Positions 1 through 64,000 of a stretch of 64,000 nt of DNA are shown in pieces (positions within the stretch are counted from its first letter, which is position 1; every line of letters begins with the position of its first letter). The translations under genes and the position numbers were made by a program. The notes below the pieces were generated by a model. It saw only the letters and a program-made list of their open reading frames with translations. It did no database searches and was not told where the DNA came from. Origin of the DNA: Candidatus Babeliales bacterium (GTDB taxonomy: Bacteria > Babelota > Babeliae > Babelales > JBFXEV01); contig JBFXEV010000001.1 in the NCBI GenBank assembly GCA_050179755.1, forward strand, positions 1,065,994-1,129,993. The letters are read 5' to 3'.

Positions 1-1
1 G

Positions 2-1060
2 CACATTACGTTATGTGATTTGCCAACACCGGTTATGCAGCTTGAGAGCTTTGGTAACTACATTGGGCATGAAAATATCTATATTAAACGCGATGATCTT
101 TCAGGCACTTATAAGGGAAATGGATTTCGGCTCAATGGTGGTAATAAACCGCGTAAATTAGAATTTCTGCTTGCTGATGCCATTGCTCATGATGCAGAAA
201 CTATTATTACTTATGGTTGTGCGGGCTCTAATCATGCTTTGGCAACGGCAGTATATGCAAAAACATTGGGATTAAATTCCATATTGATGCTTAAGCCACA
301 ACCAAATTCATACACTGTTCGGCATAATTTGTTATTGGATTTGGCACAAGATGCAGATATTCGTTGGTTTGCAAATAATACAACGCGCGCGGATGCTGCG
401 CAAGAACTATTGTTTGAAGATCCGCATGCATATTTAATTCCGACCGGCGGTTCAAATGCAATTGGCGGGTTAGGGTTTGTAAATGCGGCGTTTGAGCTAT
501 ATGAACAAGTTAAGCAAAATGAAGTGCCAATGCCAGACTATATATATCTTGCAACAAGTAGCTGCGCAACCACCGCAGGGCTGCTTTTAGGATTTAAATT
601 ACTTGATATGCCTACCAAGGTGATGGCAATATGCATTGAACCAGAAGATTATCCAGGTCAGTTATTGCACACGCTTGAACAACTTTTTAAAGCGGTAAAT
701 CAAAAGTTACACGAGGCCGATGCATCAATTCCAGTGGTTGATTTTCCTCATGATCACCTGATTATTAATAAAAAATTCTGTGGCACTACGTATGGCTTAT
801 TTATTCCGGAGGGTCAAAACGCGGCGCAAGTTTTTAAAGATACAGAAAACATTCGCCTTGACGGTACGTATAGTGCAAAGCCTGTTGCAGCTATTATTGA
901 TGATGTACAAGCTGGCTTGCTCCAAGACAAAGTGGTATTATTTTGGAATACGTATTGCGGTATTGATTATTCTTATATGACGCATATGGCGCAGTTTCAT
1001 GCATTGCCGCACGAGTTTCATTGCTATTTTGAAGAACCGGTGCAGCCATTTGCAAATTAA
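2..1060 (+). CDS. D-cysteine desulfhydrase / ACC deaminase family PLP enzyme (5' partial)
   Basis: LPTP..., KRDD...GGNKPRKLEFL, SNHA, IPTGGSN, LDGTYSAK motifs. Frame is open back to position 2 (HITLCDLPTP), so the true start lies upstream of the window. Confidence 0.9.
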   Translation, partial: HITLCDLPTPVMQLESFGNYIGHENIYIKRDDLSGTYKGNGFRLNGGNKPRKLEFLLADAIAHDAETIITYGCAGSNHALATAVYAKTLGLNSILMLKPQPNSYTVRHNLLLDLAQDADIRWFANNTTRADAAQELLFEDPHAYLIPTGGSNAIGGLGFVNAAFELYEQVKQNEVPMPDYIYLATSSCATTAGLLLGFKLLDMPTKVMAICIEPEDYPGQLLHTLEQLFKAVNQKLHEADASIPVVDFPHDHLIINKKFCGTTYGLFIPEGQNAAQVFKDTENIRLDGTYSAKPVAAIIDDVQAGLLQDKVVLFWNTYCGIDYSYMTHMAQFHALPHEFHCYFEEPVQPFAN

Positions 1061-1156
1061 GACATTTGCTTTTTGACCATTTGCGCGCGATTTTACTCTG
1101 GAGTACTCTAACAGTAAAGAAGTAGTAAGATTAACCTTTAAAACTAAGGTGCGTCA

Positions 1157-1654
1157 ATGAAAAAGCACGTCTTTTATAATTCTATTTTTCTCTTATGTGC
1201 ACTATGTATGTATGCTCATGATAGTATGTGCATGCGTAAAGTTAGCGCACAAGCAAGTGCATTGCAACGTTTACTAATGCCAAACGTTTTGCAGCGCGCG
1301 TATTCACTGCCCACCGTGCCCAAAGAAGTTGCTCCTCACATTATAGCTCTTGATGAGCAGATTAAGCAGCGTGAACAAGCGGTGAAAGCAATTAAGCGAA
1401 CCAATTGGAAGGTGCGATTACAAGATATAGAATATATAAGTTACCTTCCTCTGCTCGTTGAATCTTGTTTTATTCTAAAATACGGGATTAAAGCAATGCT
1501 GCATCCTATAGGAATGACGGCACTGGCTGCAAGCTTGTTTGTTATGGCAGTAACGCCATTGACTCCTTATGATAAGCGTTTGATTGTACAACATAAAGCA
1601 GCAATTTCTGTATTGCAAGAAGAAAAAGTAGGGCTTTTCAAAAAACATACCTAG
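1157..1654 (+). CDS. Hypothetical secreted/membrane protein
   Basis: AAGG RBS, MKK + hydrophobic leader, C-terminal hydrophobic segment. Confidence 0.7.
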   Translation: MKKHVFYNSIFLLCALCMYAHDSMCMRKVSAQASALQRLLMPNVLQRAYSLPTVPKEVAPHIIALDEQIKQREQAVKAIKRTNWKVRLQDIEYISYLPLLVESCFILKYGIKAMLHPIGMTALAASLFVMAVTPLTPYDKRLIVQHKAAISVLQEEKVGLFKKHT

Positions 1655-1724
1655 CTAAATTAATTTGCCGTGCTAAAATTTGGTGATTGATTAACGTGAA
1701 CTTACTACTAACAAAAGGTGTTTT

Positions 1725-2399
1725 ATGATATCATTGCAAAAACAAGCGCGTTATACAAGTATTTGGGTAGTGCTTATAAGTGGCACTTTGTATGCGCAAC
1801 AAACTACTGAAATTAATCCTGTTACGTTAGAATATAAATACATGAAATTAACACCAAAATCATTTTATTTTATTCGGCATGGGCAAACTGATTGGAACAA
1901 AATCCATCGTTTGCAAGGCCAAATTGATATTCCGTTAAACGAAGAAGGCCGCAGCCAAGCGCGCCAGCTGCAGCAACTTTTGCATAATCTGGATATTTGC
2001 CATGTTTATTATAGCCCATTATCCCGTGCGCAAGAGACCATGCACATTGCGTGCGCGCATTTAGATATTCCTAAATTTGAGGTTGATGCGCTCAAAGAAC
2101 GGCATTTTGGTGAATGGCAAGGCACAGAGTGGGATGAAGTTAAAAAGGATACGCATATGCATGTAGTGCCACAAAATGGTGAATCATATGCAGCATTTCA
2201 TGAACGCGTGCTTACCACCATAAATGGGGTGCTAGAAGCTTCAGAAGGCACCGTGCTTTTTGTGGCGCATGCAGGAACATTTAGAGCCTTGTGTAGAGTT
2301 ATTGATACGCATTTTGAGGCAGCAGTGCATAATTGCCAGTTATTTCATTTTGTGGCACCAGATGCAACATGTGATCAATGGATGATTTATCAAATATAA
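1725..2399 (+). CDS. Histidine phosphatase (PGAM-like) with N-terminal signal-like extension
   Basis: FIRHGQTDWN, SPLSRAQET, ERHFGEW, VAHAG. Confidence 0.9.
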   Translation: MISLQKQARYTSIWVVLISGTLYAQQTTEINPVTLEYKYMKLTPKSFYFIRHGQTDWNKIHRLQGQIDIPLNEEGRSQARQLQQLLHNLDICHVYYSPLSRAQETMHIACAHLDIPKFEVDALKERHFGEWQGTEWDEVKKDTHMHVVPQNGESYAAFHERVLTTINGVLEASEGTVLFVAHAGTFRALCRVIDTHFEAAVHNCQLFHFVAPDATCDQWMIYQI

Positions 2400-2414
2400 A
2401 CTTTAGGATAATTA

Positions 2415-3026
2415 GTGAAAAGATATATTTTTTTAGGCAGCATTTTATTGTTTCAAACAATGTTTCTGCATGGTGAGAGCTGCCTGGATCAGGGGTCTAG
2501 TACTTTTGAAAGAGAAGCATCATGTGGCAAATTTATTGATGAGAAAGTAACTATGGTGGAACGGAATCTAGAAGAATTAGTGGGTGATTGGCAAACATTT
2601 TTTCAAACACATGACTGGCGCTCATTGGTTGCTGGAAGAACCGGGCTAAATCTAGGATGTGGGCTTGTATATGAATTGCCAAACTTTTTGAAGTATCCAA
2701 ATGAAGATCTGGCCATTGTTGATATGACCGGTATTTCTATTTCGGAACCACATTATCATCCTAACATGACAGAAATTTACTTTATGGTAGAAGGGTCAGG
2801 ATGTGTCTATGTTGAAGGGGAAAAATATTGGCTGCAGCAAGGTGATACACTGGTAATTGCACCAAATAAAGCGCATTTTACCGTTCCTGATAAACAATGT
2901 GTGCTTGGCTGTGTGTGCACGCCGCCGTTTCACCCAGATAATTATATTCCGCTTATGCAAACCAATTCAGAAGTAGGCTTTGATTTTGAACAGTTTAAAA
3001 ATTTGCAAGAAAATTGCCGCACATGA
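2415..3026 (+). CDS. Cupin-domain protein with signal peptide
   Basis: PHYHPNMTEIYFMVEGSG...GDTLVIAPNKAH cupin motifs. Confidence 0.85.
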   Translation: MKRYIFLGSILLFQTMFLHGESCLDQGSSTFEREASCGKFIDEKVTMVERNLEELVGDWQTFFQTHDWRSLVAGRTGLNLGCGLVYELPNFLKYPNEDLAIVDMTGISISEPHYHPNMTEIYFMVEGSGCVYVEGEKYWLQQGDTLVIAPNKAHFTVPDKQCVLGCVCTPPFHPDNYIPLMQTNSEVGFDFEQFKNLQENCRT

Positions 3027-3580
3027 AATTAGTTCCTAAATCTTTTTATTTCATTCGCCATGGTCAAACTGATTGGAATGAAGAACAGCGTTTGCAAGGT
3101 CAGACAGATATTCCTTTAAACTTTATGGGGAAACAGCAAGCAGAAACATTGCAGGCATTGGTTGCTACTATTCCTGTTTCTCATGTGTATTATAGCCCGC
3201 TTTCGCGTGCACAAGAAACTATGCATATTGCCTGCAAACATTTGCATGTGCCTAAGGTGGTGTTAGAAGGGCTTAAGGAACGGCATTGTGGCGAGTGGGA
3301 AGGGGTAATACTAGATAAGGCAAAAAAAGAAACATTATTTTTCCATCATGTTCCAGTAAAAGGTGAATCATATCAAGTTTATCATGATCGGGTGATTGGT
3401 GCTATAAATGCCGTGCTTAATGAAGCAGAAGGCCTTGTATTATTTGTAGGGCATGGTGGCAATTTTAGAGTATTATGTAAGGCAATTGAGACCAGCTTTG
3501 CTTTAGCAGGCAATTGTCAGCTTTTTTATTTTGAAGCACCAGATGATGCAAATGATCAGTGGCGAATTTATGTGTTATGA
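3023..3580 (+). CDS. Histidine phosphatase, paralog of 1725..2399
   Basis: MKLVPKSFYFIRHGQTDWN. ATGA overlap with the cupin stop supports a start at 3023. Confidence 0.9.
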   Translation: MKLVPKSFYFIRHGQTDWNEEQRLQGQTDIPLNFMGKQQAETLQALVATIPVSHVYYSPLSRAQETMHIACKHLHVPKVVLEGLKERHCGEWEGVILDKAKKETLFFHHVPVKGESYQVYHDRVIGAINAVLNEAEGLVLFVGHGGNFRVLCKAIETSFALAGNCQLFYFEAPDDANDQWRIYVL

Positions 3581-3634
3581 CACATTGAAACGCTTGAAGA
3601 TTATGCAAAGGATCGGCATTGTTGTTTGCACGCT

Positions 3635-4102
3635 TCAGTCAATGATAGTTCCACCGTCTTTTGGTGAAGATAGCACTATATGTGTCAATGACCTCACTAT
3701 CCCCAGTTTGCTTTTAAGTGAATCAGTAATAAATGATTCAAGTTCGTGAGTGTTCTTTACGCGGACTTTAAGAACATACGAGTATTCACCGGTGATATGA
3801 TGGCATTCCATAATAGAAGGATTTTTTATTATTTCTTTTAAAAAAAATTTATTATGTTGTGGCGTGTCTATAAGTACATAAATAAAGGCACACAGTGATT
3901 TTTCAATAGCAGTAGCTTGTACAAAGGCTGCTATTTTTTTTATAATTCCCTGCGTATGCAGTTTGCGGATCCGCTCATGCGTTGCAGACGGGGAGAGGTT
4001 TATTTTCTGGGCAACTTCACTGTTGGTGAGACTTGCGTCTTCTTGCATTGTTTCTAAAATCTTCTTGTCTATCTCGTCTATGGGCGTATTTTCTATTGAC
4101 AT
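3635..4102 (-). CDS. Lrp/AsnC family transcriptional regulator
   Basis: IDEIDKKILETMQEDAS...LSPSATHERIRKL HTH and ECHHITGEYSYVLKV RAM domain. Start reassigned to ATG at 4102. Confidence 0.92.
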   Translation of the reverse strand: MSIENTPIDEIDKKILETMQEDASLTNSEVAQKINLSPSATHERIRKLHTQGIIKKIAAFVQATAIEKSLCAFIYVLIDTPQHNKFFLKEIIKNPSIMECHHITGEYSYVLKVRVKNTHELESFITDSLKSKLGIVRSLTHIVLSSPKDGGTIID

Positions 4103-4151
4103 TTTTTTATTTCTCCGTATAATATTCTGTATACTATGTGTTCCGTAGTAA

Positions 4152-4180
4152 ATTATACTAAAATTAGCAGGTTTTGTCAA
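4152..4180 (-). promoter_or_regulatory. Sigma70-type promoter for the Lrp/AsnC gene
   Basis: Minus-strand TTGACA-17 nt-TATAAT, a perfect consensus. Confidence 0.8.
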
Positions 4181-4196
4181 CTTATGGAGGTTATTT

Positions 4197-4802
4197 ATGA
4201 GTTTAGTTACAGAAGGCATTGCTGTAGGCTTTTCTATTGCAGCTCCAGTGGGTGCTATTGGTTTGCTCTGTATAGAACATACCATAAATGGAGGGATTAG
4301 GCGCGGAATTGCTGCTGGATTAGGTGCTGCTACTGCTGACATGTTGTATGGTGTTTTGGTTGCACTTGGTTTTACCGCATTGCAAACAACGCTGCTTGAA
4401 TATAAAGCGCCCTTAACTGTTATGGGTGGCTTATTTTTATGCTACCTTGGGATTAAGAAATTTTTCTCATCGCCAAAAAAGGCGGTGGCGCGTCCATTGA
4501 GTGGAGGGCTACTGGCAGCATTTGTGGTTACTTTTTTCTTAACGCTTACTAATCCTGCAACAATATTAGATTTTATGGCTCTTTTTACTGGTCTTAATAT
4601 AAATATGTCTGGATTTATGGAATCTCTTAGTTTTGTTGCCGGTGTCTTTTTAGGATCCGCATTATGGTGGTGTATATTGTGTTTCGTTGTTAATGCGTTT
4701 AGAGTAAAAATTACTACACAAATTCTTAAGTATATTAATTATGTTGCTGGAATAGTAATTTTTGGTTTTGGCGTGTATGCCTTAAGTAAGTTATGGAATT
4801 AA
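4197..4802 (+). CDS. LysE/RhtB family amino-acid exporter
   Basis: GFSIAAPVGAIGLLC, GLGAATAD, TLTNPATI; multi-TM; divergent from the Lrp regulator. Confidence 0.92.
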   Translation: MSLVTEGIAVGFSIAAPVGAIGLLCIEHTINGGIRRGIAAGLGAATADMLYGVLVALGFTALQTTLLEYKAPLTVMGGLFLCYLGIKKFFSSPKKAVARPLSGGLLAAFVVTFFLTLTNPATILDFMALFTGLNINMSGFMESLSFVAGVFLGSALWWCILCFVVNAFRVKITTQILKYINYVAGIVIFGFGVYALSKLWN

Positions 4803-4804
4803 AT

Positions 4805-5404
4805 ATGATAAAATATATAATGGGATACGTAAACGTTTTTATTTTGGTAGTAACTATAAATTTATTTGCGCAACCGCACATGCAGTATGTGATTAGAAAT
4901 GTTGACTATTCAGATAAAGAAAATTTAATGGCTCTTTACAAACGGGTGACTGCTTTGCCTGGTGGATTGATTCGCACGCCGTCAGAAGTTACTGACGGGT
5001 ACATTGATGATCTTCTTAAGAATGGCATTAATCAAGGATTATGTTTAGTTGTTGATTGCAACGGTCTATTAATTGGTGCCATGACTAAATATAAGTTGGG
5101 TCCTCAAAATTTTGCACATGTGTTTTCCGGAGGAAGCATATTAGTGGATCCTGCGTATCAAGGAATAGGCGTGGGCACTCATTTGATCACTACATTTTTA
5201 GAACAGATTAAAGAGCAGTACCATGATATTTTACGCGTTGAAATTGTGGTGCGTGAGTCTAATCCTGCAATTTCTTTATACAAACGTCTTGGCTTTATAG
5301 AAGAGGGCAGATTAGAAAAACGATCACATACAAAAACAGGTAGTTTGGAAGCTGATATACAAATGGTTTGGTTTAATCCCAATTATAAACATAACAACGA
5401 GTAA
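4805..5404 (+). CDS. GNAT acetyltransferase with signal-like N-terminus
   Basis: VDPAYQGIGVGT motif A, NPAISLYKRLGF. Confidence 0.88.
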   Translation: MIKYIMGYVNVFILVVTINLFAQPHMQYVIRNVDYSDKENLMALYKRVTALPGGLIRTPSEVTDGYIDDLLKNGINQGLCLVVDCNGLLIGAMTKYKLGPQNFAHVFSGGSILVDPAYQGIGVGTHLITTFLEQIKEQYHDILRVEIVVRESNPAISLYKRLGFIEEGRLEKRSHTKTGSLEADIQMVWFNPNYKHNNE

Positions 5405-5408
5405 AAAC

Positions 5409-5786
5409 ATGAAAAGAATTACCTTTTTTGCGCTCAGCATTATGATTTTTAAAACTATGCACGTGTGCGGTATGGATCGAGAATCTATTACCAAAGTCAC
5501 ACCCCAAGAAATTAGTACGTTGCTTGAAAAAAAAGCATACGACTATCAAAGAGCAATGTTTGCATCGTATACTGCTAGTGGCAAATTTCTTGATGGGCAT
5601 ATAAACCCAATAGAAGTGGATTATGACATTCTTCTGAAAGAGCAAGTTATTCCGCTATTGATAGCACAAAGAATACAAGGTGCAAAAGCGCAGGGAATAG
5701 CAATAGAAGAAACTGAAATTAGTAATGGAGTTACTGCGCAGGTTCATGCACTATGGAATGCACGCAAAAAAACACGTAAACAATGA
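5409..5786 (+). CDS. Hypothetical secreted protein
   Basis: Signal peptide ending HVCG-MDR. Confidence 0.65.
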   Translation: MKRITFFALSIMIFKTMHVCGMDRESITKVTPQEISTLLEKKAYDYQRAMFASYTASGKFLDGHINPIEVDYDILLKEQVIPLLIAQRIQGAKAQGIAIEETEISNGVTAQVHALWNARKKTRKQ

Positions 5787-5801
5787 TACTTTAAGGGGTG
5801 T

Positions 5802-6773
5802 ATGAAAATAAAACCCATAATCATAAGTTTGCTAGTACTTGCTTGTTTTTCTCTGTATGCATCACAAGATGCGTATACAATAATCAAGCGACTGCCCAAA
5901 GCAGAATTGCATATACATTTAGGTGGTGCGTATCCTCTTAGTTATTTACGCACAATTGCAACGCCAGAGCAATTTGCAGCACTTCAAATGGGTCTAGATA
6001 AAGTAGCAGATAAAGTTGAGTATCAAAATATATTTTCTGCATTTGGTCTTGTCAGCCAAATTGTTAATTCTGAACAAAAGGTTGAAGATGGCACGTATGC
6101 TCTATGCAAAGAATTGCAAGCTGATAGCGTGGAATACGTAGAAATTCGTACGGGCCTTAAAAATATGGGTAATGGATATCAAAGTTATTTAGAGGCCGTA
6201 CTGCGTGGTATAGAACGTGCAATGTGTGCAAACTTTAGAGCATGCGTTATTTTAAGTTTGCAACGCAATGCGACTATGGCATATGCACAAGCCACGATTG
6301 ATCTTGCACGCGCGTATAAAGATCGCGGCATTGTGGGTATAGATATTTCTGGCGATTCAGCCATTGGTGATATAAGGCCAATTTTGCCAATAGTGCTTCA
6401 AGCCAAAACTGCAGGTCTTAAAATTCTCGTGCATATTGGTGAATCCCAATTTGAAACTGACCAAATGCTGTTGCTGGAGACATTGCAGCCAGATAGAGTT
6501 GGCCATGCAGTGCATTTGTGTGATGAGGCATATCAATGGATTATTGCCCACAAAATTCCAGTAGAAGTTTGCTTAACAAGCGCTGAATTGACCATGATGA
6601 TCGACCATCATACTATGCATCCTTGGATTGCATATTATCGCAAAGGTCATCCAATTATTATTGGTACTGATGATCCATTACTATTCAGAACTAATTTAAC
6701 TAATGAATATATGCTGCTTTATGATGCAGGGTTGCTTACACTTGAAGAAATAGCAAATCTTACGCACAATTAA
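5802..6773 (+). CDS. Adenosine deaminase family protein with signal peptide
   Basis: LPKAELHIHLGG, HIGE, RVGHA, EVCLTS, IGTDDP. Confidence 0.9.
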   Translation: MKIKPIIISLLVLACFSLYASQDAYTIIKRLPKAELHIHLGGAYPLSYLRTIATPEQFAALQMGLDKVADKVEYQNIFSAFGLVSQIVNSEQKVEDGTYALCKELQADSVEYVEIRTGLKNMGNGYQSYLEAVLRGIERAMCANFRACVILSLQRNATMAYAQATIDLARAYKDRGIVGIDISGDSAIGDIRPILPIVLQAKTAGLKILVHIGESQFETDQMLLLETLQPDRVGHAVHLCDEAYQWIIAHKIPVEVCLTSAELTMMIDHHTMHPWIAYYRKGHPIIIGTDDPLLFRTNLTNEYMLLYDAGLLTLEEIANLTHN

Positions 6774-6800
6774 TAATTTTAAAGATGCCAAGTCTATATT

Positions 6801-7151
6801 TTAAATATCTTTTCTATCTGCCTGTTCTTGTTGCTCTTGGTATTTTAATGCCAATAGCTTATAAAGTTTGTCTGGATCGCCGGTAAGATTTCGAGTGTTT
6901 GTAGACATGCTTGCCCTGCACAGCCCCAAATGATTACGAGTTACCTCTATAAACTCGTTTTGACTATTTCTAGCGTCATAACCTGGGTAGTGATGACCGT
7001 AAATCTGAGTAATTTTTGTTATCTTAAATTCTTTGAGCGCCGTTTCTATGCGTTGCGTTTCATCCATGGCATACAGCGTTGTATTTTGAAAGTGAACACA
7101 CATAATAACAAGAATTGCGTGAATAGAGAGATAACGTCTAACAATAAACAT
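6801..7151 (-). CDS. Hypothetical secreted protein
   Basis: Signal peptide ending TLYA-MDE. Confidence 0.65.
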   Translation of the reverse strand: MFIVRRYLSIHAILVIMCVHFQNTTLYAMDETQRIETALKEFKITKITQIYGHHYPGYDARNSQNEFIEVTRNHLGLCRASMSTNTRNLTGDPDKLYKLLALKYQEQQEQADRKDI

Positions 7152-7171
7152 GAATTCTGTTCTTTCTTTGT

Positions 7172-8143
7172 TTAGTTTTGAGTAAACAGATGTTGCAATT
7201 TGGTATTAATATCTTGCATGCTTGTTTGTGCGGTAAAATCACACATAAATGGCACTATAGTAATATAGCCTTGTGCAAGAGCAAGGTTGTCTGAATGAGC
7301 GGCAGTATCTTTATAATCTACTACGCATAAATCAATACAAAAATTGTTATCACCTTTATCATACGCTCTAAACACTGTATTTCCTTTAAGATACGTATCA
7401 TACACTGCGTGGCCTGATTTGCATAATGCAATTCCTTTAATAGGAGCTTGTTCTGTTGCGTCAGCTTGTAATGCGGGAATATTCATATTTAATAAAACGC
7501 CATCAGGCAGAAGTTGATCGTTATCATCACGCTGTGCATCAAGTAATTCCACAAAATAAGTAACAAATTTTGCCGTTTCTTGTATACGTGATTCATTTGC
7601 TCCTAAATTAATGCTTATGGCAATACTGGGTAGTGATTTTCTCCCCATGCATACGCTGCGTGCCACTTGTGCAGCACCCACGGTGCCAGAATGCACACAA
7701 CGAATGCTTACATTTTCACCACGGTTAGGCCCAGAAAGCACAATATCAGGCTCACATCCAGCGCGGTACATTAATTCTTCACCCACAAGCACGCATTGGC
7801 CCGGAGTGGCCGGCCAGGATTTCCCTGCAAGTGGCCCAGCAATGTAGCCTATTTCTGTGCTTTGTACTGCAAATTCTTGATGGCCAAGTGGGATTAATTG
7901 CACATGCTTGCTTGAAAGTTGTACTGAGGTGCCGCAACCACTTTGGTTTGAAGAAGGGGCCACTAAAAATACGTTGTGGCCAGCATCACGCAGAGTTTGT
8001 TTGAGTGCTTGTATTTCAAGCGTGTGATAGCCATCATCATTAGTCAGAAGAATATTGAGCTTGCGTGGTTCTTTTGCGCAGACAAAATTTATTATAGTGG
8101 TGTTTGTAAGCACGATGCTGAGTAGGAGAAACATTTTCTTCAT
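7172..8143 (-). CDS. surE: SurE family 5'/3'-nucleotidase with signal peptide
   Basis: ILLTNDDG, VAPSSNQSG, SGPNRGEN, HSGTVGAA. Confidence 0.9.
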   Translation of the reverse strand: MKKMFLLLSIVLTNTTIINFVCAKEPRKLNILLTNDDGYHTLEIQALKQTLRDAGHNVFLVAPSSNQSGCGTSVQLSSKHVQLIPLGHQEFAVQSTEIGYIAGPLAGKSWPATPGQCVLVGEELMYRAGCEPDIVLSGPNRGENVSIRCVHSGTVGAAQVARSVCMGRKSLPSIAISINLGANESRIQETAKFVTYFVELLDAQRDDNDQLLPDGVLLNMNIPALQADATEQAPIKGIALCKSGHAVYDTYLKGNTVFRAYDKGDNNFCIDLCVVDYKDTAAHSDNLALAQGYITIVPFMCDFTAQTSMQDINTKLQHLFTQN

Positions 8144-8152
8144 GTGGTTCCT

Positions 8153-8343
8153 TTAAAGTGAAAATTTTCTTGGTAATCGTATGCCAAACATAGTAGTAAT
8201 TTCGCGTGCATTACCGTCTGGTAATGTGCTTGCCAATTCTTCAAGCGTTATTGTGTGATTGCCTTGTTTGCCAATGATAATTACTTCTTCATCATTATAA
8301 ACTTCATCTTGCCCAATATCCACCATAAATTGATCCATGCAAA
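8153..8343 (-). pseudogene. Orphan 3' end of alanine racemase (CMDQFMVD...RLPRKFSL*)
   Basis: 8161..8343 matches 13896..14078 over 183 bp with one mismatch seen; no 5' part of the gene precedes it. Confidence 0.92.
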
Positions 8344-8347
8344 ATAG

Positions 8348-8443
8348 ATGCATGCGCAATACATCCAATTGCCTCAAGAGCTTCATCGTTATTTTGAGCT
8401 GCTGATGCAAGCGCTTGCCCGCTTTTCTTATAGACCACATTAA
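8348..8443 (+). pseudogene. Diverged 3' fragment of a D-cysteine desulfhydrase homolog
   Basis: AQYIQLPQELHRYFELLMQALA aligns ungapped to AQFHALPHEFHCYFEEPVQPFA (989..1054), 11/22 identical. Confidence 0.65.
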
Positions 8444-8538
8444 GTTTTACAAAATCTGACCCTTTGCAATATAATCAGAAAATCTTGGGATGCGCTCAGT
8501 CTCATATGTGTTGAACTAGTATACTTATTGGAGTATAA

Positions 8539-11500
8539 TTGAATGAGTTTTTACATCATGGAAGTGTCATCATTCCTATGTTTCGCTTAAGCTTGTCGGT
8601 ACGTTTTCAACTAATATTAAGTTTGATTTACTTAGGTCTGATTTTTTTTGTATGGCCTAGCAAGCTGTACACATATTCTGTGGATACAATAACTTTTTCA
8701 GGCTCTTCGTATCCAAATGATTCAAACACCATTAGAGATCAAAAACCGCGCATTTCGCAAGAAACTGCAAACATTCGTAGTCGTATTGAAAGCATTAATA
8801 ATCCTGATACTATCCCTTCTGGTACGTTTCCAAAAAATAACAATTATAGTGAGTATGAATTTATAGAAGAACGAGACCGAGATAGAAAAAGAGCAGAAAA
8901 AGAAAGACGTGGGCAAGCAGAAAACCAAAAACAAAAAGAAGAAAAAATTATACAGAAGGAAGTTGCAAAAAAGTTATTAGATCAATCAAATAGAATTTCA
9001 TCTTTTACACAGCAAACATCTTCCTCATCTCACTACGCTAAACAAGACAAATCACCTGACTATATAACAAAACGCGCCACGTATTTAAAAAAGTTCCATG
9101 ATGATCCTGATTATTACTACAGATCTACCGTCTATTTAAGGTATTCAAATTACCAAACAAGATCTCTTCTCGAGCAACACACGATTGATACGGATGAGTT
9201 TTATAATGAATTCTTCGGCAATCACTTGCAACATGGAATTCATGAAGAATATTTAAACATTGTCTCTCGTGTAACTAAAATTAATTTTGATAAAAACAAC
9301 TGTCAACTCAGATCATTTATTGTATTGGCTGTGCAAACTTCCCGCGATAACAATGTAAAAGGCAATTGTGTGACATCTTTAGAAATTAATGATTTTTGTC
9401 ATCATATCCTGAATCCTAATTATCATGGTTTTCTTGCAGGTCAAATTGCTCACTTACAAACAACTATTACCTATTATGAATCAAGTCATTGGAAACAAGC
9501 TCTAGGGTATCTAGCAGACGCTGCTCTAGGTGATCAAGAAATGCGCGCTTGCTTGAATGCTGCTCAAAAGTTTACTGAACAATTCAACATAATAAGGGAT
9601 TCTCAATATAATGTGCAAGTTATAGAAATTATGGAGCAATTAAGCTTCAATGAACTTTCTGATCTCACGGCGCAGCGCCAATTTGAATTGTTAGAAAAAC
9701 ATCATGAAGCGATTGCCATAAAAGCATTACGAGCGCTAAATCAACAAAATATAAAAGATTTGCCAATTTTTGGTTATGCAGTTTCTATTCTTAAATTAGA
9801 TAATCCACATAATGCATCAAATAGAAAGCTCATTGATTATTTATTATATTCTAATGATTGTCTACATCGCGTTCATGAGCTCACGAATACGCCATATAGC
9901 TCTTTTCAGCAAAAAAATCCTTTCTTCACCGATAAAGGTATTCTTAAAGAATATGCTATTATTGCAGATATTGATAATTTGCCTATTCCGCCATTAGATC
10001 ATTTAAAAAGCCCCGTATCTGCCCACGATTTATTATACACCTATTGTACAACTAATAAACTTGAGAAAAAAAAATTGGCTTATAGTGGCCTTTATCATGC
10101 AACCTATGCAACGATTCATCATCATTCTGAACGCTCAAAAGGCCATGAGTTGCTTGCCGATAAGTATTATAAAACACTCTATAGTAGTGTGTTCAGTAAA
10201 AATGAAAAACTTATTGATTGGTGTGATGATCTTGCGTGCAGTTATGAAAACGTGTATCAACAAGAGGTGCACGATGAGCTTGTTTGGCTAACTAATTATT
10301 ATATTGATACTCAAGAAAAAAGTATTAAAAAAGATGCAATCACCCTCAGATTGCTTGATGATATTGAGGATACTTTAATTACTGCCCATGGTTATAATCA
10401 AGATAATCAGTCAGAAAAAAGTCATGACCTTATTGCAAATATCGTACATAACTTTGGTATGCTGCCAAAAGAAAATCAAAAAACACCCGATCTATTTCAA
10501 TCACTCAATCTACTAGATGTTTCTAGAAATATAAGTAATAAAATACAAGCAAGAGTTGCACATATTAAAGTGCATGCATGGTTAAATGATTATAATCTTG
10601 AAGAAACACTAGAGTATGCTCGGCATGAGCTTTCAAAAATGGAAATACAGCATGGCAAATTAATATGCCAAGCCGATTCAATTCAAGAAAGACCTGATGA
10701 GGTAATTCAATCACTATGTTTAGCAGAAGTTCTTGGATTTAGCGTAAAAACTGATGCAGATACTATTGATATTGGTTGCATTCCTAAAAAAGATCTTGCA
10801 ACATTTAAAGACAATTGGCCAGAAGAAGAAGTGGTACAGAATGTATTCAACCTTTGGCCTGAAGAAGTCCCCTTGTGTTCTGCAGGGTCACAAGGTGCAG
10901 CATATGAACGATATGCTGATCGCTATGATGCCTATCAAGAAACCAAACTCACGCCGTATGTTTTTTTTGAAAGAACGTATGAAATTTCGAAAGAAGCTCA
11001 ACAATTGCTTGATAAAAATGGAATAGATAGTGATTATTTAAAAGTTGGAACATACAATCGTATACAACATCAATTACATATAGAACTCATTGATATTCTT
11101 GAACAAACAACATCTTTAGACGCTCATCAAGAAGTGTGCGATTTATTACGCTCGACAAACACTATGATGCTTGATTTTATATCAAGTGCAGCATATGAGA
11201 ATAAAAATGGCAATATTTTACGCACGTGGACTATTGCTGATTTTTGTTGGGCAACGCTAGATTGTGGTCAAGCAATTCTTGAGGGAGCTCTTGAGGGCGG
11301 TGCTAATGCATTGATCTATCCTTTCAATTGTCCTGTTGAAACAATCTTGTTTACCGTAGCAGGTAAATATATGTTGTATTATCAACTTACAAAGCTTACT
11401 TATGAACTTGGCAGTGCGGTGTACGATCATCTTTCAAAAGAACAAGAAGAAAATACATCCAGCGAAACAAAAACTGCAATACAATTACGCGATATTTTAA

Positions 11501-12462
11501 AAGCTGCATCTTCTTTCGGTGCACAATTTTTGGTAGACCATAAAATAGTAAATCCTATAGTTACGCAACGTATTAATTTAATGCAAAGTAAATTGGTCGA
11601 TAAGTTTGTATTAGAAAATACGACTCAATGGTCTAAAATGAGACCAGAGGCTATTAAAGCTCCACAGACAGCGCAAGTGCAATTGGCAAGTGGTGAAAAA
11701 ATTGAAGTAACTTTTCACAATGAAAATTTAGGGCAACGGCCGCAAGGCTTAAATTCTCCACAGAAACCGCGGAATTCATCGGGTGATAAAAAAGAATATC
11801 CAAGACCATCACCTGAAGAAATAGATCGCAATAGAGTAAATAAAAATTTAGCAGATAAAGCTCGTAAACAAAAAGCTATTGATAATGCATCTCAAAAAGT
11901 GGAAAGAACCAATCGTCAAAAAATTAATACTGCCCAAAATATTCAAGATGCACAAATTTGTATCTTACATAAATATGACGAATTAGAAAAAATTTTTTAT
12001 AAACATCTTTCACCTCATGCTGAATTTTTATATAAAAAATTTGGGATAAGGATAAAAGGAATTGATTTTTATCATCATATGGAAAGAGATTTTAATCAAA
12101 ATATAAAAGGTTATACAGGTTTTCATTCGGCACGCAATCATCCTGAGCATGTTTTTAAACTATTAGATGGTCCTAATGAGCATGGATTTGAAAATATTAT
12201 TGTTGGTAGTGCAAGAAAAATAAAAAAAGCTCCTACCAGTACGTATCCAAAAAACTGGGATGAAATTACTATCGGCCAGAGAGTTATTGAAGGGTTGCTT
12301 TCAGGAGAAGTTCATAAAAATAAGGGTGGAATCTTGGAAATACATGGAAAAGCTCAAAATTATTTACCTCATAGGGGTGTTGTTCCGTTTGATATTACAA
12401 TTTTTTTAGAACCTAGTGGAATGATAAGGTCATCATTTCCACAATTAAATTTTAGGAAATAA
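8539..12462 (+). CDS. Large secreted polymorphic toxin with C-terminal bacterial EndoU-like nuclease domain
   Basis: N-terminal hydrophobic leader. C-terminal HH...GYTGFHS...K.PTSTYPKNWD..I...GMIRSSFP resembles the EndoU_bacteria pattern (H, H, K; T.(F/Y)P..W; I.(T/S).(Y/F)P). Followed after 1 nt by an acidic ORF. Confidence 0.75.
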   Translation: MNEFLHHGSVIIPMFRLSLSVRFQLILSLIYLGLIFFVWPSKLYTYSVDTITFSGSSYPNDSNTIRDQKPRISQETANIRSRIESINNPDTIPSGTFPKNNNYSEYEFIEERDRDRKRAEKERRGQAENQKQKEEKIIQKEVAKKLLDQSNRISSFTQQTSSSSHYAKQDKSPDYITKRATYLKKFHDDPDYYYRSTVYLRYSNYQTRSLLEQHTIDTDEFYNEFFGNHLQHGIHEEYLNIVSRVTKINFDKNNCQLRSFIVLAVQTSRDNNVKGNCVTSLEINDFCHHILNPNYHGFLAGQIAHLQTTITYYESSHWKQALGYLADAALGDQEMRACLNAAQKFTEQFNIIRDSQYNVQVIEIMEQLSFNELSDLTAQRQFELLEKHHEAIAIKALRALNQQNIKDLPIFGYAVSILKLDNPHNASNRKLIDYLLYSNDCLHRVHELTNTPYSSFQQKNPFFTDKGILKEYAIIADIDNLPIPPLDHLKSPVSAHDLLYTYCTTNKLEKKKLAYSGLYHATYATIHHHSERSKGHELLADKYYKTLYSSVFSKNEKLIDWCDDLACSYENVYQQEVHDELVWLTNYYIDTQEKSIKKDAITLRLLDDIEDTLITAHGYNQDNQSEKSHDLIANIVHNFGMLPKENQKTPDLFQSLNLLDVSRNISNKIQARVAHIKVHAWLNDYNLEETLEYARHELSKMEIQHGKLICQADSIQERPDEVIQSLCLAEVLGFSVKTDADTIDIGCIPKKDLATFKDNWPEEEVVQNVFNLWPEEVPLCSAGSQGAAYERYADRYDAYQETKLTPYVFFERTYEISKEAQQLLDKNGIDSDYLKVGTYNRIQHQLHIELIDILEQTTSLDAHQEVCDLLRSTNTMMLDFISSAAYENKNGNILRTWTIADFCWATLDCGQAILEGALEGGANALIYPFNCPVETILFTVAGKYMLYYQLTKLTYELGSAVYDHLSKEQEENTSSETKTAIQLRDILKAASSFGAQFLVDHKIVNPIVTQRINLMQSKLVDKFVLENTTQWSKMRPEAIKAPQTAQVQLASGEKIEVTFHNENLGQRPQGLNSPQKPRNSSGDKKEYPRPSPEEIDRNRVNKNLADKARKQKAIDNASQKVERTNRQKINTAQNIQDAQICILHKYDELEKIFYKHLSPHAEFLYKKFGIRIKGIDFYHHMERDFNQNIKGYTGFHSARNHPEHVFKLLDGPNEHGFENIIVGSARKIKKAPTSTYPKNWDEITIGQRVIEGLLSGEVHKNKGGILEIHGKAQNYLPHRGVVPFDITIFLEPSGMIRSSFPQLNFRK

Positions 12463-12463
12463 T

Positions 12464-13264
12464 ATGAATTCATTAATATTAAAGTATAATGATGGTTTTT
12501 ATCGTTATAATGCATTCCAAATAACGAATGAATTGCTTGATTTGGCTGTGAGTCTGTTAACTACCGAAGAAATATGTACATCGGATTATTATAAAGAATT
12601 TATATACGAATTACCCTATAATACATACTCGGGTAATGCATATTATATGGAAAGAATAGATGATTATATCATTTTGGGTTGTCAATATAGCTTTGAAAGA
12701 GCATATTTGCATTTATATCAATTTGAAAATCTTATGAGTCAATGGCGAAAAGCATATGAAGATAAGCCAACTGAAATGATAATTTCAGTTGATGATAAAA
12801 ATTTTATTATCTCGTATGAAAAAGATAGTAAGAGTATAAAATTAACTTCAACATCAGAATATATAACATCAACATCGTTTTTAAGCGAATATCCTTATGC
12901 TGATAACTATGTTGAAATAGAGCCAATCTATGATGAATTACATGTGTTTGAATCTGATGATCGTAGGTTTAACGTATTTGCTTATTTACTGACAAGCAAT
13001 ATTCCTTCTTCAGATTATGTAGAAAAGTTGCAACAACCTCCTTATGAATATTATGATGATCGGTACTATTTAGCAATTGTTGAAGATAGAATTCTTATCT
13101 ATGATAAAACAATGGAAATAAAAGTATTGCCAGCCTATAATAAATTTCTTGATCTTATGAAACAATGGCCACTAGCAGTACATAAAAAACCAAAACTTAT
13201 TCGTATATATATTGAAAATGACTATGATCTTAAGATTTTTATATTGCAGCCAGTTTCTTTATAA
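12464..13264 (+). CDS. Putative immunity protein with two tandem homologous domains
   Basis: Directly downstream of the toxin; acidic, Tyr-rich, no signal; internal repeat LLT...SDY...PY...YY....D.I.....F..LM.QW.......KP. Confidence 0.7.
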   Translation: MNSLILKYNDGFYRYNAFQITNELLDLAVSLLTTEEICTSDYYKEFIYELPYNTYSGNAYYMERIDDYIILGCQYSFERAYLHLYQFENLMSQWRKAYEDKPTEMIISVDDKNFIISYEKDSKSIKLTSTSEYITSTSFLSEYPYADNYVEIEPIYDELHVFESDDRRFNVFAYLLTSNIPSSDYVEKLQQPPYEYYDDRYYLAIVEDRILIYDKTMEIKVLPAYNKFLDLMKQWPLAVHKKPKLIRIYIENDYDLKIFILQPVSL

Positions 13265-13501
13265 TAGTTTTTGCATGGCTTAAACAATTGAGTTAAATCT
13301 TAGAAAGACAAAAAGTTAATGAATAGCGGATTGAACTTTATATTATTTTTTTAACCAGGTGAAAATTTTATCTGGTAGGTTGTCGTTTGATGATCTAGTC
13401 GTTTGTATGTTCTGTGTATACGCTGTGACTGTATATAATCACATTTAATATGATAAAATAGATGTTAAGAGCATTTCTTAATTTTAATAAAGAGTAATAC
13501 A

Positions 13502-13836
13502 ATGAAAAAAACTATATGGTTGGTTGTTGTCCTGAGTGTAAATATTATTTCTCCGTAATGGGTATGATGCGTTATGTGTATTGTGCAGAAGATGATACAA
13601 CTGCTTCCTATTCAGCGATTTTATTAGCGACTGGCGTTGAAATTGTGACATGTGACAAAGAAAAAAAAGTATATCGTGCTTGTTTGACTCGTGTTGTATT
13701 ATCACAAAAACCGGGTCGATTTACATTTGAGGAACAAGACCTTGATTTTCCGCAATCAGTGTATGAGCAGTTAAAAGATAGGTATGAAGCAAATAAAACA
13801 CGTGCATTGCAGACTTTTCAAACAAATATAGATTAA
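13502..13836 (+). pseudogene. Frameshifted secreted hypothetical protein
   Basis: ATG at 13502 gives the leader MKKTIWLVVVLSVNIIS then a stop; the continuation VMGMMRYVY... is in the 13516 frame. Confidence 0.55.
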
Positions 13837-13887
13837 CAAAAACAGGAAGGCTTGAAATTGAAGAGATTGCGTGCGCATTTTCTTTTT

Positions 13888-15012
13888 TTATTGTAAAAAT
13901 TTTCTTGGTAATCGTATGCCAAACATAGTAGTAATTTCGCGTGCATTACCGTCTGGTAATGTGCTTGCCAATTCTTCAAGCGTTATTGTGTGACTGCCTT
14001 GTTTGCCAATGATAATTACTTCTTCATCATTATAAACTTCATCTTGCCCAATATCCACCATAAATTGATCCATGCAAATGCGCCCAATTATAGGGTAACG
14101 TTTGCCACGAATGATCACTTGCCCGCCATGCATAAATTGCCGATTAAAGCCGTCACCATAGCCAAGCGGCACCGTGATTACACGAGTATCTTTGGGTGCC
14201 TTCCACGTAAGGCCATAGCTCACGCCAGCACCCTCTTTGACTACTTTAAAATACACCACGCGTGAGCTGAGCGCCATAACTGCCTTTAATGCAATGCTGG
14301 TATGCATATGGGGTGCAGGTACTATGCCATACATAATGAGACCTGGCCGCACCATATCTAAATGGCTTTCTGGAAATTGTAAAATTGCGCCAGATGCTGC
14401 TATATGAAAAAGAGGTTTATTAGCAAAAATATGTGCATGGGCAACGCTTTGTTTAAAACGTTCAAGTTGTGTGCGAGCAAAAGTAAGGTCTTGTTCTTCA
14501 CCCATTGCAAAATGAGAGAAAATGCCCACAACATCGCACCATTGTGTGGTGCTTGCATACTCGATGAGTTTATGCGCATTGTAATAATGAATGCCCGTGC
14601 GCTCAATGCCGGTATCAATTTCAAGATGTATGCGTGCGCGCTTTCGTGCGTGCTTTGCATGTTGTTCAATAGATTCTAGCTTGTTTAGTGATGCTGCGTT
14701 AATATCAAGATCATACTGTAAAAAGAGTTCAATTTGCCGGTGTAAAATACCGCCAAGCACCACAATGGGCACTTTAATGTTTGCTTTTCTGAGTGCTATT
14801 CCTTCTTCAAGTAGTGCTACACCAAGCCATGAGGCTCCAATTTTTTGTAAGTGCTGAGCACATTCAATAAGGCCGTGCCCATACGCATTGCCTTTTACAA
14901 TGGGCATAACATGCGCAGAGCCTACAAACGCTTGTATGGCGTGGAAGTTATGCTCAAGAGCAGAAAGATTAATGTTAATATAGGTGGGCCGTTGTTGCAG
15001 TTCTTCATACAT
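13888..15012 (-). CDS. alr: Alanine racemase
   Basis: VKGNAYGHG PLP lysine motif, DMVRPG, VSYG, PLGYGDG, GRICMDQ. Confidence 0.97.
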   Translation of the reverse strand: MYEELQQRPTYININLSALEHNFHAIQAFVGSAHVMPIVKGNAYGHGLIECAQHLQKIGASWLGVALLEEGIALRKANIKVPIVVLGGILHRQIELFLQYDLDINAASLNKLESIEQHAKHARKRARIHLEIDTGIERTGIHYYNAHKLIEYASTTQWCDVVGIFSHFAMGEEQDLTFARTQLERFKQSVAHAHIFANKPLFHIAASGAILQFPESHLDMVRPGLIMYGIVPAPHMHTSIALKAVMALSSRVVYFKVVKEGAGVSYGLTWKAPKDTRVITVPLGYGDGFNRQFMHGGQVIIRGKRYPIIGRICMDQFMVDIGQDEVYNDEEVIIIGKQGSHTITLEELASTLPDGNAREITTMFGIRLPRKFLQ

Positions 15013-15038
15013 GGTTTATTTCTTTCCGCTCATCCCGA

Positions 15039-16094
15039 TCAAACCTTTAGTTGAGTTGAGGGACCAAAATAGTCACGCGCTCTTTCTAGCATTGCATTAA
15101 ATTCATGCATATTGGTTTGCGTATCACGAACACCTTCAATATAAGTAATTCCTAAAATTCCGGAAGCTTTTGGTGCAAAATAAATATAGGCGGGTTTGCC
15201 GTGTTGCATTACGCGTACGTGTATAATGTATGTTAATGCGGCAATGGGCTGCTCTTTAAGGCGAATCAGATGGCCTTGCACAGGAATAATGCCCGAGTCA
15301 TTGTTAAGTTGTTGTGCGCCTAGCCCGGTACAGTTAATAATAATTGATTCATCTAGTTCATCAAAGGAAGTAATAGTGCGTTCATGCAACGAAATGCCAA
15401 GCTTTTGAGCGTGTGCTTTCATCTGTTGCATCATGTGATATGTGTGAATAAAGAGCGTGTTATATTCTCTTACCGCGTGCTGTTTGCCGTTGCCAAAATC
15501 TAGAGTGGCAAGCTTGGGCAATCCCCAAAAATTAAGCCGTGAATATTTGCTTGTTAGATCTACATATTGCGGCAAGCGTTGTGCGGCAGAGGGTGCAATA
15601 AAAGGATGCTCTCCGTTGATAATGGCAGTATACTCTCGTAATGAAACTTCTTGTGCGCGTTGGTATTTATTATACACGGGCGTAAAAGCAGTGTAAGGGA
15701 AAAATAAACCGACGGCGTTTTGCGACGTGGTGTTATCAAATTGTTTGGCAACTATTGTTACGGCATAGCCTTTTTGTGCGAGCGCAATGGCGCTTAAAAG
15801 CCCCATGCAGCCTGCACCAATAACGCAAATAGGTTTACTTTTGAATGAGGGATGTTGCGTAAGTTGCGCTTCAAATTCTTCGAGCACTTGTTCTATAACG
15901 CCAAAAAGGAGTGTCCACCCCGATCCGCTGTGGCCATAATTGTGAATAATAAGTTTATCATTTTTTACTTCCCCATAGAGTTGATAACCGTTTGCATGCT
16001 TAGGGCGAATGCATGATAAAAATTCTTCAATATGATCGGCTGAAAGAATGGGGGGTGTTAAATGGATTGTTTCCATGTAAGATTCTTGTTGCAT
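15039..16094 (-). CDS. D-amino-acid oxidase family FAD oxidoreductase (circularly permuted layout)
   Basis: RP...HNYGHSGSGWT at the N-terminus precedes VIGAGCMG (Rossmann), IINCTGLGA and PVQGHL. Confidence 0.85.
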   Translation of the reverse strand: MQQESYMETIHLTPPILSADHIEEFLSCIRPKHANGYQLYGEVKNDKLIIHNYGHSGSGWTLLFGVIEQVLEEFEAQLTQHPSFKSKPICVIGAGCMGLLSAIALAQKGYAVTIVAKQFDNTTSQNAVGLFFPYTAFTPVYNKYQRAQEVSLREYTAIINGEHPFIAPSAAQRLPQYVDLTSKYSRLNFWGLPKLATLDFGNGKQHAVREYNTLFIHTYHMMQQMKAHAQKLGISLHERTITSFDELDESIIINCTGLGAQQLNNDSGIIPVQGHLIRLKEQPIAALTYIIHVRVMQHGKPAYIYFAPKASGILGITYIEGVRDTQTNMHEFNAMLERARDYFGPSTQLKV

Positions 16095-16204
16095 AAGTAA
16101 TAAAAGAATATTTGTTCAAGTATACAAAGAGTACCATGTGTCATGAAGAATGGGAATATGATATGCTAGTACTACTATATATTGGGATCTCTATAGGAAA
16201 ATTA

Positions 16205-17830
16205 ATGAGAAAATTACACATTTTTTTAATTGTTATAATTTTAAGCCTTGGTGTCTATTGGGTTTGGTTTAAGCAATCTACGTTATCTCCATATGAGCTC
16301 TATAAAAATGAAATCCCTTATACATATCGTCTTGGACTTACTTCGTTAGAGCAAGAAATAATTATAGATAAGGTATCTATAATGGGGCACATTCCTGCAT
16401 GGCTTTCTGGTACCTTGTTTCGTAATGGACCAGCCAAATTTACGCAAGGATCTAATTGGGTTTCCAATTGGTTTGATGGGCTTGCTATGATTCATGCTTT
16501 TTCCTTTCATGATGGCAAAGTTTCTTATGCCAACAAATTTTTACGCTCCGATGATTATGATTTTGTAGAGAAAACTGGAACTATGTCATATGCTGGTTTT
16601 GCACAAGATCCCTGTAAATCATATTTTAAACAATTATTTTCTTTGTTTGTGCCCGAAAAGAAGATAAAAAAAGAGTACGCATTGCCGAATGCAAATGTTA
16701 ATATTGCATGTTATGGGCATCATATGGTGGCACTCACAGAAACACCTTTACCTATTGAATTTGACCCAAAAACTTTAAAAACAATTGGCGGTTTGCTTTA
16801 CGATGATAAACTTCCAAAGCGTAGTATTCACGATACTGCTCATCCACACTACGATAAAGAACGTAAAGAACATTTAGGGTATTATTCTCAATTTGGTAGA
16901 ATTAGTACGCATAATCTTTTTCGTATACAAGATGGGTCTACTACTCGGGAAGTTCTGGCATCTATAGAAGTGCAAGAGCCTTCATACATGCATAGTTTTT
17001 TCTTGACAGAACATTATGCAATATTGACATTGCTGCCTTTGGTGGTGAATCCTCTTGATTTATTAACGAGTAAGAAGTCATTTATCAAGAACTTTAGATG
17101 GAAACCAGAGCTTGGAACCAAGCTAGTAGTCATTGATAGAATTAATAATAAGATTCAGGGGTCATATAACACGCATGCGTTTTTTGCCTTTCATACGGTA
17201 AATGCTTTTGAGCAAGGTGACTCTCTTATAATGGACATTGTTACCTATCCTGATGGTTCAGGAATTGGACAAGCAAAAATAGCCACAATTTTTGAAGGGA
17301 AGAATCCGGGAAACTTAGAACGCAATAAAGTATATACCGGAGAGCCAGACACAGATATTCTTGAGGTAGGTCAGCTAAATCGATTAACAGTGAATCTTTC
17401 GAGTGCGACTGTTGCTGTGCGTACGTTATATGATAACTTTATTGAGTTACCTCGTATTAATTATGAGCATTATAATACAAAACAATATTCCTATATCTAT
17501 GCCTATGGAAAAAAGTATGCACCATTATTTGTTGCCGATAGGCTTGTAAAGGTTAATGTGAATACGGGTAAGTCTATTGAATGGTGGCAAGAGCATTGTT
17601 ACCCCGGAGAGCCGATATTTGTAGCAGCTCCTTCGTTAAAATCGGAAGACGATGGAGTTATTCTTTCTGTTGTGCTTGATACACAAAAACAGACATCATT
17701 TTTGTTAGTGCTAGATGGTGAAACTTTTAAAGAACTGGCGCGAGCTTATGTGCCACATCATATTCCTTTTGGGATTCATGGACTCTTTATGGCTAATTCT
17801 TTCTTTTTAGGTGCGCCCAGCCGGGGTTGA
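16205..17830 (+). CDS. Carotenoid cleavage oxygenase (RPE65/CCD family) with N-terminal membrane anchor
   Basis: G.IPAWLSGTLFRNGP, WFDGLAMIH, TAHPH, YMHSF, FHTVNAFE, ELPRIN, EPIFV, EDDG, PFGIHG (four Fe-ligand His). Confidence 0.92.
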   Translation: MRKLHIFLIVIILSLGVYWVWFKQSTLSPYELYKNEIPYTYRLGLTSLEQEIIIDKVSIMGHIPAWLSGTLFRNGPAKFTQGSNWVSNWFDGLAMIHAFSFHDGKVSYANKFLRSDDYDFVEKTGTMSYAGFAQDPCKSYFKQLFSLFVPEKKIKKEYALPNANVNIACYGHHMVALTETPLPIEFDPKTLKTIGGLLYDDKLPKRSIHDTAHPHYDKERKEHLGYYSQFGRISTHNLFRIQDGSTTREVLASIEVQEPSYMHSFFLTEHYAILTLLPLVVNPLDLLTSKKSFIKNFRWKPELGTKLVVIDRINNKIQGSYNTHAFFAFHTVNAFEQGDSLIMDIVTYPDGSGIGQAKIATIFEGKNPGNLERNKVYTGEPDTDILEVGQLNRLTVNLSSATVAVRTLYDNFIELPRINYEHYNTKQYSYIYAYGKKYAPLFVADRLVKVNVNTGKSIEWWQEHCYPGEPIFVAAPSLKSEDDGVILSVVLDTQKQTSFLLVLDGETFKELARAYVPHHIPFGIHGLFMANSFFLGAPSRG

Positions 17831-17937
17831 CACGTTCAGGCGGGTTTTCTTCAATTGCCGGCATAAATTTTTTTTGTGTATTTAGATAACATTGTTAGTA
17901 TAAAGTAAAGTAACATTTCCGCGTGGCATGCCATGAA

Positions 17938-18487
17938 TTACCTATATTTCTCATAAAAATAATTCGTGAATAGTTCATGAGGATCATGCTGCTTTCTTAA
18001 ATTAAGTAATTTGTGTAGAGAAGGATAAGCAGCTTGTATGTGCTTTGCGTCAGCATGAAGTTGGATTGGCAAGTAATAGGTTCCGTTTAAAGATATAGCA
18101 GTATTAATTAATTGCTGCGTCCATAATTTTGTAGTCGTGTTAGCATCTTCTGTCATTGGTTGATTGAAAAATACTACAATACCAACACGATCTGTTGTGG
18201 TATAAGAAAGAAAGCTTTCTGTATTGCGGGGAATAAAGCGAAATGCCGCATGAAACCCTATTGTTGGGTCTTGCGATACGATTTTTAGATGTTCTACATA
18301 TGCGGGCATTGTTAAATGTACCGTTTCTTGTTTGTAGAAGCTATGCCCGCCATTGGTAAGGCGAAAAAGTTCAGCGTTTTCACTACGGCTTGCGGTCACG
18401 ATTGTGCCGTCAGCTTCATAATCTTGAGCGAATGTACAGACTCAATGAGAGAGCAAAAAGGATAATAAAGATCAGTTTTTTCTGCAT
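17938..18487 (-). pseudogene. Degraded FAD-linked oxidase (FAD_binding_4 / ALO-like)
   Basis: Fragments in different frames: leader MQKKLIFIILFALS, IESVHSLKIM, ADGTIVTASRSENAELFRL..GG, then C-terminal GTYYLP.QLHA...DPHELFTNYFYEKY. Most of the gene is deleted. Confidence 0.75.
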
Positions 18488-18703
18488 AGTTTATTTTGGC
18501 ATAAATTGGTAAAAAATCTATATTTATCAATTTCAAATAGAATTTCCACATGACTGAGATGATTGATAAAAGAGCAGAAAATATAAGGACTTACTACACG
18601 AGAGAGGACAATTTTGTATGCTTGATTGCTTTGTTTACTTTGTGATGTTTATCATTGTATCTTAAGTATTGGTATTAACTTTTTTTAATTTGAAAGGATT
18701 ATT

Positions 18704-18928
18704 ATGTTTAGACAACTGATTACACGGTTTCATGATCTGGAATCGCATCATCAAATAATAATTACGGTGATTGTGGCATTTGCTGCGATATGCGTGTCAT
18801 GGGGAATAGAGAGATTATTAGAGCAATATTTTTTTCCTAATAAGCCAGCTCTTAGATATTTGATTGCAGTGATTGGTGGCTTATTAGTTCTTTATTTGGT
18901 TAAACATTTTTTATTGCGCGAAATATAA
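18704..18928 (+). CDS. Small two-TM membrane protein
   Basis: AAGGA RBS; two hydrophobic helices. Confidence 0.75.
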   Translation: MFRQLITRFHDLESHHQIIITVIVAFAAICVSWGIERLLEQYFFPNKPALRYLIAVIGGLLVLYLVKHFLLREI

Positions 18929-18943
18929 TAGAGCATAACGCGT

Positions 18944-19017
18944 TTATGCATTTTTTGCTTCAAGTTGCTGTGCAGCTTTTGCAAAGTATTTTGCCCGCGT
19001 TGTGTGCGAAGGATGTG
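18944..19017 (-). pseudogene. Orphan 3' end of the M48-like peptidase (HPSHTTRAKYFAKAAQQLEAKNA*)
   Basis: Imperfect direct repeat of 19687..19757. Confidence 0.85.
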
Positions 19018-19042
19018 CTAAATTAATTAACATTTAAGGGGA

Positions 19043-19681
19043 ATGATAATGAGTAACGCAGCAATGCAAACTGGTAAATATAGATTATCGGTTGATAATG
19101 CAGTTCTTTTGCTGGTTGATCATCAAACAGGGCTTTTCCAATTGGTTCGGGATTATAGTCCAGATGAATTTAAGAATAACGTATGTGTATTGGCAGCTAT
19201 TGGTAAAATGTATAATTTGCCTACTATTTTGACAACAAGTTTTGAATCTGGGCCCAATGGCCCCTTGTTCCCCGAAATTCGTACATTACATCCTCACGCT
19301 ACATTTATTGCGCGACCGGGTGAAATTAATGCTTGGGATAATAAAGACTTTGTTGATGCGGTAAAAGCCACCGGCAGAAAAAAATTGCTCATTGCAGGCA
19401 TTGTTACCGACGTGTGCGTGGCATTGCCAACACTTGCAGCACTTGCCGAAGGCTTTGATGTATATGTAGTAGCAGACGCTTGTGGCACCACAAGTGTTGC
19501 AGTGCGTGAACTTGCGCTCATGCGTATGGTACATGCGGGTGCAGTCATTACTAATTGGTTTGCAGTATCATCTGAGTTACACCGTGATTGGCGGCATAAT
19601 GGAGAGGCACTTGCAGCGCTATTGGGCCAGTACTTTGTGCCCTATGCTAATTTAATGAGCAGTTATAAAGCTAAGAAATAA
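19043..19681 (+). CDS. ycaC: YcaC-like isochorismatase family hydrolase
   Basis: LLLVDHQTGL, TTSFESGPNGPL, RPGEINAWDN, GIVTDVCV. Confidence 0.92.
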   Translation: MIMSNAAMQTGKYRLSVDNAVLLLVDHQTGLFQLVRDYSPDEFKNNVCVLAAIGKMYNLPTILTTSFESGPNGPLFPEIRTLHPHATFIARPGEINAWDNKDFVDAVKATGRKKLLIAGIVTDVCVALPTLAALAEGFDVYVVADACGTTSVAVRELALMRMVHAGAVITNWFAVSSELHRDWRHNGEALAALLGQYFVPYANLMSSYKAKK

Positions 19682-20676
19682 TGTGCTATGCATTTTGTTT
19701 CAAGTTGTTGTGCAGCTCTTGCAAAGTATTTTGCGCGTGTTGTGTGCGAAGGATGTGGATCCATAATATCGGTTACTACTTGCGCTGGTGAATGATCATG
19801 CTCCGATAAAGCATTAAAATACTCACTGCGTGCTTTGAGTATTTCTGGGTCGCGTGTACGCTTGATAGAATCTTGATCGGCGCGATATTCTTGCCAATAA
19901 GTCCAAGCAGCGTTACATACTGCAGTGATTCCTATTTTGCCAAGTAATGAAGGAATATGAGCAAGTCCGTGTAATACGGTATCTACAATGGTTGGGTCTG
20001 AAGCTAAGGTGTGTATATCAAAATAGCTTTTTAATTTTTCAGTTGTATAAAGTGCCACTAAAACACTTGTGCCAAGGATTGCTATTCTTGTACGTGCATC
20101 TTTATGCAATAAATGTGAGCCTTCATGCAAAAGGGTGCCTTTCCATAGAGCAAGCGTAGAGGCATCAATTGCAAATCCTGCTTGCTTTGCATTGGCAATA
20201 AAGACAGCAACAGGTAATTTGTTGAGTGCACTTTTTTGTGTAAGTTCTATTTCACTAAATCGTTGGGCATCTTGATTTTCTAATGCTTGTGCTTGATGCA
20301 GTTCAGCATCAGTTAAGTGTTCAGGTATGCTGATATATGATTTATTGTTGTAGTTTGTTGCAGCAAAATGAGATTGTGGTATTTTTACCACTTCAATATC
20401 AGCGCCTTGTAATTCAGGGTATCCTGCAAGTAACTGCTCACGCACGAATTTTTGGGTTTTAGGTTCCACGGGGCGTGCCTTGGCAACAAAGTCTTGCCGG
20501 TCTTGGAAGACCAAATACGCAGGAAGTGCCATAGGTATAACATAGTCAAGAGCTTGCATAGTTACATTAAAGCCAGAGGCTGCCAGATGGCCAACCCAGT
20601 CCATTGCTTTTGATTGCTGGATTATAGTAGATGCTGCTAAGAAGATGAATCCGTAAAGTAGAGATTGCTTTTTCAT
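19663..20676 (-). CDS. Secreted M48-like zinc metallopeptidase (copy 1)
   Basis: LLHEGSHLLH (HExxH), EYRAD, HPSH..R; signal ending QSKA-M. Confidence 0.8.
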   Translation of the reverse strand: MKKQSLLYGFIFLAASTIIQQSKAMDWVGHLAASGFNVTMQALDYVIPMALPAYLVFQDRQDFVAKARPVEPKTQKFVREQLLAGYPELQGADIEVVKIPQSHFAATNYNNKSYISIPEHLTDAELHQAQALENQDAQRFSEIELTQKSALNKLPVAVFIANAKQAGFAIDASTLALWKGTLLHEGSHLLHKDARTRIAILGTSVLVALYTTEKLKSYFDIHTLASDPTIVDTVLHGLAHIPSLLGKIGITAVCNAAWTYWQEYRADQDSIKRTRDPEILKARSEYFNALSEHDHSPAQVVTDIMDPHPSHTTRAKYFARAAQQLETKCIAHYFLAL

Positions 20677-20827
20677 AGATTTACCCTTTTTTTACCCTGT
20701 TGCCAGAGATAATGCCTTTTTTATATTACTAATAGTATATATTATCTGGCAAATTTTGCAAGTTTTAGAGGGGGGGCCACATAGGGCAATTGCACTTAAA
20801 AGTCTTTATTCAAAAGATGCATTCATA

Positions 20828-20934
20828 CCGCTCACCCTTCCCTCGATACTAATCGCTGCGCGATTCACTCGGGATGAGCGGTTTATCGACTTGTCCTCCG
20901 TAGCTTTATGCGTAGGAGAAAAGGTCAAAGCGGG
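20828..20934. repeat. GC-rich palindromic repeat cluster
   Basis: ccgctcaccc...gggatgagcgg and tcctccgtagctttatgcgtaggaga; related sequences at 15026, 28720-28819, 34897-35010, 55949 and 56220. Confidence 0.75.
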
Positions 20935-21058
20935 AAAATGAATGAGATTAATCCCTATCTACACAATTTTAAATACATCTGCCTGAGGGGAAAGGTTTAG
21001 AGAAAAAAGCAAATTGAAACTGAAAGCTTACATTAGGGTAATTCCCGATTTGTGGTGG

Positions 21059-22108
21059 TTAATCACGCTTTATTAGTGCTTGTTTTTTTTCAAGCTTTTG
21101 TGCTGCATCAGCAAAATACTGAGCACGAGTCTTGAAGTTGAGATGACTATCACCTAAATAATAATTTATTTTTTCTGGGATAGTTACAGGGCATGGCTGT
21201 GGTAAGGTAGCAAAATTACTACTAATTGCTTTTAATAAATTAGGATTTTGTGTTCTTTTTATTGCATCTTGATCGGCACGATATTCATGCCAATAACGCC
21301 AAGTGCTAATGAGTAGGCCACAAGCTGCGACCTTGAGTGGTAATGAAACAATAGATCCTATTCCTCTTATCATATTATTGGCAGTTATGTTCTTAGGGTA
21401 TTTTAGTGAAGTTAAACCAACAATTTTTTTAATTTTTTCTGTACCGAGAAGCACCAGAATATGCGGAGTAGGATTATATACAGTGCTAGGATCATAATGC
21501 AAAATGTGAGATCCTTCGTGTAAAAGAACGCCTTGCCAAAGGTTAATAGTGGTAGGAGTCATCGCTTTGCCTTCAAGTTCACATTTGCTAATATATTCAG
21601 GCAATGTGAGTCTCTCTTTCCATCGTTCATTACTTGCAACTTTTCTCGTATAACCTAATACATTTTTTTCTTTAAGCGCACATGCTTTCCTATACTCTCG
21701 CTCATTAAAAGCAACGCTTATATACGCTGTGTTATTATGATACATAGCACCAAATGAATTGTTTTCAATAATTTGTATTTTAGTATCATTTAATTCTGGA
21801 TAGGCATTTTTGATAAATGCTATTATTTTTCCTGCAGACTGTTCAGATAGGCCTAGTAACGGATCTCGTGAACTTAGATCTTCATTATAGTCTTTTATGC
21901 TTATGAGTGCCCTTTGCCTTTCTTTATTCACTTTGTCGACGGTATAGCCAAAATAACCTATTACGCCCGCATAATTAAGCGCTTTCATGCCAAGCCTAAA
22001 CCCATTACTGGCTTTTGGTGCAAAGCCTTTCATGGCATATGTTTGTTGGCCGAGAAAGGTCACTAGTAATAAGGTGAGTCCGTAGAATAAAGATTGTTTT
22101 TTAATCAT
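21059..22108 (-). CDS. Secreted M48-like zinc metallopeptidase (copy 2)
   Basis: LLHEGSHILH, HEYRADQDAI; signal ending QTYA-M. Confidence 0.8.
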   Translation of the reverse strand: MIKKQSLFYGLTLLLVTFLGQQTYAMKGFAPKASNGFRLGMKALNYAGVIGYFGYTVDKVNKERQRALISIKDYNEDLSSRDPLLGLSEQSAGKIIAFIKNAYPELNDTKIQIIENNSFGAMYHNNTAYISVAFNEREYRKACALKEKNVLGYTRKVASNERWKERLTLPEYISKCELEGKAMTPTTINLWQGVLLHEGSHILHYDPSTVYNPTPHILVLLGTEKIKKIVGLTSLKYPKNITANNMIRGIGSIVSLPLKVAACGLLISTWRYWHEYRADQDAIKRTQNPNLLKAISSNFATLPQPCPVTIPEKINYYLGDSHLNFKTRAQYFADAAQKLEKKQALIKRD

Positions 22109-23159
22109 GACTTATTTCAACTTTGTTCATTTCATGTGCTTGTTTTTCTTCAAGCTTTTGTGCTGCATCAGCAAAATACTTTGCACGAGTTTTAAATGCT
22201 GGGTGTGGATTACGAAGCATCATAAGTTTTGCAAATAAAGTAAGATCCTGTGTTTTTTCAGCGCGTTCGTTGACGTAATGCATTTGTTCAAAAAAGTTAC
22301 TCATAGCTTTTAGAACTCTTGGATCTTGCGTTTTTTCAATAGCATTTTGGTCAGCAGCATATTCACGCCAATTATCAAATGGCCATCGTAGGATCATGCA
22401 ACATGCTATTTTGAGTGGGGTTGAAGGAATATAGCCTAATCCTTTTAGGATATTATTGGTGAGCGTTGGCTTTTGCAATAAATTACCAAGCCCGGTTGCG
22501 CGTTTTAAGATAGAGCTGCCAGCAATTACGAAAAGCGGTAGAGTATTGCAAAGGCGATTTCTATTACGACAGTCGTTATGTGCAATGTGCGAAGCTTCAT
22601 GAAGTAGCGATCCAGTCCACAAGGGCAGGGTTTGCGCTGTCATTGCGGTTCCCTCTGCTTCACACATAGCAATATATTCTGGAATGCTCATGCCATAATC
22701 TTGACCGATTAATTCAAGTTTTTCAGGCGTATAACGAGAAGTATTAAGCCTATTATACGTAAGAGCTGAGATGAGATCTTTATCACTGCATGGAGCAACT
22801 AAATAATCTTGATTGTTATGTAGTACTGCAGCCCATGATGTAAATGGTGCATGCACTACTTTAATATCTCTGTCTTTGAGCTCTGGATAAGCGTCGCGCA
22901 TGGTGCTGAGAATGTATTCTTTTGATTCAGCGCCCAGTTTGTGCTCGTGTGGATTATTTGCCAAGTAGTCACTAAAAAGGCTTGCGCCGAGCTTATGTTC
23001 GTAAGCATAACATCCAGCAACTGCTGCTATGCTGAGTGCTTGCATGCCAAGCCTAAAGCCATGACTGGCTTTGTGCCCAAAGCCTTTCATGGCATGGGCT
23101 TCTTGGCACGTAATAATCAATAGGAATAGAATTGCGTAAAACGGGGATTTTGTGTTCAT
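22101..23159 (-). CDS. Secreted M48-like zinc metallopeptidase (copy 3)
   Basis: LLHEASHIAH, REYAADQNAI, PHPAFKTRA; signal ending EAHA-M. Confidence 0.8.
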   Translation of the reverse strand: MNTKSPFYAILFLLIITCQEAHAMKGFGHKASHGFRLGMQALSIAAVAGCYAYEHKLGASLFSDYLANNPHEHKLGAESKEYILSTMRDAYPELKDRDIKVVHAPFTSWAAVLHNNQDYLVAPCSDKDLISALTYNRLNTSRYTPEKLELIGQDYGMSIPEYIAMCEAEGTAMTAQTLPLWTGSLLHEASHIAHNDCRNRNRLCNTLPLFVIAGSSILKRATGLGNLLQKPTLTNNILKGLGYIPSTPLKIACCMILRWPFDNWREYAADQNAIEKTQDPRVLKAMSNFFEQMHYVNERAEKTQDLTLFAKLMMLRNPHPAFKTRAKYFADAAQKLEEKQAHEMNKVEISHD

Positions 23160-23334
23160 ATATACGCTTTTAGTATTTTGGTAGGATTCAATCTATTTTA
23201 AGATATTTTATACTCTTAGTGTATATATACCAAAAAATTATACAAATAAAATAAGGATATAATTTCACACTGTAATTTTTAAAAAGGGTGTTTGGCTGAA
23301 CGATCTAGAAAATTGGTACATAGGGCAGCAAAAA

Positions 23335-23357
23335 AAGGGCGGGTATAAGCCGCCCTT
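23335..23357 (-). terminator. Rho-independent terminator of 23374..23808
   Basis: aagggcgg-gtataag-ccgccctt hairpin next to an A-run (U-tail on minus). Confidence 0.8.
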
Positions 23358-23373
23358 ATGCCAAATACTTTAG

Positions 23374-23808
23374 TTATGTTGGAAGAATTGGTCCTACCGC
23401 AGGAACTGGAGCTGTGGTAAGATCTGGTCGAGTTGAAACAGTTGGCAAGCTGCGTTTAGCATTTGCAATTTGTGCACGTAGTGCATTAATTCTATTTACA
23501 AAGGCAGGATTAGTATCTGTTTTTGCAAGTTCTGCAAATTGTGCATCAGCCTTATCAAGGGCTTGATATAACTTAAGTACTAAATCATCTCTGTCTTTAC
23601 CAGCAGGCATCGCTTTAATTTTGTCTACTGCAGCTTGTTGTAATGACATTGCTTTTTCTGCAACCCATAATACGCCTCTTTGCAATAGCGTTGGTTCTTG
23701 CTGAGAGGGAGTTGGTTGCTGTTGGCCGCCAGTTGCTATAAGTTGGTTAGAGCCTAGTGCTCCTATAACAAGTGCAAGTAATGCACTATATACTAAATTT
23801 CTTTTCAT
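23374..23808 (-). CDS. Hypothetical secreted protein
   Basis: AAGGAAG RBS, signal peptide, Pro-rich tail, own terminator. Confidence 0.75.
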   Translation of the reverse strand: MKRNLVYSALLALVIGALGSNQLIATGGQQQPTPSQQEPTLLQRGVLWVAEKAMSLQQAAVDKIKAMPAGKDRDDLVLKLYQALDKADAQFAELAKTDTNPAFVNRINALRAQIANAKRSLPTVSTRPDLTTAPVPAVGPILPT

Positions 23809-23971
23809 GGAACTTCCTTTTTATTATATTTTTTCAACACCATGAGTGTGCCGAAAGCCTCTCCTATCCCTTATATTCTAGCATATTCAGGGTGAAATTC
23901 GCAATGGTTCAGGTTTATTAGAAAAGTTTTAATAAGTCGGTCAGGAAGGATTTTGCATAATGCAGGGCAAG

Positions 23972-24694
23972 TTATGTGGCTTTACTCTGCAGCCCAGGTT
24001 CAAGGCGCAAAGTATAGCCTTGCGCAGATTTCGCCAGAGGCTTCCATTCAAGCAAATTAGGCGTATTAAGCATAATGGTTATAGCATCGTCTTCTGGTGA
24101 GGACGTGAGAAGGACTGGCTCCTCTGATGCTGCATGTTGTTTGAGCATATTTTGAAGAATAGACACGATGTTTTTACCCTCACGCGCATTGGTGAGCAGA
24201 TAAAGTTCGCGTTTCAATTTTAAGGTGAATGAAAAATTGAGCGTAATATATTCATTCATACTTAATTCGCTGCAAAGAATATAGGCAACGTCACTTTTGG
24301 TAAGATGTGCTAATTGATTTTGCTTGGGACAATTTGGCAGTAGCGTGCATAGCTGTTCATATTGTGCAATGGTAAAGTAGAAAATACCTCCATTAAGGCT
24401 ATAAGGGTATTTAAGATCATAACCATAAACAATAGTGCCAAAAGTGTCAGCGTCGCAGTGATCGTAATTATATTTTTTGAGTCTTGCATAATCAGGAAGT
24501 ATAACTACATAATCACCAGCATTTTTTATACAAATGAGTGCATAGCAGCAGGGGCAATCTTCATCGTCAGAAACGGTATACACTTGCCCTGCTAGTACGC
24601 CAATTGAATTAATAAAGTCTTTATCATTCAAAAAAATAACAGGAGAGCGCTCATGAGCAAGTTGTTTTTTCTCAATTTTGAATATGGGTGTCAT
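23972..24694 (-). CDS. Hypothetical protein
   Basis: AAGGAAG RBS before ATG 24694, directly after the ABC ATPase; no recognised domain. Confidence 0.65.
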   Translation of the reverse strand: MTPIFKIEKKQLAHERSPVIFLNDKDFINSIGVLAGQVYTVSDDEDCPCCYALICIKNAGDYVVILPDYARLKKYNYDHCDADTFGTIVYGYDLKYPYSLNGGIFYFTIAQYEQLCTLLPNCPKQNQLAHLTKSDVAYILCSELSMNEYITLNFSFTLKLKRELYLLTNAREGKNIVSILQNMLKQHAASEEPVLLTSSPEDDAITIMLNTPNLLEWKPLAKSAQGYTLRLEPGLQSKAT

Positions 24695-24704
24695 GAGTCT
24701 TCCT

Positions 24705-25442
24705 TTATGCTTGAGGAATGGATCTTTGCTTACCAGCAATAAATTGTGCAATTTGTGGATATTGTTGCGGATTATTGAACAATGCGTGTTGAGGCGCTGA
24801 TTCTATAATAGCACCGTTTTCCATTAAATGAATAGTTGCCGTTTTCAGGTGATTGACTAATGACGTATCATGCGTGGTTATAAGCACGGTAACACCATGC
24901 TGTGCAAGTTCCATAATGGTTTGTGCAACATGTGCGGTCAGCACAGGATCAAGTGCCGACGTAGGCTCATCAAGGCACAAAATGCGCGGCTTGAGCGCAA
25001 GCATACGCGCAAGAGCAAGCCGTTGTTTTTGCCCTCCGGAAAGATCTTGGGGATACATATGCGCTTTATCGGCAAGATCATACTGAGCAAGAAGAGCTTT
25101 TGCCTGTTCTTCTGCTTCTTGTTTTGCAACGCCTTGCACCTTTTCTAATGCGAGCGTGATGTTTTGGAGCGCACTCAAATGATCAAATAAATGAAATTGC
25201 TGAAACACCATCCCAATGATATGCGTGTTTGTTATGGTATCTTGATTAAGTGGTTTGCCGTCAAACGTTATGGTGCCTGCGTCATACGTTTCTAAATTAT
25301 TTAAAATGCGTAGCAACGTTGATTTGCCTACGCCAGATGATCCTAAAAGAATTGCAATCTCTCCTTGCGTGACGGTAAGCGATACGTTATTAAGAATCTT
25401 TTTTTTTCCAAACGCTTTGGAAAGATTAGTGATCGTAAGCAT
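24705..25442 (-). CDS. Polar amino-acid ABC transporter ATPase
   Basis: GSSGVGKST, LSGGQKQR, LDEPTSALDP. Confidence 0.95.
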   Translation of the reverse strand: MLTITNLSKAFGKKKILNNVSLTVTQGEIAILLGSSGVGKSTLLRILNNLETYDAGTITFDGKPLNQDTITNTHIIGMVFQQFHLFDHLSALQNITLALEKVQGVAKQEAEEQAKALLAQYDLADKAHMYPQDLSGGQKQRLALARMLALKPRILCLDEPTSALDPVLTAHVAQTIMELAQHGVTVLITTHDTSLVNHLKTATIHLMENGAIIESAPQHALFNNPQQYPQIAQFIAGKQRSIPQA

Positions 25443-26085
25443 AATGCATTTTCCTTGCTGCATACGATGCAGCAATTGATAAGAGGGTTGTTATTAGTAA
25501 ATATATACATGCCATAGCGATATACACCGGTATTGGCTGATAAGTAACGCTTATTATTCGTGAGCTTGATTTAAACAGTTCTACCACCCCGATAGTAGAT
25601 GCCAGGCTTGAATCTTTAATGAGCGTAATGCTTTCATTAAGGAGTGCGGGAATTACCACGCGTAATGCTTGGGGCAGAATGATATACCGCATTGTTTGCG
25701 TTTTGGTAAAGCCTAAAACATGCGCTGCCTGCCATTGCCCTTTGTCAATCGATTGAATGCCACTCTTTATAATTTGGCTAATGTAGGCGGCGCTATTAAG
25801 ACTTATTGCAAGAACGGCGCAAGTAAAAGCGGAAAGAGTAATGCCCAGCTGCGGGAGCAGTAAATAAATGCATGAAATTTGAATAAGCATTGGCGTGCCA
25901 CGAAAAAGTGTTACATACAATGTAATAAGCGGATGCAAGAATTTATTTGTTAGTGTGTGTAATGCGCCAAGTATGGTGCCACCAATAAAGCCAAACGTTG
26001 TTGAAAGCGCTGCAATTTTAAGTGTTGTAATGGTGCCTTCAATAAGTTGAGGGAGTATGGTAGTGATAAAAGAACTATCTATCAT
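25426..26085 (-). CDS. Polar amino-acid ABC transporter permease
   Basis: FRGTPMLIQ, SIDKGQWQAA, IILPQA, IKDSSLAS. Confidence 0.95.
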   Translation of the reverse strand: MIDSSFITTILPQLIEGTITTLKIAALSTTFGFIGGTILGALHTLTNKFLHPLITLYVTLFRGTPMLIQISCIYLLLPQLGITLSAFTCAVLAISLNSAAYISQIIKSGIQSIDKGQWQAAHVLGFTKTQTMRYIILPQALRVVIPALLNESITLIKDSSLASTIGVVELFKSSSRIISVTYQPIPVYIAMACIYLLITTLLSIAASYAARKMHYAYDH

Positions 26086-26837
26086 GAAAGCCCCCATTTT
26101 TTTGCAAGTTTTGAGATGGTGCCATCAGCAAACAAAGCATTGAGTTGTTGTTGAAGATCATGATGTAACTCAGGATATTTTTTTGAAACTGCAAGAGCTG
26201 CTGTATCTTCTGTATTTGGTATGTTGGTTACTAACCATTGTTCTTTGCCATGGAGAGCAAAAAATGGTTGCACAGAAGATGCTGCAGAAACAAAAGCGTC
26301 TGCTCGCCCACTATTCAATGTTAAAAATGCATCAGCTACGGATGGTAATCGCACGATATGGATATCATCTAGCGTTGAAATAAATGAATCGGCCGTAAAC
26401 CCTTCATTTACAATAACTGTTTTTCCTTTGAGATTATTAAGTGACGTAACGCCTGAGCCTTGTGGTGTGATAAGTACTAATGGATCGCCGCTGTGATGCG
26501 GCGCTAAAAACAAGACATGCTGTGCGCGCTGTGCAGTGGGCGACATTCCTGCAGCAATAACGTGAATGCTTCCCATTTGTAATTCAGGCAGCAGCGTGGT
26601 AAACGCCATATCTTTGAGAACTACTTTTTTGCCCATGCGCTGTGCAAGCTCGCGCACAAGATCAATATCAAAGCCAGTGATGTTGCCATCTTTTACGAAG
26701 CTATAGGGTTGATATTCAGCATTAGTGCCTACAATGAGCGTGTTATGCATATCTAATGCTTCTTTTTTAAAATAATTCATCATTAAAGCTGCCGATAGTG
26801 CGGCAAGCACGAGTGGGGTTACGTATTTAAGCTGCAT
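26082..26837 (-). CDS. Polar amino-acid ABC substrate-binding protein (probably arginine)
   Basis: VGTNAEYQPY, GFDIDL, AGMSPTAQR; directly downstream of argR. Confidence 0.92.
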   Translation of the reverse strand: MQLKYVTPLVLAALSAALMMNYFKKEALDMHNTLIVGTNAEYQPYSFVKDGNITGFDIDLVRELAQRMGKKVVLKDMAFTTLLPELQMGSIHVIAAGMSPTAQRAQHVLFLAPHHSGDPLVLITPQGSGVTSLNNLKGKTVIVNEGFTADSFISTLDDIHIVRLPSVADAFLTLNSGRADAFVSAASSVQPFFALHGKEQWLVTNIPNTEDTAALAVSKKYPELHHDLQQQLNALFADGTISKLAKKWGLS

Positions 26838-26839
26838 GA

Positions 26840-27313
26840 TTAATCCTTAATTTGTTTAATGAGTAATAATTTACATACTTGATCATAAACTTTTGCTATC
26901 TCTTTAATGCTGTTTGGTGTTACAAACACCACATTTTCTCCGGCGAGCGTGCCAAGTATGTTAATGGTAGTGCCGTGTGCATCAAGATAATCACCTACAA
27001 AATCGGCAAGGCCAGCTAACGTATGCACTACAATGAGTGTTTCATTGTGCACCACTTTGGTGATGGCAAGGCGCAAAATTTCTTTTGCAGGGTCAGTTTT
27101 TTCCTCTGGTAGTTCGTAAATTAATTTATTTTCTATCGGTGTTTTGGTGACTCCCAATTTATGTAACTCGCGGGAAACAATTGTCTGATTGGTATCTATG
27201 CCATATTTAAGCCTAAGCAACTCTATGAGCTTATGCTGATCGGTAATCTCATACGTTTGAATGAGTTCTTTTATGGCCTTTTGGCGTTCGGTTAATTTGA
27301 TTTCTTGTTTCAT
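26840..27313 (-). CDS. argR: Arginine repressor
   Basis: RQKAIKELI...Q..L, NQTIVSREL, C-terminal ILGTLAGENVVFV. Confidence 0.9.
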   Translation of the reverse strand: MKQEIKLTERQKAIKELIQTYEITDQHKLIELLRLKYGIDTNQTIVSRELHKLGVTKTPIENKLIYELPEEKTDPAKEILRLAITKVVHNETLIVVHTLAGLADFVGDYLDAHGTTINILGTLAGENVVFVTPNSIKEIAKVYDQVCKLLLIKQIKD

Positions 27314-27835
27314 ATTGATTGCCTTTCTTCCACTTTTGATAAATACGGCAATTTCCGCATTGTAGTGTGAATGTTGCGTAGTATAACCCCTCGCAATTCA
27401 CTTTCTGTCCACGGGCCACGAGAGAGAAATTTTTGTACTAACATCATATGATCCTCTACTATACACAGGATTAATTTTTCAGTGATTAGTTTGCCCACAT
27501 CTCTACCAAAACTTTTTCGGTTATTAAAGATAATGAAGCATGGAATAATATGTTGTACTTCTGCGGGGACACACCGTTGTTGCTAGTACTTTGCGTGTAT
27601 GCCAGTGTATTCCTATGTTTGTAGTAATTGCTAATAAAGAATCATTATTGGCAGAATTGCTTGAGAGCGCAGTGCTCAGAGCATCAGGACGTTCTTCAAT
27701 AAGTGCTTGTATTTCATTATAGGCGTTTGCTTTAACTGCTTGTGTGAGAGCACAGGTAGTGCTCTTCATAGCATTAATTATGCACACTTGAAGGCCAATT
27801 AAGGTGGCAAAAGCCAATAAAAGTAATTTTTCCAT
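27310..27835 (-). pseudogene. Frameshifted paralog of 27974..28903 lacking most ankyrin repeats
   Basis: TRKVLATTVCP then, after a 1-nt shift at the G-run 27565-27568, AEVQHIIPCFII...SFGRDVGKLITEKLI; matches TRKALATTLAPQEIKHIIPALI...IFGKDVALLIATQLI. Confidence 0.8.
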
Positions 27836-27973
27836 GAGTTTTTCTCTGTAAATGAATAAATATTATCTTCTACTTAGAATAATAATTCATTTTGCGTTAA
27901 AAGTCAAGTAATAAGTGTTGATTGTGAGGAGAAGCCCAGTAATCAGGGCATTACTAGGCTCACAAAAGGTGCT

Positions 27974-28903
27974 CTAAGGCTTAGATTGCATTTTTGGTGA
28001 TGTGGCGATCATTTTATGTATCGTTTGTAAAATAGTAATTTCTAATTCTTTGGCGGCAACTTGCGGGAGCAATTTTTTGCCTAATGTTATCTTACTTTTC
28101 ATTATTGCAGGAATTAATTGTGTGGCAATCAGTAAGGCAACATCTTTACCAAAGATAGTTTTCTTGCCTGGATCATTACAGGGGTTAGTTAAACTAATGA
28201 GTGCCGGAATAATATGCTTAATTTCTTGTGGAGCTAGTGTTGTTGCTAATGCTTTTCTAGTACGTTGGCTTCGCTTTGAGGAAATTTCCAGTAAAGTAGT
28301 GCCCGTGGCATCGGCAGTGTTTATATCAGCGCCAGCTTCAATGAGTATTGGAATCGCTTGCCATACGTCTTTTTTTACTGCTAAAAATAAGGGTGTTTCA
28401 CCGCATCCGTTTGGTGTGTTTACGCGCGCTCCAGAGTTTATGAGTGTTTTTATGCCAGAAAGAGCACATACTCGCACGGCAGCGTGTAATGGCGTATTAA
28501 GCCTTTGATCTTGCGCATTGGGATCAGCACCCCACGCAATTAATATTTGTGGCGTGATTGGACTGGTAGTTGTTTTGCTAGGTGCACTATAAAATGCATA
28601 GTGTAAAGGTGTTGCTCCGCGTAAATCACGAATAGTTGGCTTTGCCCCTGCATCTAAAAGACATTGTGTCTTTACACTATCATTATTGCGGGCTGATTCA
28701 AATAATGAGTTATCCATCAGCCGTCGCTCCTCTGGAGCTTCCGCTACGCCTAAGCTAGAGCATGTCCAGATGGCGTAATTGGTATCACGACGTCCTTCGA
28801 CAAGCTCAGGATGAGCGGATTTTGGCGAAGTCTGATTCATTGCCTTAACTTGCCCTGACAAAATGTAGGCAAGAATGGCTGCTAATTGAAAAAATGGTTT
28901 CAT
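27974..28903 (-). CDS. Secreted ankyrin-repeat protein with in-frame palindromic repeat insertion
   Basis: GATPLHYA, NTPLHAAV, GETPLFLAV; signal ending QVKA-M. Confidence 0.9.
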   Translation of the reverse strand: MKPFFQLAAILAYILSGQVKAMNQTSPKSAHPELVEGRRDTNYAIWTCSSLGVAEAPEERRLMDNSLFESARNNDSVKTQCLLDAGAKPTIRDLRGATPLHYAFYSAPSKTTTSPITPQILIAWGADPNAQDQRLNTPLHAAVRVCALSGIKTLINSGARVNTPNGCGETPLFLAVKKDVWQAIPILIEAGADINTADATGTTLLEISSKRSQRTRKALATTLAPQEIKHIIPALISLTNPCNDPGKKTIFGKDVALLIATQLIPAIMKSKITLGKKLLPQVAAKELEITILQTIHKMIATSPKMQSKP

Positions 28904-28984
28904 GAATTATTAATTTCTCTGTTAATTAAGATATTCCGTGCTATTGTATTGCAGTTTTGTAAGTGAAGTAGTTATGATGCATCA

Positions 28985-29683
28985 TCATTCAATAAATTGT
29001 GTAATCTTTGAACAAATATTCAGCGTTTCTTTGCTTGCGCAATATTCAGTAATCTTGCCACGTTCAAGATAATACACCCGGTCAATAACTTGGCGTATAA
29101 AACTTGTGTCTTGGCTTGAAAGACCAATAGCAATTCCTTGTGTTGCCAAATTTTGCAAAATGCTCACTAAAATAGTGGTGTTTTCAGGATCAAGTGATGC
29201 GGTGGGTTCGTCGAGCAATAAAACTCTTGGATTCAAGCATAATGCTCGTGCAATGGCAACGCGTTGCTGCTGACCGCCAGAAAGTTCTTGCGGATATTTT
29301 TGCGCATATTCTTGCATGCCAAGTTGTTGCAAAGTATCATGTGCACGTTTTTCGGCTTCTGGCGTGGCTACGCCTTGCACGAATAATGGGTCACTGCAAT
29401 TTTGCAGGGCCGTTAAGTGTGGGAACAAATTAAAATCTTGGAATACAAAACCAATCTGTTGTGAGCGTTCTTTTGCAGAAAGTGAACTTAATTGCTTGTT
29501 GTTAATTGTAATGCTTCCACGAGTTGTGGTGATAAGCCCTGCAAGGGCTTTTAGTAACGTTGTTTTGCCCGCACCACTTTTACCAATACATGCGGTAATG
29601 CGCCCTGGCTCTAGTGCACATGACGCTTCAGAAAGTATTGTTTGATTGTTTATGAGTAACGTAATGTTATTAGCGATAACCAT
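28985..29683 (-). CDS. Polar amino-acid ABC transporter ATPase (second system)
   Basis: GKSGAGKTT, LSGGQQQR, LLLDEPTASLDP. Confidence 0.95.
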   Translation of the reverse strand: MVIANNITLLINNQTILSEASCALEPGRITACIGKSGAGKTTLLKALAGLITTTRGSITINNKQLSSLSAKERSQQIGFVFQDFNLFPHLTALQNCSDPLFVQGVATPEAEKRAHDTLQQLGMQEYAQKYPQELSGGQQQRVAIARALCLNPRVLLLDEPTASLDPENTTILVSILQNLATQGIAIGLSSQDTSFIRQVIDRVYYLERGKITEYCASKETLNICSKITQFIE

Positions 29684-30326
29684 ATGATGTCCTTTGTTCA
29701 GTGTAAACTAAAGCGCCTTGGAGCACTGCAGAAAGTAGTAAGTACAGACAAGCAATTAAAATATAAACGGGCACGGGGTTAAGTTCCCGCGAAATAATAT
29801 TCATACCAGCACGCGTTAGATCCATCACGCCAATTGCTGCAAAGAGAGCAGTGCTTTTTAGTATTTGTTCACCTTCACCAAAAAGTGCTGGCGCAATGGT
29901 GCGTATCGTTTGTGGCAAGATAATGCGTTTGAGCGTCGGTAATAATGGATAGCCAAGTACGCTGCATGCTTGCCATTGCCCTTTGGGGACGGCATTTATG
30001 CCAGAGCGAATAATTTCAGTAACATAGCCGCTTGAACAAAAAGCAAGTGCGCCAGATGCCGCTATAAATCCGGATAGATTAATGCCAAGGAGCGCAGGTA
30101 GCGCAAAGTATGCAATAAGAATTTGCACGTAGGCAGGAATACCTTTTGCAATAAACGTGTAGATCCTTATGCACGTTTGCAGTCGTTTATATGCCAAGTA
30201 TCTGCAGCTTACAATGCCAAATATGGTGCCGATGCTGATGCTAATAAGTGCCACTAATAGCCAGGCTGCAACAGTTGTTGCAGCGCCAGTCATAAGTAAT
30301 GATGTATAAGGAGCTATACTTTGCAT
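29670..30326 (-). CDS. Polar amino-acid ABC permease (second system)
   Basis: KGIPAYVQ, EIIRSGINAVPKGQWQA, IILPQ. Confidence 0.93.
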   Translation of the reverse strand: MQSIAPYTSLLMTGAATTVAAWLLVALISISIGTIFGIVSCRYLAYKRLQTCIRIYTFIAKGIPAYVQILIAYFALPALLGINLSGFIAASGALAFCSSGYVTEIIRSGINAVPKGQWQACSVLGYPLLPTLKRIILPQTIRTIAPALFGEGEQILKSTALFAAIGVMDLTRAGMNIISRELNPVPVYILIACLYLLLSAVLQGALVYTEQRTSYGYR

Positions 30327-31105
30327 GAGATTCCCCATTTTAGTTCAAAGGCCCGTAACATGCCCTGATTTTGTAACTGAGCAATGGCATCGGTTATTTG
30401 CTGTATGAGCTTTTTGTTTTCTTTCTTGATGGCAATACCGGTTCCCATTACTTGAAATTCTTCTGCAAGAGGGACTTCAAGAATTTTGGTTTCAGGAAAC
30501 CTGTTTTTAAACTTTGCAGCAATTGCCGGTTCCACGAGCGCAGCTTGTGCTTTGCCATATTGAATCATGAGTAACGCATCATCAACGCGTTCAGTGCTGA
30601 GCTTTGTGATATTTGGATATGTGTTGAGCACAGCTTCTTGTGATGAAGCAGGCTCCACACATATGGTCATGCCATTCATATCAGCAATGCTTGTAATGCC
30701 TTGTGGTATCTCTTTCCAAAATAGAAGTGAATAAGCGTTTACATCATCACCTTGATAGCGCACCATGGCAACTTTTTCAAGTCGTGCTTTGGTGATAGAT
30801 AATCCCCAAATTATTGCATCAATGCTGCCTTGTTCAAGTGCAATAAAAAGTGGCGCCATAGAACCTAGATCTTTGAGCACTAATGTTTTGCCCATTTGCT
30901 GTGCAAGAGCATTGGCCACATCAATATCAAAGCCTTCGTAATCGCCTTGCGCGTTTACGCTTACAAAGGGTGCATAATTACCCACGGTGCCAACAACAAA
31001 AACATCACCTTGCGATGATGGTAATGTTGCTTTTTTAAATAGCAGATAACTACCAATTAAAGAAATAAATGCCACAAAAAGCATTATATTTGTTTTATAG
31101 TTCAT
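30314..31105 (-). CDS. Polar amino-acid ABC substrate-binding protein (possibly histidine)
   Basis: VGTVGNYAPF, GFDIDVA, GLSITKAR; preceded by a His-codon leader. Confidence 0.92.
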   Translation of the reverse strand: MNYKTNIMLFVAFISLIGSYLLFKKATLPSSQGDVFVVGTVGNYAPFVSVNAQGDYEGFDIDVANALAQQMGKTLVLKDLGSMAPLFIALEQGSIDAIIWGLSITKARLEKVAMVRYQGDDVNAYSLLFWKEIPQGITSIADMNGMTICVEPASSQEAVLNTYPNITKLSTERVDDALLMIQYGKAQAALVEPAIAAKFKNRFPETKILEVPLAEEFQVMGTGIAIKKENKKLIQQITDAIAQLQNQGMLRAFELKWGISCKV

Positions 31106-31200
31106 AATAAATCCTCTAGTGATATTTGCTCTAAAAGAGTTTACGCAAATAAAACTAACTACAATGTGCGTATTAAAATTAAAATTAAGTTAAATAAAGT

Positions 31201-31220
31201 GAGATAAGATGACTTATCCC
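31201..31220 (-). terminator. Attenuator terminator hairpin
   Basis: Minus strand gggataag-tcat-cttatctc followed by an AU/U-rich tract. Confidence 0.65.
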
Positions 31221-31250
31221 GAATGAGTTCCATTGGAACGAAATGAGGGA

Positions 31251-31355
31251 TTAATGATGATGTGGATGAGAGAAAGAAGAAATAGAGATAGAGAACGCAG
31301 AGAATGCGCTTGAAATTTGATTGCGGGAAAGAGGGTTGTTTTGAGTAGGTATCAT
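31251..31355 (-). CDS. Leader peptide MIPTQNNPLSRNQISSAFSAFSISISSFSHPHHH (34 aa)
   Basis: AGGAG RBS; ends CAT CCA CAT CAT CAT TAA; followed by mutually exclusive hairpins. Confidence 0.75.
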   Translation of the reverse strand: MIPTQNNPLSRNQISSAFSAFSISISSFSHPHHH

Positions 31356-31400
31356 GATTACTCCTTTGATTACCTAACGGAATTATACTGTACAGTAGTT

Positions 31401-31429
31401 ACTATAATAAATAAACTTCTATTTGTCAA
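31401..31429 (-). promoter_or_regulatory. Sigma70 promoter of the leader/ABC operon
   Basis: TTGACA-17 nt-TATAGT on the minus strand. Confidence 0.75.
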
Positions 31430-31498
31430 TCTCATAAATTGTTTTAGAAAAGGCGAATGTCATTTTGTGCATTCGCCCATTCAGATAATAATTATAGA

Positions 31499-31753
31499 TT
31501 AGCCTTCAGCAGGTGGATTTGAGTCTGAGTTGTCTCGTGGCTTTGGCTTAAAAAACTTACTTAAGCTCGGGCGGGGGTGATAATGATTGGGGGTCATGTT
31601 GCCTTGATTTTGCATAGTTGATTTACCAACAACATAACCAACTACTAAGCCACTCATGCCTAATGCCGCAGCAGTTTTCTTGGGTCCGCCAGCGTTTGCT
31701 GCTAAGGTAACAAGCGAGCTTGCAAGAATTATTGTTTTGAATATGAGATTCAT
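31499..31753 (-). CDS. Small hypothetical secreted/membrane protein
   Basis: AAGGAA RBS, signal peptide, Gly-rich TM; downstream hairpin ggcgaatg...cattcgcc (31452-31477). Confidence 0.7.
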   Translation of the reverse strand: MNLIFKTIILASSLVTLAANAGGPKKTAAALGMSGLVVGYVVGKSTMQNQGNMTPNHYHPRPSLSKFFKPKPRDNSDSNPPAEG

Positions 31754-31797
31754 GAAAATGTTCCTTTCTATAAGGTGTTGTACGATATGCTTGTTTT

Positions 31798-33219
31798 TTA
31801 AGTCAATTTTTGGTCATTAAATTTACAACGCGCAGATTTAAAGCCCTCTTGATATTCAGGACGCTTGTTTTCTAAATACTTAAAGAGCATTACAGTTGCG
31901 CAGGTAGCTGCGCCAAATATGAGCGTGCCTTTACCGAAAAATGAAAAGCATTTCCAGGCGAAAATGGCCTTCTTTGGTGTTGGTATTTTGTGCATTTGGG
32001 GTGCATATTTAATCAGGTCTGCTGTGGCAAGCAAAACAACGCTCAGGCAAGTTGAACCTACATAAAATGATCCAGCTGCAGTATAAGCAAGCACATCTTG
32101 AACCTTTTCGCTGACAATTGCTTTTTTTATAGTGCCTGTTGCTCTCTGAAAGTGAGTAGGAGTTATTGCATTTTTTATTTTTGTTATTTCTTCTTTACTC
32201 AAACGATTGCAGCTTAAATCAATTTTAATATTTTCAATGTTAGAAAACGTACCATTTTCAATTTTTTCAATTTCATTGCTATGTAGTATAAGACCAAAGC
32301 CTGCAGGCATCTTTTTGAAGTCAATTCTTCTCAAGTAACGCATTTTATTATTTGCAAGATTAAGGCATTGTAAATTAGGAAAAATGGCAAGTAATTGTGG
32401 CAAGTTAACTCTCGTTAATTGATTATCATGCAAATCAAGAAGCGTTACTTCTTGCGGATTAACAACGGATGTAACTTTTTGAATATCAAATAGGCTAGTA
32501 AGTCCTTTACCTGCAAGAATAAGTGCTTTATGTTGGCCCTTTAATGTTATATGCCAGTGATTTGGAAGTTTTACCGTGCAATTTGATGTAATATCATCAG
32601 TACCTATTATTTCTTGAGCAATTAACTTCTCAATTTGTTTACTATATCGTGCAAATAATTCATAGGTACTCATATCTTCTTTAATATTTTCAACTAGCAA
32701 GTTGTAATAATTACAAAGGGCGTGCATGAGAGTTGGTTTTATGGCCAAATATTCTGCGGTGTGTAATAGAGTGCGCGCTGTCTCGGGGCTTTGTAAACTT
32801 ATTTCTTTGGGGTTGTGCACGCACTCAAAAAGTACAGTAAGAGTAGGCGCTGTTAAATCAATTGCGGGATTATCGTAAATATCTTTTTGTGTGTTAGGTG
32901 TTGCAAATGAGAGTGCGCAATCACGGTGTGTTTTAAATTGCTTTTTTAGTATACTTTTGATGAATTCGCTTTTTTGCGCTAATTTTGGTTCAATTTCAAT
33001 AATTTGGTTGTCTGCGCATTTGATTCGTATGTTTGGATTATCAAATCCAAATGTGGTTGGAACAACGCGAGTACCTATTGCAAATGGATTTTTGCCCTGG
33101 CCATATTTTTTTTCAAATACGCGCTTCAAGGCAGTAAGATTTGGGTGTTGCTCCATAGCTTGTATAATGCCTGTACAAAGCAAAAGAGTACTTATAATGG
33201 CTCGTAATGTTTTTTTCAT
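31798..33219 (-). CDS. Secreted leucine-rich-repeat protein with Skp1/POZ-like N-terminal region and C-terminal TMs
   Basis: LDLHDNQL, LNLANNKM, LILHSNEI, IDLSCNRL LRRs; IKCADNQIIEIE...AQKSEFIKSIL and LLHTAEYL resemble Skp1/BTB. Confidence 0.8.
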   Translation of the reverse strand: MKKTLRAIISTLLLCTGIIQAMEQHPNLTALKRVFEKKYGQGKNPFAIGTRVVPTTFGFDNPNIRIKCADNQIIEIEPKLAQKSEFIKSILKKQFKTHRDCALSFATPNTQKDIYDNPAIDLTAPTLTVLFECVHNPKEISLQSPETARTLLHTAEYLAIKPTLMHALCNYYNLLVENIKEDMSTYELFARYSKQIEKLIAQEIIGTDDITSNCTVKLPNHWHITLKGQHKALILAGKGLTSLFDIQKVTSVVNPQEVTLLDLHDNQLTRVNLPQLLAIFPNLQCLNLANNKMRYLRRIDFKKMPAGFGLILHSNEIEKIENGTFSNIENIKIDLSCNRLSKEEITKIKNAITPTHFQRATGTIKKAIVSEKVQDVLAYTAAGSFYVGSTCLSVVLLATADLIKYAPQMHKIPTPKKAIFAWKCFSFFGKGTLIFGAATCATVMLFKYLENKRPEYQEGFKSARCKFNDQKLT

Positions 33220-33544
33220 AATACTCCTATATGGCTTCTGTAAAACCAAATATTATATTTCTAATTGTATATTAAATTTAATATTTGTCAAGCGGATTTG
33301 GTGGGTTAATAGGCGCATTAATGCAGGCTTGACAAGCAGATTTTAAGCGCAGCGGCTTAAGTTGCTTTTTCTTATAGGTTGCCAGACCTGCTAGAGCAGT
33401 TTAAGAGCCTTTACAAAGGGCATTTTTTGGGCAATACTTAACTATATTTATATCATATAAACCTGTTCCTTCTTTAATCTGAAAGCTGATCTTGGTATTG
33501 ACCCAGGGGGCCTATGGCAGAGGAACTTTCAAAGGATACACACC

Positions 33545-33763
33545 GTGAAAACAGGTATTCACCCAGAATTACATGAAGTGACAATTACATGTGCATGTGG
33601 CAATGCTATTACTACGCGTTCTACCATGAAAGATGTAACCGTGACGCTATGCTCAAAATGCCACCCGTTCTTTACTGGCGAACAAAAGTTTGTAGATACA
33701 GCGGGCCGTATTGAGAAGTTCCAAGCTCGTTATAAAGCACCAGAGACGAAAAAGAAGAAGTAA
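33545..33763 (+). CDS. rpmE: 50S ribosomal protein L31 (zinc-binding type)
   Basis: MKTGIHP, CACG, CSKCHPFFTG, DTAGRIEKF. Confidence 0.97.
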   Translation: MKTGIHPELHEVTITCACGNAITTRSTMKDVTVTLCSKCHPFFTGEQKFVDTAGRIEKFQARYKAPETKKKK

Positions 33764-33825
33764 CCGTCTCATCTAGCCTTTTGGCTAGCTAATTCGGTCA
33801 AGACTTAATGGAAATGAAACAATAG

Positions 33826-34896
33826 ATGCAGATTGATTGGAGCAGCCTTCAGTCACGATATCAAGCTATTAATGAGCAATTGATGTCTGGCGATATTGAT
33901 AACCGTAAGCGGTCTGAGCTTCAAAGTGAAGCAAAGCACCTCAAGACGTTACTTGATGCACACACGCATATTCAAGAAGTTGAAAAACAACTTTCTGATG
34001 CCCGTGAGCAAGAAGCTCAAGCTGCTGATCCTGAGTATAAAGAGCTATTTACCCAAGAAATTACCGAACTCTCTGATAAATTACAGGTGGCACAAGATGA
34101 ATTAGAATATCTTATTGTGCCTCCTGATATTATGGATGAACGGTCTGTGTTTCTTGAAGTCCGTGCCGGCGCTGGAGGCAAAGAAGCCTCACTATTTGCC
34201 TCTGATTTGGTGCGTATGTATACCAACTATGCAATTGCCAAGGGTTGGCAAGTTGATCTTGCCGATATGAGCAACACAGAGCTTGGGGGCGTGCGAGAAG
34301 CAACGCTTCACATTCAAGGCAAAGGTGCGTATGCGCATTTAAAAAAAGAAGCTGGCGTGCATCGTGTGCAGCGTGTTCCTAAAACGGAAACGCAAGGTAG
34401 AGTGCATACGTCTACAGCAACTATCGCTGTAATGCCTGAAGCAAAAGAAGTAGATATTGATATTAATCCTGCGGATTTGCGCGTTGATACGTACCGGGCA
34501 AGTGGTGCAGGTGGTCAGCACGTAAATAAAACAGATTCTGCCATTCGTATAACACATATTCCTACGGGCGTAGTGGTTGCGTGCCAAGAAGAACGCTCAC
34601 AACATAAAAATAGAGCTAAAGCTCTTAAAATGCTGCAGTCTCGGTTGCTCCAAGCTGAGCGTGAAAAACAAGAAGCTCTAGAGGCAAAGCAACGCAAAGA
34701 CCAAGTAGGGTCTGCCATGCGTTCTGAAAAAGTGCGCACCTATAACTATCCTCAAAATCGCGTGACCGATCATCAGGTTGAATTGACGCTTAATAAGCTT
34801 GATATGATCATGGAAGGTCAGCTTGATGAAATTGTTGCTGCACTTATGCAGCATGAGCGAGAAGAGCGCAAAAGACTTGCTATTGCAAAGGTATAG
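33826..34896 (+). CDS. prfA: Peptide chain release factor 1
   Basis: [10 protein letters not shown] (PxT), [21 protein letters not shown]. Confidence 0.97.
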
Positions 34897-35010
34897 TCCT
34901 CATCGCTCAGAGCGCTGTGCCCGCCGTAGCCAGCCAAGTTTGAAGACCTGGATTGGCGTAGGCCGGGAGTGTTCTTCAAGCCTTCAGGCTATGACGGATG
35001 TATCGAGGGG
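34897..35010. repeat. GC-rich palindromic repeat cluster after prfA
   Basis: cccgccgtagcc...ggcgtaggccggg; terminal gtatcgaggg is the reverse complement of ccctcgatac at 20840. Confidence 0.7.
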
Positions 35011-35177
35011 TTGCAAAGGTTTAACTACCAATATCTCCTGCTGATGCAGGTTTATAAACCTGACAAATAAACTATCAATATATCTATAAATATCAATATA
35101 TAGATCTAATCGATGTATCCAAAATGTTATATTTAAACCTGTAAATAAAAGTTTTTATAAAAACTTATCAAAAACCC

Positions 35178-35207
35178 TTGCTTATCGAGCTTTCAATAAG
35201 TTATAGT
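35178..35207 (+). promoter_or_regulatory. Candidate sigma70 promoter for the hairpin array
   Basis: TTGCTT-18 nt-TATAGT, placing +1 at about the start of hairpin unit 1. Confidence 0.55.
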
Positions 35208-35210
35208 ATA

Positions 35211-35560
35211 AGTAGGAAGTGGCTTGAAGAGTAGTAACTTGATACAAGTTATGAGATCTCCCAAAAGAGAGGCCTTAAAGTCCACTTCCTACTAAAATTG
35301 ACATATAAGTTGGAGATATTTAAGGTGTTTTTAACTGAGGTTAAAAGGCGAGTGAGTAATCAGCACAGTAAATATCTCCTCTAAATTGGGAAACGTTAAC
35401 AGGCGTTCTTATGCATTTATCTTTAAAAGGAGACAATGAGTAATGAATCTTAAGTGACGTTTCCCTCTAAATTGGGAAACGTAACAGGCGTTCTTATGAA
35501 TTTATCTTTAAAAGGAGACAATACGTAATGAATCTTAAGTGACGTTTCCCTTTATTTTTT
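35211..35560 (+). ncRNA. Candidate ncRNA: array of four end-paired hairpin units
   Basis: Units 35211-35293, 35312-35379, 35388-35465 and 35474-35550, each closed by a 9-12 bp stem; tctaaatt linkers; U-rich tail. Confidence 0.65.
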
Positions 35561-36077
35561 TAAACATTCTAAGCACTGATTGTTCGCGAGTGGGAAGCTC
35601 GCTCATATCTAATTTTATCCAACGTAATTCTTTTGATTCATGATTTTGTATAACTTGCTCATCGCTGGTTACCTGCAATAAAAACCGTATATCATAATGA
35701 TCATGCGCAGGTTCATGTGTGCGCTCAGGGATTTGATGGATATCAATATCAAAAATTTCCAATGAAACCGGCTCAATGCCGCGTATGCCAGATTCTTCTT
35801 GCGCTTCTCTGAGTGCTACTTTGAGTACGTCAGTATCGCCATCACAATGTCCGCCAAGTTGTAGCCACTTATCAAGTTTGGTGTGGTGCAAAAGCAAAGC
35901 ATGCGTGTGAGCTTTATTGAGTATAAATGCAGAGCCTGTAATATGGCCTATTGCAAGCGTACGTTCAAAGCAATTAGCATATGTGTTGATAAACTTGATC
36001 GTACGTTCTTTATATTCAGTTTCTTCATGTGTGGGATGATATGCCGCAAGAAGTTTAAGTAGTTGATTTCTATGCAT
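35535..36077 (-). CDS. NUDIX hydrolase
   Basis: GHITGSA, WLQLGGHCDG..VALREAQEESG Nudix box, HDHYDIRFL. Confidence 0.93.
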   Translation of the reverse strand: MHRNQLLKLLAAYHPTHEETEYKERTIKFINTYANCFERTLAIGHITGSAFILNKAHTHALLLHHTKLDKWLQLGGHCDGDTDVLKVALREAQEESGIRGIEPVSLEIFDIDIHQIPERTHEPAHDHYDIRFLLQVTSDEQVIQNHESKELRWIKLDMSELPTREQSVLRMFKKIKGNVT

Positions 36078-36192
36078 GAAATGTTCCGTATAATGCTTGA
36101 AAAAAGAGCGCACCTTTTAAATTGTTGACTATTGAAACGGCACTGGCCTATGCTTTGTTATGTATAGTATAAGGCACAAAAAAGGGATATCA

Positions 36193-37761
36193 ATGCAAAA
36201 GAGCATAATACGTATTGTAGGAGTGTTAGTTGTTTTATTATCATTGCCAAAAGCGCAAGCAATGTTTGCACTTGATGATGCGTTGTATCAAGCAGCAGCA
36301 CAAGGTGACGTTGCCAAGGTAAACGAGCGGATACAGGCTCATGTAAACATAAACGAGGTAGGCGTTAACAACGGTGATACTGCACTTCATCTTGCGGTGC
36401 GTAATGGACATCTGGCCGTCGTAAATGCTCTTCTTGATGTTAACGTAGATGTTGCTAAAGAAAACCATAAACGCGAAACTCCTTTGAGCATTGCGCGTGA
36501 TGCCTATATAAAAGCTGTGGAGGCTGGTGATTTAGATAAGCAACAAATCTATCTTGATATACTTAATGCGTTTTTAGGTAATAATACTGATACTGATCGA
36601 GATTTATTGCGTCACATAGTTCTTGAAAATATTCCAGGCATAAAAAGAGCGCTTAATCAGGGTGCAAATGCAAATTCACGTGGCAGAGGTCTGCATGGCA
36701 TGATGCCTGTTCATTATGTTATTGCTCATTATCCCGTTGATCGCGTTTTGCCCATGGTAAAACTATTGCTTGAAAAAAATGCAGATAAAAATCAGCAAGA
36801 TGATGATGGCATGACGCCACTTGCTCATGCTACTGTGCGGCGATTACAGGAAGTTGTAGAATACTTGTTAGCGCAAAAAGTAAATGTTGATCAAGCTGAT
36901 AAAACAGGTCAAACGCCCTTACATCATTATGCAGCTCGTGGTGATCTTGAAGGAGTTAATGCTTTGCTGAGTGCGCATGCCAATCCAAATGCTGTAGATC
37001 AATCCAACCAAACGCCGCTCTTTTTTGCTGCAATGCGTGGATATGATGCGGTAGTTGCTGCATTGCTTGCGGCTCAAGCCGATCCCAATGCACAAGCGTC
37101 GGCTTATGCCTATACACAAGATAAAAAAGGTTTGACGGTGGTACAAGTGGCACAAAATTCAAATATCGTTCGTATGCTTGTGGAAAAGGGCGCAAATCCG
37201 CATCAGTTTATGAATCCTACTACCCATGAAACATTATTGCATTATGCAGTAAAAACAGGCGATGCGCAGCTCGTACGCTTATTACTTGAGAAAAATGTTG
37301 ATGTAAATGCGCCAGATCACGTTCTGCGAACGCCCTTGCATTTTATAGTACAGTATGCGAATGTTGCAACTAAGCCAATCGTTTCACTTTTGCTTGCAAA
37401 AGGCGCAAATCCTACATTAGAAAATCTCACTGGTGAAACTCCGATTGATTTTGCACGGCGTGGGCAATTGGCGCTTGCAGGCCGTATACTATCCCGTGGT
37501 GAGTTAGAGCATGAAGATTACGATGCGCTTATTGATGAGCTCACTCATGCAAGTGCGCCTTTTGTTCAAACGGTAAAGACAACAAAACCGTTGCCAGAAA
37601 AGCCTGTAAAACCATTATCAACAAAACCGTTGCCCACTAAACCAACGCAATTGCCGGCAAGTACATGCCCAATAAAGCCAGCATCGCCTCCTGAGCTCCA
37701 AGACGTATTAGAAGATTTAGTACGTGCGCTCGAAAAATTGGAAGATCAAATACGTGCGTAA
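36193..37761 (+). CDS. Secreted ankyrin-repeat protein with Pro/Lys-rich linker and C-terminal amphipathic helix
   Basis: About 10 ANK repeats (GDTALHLA, GMTPLAHA, GQTPLHHY, QTPLFFAA, ETLLHYAV); signal ending KAQA-M. Confidence 0.93.
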   Translation: MQKSIIRIVGVLVVLLSLPKAQAMFALDDALYQAAAQGDVAKVNERIQAHVNINEVGVNNGDTALHLAVRNGHLAVVNALLDVNVDVAKENHKRETPLSIARDAYIKAVEAGDLDKQQIYLDILNAFLGNNTDTDRDLLRHIVLENIPGIKRALNQGANANSRGRGLHGMMPVHYVIAHYPVDRVLPMVKLLLEKNADKNQQDDDGMTPLAHATVRRLQEVVEYLLAQKVNVDQADKTGQTPLHHYAARGDLEGVNALLSAHANPNAVDQSNQTPLFFAAMRGYDAVVAALLAAQADPNAQASAYAYTQDKKGLTVVQVAQNSNIVRMLVEKGANPHQFMNPTTHETLLHYAVKTGDAQLVRLLLEKNVDVNAPDHVLRTPLHFIVQYANVATKPIVSLLLAKGANPTLENLTGETPIDFARRGQLALAGRILSRGELEHEDYDALIDELTHASAPFVQTVKTTKPLPEKPVKPLSTKPLPTKPTQLPASTCPIKPASPPELQDVLEDLVRALEKLEDQIRA

Positions 37762-37844
37762 ATGCTAGGCAAATAAAACAATTTTAATTATACTCCTAAG
37801 CAGTTCGTTTAAAAATATAAACAAAATTGCTTAGGAGTTTTTTC

Positions 37845-39116
37845 ATGTCACTGCTTGCGTATTTGCTAGAACATAATCGTTATATGAACTTGCTTGGCAT
37901 ATTCGTAATACTATTTATTGCATTTTTATTTTCAAAAAGACGCAGCGCCATAAATTATAAGTTAGTAGTAAGTGCGTTGATTTTGCAATGTGCAATTGGT
38001 TTTGCCATTTTACGGACTACTCTTGGTCAGCGCGTTGTTGATTATGTGGCCCATGGCGTGAATCGTTTATATCAATTTGCAGAAGTTGGCTCTGGATTTG
38101 TTTTTGGCAAATTAGCACAAGCAGATGGCCCGTGGGGGTTTGTGTTTGGTATTAAAGTGCTGCCCATAATTATCTTTTTTGGAGCATTAATGGCGCTGCT
38201 ATTCCATCTTGGCATTGTGCAACTGGTGGTGCGAGGTATCAGTTTTGTGGTGCGTCCTATCTTAGGAACGTCTGGTGCAGAAACGTTGTGCGCCATTTCA
38301 AATAGTTTTTTAGGTCAAACTGAAGCGCCTCTCTTGGTGCGCCCTTACTTAAAAAATATGACTAAATCAGAAATGTTGGTGGTTATGGTGAGTGGTATGG
38401 CAACAATTTCTGGTGCGATACTTGCAGTATTTGCTGCTATGGGTGTGCCTGCAGAACATTTATTAACAGCAAGTGTTATGTCTATCCCTGCATCATTGCT
38501 TATTGCAAAAATTTTGCTTCCGGAAACAGAAAAACCACTTACGGCTGGCGATGCTCCTGTTGCCTTTGAAAGATCAACTAGCAACGTTATTGATGCAGTT
38601 TCTGCAGGAACCTCAGATGGTATGTATCTGGCGTTAAATGTTGGTGCCATGTTAATTTCATTTTTATCTCTTCTTGCGCTCATTAATTTTTTCTTGGGTT
38701 GGGGCACCGAATATATTAATGGGTTCTTACATTTCTTAGGTTTGGCAGTGCAGCTGCCCGTACTTACACTTAATCTTATTTTTGCCTATGTGTTCGCACC
38801 ATTTGGCTATCTGTTGGGATTAACAGGCATGGAAGCACTGCAAGCTGGTGCACTTCTTGGCACTAAAGTTGCGGTGAATGAGCTTATTGCCTATGGTGAA
38901 ATGGTTGCAATGAATTTGTCCCCTCGTGCTGAAGCGTTACTTACCTATGCGCTGTGTGGTTTTTCTAATTTTTCCTGTATTGGCATTCAAGTGGGTGGTA
39001 TTGGCGCGCTTGTGCCAGAAAAACGTTCATGGCTTTGTGAGCTTGGTTTATATGCAGTTCTTGGTGGCGCGCTTTCTAATTTGCTTAATGCTATGATTGC
39101 GGGATTATTACTGTAA
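37845..39116 (+). CDS. nupC: Concentrative nucleoside transporter (CNT/NupC family)
   Basis: VLPIIIFF, FLGQTEAPLLVRPY, GMATISG, NELIAY, YALCGFSNFS. Confidence 0.95.
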   Translation: MSLLAYLLEHNRYMNLLGIFVILFIAFLFSKRRSAINYKLVVSALILQCAIGFAILRTTLGQRVVDYVAHGVNRLYQFAEVGSGFVFGKLAQADGPWGFVFGIKVLPIIIFFGALMALLFHLGIVQLVVRGISFVVRPILGTSGAETLCAISNSFLGQTEAPLLVRPYLKNMTKSEMLVVMVSGMATISGAILAVFAAMGVPAEHLLTASVMSIPASLLIAKILLPETEKPLTAGDAPVAFERSTSNVIDAVSAGTSDGMYLALNVGAMLISFLSLLALINFFLGWGTEYINGFLHFLGLAVQLPVLTLNLIFAYVFAPFGYLLGLTGMEALQAGALLGTKVAVNELIAYGEMVAMNLSPRAEALLTYALCGFSNFSCIGIQVGGIGALVPEKRSWLCELGLYAVLGGALSNLLNAMIAGLLL

Positions 39117-39125
39117 AGGCACAAC

Positions 39126-40994
39126 ATGAAAAAACAAAAGGTAGGTAGCATATGCATGTTGTTGTTACATGTTTCATGGAATTATGCTATGTACATGTCT
39201 GGCGAGCAGGCAAAAAGAATTGCACCACGTTTAGTGGCACGTGGTCAATTGGAGCAAGTTGAAGAGCCAGCTAATTTTAATACATTCAATGGCTATTGGT
39301 TTAAAGCTGAATTGCTAGAGCATCCGGCCATACAAAGGCTTGAGCAACTTGATCAAGTAGTGAAAGATGCGGCGTTAGGTGTTGTGGGTGATCTTTCAAC
39401 AAGGGGAAAGAAGTATCTTGCAGCTTGCGCAATGGCAGCTGGGGCAAATCATGAACAAACATGTGGAAAATTAGTTTCATGGCTTTCTGAAGCAATAGAA
39501 AGAGATGATATTAATTTTGTGGCGACTATGGCGCCTTTTAAGCCTAATCCAAACCGGCGTGAAATGTGCTATAAAGAATCATTTGCGCAAGTGCCACTTT
39601 TTGCGACACCTCGTGTGTTTACCGCAGAAAGAATAGCGCATCATATGGAAATCCCTCTTTTTTTCAAGGTGCAAAGCCCGCAAATGGCTTTATGGCTTTG
39701 GACGCTTAATGCTGATTACACGCAGCGAGGTGGTATAGATGATGGGACGGTGCTTCATCATCTGTGCTCGTTTCCGCCAGAACGGCATAGCGATGCTGCT
39801 GCATTATGCGCATTTTATTTAAAAAAAGGTGCTGATCCCCACGCAGTAGATGCTGTTGGTCGTCTGCCCTTACATTGTATTGCACGTCGCGTGAATAATC
39901 TGAATATCGAGCAATTATTGCCATGTATGCTTCTTATGCTGCGCGCAGGTGCTGATACTGGCCGAAAGGATAATCATGGCATGTCATTTGAAGATTATAT
40001 GCAACGAAGCTTATATAATTCAATTAGTAGTCGAATACAAATTAATGTACTCAATGCATATCAAGAATCGCGAGACAAAAACAAATGCGGGCGAGCTGAA
40101 TACTATACATCATATGAGTCAGATTTGCTGAAAGCAGAAGAGCCTGCATGCTATTGTGAGTGCCTGGAGACTGAACAAACAAGTGAAAGCAAAGACTTAG
40201 ATTTTTTGCGTAGTTGCATAGTAAAAGCGGCTGAAAAGCCATTAGAAAAACGGGTTAATTTTAATTGTAGGGAACTCCAGCAACACCCTGCACTTTCACA
40301 TTGGCGGCCCCTGTTGTTATCTGGCAAGAATTTGGAAGAGCTTTTGCCAGATATGAGGGTAGAAATTTGGCAAGCGGTTGTGGCTTCATTGCTTGATTAT
40401 AATGTGGGACGCACACTTGCCGCATTTTTTGCCATTATTTTGCGTGATGATGCATTTTTGGCACTTGGCGATGCTAACATAGTCATGGAAGATGACTATG
40501 ATGTGACTTCATTCATGTTCCAACATGTCAAACCAAAACCAGATGAATTTTGCACGTGTTTGTCTGCTCGCACTCTGCCTATGGCCAAGCTTTTAAAACG
40601 ATATGGGTATTATACACAATTCGTTGACGCACAAGAGAACACGCCATTTCATTATTTTGCGCGCCATGGCAAGTTGGTAGAGCCCGGACTTATTGATTTT
40701 TATGTAAAAGAAAATGTTGATCCCTGCGCTAAGAACAGTGAGGATCAAACAGCAGCGGACCTATTGGTAGAATATAGTTATCGTTTTGATGGACATGAAG
40801 AAAAATTAGCGGCATTTTTGACCATGTTAAAATTGCATGGTGCAGTGTCTAAACGTGCACATGAAAAAACTGGCAAAACGCTATTAGAAGCTGCGCAAGA
40901 GGCACATAGCGTGTGGGAATTGCCATGCACCGCGTTGGTTGTTACTATGTTGCAAGAATTAGACGGCGAAAAAGAGCAGATTACCAAATTATGA
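39126..40994 (+). CDS. Secreted ankyrin-like protein with two homologous modules
   Basis: DGTVLHHL, GRLPLHCI, ENTPFHYF; each module begins F...EL..HPA(I/L); signal ending WNYA-M. Confidence 0.8.
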   Translation: MKKQKVGSICMLLLHVSWNYAMYMSGEQAKRIAPRLVARGQLEQVEEPANFNTFNGYWFKAELLEHPAIQRLEQLDQVVKDAALGVVGDLSTRGKKYLAACAMAAGANHEQTCGKLVSWLSEAIERDDINFVATMAPFKPNPNRREMCYKESFAQVPLFATPRVFTAERIAHHMEIPLFFKVQSPQMALWLWTLNADYTQRGGIDDGTVLHHLCSFPPERHSDAAALCAFYLKKGADPHAVDAVGRLPLHCIARRVNNLNIEQLLPCMLLMLRAGADTGRKDNHGMSFEDYMQRSLYNSISSRIQINVLNAYQESRDKNKCGRAEYYTSYESDLLKAEEPACYCECLETEQTSESKDLDFLRSCIVKAAEKPLEKRVNFNCRELQQHPALSHWRPLLLSGKNLEELLPDMRVEIWQAVVASLLDYNVGRTLAAFFAIILRDDAFLALGDANIVMEDDYDVTSFMFQHVKPKPDEFCTCLSARTLPMAKLLKRYGYYTQFVDAQENTPFHYFARHGKLVEPGLIDFYVKENVDPCAKNSEDQTAADLLVEYSYRFDGHEEKLAAFLTMLKLHGAVSKRAHEKTGKTLLEAAQEAHSVWELPCTALVVTMLQELDGEKEQITKL

Positions 40995-41082
40995 AAGTGA
41001 TACTAATGAGAATCGCTCGTAAGGTTATAAGCTTGTTTTGGGGCTATGAGAAAGTTTTGATAGCAAGGTCTGAAGGAAAACA

Positions 41083-41568
41083 ATGACGCAAGAACAAAAA
41101 TTGTATGAGCTATTTGATGAACTTGGCATAGCATATACAATCTACGAGCACGAGGCTTTATTCACCGTTGATCAAGCCCAAGAAGCAGAAAAAAATATTC
41201 CGGGAACGCATTGCAAAAATCTTTTTCTAAAAGATGATAAAAAGCGATTTTGGCTTTTAGTAGCCTATAATAGAGCAGCAGTTGATTTACGCAAGATTGC
41301 ACATGCTCTTAATGCAAAGGGGCTACGTTTTGCGCAACCAGAATTATTGGATCAATACTTGGGATTAAAGCCTGGTTCGGTAACTCCGTTTGGCTTAATT
41401 AATGATACTGAGCGTGCAGTGCATGTAATTCTTGATGAAAATTTGTTGAAGTCTGAGTTAGTGGGCTTTCATCCACTCAGGAACACCGCAACGGTTACGT
41501 TAATGCCACAAGATTTGCTAAAATTTTTGAAGCATCAAGGTAATGCTCTCTCGGTGTATACGTTATAG
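41083..41568 (+). CDS. ProXp-ala/PrdX (YbaK-like) tRNA editing deacylase
   Basis: HEALFTV, KNLFLKD, PGSVTPFGLIND, FHPLRNTAT. Confidence 0.92.
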   Translation: MTQEQKLYELFDELGIAYTIYEHEALFTVDQAQEAEKNIPGTHCKNLFLKDDKKRFWLLVAYNRAAVDLRKIAHALNAKGLRFAQPELLDQYLGLKPGSVTPFGLINDTERAVHVILDENLLKSELVGFHPLRNTATVTLMPQDLLKFLKHQGNALSVYTL

Positions 41569-41593
41569 TGTGTTGGTAGTTTAAGGAATAATT

Positions 41594-42433
41594 ATGAGAA
41601 AATTATGTATCCTTGTGTTATTGATTTTTGGGGTGATGCATGCAATGGACCATGAAGAACCGCAAGGATCGTCTTATCAAGAAGAGAAAACCTCTGAATT
41701 CAATAATCCTCTGTATGGACTCAAATGGGTTCGAGGCTGCCATGAGCAAAAGCTGCGTGAAAAATTAGACGCAGACTCGTTCCAACAAATGCTTGCTTGC
41801 CCGCGTATTATGCGCGATTCCGGATATGGAAAACTAAAAGATTGTATTGAACGTCATGATACAAAGCGCGTAGCGCAATTATTAGTGGCAGGTTGTGATC
41901 CTGATGGCAGTAGATCTCTTTTTGAAGATAAAAAGTTACAGATATATCTTGACGGTGTTGAAATGAAAGAGCCTGAGCAAGCTCCTGTGCCATCCCCCTT
42001 ATTTTTGGCATGTCAAAAAGGCGCTGTTCACTGTGCACGGCTGCTTCTTAAGCATGGTGCAGATCCTGATGGTCCGGGTCTTTTTAAGCGAACTCCTTTG
42101 CATGCAGTGTGTACGCACCCACTTTCTTTTTTAGAGTCAAGTCGTGAGCTTGTTATGTTGTTATTAGCGTTTGGTGCTACTATAGAAGCGCGTGATATTA
42201 GTGAACAAACTGCGGTTGATTGTGCCGATGGAAATCCTGATTTCTTACAATTTTTACGTGCAAGTATAGAAGAAGCTAAGAAAGTGCCATTTGATGTTCT
42301 TACGCACAGAGCACAAAAAAAGAAAGAGCGGGAGGCAATAATTAGAGAACTAATAGAGAAGTGGCAAAAAGATTCTCATAGCAGTTTTGGTTGCAGCAGT
42401 TCAGGCGGTGGTATGCGTGCACTATTAATGTAA
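41594..42433 (+). CDS. Secreted ankyrin-repeat protein
   Basis: SPLFLAC..G...ARLLLKHGADP, RTPLHAV; signal ending VMHA-M. Confidence 0.88.
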   Translation: MRKLCILVLLIFGVMHAMDHEEPQGSSYQEEKTSEFNNPLYGLKWVRGCHEQKLREKLDADSFQQMLACPRIMRDSGYGKLKDCIERHDTKRVAQLLVAGCDPDGSRSLFEDKKLQIYLDGVEMKEPEQAPVPSPLFLACQKGAVHCARLLLKHGADPDGPGLFKRTPLHAVCTHPLSFLESSRELVMLLLAFGATIEARDISEQTAVDCADGNPDFLQFLRASIEEAKKVPFDVLTHRAQKKKEREAIIRELIEKWQKDSHSSFGCSSSGGGMRALLM

Positions 42434-42524
42434 TTAAAGAGTAATTATGTATTCTTGCGCAATGTCTTGTGGTCATGTTACGCTGGTGATGTGGGGTATA
42501 CAGTTATAAAAAGGGAGGCATGTA

Positions 42525-42731
42525 ATGAAGAAAGCACTTTTATTTTTGATGGTGGCTGCGTTATTGATTGTAGGTTTATTAAAAATAACGCGAGCATTTA
42601 ATGTTGAGCATAAGATCAAGCAAGATGTTAAACCTTGGTTGGTGCAATCGCAAGATAATCGTGATCCAAAGGATGTAAATTCCAGTGCCGAATCGCGCAA
42701 GCGGCGGAGAGAAGATCAATTACAACGATAG
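42525..42731 (+). CDS. Small exported hypothetical protein
   Basis: GGGAGG RBS, MKK + hydrophobic segment. Confidence 0.65.
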   Translation: MKKALLFLMVAALLIVGLLKITRAFNVEHKIKQDVKPWLVQSQDNRDPKDVNSSAESRKRRREDQLQR

Positions 42732-42849
42732 TTACATGTTTTAATTAAAGATTTTTATCTTTGAGTGATATTGTTTAAATTATTTGGTGAGCTATTCTTT
42801 TACGGGGTAGCTCGTTTTTTTATGTAAGATATTTTTTTTAGGTATAATT

Positions 42850-44091
42850 ATGCAGAAACGGTTTTTATTTATCGTAGCACATACGCTTTTTTTTGTTGTA
42901 CGTTCAATGGATAATCCAGTAGATCCAGCAGTTCTGGAAATGCATACAGGTATCGCAAAATTAGAAGTCGATCGCGTTAAACATGCGTTAGCACAGGGTG
43001 CAGATGTGTGGGCGGTCGATGAGAGAGGTGATACTTTTTTGCATCATATTGTATATCGTGCCGAGCGGTGCAATGAGCAGCAGCAGCAAGAACTTGTAAT
43101 TCCTATAATGCAGGTACTGCTCGATGCTGGAGCACTTGTAAATGCTGTAAATAGTATAGGAGTTGTTCCTTTGCATGCGGCAGTATATCAAGACGCAAAG
43201 TACATTATAGATTGCCTGCGTAAGCAAGGCGCAGACGATACGATAAAAGACAACCAGGGGCGAGGATTGCTTGATATCAGCTTACATGGTTGGAAGTGCC
43301 GTCGCTTGCTTACTGCTGCTAGTATTGAGGAAATGCAACAACTTTTAGAAGAGGGTGCAAATCCTGACGGCGCGCGTAATAGGCAAGGATTTGCATTACA
43401 TCATGCAGTGCAAAAGTTGGATTGGGAAAAAGTTCAATTACTGTTGTATCATGGTGCAAACGCAAATGCGCAAGCAGCTGGTGGCAAAACACCACTGCAT
43501 CATTTAGTTGAAGTAACTTCTCTTTATTGTGAGCAGGAGGGAGAGGTATTTGACCTGGCTCAATTGCTTGTGGAATATGCAGCAGACGTAGATGCAGTAG
43601 ATGTGTTTGGTAATGCTGCATTACATTTTGCAGCAGAAAAAATGTTAGGAAATTGGCTTATTTTTTTGTTGCTTCATAACGCACGTTTAGTCGTTAAAAA
43701 TAAAGCAGGGCAGACGCCTTTGCATTGTTTATTTCAAAATAATATGTTAAACAAGAATCAACGCGGATTTGTACAAAATATTTTGCTAATTGCTGCCCGT
43801 AATCAAATCAAAGCGATTGTGCCTCAAGAATATTCATTCGATGAGCTCGTTGCAATTTTTTTGGAAACAATAAGAGCATCAGTGGGCACAGGAGATGCGA
43901 GCGGCAGAACTTTGATGCAGCTTAGTAACAGTAATAGTATCTCTTCTTTGGTTGATCCATGTTTAATTACAGAAAATTTTTATGATGATGCCGTAACTTT
44001 TTGTGCGGGCCTTAGGCAAGATCATGTGCATGATGTTGCTTTTAAGAGTCGCAAAGATCAAAAATTAAAGCCACTGCGCAAGTCAAGGTAA
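42850..44091 (+). CDS. Secreted ankyrin-repeat protein
   Basis: GDTFLHH, VVPLHAAV, GKTPLHH, GNAALHFA, GQTPLHC; signal ending VVRS-M. Confidence 0.9.
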   Translation: MQKRFLFIVAHTLFFVVRSMDNPVDPAVLEMHTGIAKLEVDRVKHALAQGADVWAVDERGDTFLHHIVYRAERCNEQQQQELVIPIMQVLLDAGALVNAVNSIGVVPLHAAVYQDAKYIIDCLRKQGADDTIKDNQGRGLLDISLHGWKCRRLLTAASIEEMQQLLEEGANPDGARNRQGFALHHAVQKLDWEKVQLLLYHGANANAQAAGGKTPLHHLVEVTSLYCEQEGEVFDLAQLLVEYAADVDAVDVFGNAALHFAAEKMLGNWLIFLLLHNARLVVKNKAGQTPLHCLFQNNMLNKNQRGFVQNILLIAARNQIKAIVPQEYSFDELVAIFLETIRASVGTGDASGRTLMQLSNSNSISSLVDPCLITENFYDDAVTFCAGLRQDHVHDVAFKSRKDQKLKPLRKSR

Positions 44092-44096
44092 TGATA

Positions 44097-44720
44097 TTAA
44101 GTAATTTGGGTGACTTGTATACCTTTGCCAAGTCTTTCTAAAAGCTGTTGTACGGCAGCAGCATTTTGGCATCTAATAGCGAGTTGTGGCCGATTCTGTG
44201 CAAGCCGTGCGCCATGCTTCAGCAACCATTCTATCATGGCAAGTTGTTTAATTTGATCTATGCCGGGTAGCCCTTTCAACGCACATTCAAGTGGCGTCAT
44301 GCCAAAAGGTGTTTCATGATTAAGTTCAGCCCCTGCGTCTTGTAATGCTTGTGCCATTGCAATATTGCCTGATCGTGCAGCTTTAAAAATTGGTGTTTCG
44401 CCTAAATAATTACGCGCATTGGCATCTGCTTTTAGAGCGAGCAGGTGCGTTACAACTATCAATCGTTCTTGCGCTGCTGCTTGATGCAACGGAGGAGATG
44501 CATGGCCATGTTGCGTAATATCAGCAAACGTGGCAAGTCTGGTAATCTCAGTAAGATCGCCTTTTGCAATAGCTGGAATAAGTGCATACTGCGCGTCAGT
44601 TTTTATAGGAAAATCAAATATAGTTTTTTTGGTACCATATGTTGCTGGGTGGTCATACATGCCAATTAGATTACATGCGTAGAATATGAGTGTGCTTAGC
44701 AAGAGTGTATGTACAAACAT
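44097..44720 (-). CDS. Secreted ankyrin-repeat protein
   Basis: PPLHQAA, GETPIFKAA, GMTPLECA; signal ending NLIG-M. Confidence 0.88.
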   Translation of the reverse strand: MFVHTLLLSTLIFYACNLIGMYDHPATYGTKKTIFDFPIKTDAQYALIPAIAKGDLTEITRLATFADITQHGHASPPLHQAAAQERLIVVTHLLALKADANARNYLGETPIFKAARSGNIAMAQALQDAGAELNHETPFGMTPLECALKGLPGIDQIKQLAMIEWLLKHGARLAQNRPQLAIRCQNAAAVQQLLERLGKGIQVTQIT

Positions 44721-44935
44721 AATAAGGATTCCTTGTGGTAATGCTGGTTGCTTGTAGCAGATACTATAGCACACTAAAAATGTAAGTATACCATGTATAA
44801 TTGTTGGAATTGTGCGTGCTCGTAGTACGCATCTTTTATGTGTTATATTTGCTAATAGTCAACGTTTGTATATACTATGTAAGGTACTTTTGTAGGGCAA
44901 GAGGCACTGTTATAAAATTGTCTTGATGGAATCGC

Positions 44936-45499
44936 ATGCAAAAATTTATATTTCTCCTTTTATGGGCACAGCTGGCGAGCGTTTTTTTTGGGTCTGCTAT
45001 GCAGTCAATAAAAGCAATGAGCCGTTCAGCTTCTCAGCCTAGCATGATACGTAAATCTCCTATTCCTAAAGGTCAAATAAATAAGCCCGATAACGAAGGG
45101 AACGCTCGGCTGCATCTTGCCGTGTTAGATGGTAATTCAATGAGAGCAAAAGAATTGCTAACAGAAGAAGCAGAAGAAGCTAATCCAAATGTAGAACAAT
45201 CGCTCAGTAAAAGAACACCTTTGCATTTAGCTGCTAATCATAAAACTAAGCCAAAAAAATCTTTGAACATTGCTAAGTTATTGCTATTTCATGGTGCAAC
45301 AGTTGATCCGGTAGATAGTAAAAAAAGAACGCCATTGCATTATGCTTGCAGAAGAGGCAGAAGAGAAATGGTCTTTTTGTTGCTTTCAGCGGGCGCAAAA
45401 ACTGACGTTATAGATATCGTTGGAAAAACCCCCCGAGATCTTGATGAAAGCCAATTAATCAGGGCGTATGAAGAGTCATTGACCAAGCAAGAAAAGTAA
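44936..45499 (+). CDS. Secreted ankyrin-repeat protein
   Basis: GNARLHLAV, RTPLHLAA, RTPLHYAC. Confidence 0.9.
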   Translation: MQKFIFLLLWAQLASVFFGSAMQSIKAMSRSASQPSMIRKSPIPKGQINKPDNEGNARLHLAVLDGNSMRAKELLTEEAEEANPNVEQSLSKRTPLHLAANHKTKPKKSLNIAKLLLFHGATVDPVDSKKRTPLHYACRRGRREMVFLLLSAGAKTDVIDIVGKTPRDLDESQLIRAYEESLTKQEK

Positions 45500-45790
45500 T
45501 ATAAGGGCAAGCGATTTTTGCGTAATGATGCCTTAGCGAAGAGTAAAATTGTTAATGCTAGTACGGTAAATGAATAACTGAGCAAAGTTGTGGTTTAAAA
45601 ATAACGTTCTTGCACTTAGAATTCTTCACACCATTTTCCCAAAACCCTCTACTTACATCAGTAAATTTGATATGTCATCAAGCAATAATTGTCTAATTGT
45701 AACTTTTTGTGAAAATGGGTACGTTAACCAAAAAGCCATTCTTTGGTACTCTTATACTATTGAGCATCCATTAAAGAATAAGGGGTATCT

Positions 45791-46396
45791 ATGGTTTCTA
45801 AAATTCGTGTGAAAAATTCAACAACGTTCTTAGTTCTTTCGTTAGTGATTCTAGCAGGTATGGTGGCTTCTCGTACCGTTTCCTTTAATGGTAATTGTGG
45901 TGCGATTAATACCTGCGCTGAAGGCAGACCATTTTCTTTTTCAGGTTCTGCAAAGATAGCAGACAAAACAATACCGTCTTTGAGTGGCGCGGGATCGGCA
46001 ACACTTAAAGATGTTATCGTGCAAGGTGCAGCCAAGCACAGTGGTTCGTTCAAGGCCGAAGGCGGCAGTTTTGGTAGCTTAAAAGTCAGTGGCGCTGTAA
46101 CGCTTAGTGAAACGTCTGTTGCAGGAAAAACAAAAATATCAGGTTGTCTTGATGGCAAAAAGACTACCTTTGCTGCTATTGAAATTGCTTCGAATAAAAG
46201 TGTTTTAACTGAATGTACTGCGGCTTCTATTGCCGTAAAGGCTTCTAGTTGGCCTATCGTTTCACCAATACTTGAATTAGATGGCACTACAGTTCTTGGT
46301 GATATTACTTTTGAAGGCACTGAAGGCCAAGTTATCATGCGCAATGGTGCTGTTGTTAAAGGTAACATAAGCAACGGAGTAATTGTTCAGGGTTAA
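45791..46396 (+). CDS. Membrane-anchored beta-solenoid (bactofilin-like) protein
   Basis: N-terminal TM then (I/V)xGx repeats, ending GAVVKGNISNG; paralog at 47244. Confidence 0.65.
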   Translation: MVSKIRVKNSTTFLVLSLVILAGMVASRTVSFNGNCGAINTCAEGRPFSFSGSAKIADKTIPSLSGAGSATLKDVIVQGAAKHSGSFKAEGGSFGSLKVSGAVTLSETSVAGKTKISGCLDGKKTTFAAIEIASNKSVLTECTAASIAVKASSWPIVSPILELDGTTVLGDITFEGTEGQVIMRNGAVVKGNISNGVIVQG

Positions 46397-46520
46397 TGCG
46401 TAGAGCGTAGCCTAGCCAGGATAATAGATTAAAATAATAACGTCTTGTGCAAAATGTTTGAGCGAGCTATTCTTAAATTGAATAGTTCGCTTTTTTAATT
46501 GTGTAAAAGGAGATAAGCAT

Positions 46521-47225
46521 ATGAAAATAGCCTTAGTGGTGTTGATGCTTAGCGTATGTGGTAGTGCGTATAGCATGAAAGATAGCATAAATAAAAGGAG
46601 CCCACTTTTTGATGCAATTGATAAGGGGCAAGCAGAGCAAGTAAAAGAATCAGCTAAAAATCGTGATTTATTGGAGGAAAAGGATGATATTGGGCGTACT
46701 CCTTTGCAGTACGCAGTCTGTGTTTATCCCGAAAAATTGGCGATCGTTAGCGCACTTCTTGAATGTGGCGCAAATGTTAATAGTAAAGACCTTAATGGCT
46801 ATACTGTGTTGCATTTTGTTGAATTGGAAGATCTTGCACGATTGCTTCTTGATCATGGAGCGCAGTTGCTGTCCGATGGTTTTGGCAATACGCCAGTTCA
46901 TAGTGCGGCCTGGGCAGGTCATACTGGCATTGTTCGCGTATTGCTTACCCATGTTACACCGGCAGATATTCCTGCAGATAGTCACAAGGCCCAAAAGAAA
47001 GAGGTTATAGAGAATATAATCAAAAGAAAATTAGAAGCTGCACGGCATTGGCTTGCAACAGGCAATATGTTTAGTGAAAATCCACATGCTTATGCAGGAT
47101 CACGCGGCGCCATTTCTTTTGGAGGAGAATCTGAACTGTCTCGTTTGATTGATGGTGCGCATATAGAGGGACTGAGAGAATGCATCCGGCAAAGTGCAAG
47201 TAAGGTTTTAAGTAAAAGAAATTGA
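46521..47225 (+). CDS. Secreted ankyrin-repeat protein
   Basis: GRTPLQYAV, GYTVLHF, GNTPVHSAA; signal ending SAYS-M. Confidence 0.9.
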   Translation: MKIALVVLMLSVCGSAYSMKDSINKRSPLFDAIDKGQAEQVKESAKNRDLLEEKDDIGRTPLQYAVCVYPEKLAIVSALLECGANVNSKDLNGYTVLHFVELEDLARLLLDHGAQLLSDGFGNTPVHSAAWAGHTGIVRVLLTHVTPADIPADSHKAQKKEVIENIIKRKLEAARHWLATGNMFSENPHAYAGSRGAISFGGESELSRLIDGAHIEGLRECIRQSASKVLSKRN

Positions 47226-47243
47226 AGCAATTAAAGGATAATC

Positions 47244-47846
47244 ATGCATGCAAAACGAGGAACATTTGTAGTGGCGTTGTTGGTACTAGCTGTAGCAGCT
47301 ACATCTGGAGTTTTTTTAATGAAAAAGACTACTTTTTTAGATAATTTGTGTGTGGGGAGTGCACGAGTAACAAGCGATGGATTTTCGTTTGCGGGTGCAG
47401 CGCATCTTGCACATAAAACAATCGCATCATTGCATGGTGCTGGGTCAGTAATTCTTGACACGGTGATTGTACAAGAAGTGGCAGAAGTTAGTGGGTCACT
47501 AAAAGCAAAGGGTGGTGGCTTTGGCAGTATAAAAGTTAGTGGGTCAGTTATATTAGCAGATACAGCAGTTTCTGGGTTAACGCATGTGATAGGTAGTTTA
47601 CATGCTACGCATACAGTGTTTGCAGATATTGAGTGTACATCAAACAAGATTATCCTCTCTTTTTGCACGGCAGATTCCATTATTATGAATGCGCCAGAGG
47701 GTTTTACTGAACCATTGATTGTTGAATTAATTGGTACAACCATTTCTGTTGATATTATGTTTAATGGCGCTCAGGGGAGAGTCATTTTGCAAGATGGCGC
47801 AGCAGTTAATGGCAAAATTATTAATGGTGTTTCAGTATATTCTTGA
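47244..47846 (+). CDS. Membrane-anchored beta-solenoid protein, paralog of 45791..46396
   Basis: FSFAGAAHLAHKTIASLHGAGS vs FSFSGSAKIADKTIPSLSGAGS; ends GAAVNGKIING. Confidence 0.65.
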   Translation: MHAKRGTFVVALLVLAVAATSGVFLMKKTTFLDNLCVGSARVTSDGFSFAGAAHLAHKTIASLHGAGSVILDTVIVQEVAEVSGSLKAKGGGFGSIKVSGSVILADTAVSGLTHVIGSLHATHTVFADIECTSNKIILSFCTADSIIMNAPEGFTEPLIVELIGTTISVDIMFNGAQGRVILQDGAAVNGKIINGVSVYS

Positions 47847-48026
47847 TTTCAAAATCATAATTACTAAAAACGATGCAACTTTGTAATTATGCGGAGATAA
47901 AGATCTTATATAGATACGTGGGTACTAATTGTGCAAGTACATTTAGTGAAAGTATAAAGAAGCCTTAGGTACGTTATAATTTAGCATTGATGAGATTCAT
48001 AGACTGCAAATGAGCGAAAGCAAAAA

Positions 48027-48410
48027 ATGAAAGTGTTATTAATTGTACTGATTTGTTCTCTATCTTGTTATGCTTACGGGATGCAAGAGAACTTGTGCGA
48101 TGCTACAAAGAAAAGTAGTAAAGAAATAGTGAAAATGCTTATTGCTGCCAAACCCGAACAACAAACTCCAGATAATCTTGAAGATTCCAGACGTAGGCTT
48201 GTTGAAGCTGGTGTTATTGCTGTTGCTGCATTGAAAAAGAAGGCACCTCATGCTAAAAAACGTGGATTATCGAGAGAAATCATTCAAAAAATTGCGAGTC
48301 ACAAATACTTACCAGCTATTGTACATTTAGATACGTTTATTGGAGGCCCGGATTTAATTTGGGACATGAACCCCCGCTTGCAGCGCGTGGTGCAAATTAT
48401 TGCGCAGTAA
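48027..48410 (+). CDS. Secreted hypothetical protein with one degenerate ankyrin-like segment
   Basis: Signal ending YAYG-M; LCDATKKSSKEIVKMLIAA. Confidence 0.6.
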   Translation: MKVLLIVLICSLSCYAYGMQENLCDATKKSSKEIVKMLIAAKPEQQTPDNLEDSRRRLVEAGVIAVAALKKKAPHAKKRGLSREIIQKIASHKYLPAIVHLDTFIGGPDLIWDMNPRLQRVVQIIAQ

Positions 48411-49152
48411 ACGATCTGACCCATTTTTGCACTCGTTCTTCAACAATATCCCAATTAATGGCATCCCAAAATACTTGCAAATATGGTGAGCGCTGTATGC
48501 CAAAATCAATCATATACGCATGTTCATACACATCTAAAACCAAGAGTGGCATTGCAAGCACGGGAACATGCTGATTATGTTCTTCAAGCACATAATTATG
48601 CACTAATTTATCATCGAGTGAATAGCAGGTGAGCACCCAGCCGCGTGCACTGTTGCCACTTGCCATAAAATCTTGTTTAAACGCTTCTAAACTACCAAAG
48701 CTATCGATAATTAATTTTTCTGTGAGCGGCCCCATTTTTGTAGGCTTTGGTGAAAGATTTTCAAAATATAATTCATGTAAAATTGAACCATTCACCGCAT
48801 AGGTTTCTGCAATTTTGAGTGATCTAAAATGAGAGTATGTTCTGCTTTTTGCGTTTATACGGTCTGCTGTTTCTAATGCTTTTGCAATTTCATTGCGGCT
48901 TTTTACATAACCTGCGTAAAGTGTCATGTGCTGTTTGAGCTGGCTTGCACTTAAACCGTCAATTTTGCCTGCAATATCAAATTCTTTTACACTGTACTGT
49001 GTTGGAACATTCGTGATTGTTTCTTGTGTAATTGAGGCAGGAATTTCTGGTGGGGTTGCAGGATCATGTTTCCATTTGAGCGTGAGTGTGAGTGCAATAA
49101 GTGCAAAGAGTGCTGCAATAATAAGATAGGTACGTGATCCATTGAGCTTCAT
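48397..49152 (-). CDS. Fe/Mn superoxide dismutase with N-terminal membrane anchor
   Basis: QH.TLYAGYV, NGSILHELYFENL, DSFGS, LDVYEHAY, INWD.V. Confidence 0.92.
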   Translation of the reverse strand: MKLNGSRTYLIIAALFALIALTLTLKWKHDPATPPEIPASITQETITNVPTQYSVKEFDIAGKIDGLSASQLKQHMTLYAGYVKSRNEIAKALETADRINAKSRTYSHFRSLKIAETYAVNGSILHELYFENLSPKPTKMGPLTEKLIIDSFGSLEAFKQDFMASGNSARGWVLTCYSLDDKLVHNYVLEEHNQHVPVLAMPLLVLDVYEHAYMIDFGIQRSPYLQVFWDAINWDIVEERVQKWVRSFTAQ

Positions 49153-49178
49153 CTTTTTTTTGTCCTTTTTTGTAAAAA

Positions 49179-49203
49179 TAAGCCCTGCGTTATGCAGGGC
49201 TTA
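49179..49203 (-). terminator. Rho-independent terminator of the Cys-rich lipoprotein gene
   Basis: taagccctgc-gttat-gcagggctta with U-tail on minus. Confidence 0.8.
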
Positions 49204-49223
49204 CTCATAGTGTTCAAAATTGC

Positions 49224-49469
49224 TTATGCAAAATCTTCTTTTTCCCAATTTACATTGGCAGAATGTGACCCTGAAACGCGTTGTTGTTGAGGAGCTACGT
49301 GTGCTACTTCACATACTTCTTCTTTGCAACAGTCTGTTTGATTGTCGCAGCGTTCTTCACATGCTTGTTCGTGGCAAGCTTCAGGCGGGCAGCTACGCTT
49401 GTTGCAGCAACCGCAACCTGCTAGCAATGCAAGCAGTGAAAGGGTAGAAATTATTGAAAATTTTTTCAT
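49224..49469 (-). CDS. Small cysteine-rich lipoprotein
   Basis: AAGGA RBS, lipobox LAG-C, 10 Cys in the mature part. Confidence 0.8.
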   Translation of the reverse strand: MKKFSIISTLSLLALLAGCGCCNKRSCPPEACHEQACEERCDNQTDCCKEEVCEVAHVAPQQQRVSGSHSANVNWEKEDFA

Positions 49470-49527
49470 AATGGTTCCTTAATGGTTAATTAATTTCATG
49501 TGTTAAAAGAATAAAATATTTTATTAA

Positions 49528-50700
49528 TTATCGCAAGTAGGTAAATAATGAAAGTACTAATGTTGCAAGCACGGGTATCTTGACTGGTTTAAATCCAAAT
49601 ATTTTATAGGCTAGATTACAAAACATAAGCACTATCAATATGGGATAACCAACTTCAATAAATGGTGCTGAATATTTAAGAATTGCATCGAGCCCCGAAT
49701 ATGAAATAACAAACGTTGCAATGAGCGTGATAAGTAGTGCGGTGGAATATGCTAACTTTCGCTTAAATACAACTGTGTGTAGATAATCAGCAAATACAGC
49801 AGCAAGCGCAATAATGGTAGAAAAACATGCCATAAGAACCGCTGTGCTTATAACAAATGCTCCATGTGCGCCTAGAACTTGAAATGAAATGGCGCTAAAC
49901 AGTTGCCCTTCATTCTTGGCAAGGGAGATTTGTTCGCCGCTGCCAAAGTAAGCGCCTAAATAGCTTAAGCCAAGATAAATCAGGCCAAGAAGAGCAGTTC
50001 CTATTGCGCCTGCTTTTAGGCTGATGAGCGCAAGCTCTTGTTGATCTGCTTTGTTATTTTTCTCAGCAAAGTTTTGCTTTAAAATAGTGAGTACTATTGA
50101 GCCAAAGAATATGCCCGCAAGCACGTCAAGAGTTTGATAGCCATATTTAATATTTTGCCAGATTAAAGTAAGTGTAGGAATTTGAGGGTTTTGAGTTACG
50201 CCAATACCCATTATTGCTTTGCCAATAATAATGAGTAATGAAACGAGTAATATCGGGCTTATAATGTTGCCTAATACGTCCATAATTTTATTTTCTCGTA
50301 CTGTTGCCAAGAACGTGGCCCCTAAAAATACAAGGCTAAACAGTTCCATAGATACTGAAGGTATAAAGGGTGAAATCATGGTATATGATAAAGTGACAAT
50401 ACGTGGCATAGCAATGAGAGGCCCTACGGTGAGCAAACAAGCAAGTGCCATAAGAGTGCCGGGATAGGTGCCAAGTCTATTAAAAAATGCTTCGTAATCA
50501 CCATTAAATAAAATAATAGTTACAATGCCCACAAGCGGGAGTAAAATCGCAGTGATCATAAACGCGCTGATAGCAATAAGATATTGTGAACCTGCTGTTA
50601 AACCCACATTGATAGGGAACATTAAATTACCTGCGCCAAAGAGCATAGAGAATATTGCAAGACTTGTAGTTATTAAGAGAGAACTCATCAGTTTTTTCAT
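49528..50700 (-). CDS. brnQ: Branched-chain amino-acid:cation symporter
   Basis: FSMLFGAGNLMFP, GPLIAMPR, GYQTLD, LMACFST. Confidence 0.95.
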   Translation of the reverse strand: MKKLMSSLLITTSLAIFSMLFGAGNLMFPINVGLTAGSQYLIAISAFMITAILLPLVGIVTIILFNGDYEAFFNRLGTYPGTLMALACLLTVGPLIAMPRIVTLSYTMISPFIPSVSMELFSLVFLGATFLATVRENKIMDVLGNIISPILLVSLLIIIGKAIMGIGVTQNPQIPTLTLIWQNIKYGYQTLDVLAGIFFGSIVLTILKQNFAEKNNKADQQELALISLKAGAIGTALLGLIYLGLSYLGAYFGSGEQISLAKNEGQLFSAISFQVLGAHGAFVISTAVLMACFSTIIALAAVFADYLHTVVFKRKLAYSTALLITLIATFVISYSGLDAILKYSAPFIEVGYPILIVLMFCNLAYKIFGFKPVKIPVLATLVLSLFTYLR

Positions 50701-50935
50701 TGGTATCCTTTAATCAAAACAATAGAGAATTTGGAAAAAGAGGGCGATAAATTAGTATCAAATAATGAGCTTTTAGTATATCGCAACTTACCTATATCTG
50801 CAAACTACGCGTAATGCAAGATCAGTTCTTGATTTATACGCATGATTGTTGCATTTATGCAGCCCGATATTTTATACTTACACTAAGTACGTTAAAATGA
50901 AGCGTATACGATTCAATCACTAATGGAGGTTAGTA

Positions 50936-53452
50936 ATGAAAAAAAGTTATATACTATGTATTGTGGTTATTGCCGCGATCAGAACAGGGTTCTGTTTTGG
51001 TCATCAACAAGATCTTGATCGTTTAGGAAATTTAAATATGCACTACGTAAAACCATTTCAAGAACTGGGCATTGATGATGTACCTTTAGTTGGCGGTAAG
51101 AATGCTTCACTTGGTCAAATGATTCAGGGTCTTACAAAAGAAGGGTTGCGTATCCCTGATGGATTTGCAATAACCGCACAAGGCTATTGGCATTTTATTA
51201 AGCATAATAATTTAATTGAAAAACTTAAAAAAGTTGCGCAGCAGCTACAAGATCCATCTGATCTTACCATGCTCCAAAAAGTGGGCCATGAAATGCGGGC
51301 GCTTGTGGAATCTGGTACCTTGCCCGAAGACTTGCGTACAGAAATTGTCAGTGCATATCAGGCACTTTCGCAAGAATATGGCACGCAAAATTGTGATGTT
51401 GCGGTGCGTTCATCGGCAACTGCCGAAGATTTGCCGGAAGCTTCTTTTGCAGGGCAACAAGAAACTTATTTGAATGTACATGGGCAAGATGATCTTCTTA
51501 AAAGCGTAATTAAATGTTTTGCCTCGCTTTTTACTGATCGCGCGATTGTGTATCGCATGGAAAAAGGGTTTGATCAATTTGAAGTTGGCCTTTCGGTGGG
51601 TGTGCAAAAGATGATTAGATCTGATCTTGCCTGTTCAGGTGTAATGTTTACGCTTGATACGGAGACTGGTTTTAAAGACATGATTATGATTAATGGTGCC
51701 TACGGCCTTGGTGAAGCAATAGTACAAGGCATTGTAAATCCAGACGAATATCGTGTGTATAAACCAACACTCAAACAAGGGTTTTCACCAATTGTTAAAA
51801 AAAGTGTAGGCAGCAAAACAATTAAAATGGTGTATGCCGAAAAAGGTGCTTCGCTCATACAAAAAATTGATGTTCCTGACGAAGAGCAAGTGCTATTTTG
51901 TTTGAACAATCAAGAAATATTAGAACTGGCACGTGCTGGTTTGATTATTGAACAATATTATTCTGATCGGAATGGCCGTTGGACTCCTATGGATATTGAA
52001 TGGGCCAAAGACGGTAAAGATGGCAAGTTATATATTTTGCAAGCACGCCCTGAGACCGTGCATGCTGCAGATCAAGATAACGTAGTGCATCAATATAAAT
52101 TTATTGATGTGAAAGAAGACCAACTCAAGCAACAATTGATTGTGACGGGCCAAAGTGTTGGTCAGGAAATTGCTTCTGGCAAAGCTCGAGTAGTAGAATC
52201 TATACATGATATAGCTCGTTTTAATAAAGGTGATGTTCTGGTTACCGATATGACCGACCCTGATTGGGTGCCTGTTATGAAAAAAGCATCTGCCATTGTT
52301 ACCAATCGTGGCGGCAGAACGTGCCACGCAGCAATTGTTTCTCGTGAGCTTGGCATTAGTGCGGTAATTGGTGCTGATGGCGCTACTGATACGATTAAAG
52401 ATGGCCAGGAAATTACTATAGATTGCAGTAAGGGTGAAACGGGTTACGTATACAATGGGCTTATTCCTTTTGAAGTAGAGACTATAAAGCTTGATGCGCT
52501 TCCTGAATTGCCTGTAAAATTAATGGTTAATTGTGCTGATCCTGATCGTGCATTAACTTTATCATTCTTGCCTGTCTCAGGTGTGGGCCTTGCACGACTT
52601 GAATTTGTTATTAGCAATTGGATTAAAATGCACCCCATGGTGGCTATTAAACCAGACGTGCTTAAAGGCGCAGAAGAACAAGCTGCCATTAAAGAATTAA
52701 CAGCTGCCTATAATGGTGATATTAAGAAGTTCTTTGTAGATTCTCTTGCGCAAGGTATTGCAAGTATTGCAGCAGCGTTTTATCCCCGCCCTATCATTGT
52801 GCGATTTTCTGATTTTAAGAGTAACGAATATTTTAACTTACTTGGTGGTAAATATTTTGAGCCCGATGAAGAAAACCCTATGATCGGCTTTCGTGGTGCT
52901 TCTCGTTATTATTCACCGCATTACCAGCCTGCTTTTGAGCTTGAATGCCAAGCAATGAAAAAAGTGCGTGATGATATGGGGCTCACCAACGTATGGGCAA
53001 TGATTCCATTTGTACGTACCGTAACTGAAGGGCAGAAAGTGCTTGAAGTTATGAAGAATCAAGGCCTTGAAAAAGGTAAAAATGGTTTAAAAGTGATTAT
53101 GATGTGTGAAATACCTTCAAATGTAATTTTAGCCGATGAATTTCTAAAAACATTTGATGGTTTTTCTATTGGTTCAAATGATTTAACGCAAATGACATTG
53201 GCAGTTGACCGTGATTCTGCATTACTTGCGCCTCTTTTTGATGAGCGTGATGCGGCAGTTAAAAAAATGCTCGAGCTTGCAGTTGAAGCTTGCAATCGCC
53301 ATGACAAATACAGCGGCATCTGTGGGCAAGCACCGTCAGATCATCCAGAGATTGCACAATTCTTGATTGATAAAGGGATTGGATCATTGTCGCTTAATGC
53401 TGACACGGTGATGCCGTTTATCGTACGCTTTAGTAAGCGCGGTAAGAACTAA
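50936..53452 (+). CDS. ppsA: Phosphoenolpyruvate synthase (with about 34-aa signal-like extension)
   Basis: VGGKNASLG, AVRSSATAEDLP.ASFAGQQ, GGRTCHAAI phospho-His, EENPMIGFRG, GFSIGSNDLTQ. Confidence 0.97.
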   Translation: MKKSYILCIVVIAAIRTGFCFGHQQDLDRLGNLNMHYVKPFQELGIDDVPLVGGKNASLGQMIQGLTKEGLRIPDGFAITAQGYWHFIKHNNLIEKLKKVAQQLQDPSDLTMLQKVGHEMRALVESGTLPEDLRTEIVSAYQALSQEYGTQNCDVAVRSSATAEDLPEASFAGQQETYLNVHGQDDLLKSVIKCFASLFTDRAIVYRMEKGFDQFEVGLSVGVQKMIRSDLACSGVMFTLDTETGFKDMIMINGAYGLGEAIVQGIVNPDEYRVYKPTLKQGFSPIVKKSVGSKTIKMVYAEKGASLIQKIDVPDEEQVLFCLNNQEILELARAGLIIEQYYSDRNGRWTPMDIEWAKDGKDGKLYILQARPETVHAADQDNVVHQYKFIDVKEDQLKQQLIVTGQSVGQEIASGKARVVESIHDIARFNKGDVLVTDMTDPDWVPVMKKASAIVTNRGGRTCHAAIVSRELGISAVIGADGATDTIKDGQEITIDCSKGETGYVYNGLIPFEVETIKLDALPELPVKLMVNCADPDRALTLSFLPVSGVGLARLEFVISNWIKMHPMVAIKPDVLKGAEEQAAIKELTAAYNGDIKKFFVDSLAQGIASIAAAFYPRPIIVRFSDFKSNEYFNLLGGKYFEPDEENPMIGFRGASRYYSPHYQPAFELECQAMKKVRDDMGLTNVWAMIPFVRTVTEGQKVLEVMKNQGLEKGKNGLKVIMMCEIPSNVILADEFLKTFDGFSIGSNDLTQMTLAVDRDSALLAPLFDERDAAVKKMLELAVEACNRHDKYSGICGQAPSDHPEIAQFLIDKGIGSLSLNADTVMPFIVRFSKRGKN

Positions 53453-53476
53453 AAAACGAGTAGTAAAAATACTAAT

Positions 53477-53507
53477 GGGCGGATCAATGCCTTAGCAAGA
53501 TCCGCCC
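53477..53507. terminator. Hairpin between convergent ppsA and 53526..53843
   Basis: gggcggatc...gatccgccc inverted repeat. Confidence 0.7.
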
Positions 53508-53525
53508 AATTTATTGAGAAGTTTT

Positions 53526-53843
53526 TTATCGATTGGTTCTGCAAACAGAAGTGCATGCGCGTTGCTCTGGTTCACATTGTTCTGATGGTTGATAGCGCAC
53601 AATTTCAAGAGCCCGCGGTGCGCGATAATGCCAACATTGCTCGCAGCGGCCACGATTGAATGAATGGCGGTATCTGCTGCATGGGCAATTACATTGTACG
53701 TGATGATATTTTTTAAAGTCAGGGCCACATGAACGATCTAAATGAAAGCTATTATCCATGCAATCAATATCAGCGCGCATGCGTGTACTAAAAAGAATTA
53801 ATAAAATATTGAATAATAAAAAGAGCCAGACGTATCGCTTCAT
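53526..53843 (-). CDS. Small secreted cysteine-rich protein
   Basis: Signal peptide; C.CPC...C..C.H.R.P motif. Confidence 0.75.
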   Translation of the reverse strand: MKRYVWLFLLFNILLILFSTRMRADIDCMDNSFHLDRSCGPDFKKYHHVQCNCPCSRYRHSFNRGRCEQCWHYRAPRALEIVRYQPSEQCEPEQRACTSVCRTNR

Positions 53844-53909
53844 GATAATCTCCATTTAGATTTTGCTTCTACAATGAGTATATCACGAAAAAAATTCTAA
53901 TAGCAATAA

Positions 53910-54827
53910 CTATAGGACGCGTTCCATAATTTTAGCGGGCTTCACCATAAACTGCTCTAGTTGCTCAAGTTCTTTAAAGTATGCTCGAATTTCAGCGCTA
54001 TACCGCGGATCTTGTAAAGCAAAGCTTATATTTGCTTTTAACCACCCTGCGGGTGTGCCAATGTCATAACGTGTACCTTGTACTTTATACGCAAATACTT
54101 TTTCACCATTGCGCATCATATTGGCAATACCATCAGTTAATTGTAATTCGCCAGAGAAATCAGTTTCAATTTCTTCAAGCGCGGGAAACAGCTTGTGCGA
54201 AAGTATGTAACGCCCCACTATGGCCAAATTGGAAGGCGTATCTTTTTCTGCTGGTTTTTCAACCAAGTGAGATACTTGGAATAATTGTGGGGTAAATTGC
54301 TTTTTTATGCCTACCATGCCGTAGTGGTGTGATTTATCGGTAGGAACTTCTGCTACCGCAATAACGCTGGCTTTTTCTTGACGAGCAATGCGCATAAGTT
54401 GATCAAGAGCGGGAATTTTTGAAACAATAATATCATCTGGCAAGCAAACGCCAAAATATTCTTTATTAATGGAATGTCGCGCGCGCCAAATGGCATGCCC
54501 TAGCCCGCGTGGTTCTGCTTGGCGAATATAGGTAAAGTTGGCAATAGTTGCAATTCGCTCTATATCGGCGAGTGCACTTAATTTTGCTTTATCTTTTAAG
54601 AATAGATCAAGTTCAAAATTATGATCAAAGTAATTTGCCATGTCATGGCTGCGTTTGTTGGTGATCACGAAGAAATTATCAATGCCAGATTGCATGCCTT
54701 CGTCTACTATGTAATGGAGGGCAGGCTTATTGAGCAAGGGCAGCATCTCCTTGGGTATTGTTTTGGTGCAAGGCATAAACCGTGTGCCAAGTCCTGCTGC
54801 AGGAATAATTGCTTTAATGATCTCCAT
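53910..54827 (-). CDS. galU: UTP--glucose-1-phosphate uridylyltransferase
   Basis: KAIIPAAGLGTRF.P.TK..PKEMLP, QAEPRGLGHA, VEKP, GELQLTD. Confidence 0.96.
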   Translation of the reverse strand: MEIIKAIIPAAGLGTRFMPCTKTIPKEMLPLLNKPALHYIVDEGMQSGIDNFFVITNKRSHDMANYFDHNFELDLFLKDKAKLSALADIERIATIANFTYIRQAEPRGLGHAIWRARHSINKEYFGVCLPDDIIVSKIPALDQLMRIARQEKASVIAVAEVPTDKSHHYGMVGIKKQFTPQLFQVSHLVEKPAEKDTPSNLAIVGRYILSHKLFPALEEIETDFSGELQLTDGIANMMRNGEKVFAYKVQGTRYDIGTPAGWLKANISFALQDPRYSAEIRAYFKELEQLEQFMVKPAKIMERVL

Positions 54828-54843
54828 AAAAACTCCTTAATGA

Positions 54844-55878
54844 TCAAAATTGCTGTAGAAAATTTACTTTCGCGCTATGCAGCAAGCGAATGTCATTGAT
54901 ACCGTATTTAAGCATAGCCAGGCGTGTGATACCAAAACCAAAAGCAAAGCCGCTATATACTGTTGGATCAATATTTACACTTTTGAGTACGTGAGGGTGA
55001 ATCATGCCCGCGCCAGCAATTTCAATCCAGCGAGATTGTTTGCAAGTTGCGCAACCATTTGAACAGAATGGGCATGACATACAAATATCAAGGCCAGGTT
55101 CTACAAACGGGAAATAGCTGGGTCCAACGCGAATTTCCAATTTTTTGTCTTCAAAAATAGCTTGTAAAAATGTTTTTACCGTAGCAAGTAAATTGCTTAC
55201 TGATACATTCTTATCAATAAATAATCCTTCAAGTTGCATAAACACAAAATCATGCGATGCATCTGTAGCTTCGTGTCTATAGCATCTACCGGGAGCAATT
55301 ACTGCAAGAGGTAATTCATGTTGTTCCATGGCATGCACTTGCACAGGAGACGTATGTGTTCTTAATAATAAATCAGGGACATTTAGATAAAAAGTATCCC
55401 ACATATCACGTGCAGGGTGATCGGCAGGAATATTTAGTGCTTCAAAATTATAAAAGGTTGTTTCAACTTCTGGACCATCTGCAATGCGATACCCCATAGA
55501 GATAAAGACGTCTTCTATATGATCAACAATTTGCGTAATAGGGTGTATGCTGCCTGAAAGTGTGCCGGGCGTATAAGAAGTAACATCAAAATACTGCTGT
55601 TTTTTTAATTCTTCTTGAACGCTAAGTACATCTAAAGCTTTAAGTTTTTGGTCAAATGATGCTGTAAGCTCTTCTTTAAGTGCATTAAGAAGCGGTCCCA
55701 TTTCTCGTTTTTCTTCGACTGATGCATTTTTAAGGTGGCCCATCAGCTCTGTAAGGGTGCCTTGGCGCCCCAGATAGGTCACGCGAACTGCTTCAAGAGC
55801 ACTTGCATCTTGAGCTGCTGCGAGCGCATTATTAAAGGCTTTTTTTGTATTGGTTATTAATTCTTTAAGAGATTTCAT
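54844..55878 (-). CDS. pheS: Phenylalanine--tRNA ligase alpha subunit
   Basis: NFEALNIPADHPARDMWDTFY, LLRTHTSPVQ, YFPFVEP, GFAFGFG. Confidence 0.98.
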   Translation of the reverse strand: MKSLKELITNTKKAFNNALAAAQDASALEAVRVTYLGRQGTLTELMGHLKNASVEEKREMGPLLNALKEELTASFDQKLKALDVLSVQEELKKQQYFDVTSYTPGTLSGSIHPITQIVDHIEDVFISMGYRIADGPEVETTFYNFEALNIPADHPARDMWDTFYLNVPDLLLRTHTSPVQVHAMEQHELPLAVIAPGRCYRHEATDASHDFVFMQLEGLFIDKNVSVSNLLATVKTFLQAIFEDKKLEIRVGPSYFPFVEPGLDICMSCPFCSNGCATCKQSRWIEIAGAGMIHPHVLKSVNIDPTVYSGFAFGFGITRLAMLKYGINDIRLLHSAKVNFLQQF

Positions 55879-55904
55879 AAATTCCCTGCGGGTGTTGTTG
55901 ATGC

Positions 55905-56047
55905 AGTGAGTTTACCAAACAAAATGGTGATGAGCAAGCAATATAGGTCCGCCGTCGCGCTTACTGCGCTATGGCGTGACACTCTACGCCTTAGCTCTAA
56001 AGGAGCGGCGGCGAGTGAGTTTACCAAACAAAATGGTGATGAGCAAG
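55905..56047. repeat. Palindromic element flanked by a 34-bp exact direct repeat
   Basis: agtgagtttaccaaacaaaatggtgatgagcaag at 55905-55938 and 56014-56047. Confidence 0.9.
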
Positions 56048-56096
56048 GATCGAGGCTAGTAAACCTGCGGTAACGTGTTTGTTGGATGAAAAAACG

Positions 56097-56129
56097 TTGA
56101 CAAAAGAACAGGGGCGGGTATGATATATA
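56097..56129 (+). promoter_or_regulatory. tRNA-Phe promoter
   Basis: TTGACA (56097) with TATGAT at 16 nt, plus extended TGn-TATAAT (56121-56129). Confidence 0.7.
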
Positions 56130-56146
56130 ACATATTTTTAAGTAAT

Positions 56147-56221
56147 GCCGAGGTAGCTCAGTGGTAGAGCGTAAGCCTGAAGAGCTTAGCGTCGGGGGTT
56201 CAATTCCCTCTCTCGGCACCA
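56147..56221 (+). tRNA. tRNA-Phe (GAA)
   Basis: GCCGAGG acceptor stem, anticodon arm taagc-ctGAAga-gctta, GGTTCAATTCC T-arm, encoded CCA. Confidence 0.97.
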
Positions 56222-56284
56222 CTCGCCTACGCTCCGTAGGAGCTACGGCGTAGTGCCACGCCATAGCGCTTTGCGCGACGGCGG
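56220..56284. repeat. Palindromic element, inverted copy of 55949..56017
   Basis: Reverse complement ccgccgtcgcgc-aaa-gcgctatggcgtggcactacgccgtagctcctacggagcgtaggcgagtg closely matches the upstream copy. Confidence 0.85.
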
Positions 56285-56529
56285 GCAGTCTGCCAACCCC
56301 CCAAGCAAAAGTTTGTTCACGGCACGGGTCAGTTCCGTATAAAAAAACAACACGCTAAACGCGCTCAACATTTATCTATTTTTTAGGTATAATTCTTATG
56401 TTACTAAAAATATTTTGATCAAATACTATGCATTCTCTTGCAAATTGATTCTCAAATATACTATTATCTAGTTTGTAGCAACTTAAGCTAACATTTATTT
56501 AATTATTTAATCTACTGGAGAGTAAGATT

Positions 56530-57267
56530 ATGAAAACACTTTTTTTATCAGTACTTTTAAGTTCTATAATGTTGACAATTCAGGTGAGTAAAGGAATGGA
56601 TAAAGGTTCTGAACCAAAAGAACTAAAGCCACGAGCAAAAAGTTATTTTATACGACGAGGTAAGACAGATAAAGTAGAAACGCGTCGTAATTCTGCATCG
56701 GCAATTGAAGGTGCAGCATCTCAAGGAATCATAAAAAAAAGAGGTTCATTTATATTTGGGCAAAAATCTTCTTCTCGAAGATCAGAATCACAACAAATTA
56801 ATATTGAAGAAACACCTGACAATATAATAGAGCATGGTAGTCAAATTGTTGCAGCGGTTGCATTGAGTAAAGGTGCTCGTCAATCATCGGTAGCTCAACC
56901 AGCTGATCTTCCAAAGAGTTTTCAGTTTCAGGTGCAACAAAGTGATGGAACATTTACAACTAAAATAACAGATGTTGCTCCGGAAAAAAAACTGGCACTC
57001 CCTCCGCATTTACGTGCTGCACAAATTACATTAGCTCGCCGTGCTAACTTATGCCATGTTGAATTAAAACGAACTGGTAGAGATAGTATGGCAGATCAAT
57101 CTGCACAAGATCTTTTGGGTGAGTCTGGCAAAGGTGCATTGCTGCAAGGTCCTTTGCTAAAGCAATCACCGCGTAGTGATGATACGGTAACGCCGCGCAG
57201 CTCGGAATCTACTCCGCGCAGCGACGATAGTTCATCACCGCGTGTAGAAGATGCTGGGCCAAATTAG
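56530..57267 (+). CDS. Secreted low-complexity hypothetical protein
   Basis: GGAG RBS; signal ending VSKG-M; Ser/Arg-rich with (S/T)PR repeats. Confidence 0.8.
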   Translation: MKTLFLSVLLSSIMLTIQVSKGMDKGSEPKELKPRAKSYFIRRGKTDKVETRRNSASAIEGAASQGIIKKRGSFIFGQKSSSRRSESQQINIEETPDNIIEHGSQIVAAVALSKGARQSSVAQPADLPKSFQFQVQQSDGTFTTKITDVAPEKKLALPPHLRAAQITLARRANLCHVELKRTGRDSMADQSAQDLLGESGKGALLQGPLLKQSPRSDDTVTPRSSESTPRSDDSSSPRVEDAGPN

Positions 57268-57377
57268 CCAATCGGTGACAATTAAAATACTACAAAATAA
57301 TTTTAATATTTTTCTGTTGCGTAGTTTTTTTTTATGGTATCATGAGGGCATAGGGTAATTTTAAGCTGGGAATAACA

Positions 57378-57755
57378 ATGAAGCAACAACCTTCTGATAA
57401 CTATTCAGTTGCGTGGTTTAAATTGGCAGAGTTTGTCAGCCGGGGTGAAAAGGTCCGGGCAATGGGGCTCTATCGTTTACTTGCGCATTCACTTGATGAT
57501 CAAGCACTTATCCTTCAACTTGAAGGTGATTTATTACGTTCTTTTGACGATGCAAATGCTATTGAGCGGTATGAACATGCAGCGCTTGCCTATAAAGCAA
57601 GTGGGCGCTATATGGAAGCAGTGTCTATATATGAACATTTGATGGTGCTCAATCCTCAACAACCACTCTATCGCCAAGCTGCTGTTAAATTGTATGCGTT
57701 GCTTGATATTCCAGAGCGTGCGGCAATGCATCAAGAGATCTTGGATAAGAATTAA
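57378..57755 (+). CDS. Hypothetical TPR-like helical protein
   Basis: AIERYEHAALAY...EAVSIYEHL...P pattern. Confidence 0.7.
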   Translation: MKQQPSDNYSVAWFKLAEFVSRGEKVRAMGLYRLLAHSLDDQALILQLEGDLLRSFDDANAIERYEHAALAYKASGRYMEAVSIYEHLMVLNPQQPLYRQAAVKLYALLDIPERAAMHQEILDKN

Positions 57756-60700
57756 ATTTCCAATGTTACACTCATGCCATGCGCATCTTCAAGTTCATGG
57801 AGCTGCTCTGGATCAAGTTTAATTTTTTTTCCCGTTTTTAAACGTAATTTTTTGCCATTCTCATGAAAAATAATATGGAGCGGTGTATTGCCCTTTGTTA
57901 GATCTTCTTTTAGCGCTGCGATTAATTTTGGCTCAACAGTGGCGGGTAAATGGAACGCTGCATGATTAATTTCAGGCCATTCTTGGTAAAATAATTCTAC
58001 CGGCACCATTTGATTTGCTTTAATCTTGCATTGGTGTGTTGATGTAACATCCAAAAATCCTTTGATCACAAACACGTGATACTGTTCAAGCCATTCTTCA
58101 ACTTTGGTAAATACTTTAGGAAACACTACAATCTCTGCATGTGATTCAGTATCCTCAAGTTGCACAAATGCCATGCGATCACCTTTTTTAGTGACAATAA
58201 CTTTGCTTGATTTAAGTAACCCGCAGCCAAGCACCATAGGCTCATCAGTAGTTTGCTCATGTTTGGCGAGCGTGGCAGAAAATGAAGGGATTGCAAGTCG
58301 TTTTAAATGCCGTTTATACGTATCCAAAGGATGTGCACTTAAATAAAAACCAATAACTTCTTTTTCCTGTTCTAACTTTTCTTTATTGTTCCACGGCTCG
58401 CGCGGCGTAAAAGCATAGGCAGGTGTTTCACTTTGTTCGCTTGGGCTGCTCATTGAGAATAATCCCATTTGGCCCGTTTCAAGTTGCCGCTTGCGCTCAG
58501 TTGCTTGCTCGATAATAATAGATAGTTCATCATATTGTTGAGCGCGATGGCCAGGTAGAGTATCAAAAGCTCCTGCACAAATTAAATTTTCAATGACGCG
58601 CTTATTGACCGTGCGTAAATCACAACGTGTACAAAAATCAAGTAAATCAGTAAATGGTTTTTTAGTGCGCTCAAGCAGAATATTATCAAGCGCCGCATGC
58701 CCCACGTTCTTAATGCCAAGAAGACCAAACAAAATGCCACCGTCAGCAACGGTAAATTCTTGCTGAGATTGATTAATATTTGGTGGGCGGATAGTGAGCC
58801 CCATATCTTTTGCTTCTTGCAAATAGAAGCTCATTTTTTCTGCGTGCGTTGCTTCAAGCGAAATCAAGCATGCCATAAATTCGGCAGGGTAGTTTGCTTT
58901 GAGGTATGCCGTTTGATAGGTAATGAGGCTATACGCTCCTGCATGTGACTTATTAAAGCCATAGCCTGCAAAGTATTCCATCAAGTCAAAAAGCTGCCCC
59001 GCTTTTTTGGGGTCAAAATTACGTTCACCAGCTTTGGTTAAAAAGATCTGGCGTTGTTCTGCCATAACTTCTACTTTTTTCTTACCCATGGCACGGCGTA
59101 GAATATCTGATTCACCAAGTGAATAACCGGCGATGGTAGAGGCTACTTTCATAACCTGCTCTTGATAGACAATCACGCCATAGGTTTCTGCAAGGATTGG
59201 TGCGAGTTCTTCAAAAAGATAGGTTATCTTTTGTCTGCCATGTTTACGCTCAATAAAATCGTCTACCATGCCAGAGCCTAATGGCCCGGGGCGATAGAGC
59301 GCGTTCACCGCAATAAGATCTTCAAATTTTTCTGGTTGCAGTTTGCGCAAAACATCTTTCAGGCCGCTTGATTCAAATTGAAACACGCCCGAAGTTTCGC
59401 CGTTTTTAAGCAGTTGAAATGTTTTTTCGTCCTCAAGAGGCAATCTATCTATATCTATCGATACGCCATGAATGTTTTTGATCATTTTGACTGCACGGTC
59501 AATAAGCGTTAAGTTTTTAAGCCCCAAAAAGTCAATTTTCAAAAATCCAATGCTTTCAAGCTCGGTCATGGCATATTGTGTTACAATATCATTGGTTTTT
59601 GGTGGAATATAAATGGGTAAAATTTGATCGATAGGATCTGGCGTAATCACAATGCCCGCTGCATGCTTGGAGGCATGGCGTGTTAAACCCTCTAATTTAA
59701 AGGCAATATCAAATAAATGTTTAACCTTTGGATTACTTTCTATAAGATCGCGAAGCCGTGGCTCTTGATCAACTGCTTCTTGGAGTGAGATTTTAAGTTG
59801 TTCTGGGATTAAGCGTGTAATGTGATTTGAATCTTCAAACGGAATGCCAAGTACGCGTGCCACGTCTTTGACCACGCCTTTTGCGGCCATGGTACCAAAC
59901 GTAATAATTTGACCAACTTTATCGTGCCCGTATCTATCTTTGCAGTAATTAATAACAGCTTCACGGCCTTCTATGCAAAAGTCGATATCAATATCGGGCA
60001 TCGTGATACGTTCAGGGTTCAAGAATCGCTCAAAGAGCAAGTTGTATCTGAGCGGATCAATGTTGGTGATTTCTATTGCCCATGCCACAAGCGATCCTGC
60101 AGCAGAACCCCGGCCCGGGCCTACTGGTATGCCGTTCCTTTTTGCCCATTTAATAAAATCACTGACTACCAAAAAGTAGCCTACAAAACCCATTTTGATA
60201 ATAAGATCAACTTCTAAGTTGAGCCGATCCCAATAATCTTGCTCTTTGCCTTCTTCAAGCAATTTGCCATCGATTAATTTTTGTAGACCTTCTTTGCATT
60301 CTTGTGCAAAAAAGGTTTCTGGCGTATGACCTTCAGGAATTTCAAATTTGGGGAAAAATAATTTATCTGTTTCAAATTTAAAATCGCACATATCGGCAAT
60401 TTTGCCGCTATTCCACACTGCCTCTGGATGCTCATGAAAAATTGCAAGCATTTGTTCTTGCGTGCGTAAATGCACACGGCAATCACCAAAAGTAAAGCGA
60501 TCAGGGTCGCTGAGTTTGCTTTGTGTTTGCACGGCAAGCATTACTTCATGTGCTTCACGGTCGCTTGCATGCACGTAATGGCAATCGGCAGTTGCAACCA
60601 GTGGTATGCCTTTTTTGGCACTCCATGCATAAAGTTCTTTATTCAGCCATGCTTGCTCTTTTTGATCTTCTGGTTGTACTTCAAAGTAAAAACGCTCAGG

Positions 60701-61198
60701 CCCAAAGACGCGCAAGAACCAGTCCATACGTTCTTCGGCTGCTTCTACTTGCCCTGCTTTAAGTAATTGTGGAATATGGCCGCCAAGGCAAGCAGAGGTG
60801 GCAATAAGGCCCTCGCTACATTCTTCTAATATGTTGTAATCAATACGTGGTTTAAAGTAGAAGCCTTTTTGGTGCGCAAACGAGATTAATTTGCATAAAT
60901 TTGCATAGCCTTTGGCATTCTGCACCAAGAGAATAATGTGATAATATTTTTTCTCCGCAGAGACCTTAACGGTAACATCTTCGGTTAAATACGCTTCAAT
61001 GCCTAATATGGGTTTGATACCAGCTTTTTTACAGAGCTGGAAAAATTTTACCGCACCAAATACGTTTCCGTGGTCAGAGATGGCAAGTGCTTTAAAATTG
61101 TTATCTTTGCCAAATTGCACCAGGCTTTCAAGGCTTATGGCACCATCAAGGAGGGAATAATCAGTATGAACATGAAGCTGTGTAAAATGTTGTGACAT
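57752..61198 (-). CDS. dnaE: DNA polymerase III alpha subunit
   Basis: LHVHTDYSLLDG PHP, GPGRGSAAGS, MPDIDIDF, KIDFLGL, GFNKSH; no intein seen. Confidence 0.98.
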   Translation of the reverse strand: MSQHFTQLHVHTDYSLLDGAISLESLVQFGKDNNFKALAISDHGNVFGAVKFFQLCKKAGIKPILGIEAYLTEDVTVKVSAEKKYYHIILLVQNAKGYANLCKLISFAHQKGFYFKPRIDYNILEECSEGLIATSACLGGHIPQLLKAGQVEAAEERMDWFLRVFGPERFYFEVQPEDQKEQAWLNKELYAWSAKKGIPLVATADCHYVHASDREAHEVMLAVQTQSKLSDPDRFTFGDCRVHLRTQEQMLAIFHEHPEAVWNSGKIADMCDFKFETDKLFFPKFEIPEGHTPETFFAQECKEGLQKLIDGKLLEEGKEQDYWDRLNLEVDLIIKMGFVGYFLVVSDFIKWAKRNGIPVGPGRGSAAGSLVAWAIEITNIDPLRYNLLFERFLNPERITMPDIDIDFCIEGREAVINYCKDRYGHDKVGQIITFGTMAAKGVVKDVARVLGIPFEDSNHITRLIPEQLKISLQEAVDQEPRLRDLIESNPKVKHLFDIAFKLEGLTRHASKHAAGIVITPDPIDQILPIYIPPKTNDIVTQYAMTELESIGFLKIDFLGLKNLTLIDRAVKMIKNIHGVSIDIDRLPLEDEKTFQLLKNGETSGVFQFESSGLKDVLRKLQPEKFEDLIAVNALYRPGPLGSGMVDDFIERKHGRQKITYLFEELAPILAETYGVIVYQEQVMKVASTIAGYSLGESDILRRAMGKKKVEVMAEQRQIFLTKAGERNFDPKKAGQLFDLMEYFAGYGFNKSHAGAYSLITYQTAYLKANYPAEFMACLISLEATHAEKMSFYLQEAKDMGLTIRPPNINQSQQEFTVADGGILFGLLGIKNVGHAALDNILLERTKKPFTDLLDFCTRCDLRTVNKRVIENLICAGAFDTLPGHRAQQYDELSIIIEQATERKRQLETGQMGLFSMSSPSEQSETPAYAFTPREPWNNKEKLEQEKEVIGFYLSAHPLDTYKRHLKRLAIPSFSATLAKHEQTTDEPMVLGCGLLKSSKVIVTKKGDRMAFVQLEDTESHAEIVVFPKVFTKVEEWLEQYHVFVIKGFLDVTSTHQCKIKANQMVPVELFYQEWPEINHAAFHLPATVEPKLIAALKEDLTKGNTPLHIIFHENGKKLRLKTGKKIKLDPEQLHELEDAHGMSVTLEI

Positions 61199-61283
61199 AA
61201 GGCCTTAGTTGTGCAACGAGAAAAAAATACTTTCAATAGTATAGTGAAAACCAGATAAGATTAGAACACTTTATTGTAGGGTA

Positions 61284-62174
61284 TTATACTATATTTTGTG
61301 CTTGCTCACGTGCTTTCTCAAGCTCAACTTTAATATTAATTGCCATGCTGCCAATAGCAGCATCAGAACATTTTGCAGCAATAGTATTAATTTCTCGCCC
61401 CAATTCTTGGAGTGTAAAATCAACTCTGCGGCCTTTTTCGGCATAATCAGCTTTTAAGATTTGATCAAAAGCTGCTAAATGTGTTTTAAAACGCACTATT
61501 TCTTCATGTACATCAATTTTATCAAGCTCATTACAGAGCGTATTCCTTCGCATGTTTGCATATTCTTGATCTTGCACATCAAGTTCTGCAATCTTTTTGC
61601 CAATGAGCGCCTTGCGATCAGCCATGACTCGCTCTGCTATTTTTTCTATGCCCACGATTTCTTGCGCCACAAAAGCAATACGTGCTTCAAGATCTTTTTG
61701 AAGGCTTTTGCCTTCTACCGCGCGAACTTTGATAAGCTCGTTAATAAGCTCTTGCGTTGCATTCATAATTTGTTGTTCGCAGGCAGAATCGATTGCGCGT
61801 TCTTCTATGCTAAAAATAGGAAGACGTACCAAATCACTCATGGTGATATGGCCTTCAACGCTAAATTGAGATTGTATGCTGCGTAATGCATCAAGATAAT
61901 TTTTTGCCGTAGATAATGCAGGTTTTACTTGGCTTTGCAAAAATGCCTGATCAGCAAGATAGATGGTAAAATATGCATGACCGCGGACTAAGTCATTCTT
62001 AAATAATTGAATTATTTTGGTTTCAAGCTGCTGCAAGGCAAGAGGTATTTTGCACGTAGTTTCAAAATAACGTGAGTTGAGTGATTTGATGCTGAGTGTC
62101 GCTTGTGTATGTGCGCCGTCTGCAGCTTTGAGTGTAATGGTCTTGCTTGCAAAACCGGTCATGCTTTGTACCAT
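61284..62174 (-). CDS. yicC: YicC/YloC family endoribonuclease
   Basis: SMTGFA, KSLNSRY, DVHEEIVR, GRRVDF.LQE..REINT..AK, EKAREQAQNI. Confidence 0.95.
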   Translation of the reverse strand: MVQSMTGFASKTITLKAADGAHTQATLSIKSLNSRYFETTCKIPLALQQLETKIIQLFKNDLVRGHAYFTIYLADQAFLQSQVKPALSTAKNYLDALRSIQSQFSVEGHITMSDLVRLPIFSIEERAIDSACEQQIMNATQELINELIKVRAVEGKSLQKDLEARIAFVAQEIVGIEKIAERVMADRKALIGKKIAELDVQDQEYANMRRNTLCNELDKIDVHEEIVRFKTHLAAFDQILKADYAEKGRRVDFTLQELGREINTIAAKCSDAAIGSMAINIKVELEKAREQAQNIV

Positions 62175-62183
62175 CTAAACCCC

Positions 62184-62900
62184 TTATTCTAAGTTAGTAT
62201 AGACGTTCTGCACGTCATCAAGATTTTCAAGCGCATTCAAAAAAGTAAAAGCTTGTTCTTGTTGTTCTTCAGAAAGAGACGTTTTGTTAGAAGCTACCCA
62301 TTCCATTTCAGCCGATTCTACTTTAAGCCCAGCTTGGGTAAGCACAGCTTTTATATCTTCAAGAGACCGTGGATTACAGGTAATTTCAAACGTATCTTCA
62401 TCATGACTAATGTCTGCTACATCGTAATCCAGAAGTTTTTCAAAAATATCATCTTCAGAAACGCCTGAGCCTTGTGCACGCACCACGCCGGTTTTAGAGA
62501 ACATCCAGCTTACGGCTCCGCCTTCTGCAAGTGATCCGCCTTTGCTCGTGAATGCATGGCGCACATCAGCTACTGCGCGATTTTTGTTATCAGTAAGTAC
62601 TTCTACAATGACTGCCATGCCGTGGGGGCCATAACCTTCATACATATATTCTTCATATGAAGTACCAGGTAATTCACCTGTTCCTTTTTGAATGGCACGT
62701 TTAAGGTTATCAAGAGGCATATTTGCTTCTTTTGCTTTTTCTATAAGCGTGCGCAAGCGAATGTTTGTTGCAGGGTCGCCGCCCGCCGTTTTGGCAGCAA
62801 CAGTAATTTCTTTTACAAGACGCGTAAAAATTTTGCCACGTTTGGCGTCTTGCGCTGCTTTGCGATGTTTAATATTTGCCCATTTTGAATGACCTGCCAT
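62184..62900 (-). CDS. yebC: YebC/PmpR family protein
   Basis: MAGHSKWANIKHRK, YEGYGP.G, LTDNKNR, DDVQNVYTN. Confidence 0.97.
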   Translation of the reverse strand: MAGHSKWANIKHRKAAQDAKRGKIFTRLVKEITVAAKTAGGDPATNIRLRTLIEKAKEANMPLDNLKRAIQKGTGELPGTSYEEYMYEGYGPHGMAVIVEVLTDNKNRAVADVRHAFTSKGGSLAEGGAVSWMFSKTGVVRAQGSGVSEDDIFEKLLDYDVADISHDEDTFEITCNPRSLEDIKAVLTQAGLKVESAEMEWVASNKTSLSEEQQEQAFTFLNALENLDDVQNVYTNLE

Positions 62901-63075
62901 CGGTGATCCTTAGATAATAAGTGCTATTTTTAACTTTTTTAAGCCTATCGTTTTTAAGGCTTTTTGTCCAGGTTCGCGATCAGGTTGAGCAAACTGTTTA
63001 CACCAGAACTTTATTTAGGGTATGGTGAAGCTAGGATTTTTCTGGTGATATAGTCGCCTTAGCAAGGGAATTAGT

Positions 63076-64000
63076 ATGAAAAGATTTTTGGTTTGCTGTT
63101 TGTTATGGTTTGTAAGCTTAAGCGTTTCTATGGATAAACCAGTGCCGCTGGAGCATGACCTTCTTGACGATTTTGTACTGATTGAGCCAAGTAACCAAAT
63201 GCTGGCTAGTTGGTTACGCGAAGCTCTAGAGGAAAAAGAAGTTGCCGATCATGCCCTTGATCAAGCGCCGATAGGTAGCCAGCAGGAAATGACGTGGTGG
63301 CAAGCTTTTAGAAGTAAGCTTGGCGCAATTCCTCAGGGTATTGGCTACTTGGGCCAAGCAATAGGGTTGCTCTCAAGATCTCGCTGGTATTTAGAAACAA
63401 CGCTATCTGTGATTCTCAATGAAGAAGAAAGTAAGCTTACACAGCAAGAAAAGGATACGTTTAAAGCAGTGCGAGCGCGTGTGCATGAGATTATTGGCGA
63501 TTTTGAAATTCGGCTTGCTCAGATACAAGGTATTGTAGATGAAACTAAAAGGCAGAATGAGCTTGATGCATTGCCAGGTGAGTTTTTGAGTAAGATTCAG
63601 TTTATACAATATTTACAGCAGCCAAGCGTTGATTTTGGTGCTCTTTCGTATAAAGCACATTTGCTGCTGTTGCTGACTTTTTTAAAAGATGTGCGCATAA
63701 AAGAGCAAGAACCTGGTGTGCTAAATCTTTTATTTGCAACGTGGGCATCATTTATCACAAATTTTACTGCCGAATTATTAAATACGCAGCGGGTTATAGT
63801 TAACGGCCAACCCACTGATCGTAATCCATATCGAAATACGGATGCATTTGTTGCTCAAAGGCCTCGCGGAGCAATAAGCCCCATTGAACAAAATATTTTT
63901 TTACCAGCGCGGCGCAAAAAGAATATAGAGGCGCAACGAGCATTATTTAAGAATCTAATTTTACAAAAGCAGATTAATGTTGCTACAGTGAATAATCAAA
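63076..64000 (+). CDS. Secreted hypothetical protein (3' partial, missing from the ORF track)
   Basis: AAGGG RBS; MKRFLVCCLLWFVSLSVS-MDKPV...; frame appears open to the window end. Confidence 0.8.
   Translation, partial: MKRFLVCCLLWFVSLSVSMDKPVPLEHDLLDDFVLIEPSNQMLASWLREALEEKEVADHALDQAPIGSQQEMTWWQAFRSKLGAIPQGIGYLGQAIGLLSRSRWYLETTLSVILNEEESKLTQQEKDTFKAVRARVHEIIGDFEIRLAQIQGIVDETKRQNELDALPGEFLSKIQFIQYLQQPSVDFGALSYKAHLLLLLTFLKDVRIKEQEPGVLNLLFATWASFITNFTAELLNTQRVIVNGQPTDRNPYRNTDAFVAQRPRGAISPIEQNIFLPARRKKNIEAQRALFKNLILQKQINVATVNNQ

Follow-up and report, generated by a model that had tools for sequence, protein, structure and literature searches.

Organization of the locus

Within the 64,000-nt window, which is the whole stretch of DNA analyzed here, we identified a putative polymorphic toxin gene (8539..12462, + strand) followed by a candidate immunity gene (12464..13264, + strand; 266 aa). 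The start of the toxin gene is ambiguous: initiation at TTG 8539, with GGAG 6 nt upstream, yields 1307 aa and initiation at ATG 8578 yields 1294 aa, while the public gene call (P0002) has 1260 aa, with which the leader would be lost. The best promoter-like site in the region (TTTACA-18-TATAAT; 8446..8475, + strand; 11/12 matches) lies 64 nt 5' of the TTG start and is regarded as weak because such sites are about as frequent in the region as expected by chance (32 found vs 30.3 expected). The 1307-aa frame and its hydrophobic leader, both reported in the initial annotation, are present. This leader (8539..8673, + strand) was assigned by hydropathy and is kept in orthologs; residues 20-38 form the sole strongly hydrophobic stretch of the protein (Kyte-Doolittle 2.0) and align with hydrophobic leaders in three full-length homologs. 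It is predicted to act as a Sec signal peptide or, alternatively, as a signal anchor.

The scaffold had been described as a repeat scaffold, a term that did not hold: there is no repeat array, and a single ~190-aa module occurs twice, at 9028..9495 (+ strand; residues 164-319; jackhmmer i-E 9.2e-26) and 10846..11463 (+ strand; residues 770-975; jackhmmer i-E 8e-90). Residues 961-1080 share only 23-40% identity among homologs, and homolog alignment and a shared breakpoint delimit a junction (GEKIEV...NENL) plus a basic low-complexity linker (11674..11949, + strand). The linker itself, noted earlier, is real (residues ~1061-1137; 11719-11949), disordered, and of differing length between homologs. 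The junction is common to the toxin and a chimeric ORF (L011:2652-3632), and an orphan cassette in the same-genus genome G121 begins at the equivalent position; this segment is likely the boundary between scaffold and tip cassette. The predicted EndoU-type RNase tip (11950..12459, + strand; residues 1138-1307) was assigned from homology, a structural model and motif positions, and the C-terminal motifs quoted at the outset occur in the toxin. A spacer of 1 nt, as previously read, separates the toxin stop (12460-12462) from the next ATG (12464), which has AGGA 6 nt on its 5' side, and the downstream gene appears to be translationally coupled to the toxin gene.

The scaffold and its module family

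The toxin scaffold has no match in Pfam, NCBIfam or PDB. The RHS, haemagglutinin, PAAR, LXG, WXG and HINT families returned no match for the whole protein (E ≤ 0.1) or for three N-terminal and central segments (E ≤ 10), in agreement with the initial annotation. VENN motif, TPS domain and Pfam colicin domains are likewise absent from the toxin, and we found no MafB-type N-terminal domain, residues 1-1100 matching no Pfam family beyond chance level. The second module copy carries the conserved motifs N..Q...H.E, N..G, DFC and G, and its model is all-helical (pLDDT 82.3). Fold searches of the helical scaffold gave noise-level matches only, none of them to colicin translocation or receptor domains, and the Atlas look-alike score against colicins (0.76) is below evidence level. 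The suspicion that the scaffold may be a new class was supported, in that no known trafficking domain matched by sequence or fold.

A jackhmmer search of this genome recovered nine module-bearing ORFs among 8685, i.e., the toxin and eight further proteins. Across the phylum, the module was found in 97/261 Dependentiae genomes and 66/145 genera, and as far as tested the family is specific to Dependentiae (order Babeliales). Judged by sequence, the scaffold appears to be new and phylum-restricted. In several paralogs (C, E-H), a Lys/Arg-rich segment comes after a second hydrophobic one, an arrangement that could hold the bulk of the protein on the cytoplasmic side.

Insertion between alr and surE

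The toxin and immunity genes, with a tail of 0.6 kb, make up a low-GC island of ~5.55 kb (8344..13895) between alr and surE. GC content is 0.343 in the toxin scaffold, 0.315 in the linker and tip and 0.277 in the immunity gene, and 0.415 and 0.427 in surE and alr, respectively. The island is flanked by a 183-bp direct repeat, whose right copy (13896..14078, - strand) is the authentic 3' terminus of the intact alr (13888-15012), while the left copy (8161..8343, - strand) duplicates this end inside a fragment ORF (8153-8440) that matches Pfam Ala_racemase_C. The two copies differ by a single mismatch, at 8259, and the depth of the repeat unitig is ~2x that of the flank. The tail encodes a 106-aa ORF (13516..13836, + strand) with no Pfam or NCBIfam match, and neither the genome nor the retrieved loci contain a homolog. 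In the sister genome G121, alr and surE are 12 bp apart, representing the empty site, and the toxin cassette lies at a place other than alr-surE; the island is single copy in the present genome. On this comparison, the cassette appears to have been inserted recently at the alr-surE junction. No integrase or transposase was found inside the island, and no plasmid or phage relatives were found.

Such a recent, repeat-flanked insertion, found elsewhere in the sister genome and carrying tightly coupled genes, could also be a selfish addiction cassette, in which a toxin-antitoxin-like pair would act inside the producer and stabilize the mobile island with no export to other cells; paralogs that may be membrane-anchored with their bulk towards the cytoplasm would suit this reading. 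However, a 1300-aa scaffold, a conserved leader and a module present in 66 of 145 genera are untypical of toxin-antitoxin systems, and the lack of an integrase, a transposase and plasmid or phage relatives also argues against it, so we consider this explanation very unlikely.

A divergent EndoU tip and its probable immunity partner

Direct profile searches did not recover the tip. PF14436 (gathering score 25.3 bits) gave no match to the whole toxin at E ≤ 0.1 or to its last 200 aa at E ≤ 10, NCBIfam gave no direct match, and a six-frame genome search with PF14436 (E ≤ 10) listed four other places, the tip not among them; a sequence profile also fails to reach 5HKQ. An exhaustive phmmer search of 1.84 billion representatives with the tip returned 11 proteins, including P0012 (E 3.4e-10), nine of which lie outside the full-length orthologs, and 7/9 of these score above the PF14436 gathering score. 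Comparison of the tip subfamily with the Pfam-positive members by hhalign gave a probability of 99.8% (E 1e-27, 129 columns), with two insertions in the subfamily relative to canonical EndoU members. The AF2 model of the tip was confident (pLDDT 92.7, pTM 0.88), and EndoU-fold structures fill the first five places in VIA-align (Z 8.4-5.9): Nsp15 (8.4), EndoU 9ftw (7.7), CdiA-CT STEC_O31 5hkq (7.4, over 119 aligned residues), arterivirus nsp11 (6.0) and XendoU (5.9). Foldseek ranked XendoU first with a probability of 0.98, at an E of only 4e-3. The EndoU-like tip proposed in the initial annotation is well supported by the distant matches, the hhalign result and the fold search, and the domain is predicted to be a divergent EndoU_bacteria nuclease.

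Candidate catalytic residues are H1179, H1196, K1229 and T1233/S1234, which align to the conserved EndoU H, H, K and S/T columns. The spacing of 17 residues between H1179 and H1196 equals that of H187-H204 in the solved relative 5HKQ, whose catalytic triad was taken from PMC9086364. H1179, H1196, K1229, P1232, Y1236, P1237 and W1240 are invariant across the four orthologs.

The candidate immunity protein appears to consist of two tandem copies of an immunity module of ~124 aa, as its N- and C-terminal halves match each other in profile comparison (98.1%, E 7e-14) and the N-terminal half matches a ~124-aa family (92%, E 6e-7). It has four homologs, two of which adjoin the G121 toxin and its orphan tip, while another sits on a contig equal in length to the one that carries a toxin ortholog. 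Among module loci hand-picked from a listing, many from the same few genomes so that the counts are not independent, the ~124-aa family lies ≤ 700 nt downstream of 9/9 EndoU tips that reach the Pfam cut-off and follows 1/2 weak EndoU tips, 0/11 other Pfam-typed tips and 2/24 untyped tips. This contrast between EndoU and other tips indicates that the downstream gene likely encodes the immunity protein for the EndoU tip, as had been proposed. Identities of tip and immunity protein to this locus pair fall in step (58/56, 51/47 and 44/44%), and the two appear to co-diverge.

That Pfam's EndoU model fails on the tip, together with the two insertions of its subfamily, might indicate a decaying remnant that has drifted from the EndoU family and lost RNA cleavage. 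The intact 3.9-kb frame, the motif residues kept in four orthologs, the confidently predicted fold and an intact, co-diverging immunity partner all speak against such decay, which we therefore consider highly improbable.

Diversity of tips across the family

The nine module ORFs of this genome end in EndoU, Ntox35, PD-(D/E)xK-like and unrecognized tips, and their downstream genes differ with tip type. Among 46 further module proteins we found 11 EndoU, 5 Ntox17, 2 Ntox21, 1 Colicin_D (78.3 bits), 1 Cytotoxic/E3-type (23.2 bits) and 2 weak DUF4258 tips, while 24/46 had a tip with no Pfam match. A distant family member (L049) carries PT-HINT. In the module tree, the module of this toxin groups with A-type- and Ntox35-tipped proteins (support 99), and scaffolds E, F and G are nearly identical yet bear different tips. 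The initial annotation had named invariant C-termini among homologs as evidence against its reading, and here the outcome was mixed: all three full-length orthologs retain EndoU tips from the same subfamily, while the nearest scaffold relatives of the toxin bear other tips, as does the chimeric L011:2652-3632, a scaffold-deleted relative in the same genome and lineage that is followed by a relic of the same type of immunity gene. Orphan tip and immunity cassettes occur at the orthologous G121 locus and at paralog loci C and E, with none at 8539..13264 itself. Family loci also hold arrays of 3-5 immunity paralogs, and immunity genes outnumber toxins. Features by which PMC3482391 defines polymorphic toxin systems are seen, at family level, in a conserved region joined to varied C-terminal toxin domains, by gene context, in immunity genes that lie directly downstream and are specific to the tip type, and in the orphan tip cassettes.

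Export and possible targets

Taken together, we interpret the locus as encoding a toxin and its immunity protein, one cassette of a polymorphic toxin family confined, as far as tested, to Dependentiae; we assign this reading a probability of roughly 0.7. The tip would act as a metal-independent RNase (tRNase or general), toxic to any cell whose cytoplasm it reaches, and the immunity protein would bind and block it inside the producer. Export would proceed via Sec and then probably through type II secretins. According to PMC4776705, TM6 genomes commonly encode a type II secretion system that includes gspD in two copies. In the present genome (single contig, rated 96% complete), two secretins are present and are the sole dedicated export channel to be detected; searches for Hcp, FHIPEP and VirB4 came back negative, and one for ShlB-type CdiB gave no match, its control being likewise silent. 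The helical scaffold would then mediate target binding and entry. We know of no delivery apparatus in the phylum for entry into another bacterium, and the scaffold has no recognizable fold relative, so this entry step is entirely conjectural.

The toxin might instead be secreted into the protist cytoplasm, where its RNase tip would degrade host RNA, shutting the host down or else releasing nucleotides that the parasite cannot make itself, with the downstream protein protecting only the producer before export. In favor of this reading, Dependentiae live as obligate intracellular parasites, searches of this genome detected no contact-dependent secretion system, and an EndoU RNase requires an inhibitor in its producer whatever the target. 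The account of Zhang et al. (PMC3482391) describes obligate intracellular bacteria as mostly lacking immunity genes and aiming such toxins at their hosts, and secreted nucleases of Chromulinavorax have been proposed to degrade host polymers (PMC6561590). However, the excess of immunity genes over toxins, the arrays of 3-5 paralogs, the orphan cassettes and the tip swaps on near-identical scaffolds are marks of interbacterial conflict for which a host-directed enzyme has no need, and the Colicin D, colicin-E3-like and Ntox21 tips of the family are classic antibacterial RNases. We thus regard host attack as unlikely.

For the toxin-immunity cassette, the targets would be rival Dependentiae in the same protist host cell or habitat, and the surplus immunity genes, like the orphan cassettes, are in keeping with kin discrimination and not with host attack. 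Competition among co-infecting intracellular bacteria, as suggested in the initial annotation, may be the setting in which the family operates. More tentatively, and at less than even odds, the ~190-aa module could represent a new trafficking class, a self-contained, Sec/T2SS-exported, colicin-like entry platform with swappable RNase tips directed against rivals in the host cell. If true, this would be interbacterial RNase delivery by protist parasites in a phylum without type III, IV, V or VI machinery. The putative toxin belongs to a swappable-tip family that had not been described before and that is common in this phylum, whose members live solely within protists.

Comparison with known systems

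Several known classes of system were considered and rejected for this toxin. Rhs/YD, PAAR, LXG/WXG and HINT-processed toxins were set aside as their domains are absent from the toxin and Hcp is absent from the genome; CdiA/two-partner secretion (T5SS) was set aside as Pfam detected no TPS domain or haemagglutinin repeats.

The MafB/MafI system of Neisseria is similar in several respects. As described in PMC4287609, secretion of its toxin depends on a signal peptide, the N-terminal region is conserved and the C-terminal toxin variable, one characterized tip is an EndoU RNase, the immunity gene follows directly downstream, and the genes occupy multi-copy genomic islands. However, there is no sequence relation, the first ~1100 residues of our toxin matching no Pfam family; the scaffold here is far longer, helical and built on a duplicated module, the bacteria that carry it parasitize protists and are obligately intracellular, and the island showed no mafA-like accessory gene. 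CdiA-CT(STEC_O31)/CdiI (5HKQ) shares the EndoU fold, the His-His-Lys triad and the 17-residue His-His spacing, as well as a cognate downstream immunity gene and, in its system class, orphan CT/immunity cassettes (PMC9086364). In contrast, our toxin lacks haemagglutinin and TPS domains and the VENN motif, and its immunity protein belongs to an unnamed family unrelated to the immunity protein of CdiA-CT(STEC_O31).

Nuclease colicins (D, E3) have the same three-part layout, with a long helical middle, a C-terminal RNase and a small immunity protein encoded by the adjacent gene, and other members of the scaffold family carry Colicin_D and Cytotoxic/E3-type tips. Colicins lack a signal peptide and rely on lysis proteins for their release, whereas a predicted Sec leader is conserved here and no lysis gene was seen; nor did any fold or sequence match link the scaffold to colicin translocation or receptor domains. 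Full polymorphic toxin systems have also been described in the amoeba endosymbiont Odyssella, which belongs to another phylum and uses other trafficking domains; that case is presented as an exception by Zhang et al. (PMC3482391), whereas the family described here spans a whole phylum, with 97 of 261 genomes carrying it.

Candidate toxin-immunity gene pair with a divergent EndoU tip

The 1307-aa protein proposed in the initial annotation was confirmed as an uninterrupted ORF (8539-12462, + strand) starting at TTG, and the coupled next gene, a 266-aa ORF and candidate immunity gene (12464-13264), begins one base after the toxin stop. The predicted N-terminal hydrophobic leader corresponds to residues 20-38, the only strongly hydrophobic stretch of the toxin, which line up with the leaders of three full-length homologs in an alignment. 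Translation may begin at TTG 8539 (GGAG 6 nt upstream) or at ATG 8578, and the public gene call (P0002, 1260 aa) is probably too short and would drop the leader. A lipoprotein signal was ruled out, since only one ortholog has a Cys after the hydrophobic core. The basic low-complexity linker and the C-terminal motifs named in the same annotation were both found in the toxin. Searches of Pfam and NCBIfam yielded nothing meaningful in either the toxin or its 266-aa partner.

We compared the last 170 residues of the toxin (the tip) with 1.84 billion representative proteins in an exhaustive phmmer search and obtained 11 matches, two of which were full-length orthologs; among the other nine, seven scored above the Pfam EndoU_bacteria cut-off, one fell below it (18.7 bits) and one had no match. 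The suspected EndoU likeness of the tip was substantiated by hhalign (99.8% probability, E = 1e-27, 129 columns) between 5 sequences of the window tip subfamily and 8 Pfam-positive members, the two sets having been realigned separately. Residues H1179, H1196, K1229 and T1233/S1234 occupy the conserved H, H, K and S/T columns. Their His-His spacing of 17 residues is also that of 5HKQ, the CdiA-CT EndoU toxin structure from E. coli STEC_O31, whose active site is tabulated in a review as H187, H204, K261, T262 and H321 (PMC9086364). Pfam probably misses the window tip because of two small insertions in this subfamily.

The AlphaFold model of the tip (19 sequences) reached a pLDDT of 92.7 and a pTM of 0.88, and the fold comparison suggested earlier, run as an all-against-representatives structural search with this model, returned EndoU-fold proteins as all five best chains: MERS Nsp15 (Z = 8.4, rmsd 3.1, 122 aligned), calcium-activated EndoU (Z = 7.7), the E. 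coli STEC_O31 CdiA-CT EndoU toxin (Z = 7.4, 119 aligned), arterivirus nsp11 (Z = 6.0) and XendoU (Z = 5.9). Foldseek placed XendoU, EndoU and Nsp15 in its top ranks with weak E-values (4e-3 and above). Against the PDB, phmmer with the tip gave no match and a tip-profile sequence search gave a chance match only. Together, these results identify the window tip as a divergent EndoU nuclease. Three EndoU-tipped relatives from other sources (P0014, P0017 and P0018) share a ...CIY or ...CIP ending just past the nuclease domain.

A helical scaffold family carrying diverse tips

Only three full-length homologs of the window toxin were present in the word-indexed collection, and PF14436 and phmmer searches revealed further proteins with the same central region in the window's genome, a single contig of 1,525,295 bases. 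Using jackhmmer on stop-to-stop ORFs of at least 50 aa, we detected a ~190-aa module in 9 of 8685 ORFs, with two copies in the window toxin (residues 164-319 and 770-975) and a single copy in every one of the eight paralogs (A-H, about 590-780 aa long). Residues 750-1060 of the window toxin gave an all-helical model (pLDDT 82.3). The module profile found no sequence match in the PDB, structural searches with the scaffold stayed at the noise level for helical proteins (Foldseek, best E = 0.6; VIA, best Z = 6.8 for designed helical repeats and 6.7 for CAMP factor), and the ESM Atlas held no cluster at ≥0.9. Judged by its profile and predicted fold, the scaffold forms a separate family, without a match in Pfam, NCBIfam or the PDB. 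The lack of known delivery motifs noted earlier held up as well, Pfam placing the window toxin outside the CdiA, Rhs, PAAR, LXG and WXG classes.

A signal-like leader opens seven of the eight paralogs; for the remaining one, E, no start codon lies close to the N-terminus. Their tips comprise EndoU (D, 55.2 bits; C, weak, 16.6 bits), Ntox35 (B, 29.7 bits; F, 27.7 bits; H, weak, 14.2 bits), PD-(D/E)xK-like domains read from the sequence of E and G (Pfam, a weak UPF0102 match only) and an unknown domain in A. Among the ORFs listed downstream, the kind of gene changes along with the kind of tip. Behind EndoU tips (C, D and orphan fragments) lie ~124-aa proteins that form a single family (alignment A6); F and H, with Ntox35 tips, have TPR-like proteins of ~150 aa; E and G, with nuclease-like tips, have a pair of proteins of 123/127 and 137/135 aa; and A has three related proteins of 94-137 aa. 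At locus C, a startless copy of the pre-tip region is joined to a different EndoU tip and followed by three to four more immunity paralogs, which is a classic orphan-cassette arrangement. As read from the sequences, collinearity between paralogs E and F ends at a Gly-rich motif (..NGGDG), beyond which the two diverge.

Toxins E, F and G form a cluster (G000:C1:420000-439500, locus L009 of the window's genome) in which near-identical scaffolds carry two tip types, and which also holds several small genes resembling immunity genes, along with orphan fragments of nuclease and EndoU type. Paralogs C, E, F, G and H have a second hydrophobic stretch after the leader and then a Lys/Arg-rich segment, an arrangement that recalls a membrane hairpin.

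Across the phylum Dependentiae, the module profile matched 97 of 261 genomes (72/189 among those of good quality) and 66/145 genera; the family is often multi-copy, and a single genome can contain 12 matches or more. A word-indexed search with the module profile retrieved 13 proteins, the only source-named one being from Dependentiae, and one family member bears the NCBI name 'EndoU domain-containing protein' and nothing more. We surveyed 40 fetched loci, hand-picked from the module-profile listing and several from the same genomes, which held 47 module ORFs; one partial ORF was left out and 46 were scanned against Pfam. All toxin-domain matches were C-terminal and included EndoU (9 ORFs above cut-off and 2 below), Ntox17 (5), Ntox21 (2), Colicin_D (1), Cytotoxic of the E3 type (1) and DUF4258 (2, below cut-off), and 24 ORFs had no Pfam match. 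An ORF of the 124-aa family lay within 700 nt downstream on the same strand for 9/9 EndoU tips at or above cut-off, 1/2 weak EndoU tips, 0/11 tips of other types and 2/24 untyped tips, counts that overstate independence since the loci are interrelated. One scaffold-family protein (L049:1633-4263, genome G206) carries, besides an Ntox21 tip, a pre-toxin HINT domain (43.6 bits) close to the N-terminus, so autoproteolytic processing of some family members may occur.

A maximum-likelihood tree was built in quick mode from 56 modules, the first copy of the window toxin being left out; tip labels on it required at least 22 changes versus a minimum of 8. The second module of the window toxin clusters (support 99) with proteins bearing A-type, Ntox35 and untyped tips, and the near-identical scaffolds of E, F and G are separated by branch lengths of 0.016-0.053 with two tip types among them.

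Exchange at the scaffold-tip junction

The initial annotation had anticipated homologs with variable C-termini, which proved true of the other scaffold relatives, whose tips differ, but not of the closest ones: the three orthologs keep tips of the same EndoU subfamily (44-62% identical to the window tip) and are therefore not polymorphic in tip type. In G121, a sister genome of the same genus, an orphan cassette of linker and tip lies downstream of the orthologous toxin-immunity pair; it is broken across two reading frames and comes with a separate immunity gene of 272 aa. In the window's genome, a 327-aa mosaic ORF (L011:2652-3632, within G000:C1:1368043-1369631 = L011:2044-3632) lacks the scaffold and joins an ortholog leader (first 39 residues, 62% identity) and an ortholog's post-scaffold junction (residues 41-95, 69%) to the tip of paralog A (last 155 residues, 56%); an A-type immunity gene and then a degraded remnant of one of the window type follow. 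Moreover, as tips become less similar to the window tip, their immunity proteins become less similar to the window's immunity protein (tip/immunity identities 58/56, 51/47 and 44/44). These parallel identities, the orphan cassette and the mosaic ORF show exchange at the scaffold-tip junction. In the run X3 metagenome, the contig graph forks precisely where the tip begins (first codons, 11957-11986), and a minor 399-base unitig (depth 3.1 vs about 40) diverges upstream, which may hint at an alternative junction in the population. Related-locus searches returned the G121 record only (alignment A2) and 89 pattern matches of which none was confirmed (alignment A8).

The 266-aa partner itself consists of a tandemly duplicated EndoU-immunity module. 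Its N-half matches its C-half (98.1%, E = 7e-14) and the 124-aa family (92%, E = 6e-7), and the match of the C-half to that family was not significant. Pfam gave no match above cut-off for immunity proteins of any type, and a related-locus search of viral contigs with the immunity alignment A5 found none. A second tandem two-domain immunity protein (L031:2264-3067 in G121, 268 aa), both halves of which match the 124-aa-family profile, follows a toxin with a tip that Pfam leaves untyped.

Recent insertion between alr and surE

The 183 bp at 8161-8343 duplicate the 3' end of alr and repeat 13896-14078 with one mismatch, and the 5.55 kb between the copies has a GC content of 0.28-0.34, compared with 0.42-0.43 in surE and alr on either side. 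These two genes are 12 bp apart in G121, where the orthologous toxin is located elsewhere. Read depth over the island equals that of the flanks and is about double over the repeat; no empty-site joint was present in three contig sets, possibly the source samples. Neither an integrase (island ORFs, Pfam) nor plasmid or phage relatives were seen. We conclude that the cassette is a recent insertion. At 13503-13836 in the island tail, a short ORF of 18 codons, which resembles a signal peptide and starts at ATG 13503, overlaps in another frame a 106-aa ORF (13516-13836) that has no homolog in the window's genome or any fetched locus; the two may represent a frameshifted gene.

Proposed mechanism and target

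With the architecture, tip homology and fold, context-specific partner gene, modular exchange and mobility established, a four-step mechanism can be proposed. By analogy with the clade to which 5HKQ, a tRNA-Glu anticodon nuclease, belongs (PMC9086364), the tip would be an RNase needing no cofactor, and the two-domain partner would block it inside the producer. Export would proceed via Sec and then through secretin channels, and the helical scaffold would bind and enter the target. The window's genome encodes two secretins, and Hcp, FHIPEP and VirB4 were not found in this assembly, rated 96% complete; a type II secretion system is reported to be common to the phylum (PMC4776705).

We favour rival bacteria as the target, because surplus immunity genes, orphan cassettes and colicin-type tips arise from conflict between bacteria. 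An RNase directed at the host is less probable but a serious rival reading. The full immunity sets, orphan cassettes, tip swapping and fresh insertion imply ongoing warfare between bacteria whose only habitat is the eukaryotic cell.

Significance and relation to known systems

Polymorphic toxin systems are well known, and the delivery scaffold sets how and against whom their toxins act. The scaffold family offers a handle on protein-toxin delivery by cells without type III-VI secretion, and adds an unnamed EndoU-immunity family together with untyped tips (24/46 surveyed) that are possibly new toxin domains. Interbacterial conflict in the intracellular niche had been thought exceptional. Zhang et al. 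state that intracellular bacteria are mostly without immunity proteins and name Odyssella as an exception (PMC3482391); in Dependentiae the exception would extend to a whole phylum. The family also accounts for genes annotated just as 'EndoU domain-containing' or taken for digestive nucleases; endoU is mentioned in the Chromulinavorax paper only as a cytoplasmic digestive nuclease (PMC6561590). Full-text literature searches found no paper linking Dependentiae, Babeliales or TM6 with polymorphic toxins and no description of the scaffold family.

Among known systems, MafB/MafI of Neisseria works like the window system: it too has a signal peptide, an N-terminal region that is conserved, a tip that varies and may be of the EndoU type, and an immunity gene next to the toxin (PMC4287609). 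Nuclease colicins resemble the window system in layout. The window toxin belongs to neither; the polymorphic toxin system itself is known, and what is new is the scaffold and the EndoU-immunity family.

Follow-up and report, generated by a model that had tools for sequence, protein, structure and literature searches.

A probable non-coding RNA gene of self-closing modules in Candidatus Babeliales

The window analysed here, a stretch of 64,000 nucleotides (64 kb) from the genome of a Candidatus Babeliales bacterium, a member of a group associated with amoebae, is rich in ankyrin- and leucine-rich-repeat genes. Downstream of prfA it contains a short array of paired units that is followed by a convergent NUDIX hydrolase gene, and the parts of this locus are as follows.

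35149–35166, no strand assigned: perfect 18-bp palindrome AAGTTTTTATAAAAACTT, arms 100% complementary, upstream of the promoter
35170–35183, plus strand: block AAAAACCCTTGCT(T), containing the -35-like hexamer TTGCTT (35178–35183)
35202–35207, plus strand: -10-like hexamer TATAGT, 18 nt after the -35-like hexamer
35211–35550, plus strand: the locus, a gene-free stretch of four consecutive end-paired units
35211–35293, plus strand: unit U1, Y-shaped, with a closing stem, hairpin A (TAACTTG-ATA-CAAGTTA) and hairpin B (TCTC-CCAAAA-GAGA)
35294–35311, plus strand: U1–U2 linker AAAATTGACATATAAGTT, A/U-rich, unpaired in the global fold
35312–35379, plus strand: unit U2, with an 11-bp closing stem, the helix GTGT/GCAC, hairpin A (TTTTAAC-TGAG-GTTAAAA) and the invariant strand TGAGTAATCAGCACA
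35380–35387, plus strand: U2–U3 linker TCTAAATT (tctaaatt)
35388–35465, plus strand: unit U3, rod-shaped, with closing stem GGGAAACGTTA/TGACGTTTCCC and inner helix GTTCTTAT / GTAA-T-GAAT
35437–35454: micro-ORF in U3
35466–35473, plus strand: U3–U4 linker TCTAAATT, within the 85-nt tandem duplication
35474–35550, plus strand: unit U4, a recent copy of U3 and the last module
35551–35561, plus strand: T-rich tract TTTATTTTTTT, immediately 3' of the last closing stem
35535–36113, minus strand: NUDIX hydrolase gene (Pfam NUDIX, E 6.6e-10), convergent with the array

The four end-paired units, their linkers, the tataagt that precedes U1 and also U2, the terminal T-run and the micro-ORF had all been described in a first-pass annotation of this DNA, and each of them was recovered in place. 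Repeat analysis identified U3 and U4 together as the 85-nt tandem duplication; U4 differs from U3 by a 1-nt deletion and three substitutions, which in the folds shift one pair without net loss (a C-G pair is lost and a G-C pair gained). The interior motifs TTAAAAGGMGA and AGGYGTTYTTA each have three exact copies in the 64-kb window, every one of them inside the array.

The Nudix gene runs into the 3' arm of U4 with its last 16 nt, the stop codon among them. Among solved structures the best relative of its product is 3fcm (E 7e-21), an unnamed NUDIX hydrolase, and no NCBIfam equivalog was found; the protein is generic and therefore provides no functional link to the RNA.

When folded separately, all four units close by pairing of their own ends, as the annotation had proposed. 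The minimum free energies (MFE) are -31.5 kcal/mol for U1 (z -5.13; 0/200 shuffles as good), -20.1 kcal/mol for U2 (z -4.59; 0/200), -23.8 kcal/mol for U3 (z -3.86; 2/200) and -21.3 kcal/mol for U4 (z -3.82; 0/200), so that the z-scores span -3.8 to -5.1, and the whole 361-nt stretch reaches z -5.67 (0/100 shuffles as good). In the global MFE fold of the window array the near-identity of U3 and U4 makes them pair with each other in a single long alternative hairpin. The inner hairpins noted earlier for U1 and U2 were found in the MFE or consensus folds; the tga-GTAA-tca hairpin of U2 has 3 bp only, never varies and is therefore no more than a candidate pairing.

The sole close genome found is a Candidatus Babeliales MAG, referred to here as L001, whose prfA is 89% identical and of which a 21-kb locus was compared. 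Its array was located only through a covariance model, and it runs in the order promoter, U1, U2, two extra U2-like units (Ua and Ub) and a last U3-like unit, which makes five modules against four in the window. The counterparts in L001 are as follows.

12742–12824: U1 ortholog, 84.5% identical
12836–12903: U2 ortholog, 85.3% identical, gapless
13088–13173: U3 counterpart (U3'), 64% identical; 24.6 bits, E 6.7e-4, with model R1
13206–13739, minus strand: Nudix gene, 73% identical (129/176), convergent, 32 nt past the array

The annotation had named a lack of homologous units in related genomes as a possible refutation; the promoter, U1, U2 and a U3-type unit do stand at the orthologous place in L001. 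The linkers differ: that between U1 and U2 is shorter (AAAAATTGAAAAATT), and U2 is followed by ATTAAATT. Inside U3' the inner helix GTTCTTAT/GTAAGAAC runs through 8 bp without interruption. The Nudix protein of L001 ends about 5 residues earlier, and the C-terminal GNVT of the window protein is therefore read from U4. Between prfA and the array L001 carries insertions, namely an ankyrin gene and a RelB-like gene accompanied by ParE-like fragments; synteny next to prfA is thus not conserved, and the convergent Nudix gene, which both arrays abut, is the only conserved neighbour. Between the window and L001, promoter, U1 and U2 together are identical at 167/202 positions (82.7%), prfA at 80.3% of its nucleotides overall and at 55.7% of third codon positions, and the region farther upstream at 52.7%. 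These values indicate that the locus is orthologous and under purifying selection.

All five L001 units (5/5) fold with end-closing stems, and the z-scores of the window and L001 units range from -3.3 to -5.1. The whole L001 transcript folds as five separate modules (z -6.19; 0/100 shuffles as good), and no long-range pairing between modules was predicted in that fold. Summed over the nine units, the MFE is -213.8 on the plus strand (34 G·U pairs) versus -168.7 on the minus strand (12 G·U pairs); U1 is the exception, and its minus strand folds slightly better (-32.6 versus -31.5 in the window, -25.8 versus -23.9 in L001). The structures of the array are plus-strand specific.

Changes between the two genomes mostly leave the pairing intact. 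The U1 orthologs differ by 1-nt and 2-nt indels and share 27 consensus pairs, of which 26 are unchanged, one is compensatory (U-A to C-G in hairpin A) and none is broken; hairpin B and the junction strands are invariant. Among the 24 consensus pairs of the U2 orthologs, one change is compensatory and one is a wobble, the closing-stem pair U9-A60 is broken (G/G in L001), and the loop of hairpin A reads TGAG in the window and TTCG in L001 with the stem retained. Ua and Ub, with 17 pairs, show one compensatory and three one-sided changes, and in the U3 trio 5/23 pairs are each broken in one sequence. Each of the four alignments thus holds one compensatory pair; this is a comparison of two genomes, with one compensatory change per ortholog pair, in which most pairs never vary and hence are uninformative. 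The closing-stem pairs were counted directly. The MAFFT alignments of all four units and of U2–U4, in which the closing stems are out of register, were left out of the pair counts, as was the alignment from model R2, which includes minus-strand self-matches of the palindromic U2. Over the first 11 positions of the closing stems in the seven U2- and U3-type units, 72/77 cells are paired, with 7 G·U and 0 A·C, and positions 2–8, 10 and 11 each show at least two standard pair types.

Units with exchanged closing stems, in which the annotation had noted shared interior motifs, are linked by covariance models built from single unit types, which recover the other types and nothing else. Model R1, from U3/U4, detects U2 (22.8 bits, E 0.0056) and U3' (24.6 bits), while its best off-array matches reach 16.2 bits in the window and 15.1 bits in L001. 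Model R2, from U2/U2', detects Ub (26.5 bits), Ua (22.2 bits), U4 (18.4 bits) and U3 (15.7 bits), with a best off-array match of 13.1 bits. In 480,724 bases of 30 unrelated loci R1 had no match and the best R2 match was 12.9 bits. This shows that the units are truly homologous.

A promoter had been proposed in front of U1. Both hexamers with their 18-nt spacer are present and kept in L001, where AAAAACCCTTGCT and the -10 region GTTATAGTATAAGTAGGAAGTG are identical to those of the window and the spacer is again 18 nt; however, the match to the consensus is weak (3/6 positions of the sigma-70 -35 consensus for TTGCTT, 8/12 for the two hexamers together), and the promoter scan, which returned 5 promoter-like sites versus 5.2 in shuffles, did not list it. 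Transcription likely starts at about 35213–35215, and the closing stem of the L001 U1 starts at the base equivalent to 35213. The palindrome AAGTTTTTATAAAAACTT, centred about 57 nt before this likely start, could be a regulator site; L001 keeps AAGTTTTT and TAAAAA of it, not the outer CTT. At the other end, the U-rich tract described after U4 does exist at 35551–35561, but the terminator scan listed no terminator at U4 or the array end. The last module of L001 is followed by TTTTTCTATTCTTC, the counterpart of the window tract, and the G+C-rich basal helix of U4 with the T-run is likely to be a terminator. No promoter or terminator was found between the units.

Searches against known families yielded noise below threshold, in agreement with the earlier statement that no tRNA, CRISPR, 6S, tmRNA or riboswitch signature was recognised. 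With Rfam 15 at the gathering threshold, the whole window gave only a tRNA (56147–56218), and ARAGORN likewise found only tRNA-Phe (56147–56221) in the whole window and none in the array. When the array region was searched with E up to 10, the best Rfam match was 24.3 bits against a threshold of 100, and the mt-tmRNA model scored 17.9 bits against a threshold of 65. For the L001 array the best match was 23.1 bits against a gathering threshold of 54, to a plant miRNA precursor model; this noise-level match of one unit reflects a GGGAG...CTCCC stem only and was rejected. A CRISPR array was also rejected, the sole long direct repeat being the 85-nt U3/U4 duplication, in which the would-be spacers are near-identical too. 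Neither the 64 kb of the window nor the 21 kb of the L001 locus held another copy of the units, and a distant blastn search of a plasmid collection gave no match. With no further copy in these 85 kb, and with termini that differ between homologous units, a dispersed repeat, which the annotation had named as a possible refutation, seems improbable, a low-copy one less so. The only phage match, of 38 nt at 92% to a ribosome-binding-site region of one Acinetobacter phage (two accessions), was taken as chance.

A small protein gene is not indicated: none of the 10 codons that differ in the sole U2 frame open in both genomes does so synonymously, and the substitutions fall 3/8/1 on the codon positions. 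The G+C-rich 150 nt after prfA (34897–35045) was set aside as a further candidate, with no significant structure (z -1.40), no match in L001 and an ORF without a Pfam match. Families of RNA-binding regulators had no match among the 49 ORFs of at least 120 aa or the array neighbours that were scanned.

The locus shows the generic features of a structured non-coding RNA, namely conservation, compensatory changes, strand-specific pairing and a predicted promoter of its own, and from this sequence evidence we consider it very probably a real plus-strand non-coding RNA gene. One Dependentiae genome paper names housekeeping RNAs only, that is, SRP RNA, RNase P RNA and tmRNA (PMC6561590), and our literature search found no paper on regulatory RNAs in Dependentiae/Babeliales. 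Judged by the database and literature searches, the RNA family is one not described before.

To explain these features we lean, by a little, towards a modular RNA gene whose transcript is cut in the linkers and whose modules are read by a protein. The conserved sigma-70-like promoter would start a plus-strand transcript at about 35213–35215, with a length of about 345 nt in the window and about 440 nt in L001. This transcript would fold module-wise into autonomous Y- or rod-shaped units of 68–86 nt, each with a helix of 9–12 bp formed by its own ends, and the last unit, always of the GGGAAAC...GTTTCCC type and followed by a U-run, would end transcription. Extended single strands are confined to the short A/U-rich linkers, each of which terminates in AAATT, AAGTT or AAAAT ahead of the following module's G-rich 5' arm, and cleavage is placed there for that reason; a single-strand endonuclease would most likely cut them and leave stem-closed small RNAs protected at both ends. 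Whether the transcript is processed into units at all, as the annotation had suggested, we regard as an even matter. The invariant strands of the junctions and of hairpin B, rather than the stems or the loops of hairpin A, would be the working surfaces, with ATGAGATCTCCCAAAAGAGAGGCCTTAAAG in U1 and RAGTAAT...CAGCA in the U2 type as candidate surfaces. A protein partner may read these invariant strands, the RNA acting as a ribonucleoprotein or as a titrating RNA for which the module count determines the dose, and new modules would be gained through tandem duplication. That the modules act mainly by protein binding is plausible, though we hold it with less than even confidence. We regard the structure, the module homology, the purifying selection, the strand and the conservation of promoter and position as shown, and infer the start site, the termination, the linker cleavage and the protein partner.

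Several other explanations were weighed against this one. The annotation had suggested that the units are CsrA or ribosome decoys presenting the Shine-Dalgarno-like AAAAGGAGA, or that they encode the micro-ORF. Each of the window units U2–U4 does carry two A-rich GG motifs, and the centre of U3 resembles a ribosome-binding site with a start codon, as its phage match illustrates; but AAAAGGAGA is not conserved as a sequence. In U2 it is one strand of a hairpin and co-varies with the other, TTAAAAGG becoming TTGAAAGG while TTTTAAC becomes TTTCAAC in L001, and its counterpart in the L001 U3-type unit is GAACGGAGT, with the first AGG reading AAG. Both MFE and consensus folds place the AGG/GGA motifs in stems or junctions rather than in hairpin loops, no Csr/Rsm family matched in Rfam even at E up to 10, and the micro-ORF is lost in U4 (ATG to ACG) and absent in L001, with the U2 frame (0/10 differing codons synonymous) pointing the same way, which leaves this proposal very unlikely. 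The possibility that the units are DNA-level palindromes without RNA function, either MITE remnants or protein-binding palindromes, was considered on account of the 9–12-bp inverted repeats that bound each unit and of the same 8 bp flanking U3 on both sides, which resembles a target-site duplication. These 8 bp belong to the 85-nt tandem duplication, however, and here it is the interiors that are conserved and the terminal repeats that differ, whereas mobile elements show the opposite. The closing stems contain 7 G·U and 0 A·C cells, and the pairing is therefore strand-specific; with no further copy in 85 kb and an orthologous locus under purifying selection, we consider this explanation extremely improbable. 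The array might instead serve the Nudix gene, as a stack of hairpins that stops both converging transcripts, with an RNA that would also be antisense to the 3' end of the Nudix mRNA and so control its stability. The Nudix gene is the only conserved neighbour and lies directly past the last module in both genomes, the insertions in L001 being on the prfA side, the last window module overlaps the Nudix stop codon, and on the minus strand the hairpins are not followed by a U-run, so that Nudix transcripts probably enter the array. A terminator or antisense would need the last module only, though, which leaves the dedicated conserved promoter unexplained; conservation is strongest in U1 and U2, farthest from the Nudix gene, and the structures are plus-strand specific, so that such a role seems improbable.

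Two other explanations deserve more weight. The modules could be trans-acting base-pairing small RNAs, with the invariant single strands as seeds for mRNAs, for example at ribosome-binding sites, and with the paralogs giving redundancy or several targets. U1 and U2 have invariant unpaired stretches, and every closing stem has a pyrimidine-rich 3' arm (TCTCC, TTCCC, CTCTC, CTCCC) that would be complementary to purine-rich ribosome-binding sites, but these arms are locked in helices of 9–12 bp. In a scan of 58 start regions, neither U2 (-21.7) nor U3 (-20.5) improved on the shuffled units (means -23.4 and -22.8); U1 formed a duplex of -30.8 kcal/mol with the start region of the ORF from 30338 (minus strand), where the best of 8 shuffled U1 sequences reached -27.6, a marginal match, obtained with 8 shuffles and from a scan of about 4% of a genome. 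We judge both base-pairing and the accompanying role of the paralogs unlikely. Somewhat less unlikely, in our view, is an uncut multi-domain RNA of about 345–440 nt, in which the modules are domains of a single scaffold. It would agree with the one conserved promoter, the one terminal U-run, the lack of signals between units and the same order of U1, U2 and a final U3-type unit in both genomes, whereas the module number is 4 versus 5, whole modules have been duplicated or exchanged between the genomes, and no long-range pairing between modules is predicted in L001. Given this variation in number and exchange, independent units fit better than a fixed architecture, and the linker-cut, protein-read array remains the reading that we prefer.

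The Dependentiae/Babeliales lineage is large and almost uncultured and consists of intracellular parasites of protists, and for Babeliales an intracellular lifestyle is reported in the literature. It is conceivable, if highly improbable, that the modules are released as stem-closed hairpin RNAs of about 70–85 nt, exported to the protist host and taken up there by small-RNA machinery or another host RNA-binding protein; this reading draws only on how large the modules are and how they are shaped, on their layout in one transcript and on the intracellular lifestyle of the lineage. If true, it would be a bacterial, genome-encoded polycistronic hairpin cluster used for cross-kingdom RNA interference by an obligate intracellular parasite. 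A less extreme alternative would be a Babeliales-specific ribonucleoprotein built on the invariant junction strands.

The array resembles several known systems in part. Like LhrC1-4 of Listeria, PrrF1/PrrF2 of Pseudomonas and Qrr of Vibrio, it consists of side-by-side intergenic RNAs of about 70–100 nt whose copy number changes by tandem duplication. The LhrC, PrrF and Qrr RNAs each have their own promoter and terminator, whereas the array has one promoter and one U-run for 4–5 units joined by linkers of 8–18 nt, the two ends of every unit pair with each other to close it, and no sequence or Rfam match links them. The Csr/Rsm RNAs (CsrB, RsmY, RsmZ) also have repeated hairpin units whose number varies between species, and a titrating role would be our preferred guess for the array. 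The titrating Csr/Rsm RNAs expose many GGA motifs in hairpin loops; in the array, by contrast, the GG motifs, whose sequence is not conserved, are located in stems or junctions, and there is no Rfam match. Polycistronic tRNA operons share the single promoter, the row of end-closed modules of 70–85 nt and the short spacers that an endonuclease can cut, but the modules of the array are Y- or rod-shaped, without a cloverleaf, and have closing stems of 9–12 bp. The likeness to type III toxin-antitoxin systems (ToxI) is a promoter-led tandem RNA array that is, or here would be, cut into monomers and followed by a terminator. ToxI repeats are about 34–40 nt long and near-identical, and the gene of the toxin endoribonuclease comes next on the same strand; the units here measure 68–86 nt, only U3 and U4 are near-identical and the next gene is a convergent NUDIX hydrolase, so membership of a ToxIN-like system was rejected. 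MITEs and palindromic intergenic repeats are likewise units of 70–85 bp bounded by inverted repeats, whereas the array has variable termini, conserved interiors, strand-specific pairing and a single orthologous locus within 85 kb. Eukaryotic polycistronic microRNA clusters also place several hairpins of about 70–80 nt on one transcript; the array differs in being bacterial and in that U1, U2, Ua and Ub are branched, not simple hairpins. Should it prove only a lineage-specific small RNA of ordinary function, it would be a modest addition to the catalogues of RNA families. A conserved RNA gene with a promoter of its own in a compact genome could give a concrete handle on post-transcriptional control or host interaction in Babeliales. 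The layout of one promoter with 4–5 divergent self-closing modules, apparently gained by duplication, is unusual for bacteria, and since the stems have been exchanged while the junction sequences were kept, the array would make a clean test case for modular RNA evolution.

The stretch between prfA and the convergent NUDIX gene appears, judged from its sequence, to be a real, conserved and previously undescribed multi-module non-coding RNA gene. When positions 34800–35900 of the window were read, every element that the first-pass annotation had listed for the array was present, and the four hairpin units (U1–U4) were bounded by complementary arms of 11–12 nt.

35178–35183, +, −35-like TTGCTT, from sequence reading
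35202–35207, +, −10-like TATAGT, 18-nt spacer from TTGCTT
35211–35293, +, U1, complementary end arms
35312–35379, +, U2, complementary end arms
35388–35465, +, U3, complementary end arms
35474–35550, +, U4, complementary end arms, followed by a T-run
35535–36113, −, convergent NUDIX gene, its last 16 nt overlapping U4

The 8-nt linker tctaaatt occurs twice in the array, U3 and U4 form an 85-nt tandem duplication, and two longer shared motifs are each found exactly three times in the 64-kb window, all within U2, U3 and U4. The promoter matches the consensus at 8 of 12 positions; it is absent from the promoter-scan list, in which promoter-like sites are no commoner than in shuffles, and no terminator was called by the scan at the end of U4.

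Using prfA (33826–34896) in a search of GTDB representatives, one genome with an 89% identical prfA was found, the next best loci being at most 58% identical and from unrelated phyla. Its locus, L001, comes from a related Candidatus Babeliales (Dependentiae) MAG. Directly after prfA, L001 carries a RelB-like ORF, ParE-like fragments with stops and an ankyrin gene, and simple synteny therefore failed. The array was located there with a covariance model (R1, below), and a full homologous locus was read at L001 12480–13320, with the same promoter block (AAAAACCCTTGCT, 18-nt spacer, GTTATAGTATAAGTAGGAAGTG), five units and, 32 nt past the array, a convergent NUDIX gene 73% identical to that of the window.

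12742–12824, U1 ortholog
12836–12903, U2 ortholog
12912–12983, Ua, an additional unit
12993–13070, Ub, an additional unit
13088–13173, U3-type last unit, followed by a T-rich tract

Compared with the window, this intervening stretch seems to be an insertion: the RelB-like antitoxin ORF (Pfam E 3.5e-6) and, after it, the stop-interrupted ParE-like toxin fragments lie at 11095–11600 between prfA and the array, the last 53 aa of the fragments falling just under the family threshold (Pfam E 2.2e-4), and the ankyrin gene follows at 11689–12543. On the window side, positions 34897–35045, directly 3′ of the prfA stop, have about 45–50% G+C against about 28–35% in the remaining spacer; this stretch has no L001 counterpart and no Pfam match for the ORF crossing it, its folding is not significant (z −1.40), and it may be the remnant of a lost gene. 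Three 14-nt direct repeats (AACTATCAATATAT type) and a 13-nt imperfect palindrome at 35023–35108, 100–190 nt upstream of the array promoter and not conserved in L001, could be protein-binding sites. The window NUDIX ORF is about 5 codons longer than its L001 ortholog, its final GNVT being encoded by the U4 3′ arm (35535–35550); GNVT also ends a spurious 23-aa minus-strand ORF in U4, with the stop within the identical U3 3′ arm.

Identity and covariation were assessed by comparing two genomes, the window against L001.

Identity between the window and L001
prfA overall: 80.3%
prfA, third codon positions: 55.7%
NUDIX gene: 71%
More distant upstream non-coding DNA: 52.7%
Promoter + U1 + U2: 82.7% (167/202)
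U1: 84.5%
U2: 85.3%
U3-type unit: 64%

These values argue for purifying selection on the locus no weaker than an essential gene experiences, and the changes present avoid or compensate helices. Among 27 consensus pairs of U1, 26 are unchanged, one is compensatory and none is broken. U2 (24 pairs) has one compensatory change (TTTTAAC/GTTAAAA to TTTCAAC/GTTGAAA) and one to a wobble, its hairpin loop TGAG being TTCG in L001; against the structure, one window U2 closing-stem pair is G/G in L001. The Ua/Ub alignment (17 pairs) holds one compensatory and three one-sided changes, and the U3 trio (23 pairs) one compensatory and four one-sided, with five pairs each broken in one sequence. Because most pairs are invariant with two genomes, the covariation evidence is thin per helix, yet it is consistent across four alignments.

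The first-pass reading of exchanged stems around a shared interior was borne out by covariance models. R1, built from U3/U4, scored U2 at 22.8 bits (E 0.0056) against 16.2 bits for the best site outside the array in the window, matched L001 13080–13173 (24.6 bits, E 6.7e-4), and had no match in 30 unrelated loci totalling 480,724 bases. R2, built from the two U2 orthologs only, recovered Ub (26.5 bits), Ua (22.2), U4 (18.4) and U3 (15.7), its best score being 13.1 bits elsewhere in 85 kb and 12.9 bits in the same unrelated loci. The closing stems vary yet still pair: with the first 11 positions counted, 72 of the 77 cells in the seven U2/U3-type units are standard pairs. The U2/U3-type units are one family with exchanged stems. 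Neither model placed U1 above noise (9.8 bits with R1; not in the R2 list), and U1 is a separate type built like Ua and Ub, in which a closing stem encloses inner hairpin A and, past a short joiner, a 4-bp inner hairpin B with six bases in its loop.

On folding, U1–U4 each closed by their own ends (z −5.13, −4.59, −3.86 and −3.82 against dinucleotide shuffles, matched or bettered by 0, 0, 2 and 0 of 200), as did 5/5 L001 units (z −3.26 to −4.73). The complete L001 transcript folded into five separate modules (z −6.19); the entire window array stretch had z −5.67, and in its global fold U3 pairs with U4, a pairing open to near-identical neighbours. Closing-stem positions 2–8, 10 and 11 of the seven U2/U3-type units each show at least two standard pair types, and the 77 cells include seven G·U and no A·C, which argues that sequence differs and pairing is kept in a manner workable only for a plus-strand RNA. 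Summed folding energies of the nine units of both genomes agree with this reading (−213.8 kcal/mol for the plus strand vs −168.7 for the minus); the plus strand folds better in 7/9 units, both U1 copies being marginally better on the minus strand.

Searching Rfam with the whole window matched tRNA elsewhere only, and with the array at E up to 10 gave three matches far under threshold (24.3/100, 17.9/65 and 10.6/50 bits). ARAGORN found nothing in the array. The array contains no ORF of at least 60 aa apart from the terminal part of the convergent NUDIX gene. Only one U2 frame is open in both genomes; 10 of its codons differ, none synonymously, with 3/8/1 substitutions at codon positions 1/2/3, and 1-nt and 2-nt indels separate the window and L001 copies of U1. 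The micro-ORF once proposed in U3 lacks an ATG in the U4 copy, and L001 has nothing equivalent. By short-word blastn of the window and L001, no unit copies lie elsewhere, each unit matching the array alone.

In both genomes the promoter-like block is conserved and there are 4–5 autonomous end-closed plus-strand modules with short A/U-rich linkers, the last module being U3-type and followed by a U-run. Transcription would start at about 35213–35215, the L001 U1 closing stem beginning exactly at the equivalent base, and would stop at the last module. The only long single strands are the linkers, all of which end AAATT, AAGTT or AAAAT ahead of the next module's G-rich 5′ arm; a single-strand endonuclease cutting there would release stem-protected RNAs of 68–86 nt, and such processing into separate RNAs is plausible. 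RNase Y and RNase P are among the ribonucleases given for another phylum member in its genome paper (PMC6561590).

Variation is tolerated in hairpin A loops and tops and in the middle of closing stems. No change is seen in junction strands or hairpin B (U1 ATGAGATCTCCCAAAAGAGAGGCCTTAAAG), and the U2-type invariant strand RAGTAAT...CAGCA is common to U2, Ua and Ub; these junction strands and hairpin B would form the working surface. Given this sequence-specific junction constraint and a number of modules altered through duplication, recognition by a protein is suggested, as a ribonucleoprotein or a titrating RNA. The main alternative is a base-pairing role, for which no convincing target emerged among 58 start regions scanned. 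An ABC permease ORF start region (30338, −; ATGGGGAATCTCATG) is complementary to invariant U1 ATGAGATCTCCC with one bulge (−30.8 kcal/mol vs −27.6 for the strongest duplex among 8 shuffled-U1 controls), which is probably chance. The idea of a CsrA or ribosome decoy is weakened, since the AAAAGGAGA motif acts as a stem strand of non-conserved sequence, GG motifs lie outside loops and Csr/Rsm families gave no match; neither this idea nor the micro-ORF finds support. A host-directed role of the units, the most novel of the readings, would be a remote possibility. Within the U1 invariant core, 35256–35263 is a perfect 8-nt palindrome (GAGATCTC), through which two U1 molecules could, as RNA, pair in place of hairpin B.

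Elsewhere, ankyrin- and leucine-rich-repeat genes are abundant in the window, a richness typical of Babeliales, with a dense ankyrin set at 27974–28903, 36160–37761, 39126–40994 and 41594–47225 and a leucine-rich-repeat protein at 31798–33249. Several ankyrin genes match models of Legionella Dot/Icm ankyrin effectors below threshold, because of shared repeats only. A 14-nt inverted repeat at 37792–37838 (ACTCCTAAGCAGTT / AATTGCTTAGGAGT, 93% complementary), between an ankyrin gene and a NupC-type transporter gene and overlapping the latter's predicted start, may be a terminator or regulatory hairpin. A 129-aa ORF (55875–56264, −) overlapping the tRNA-Phe gene (56147–56221, +) is probably spurious. 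At 61284–62174 (−) lies the sole ribonuclease gene seen in the window, encoding a YicC-like endoribonuclease with both Pfam YicC-like domains (N and C); in E. coli, YicC targets a small RNA.

Among abstracts retrieved by literature searches, none dealt with regulatory RNAs of Dependentiae/Babeliales. The array fails the defining features of each known family tested. It is closest in kind to clusters of paralogous small RNAs and to modular titrating RNAs, and closest in layout to tRNA operons, type III antitoxin arrays and eukaryotic miRNA clusters.
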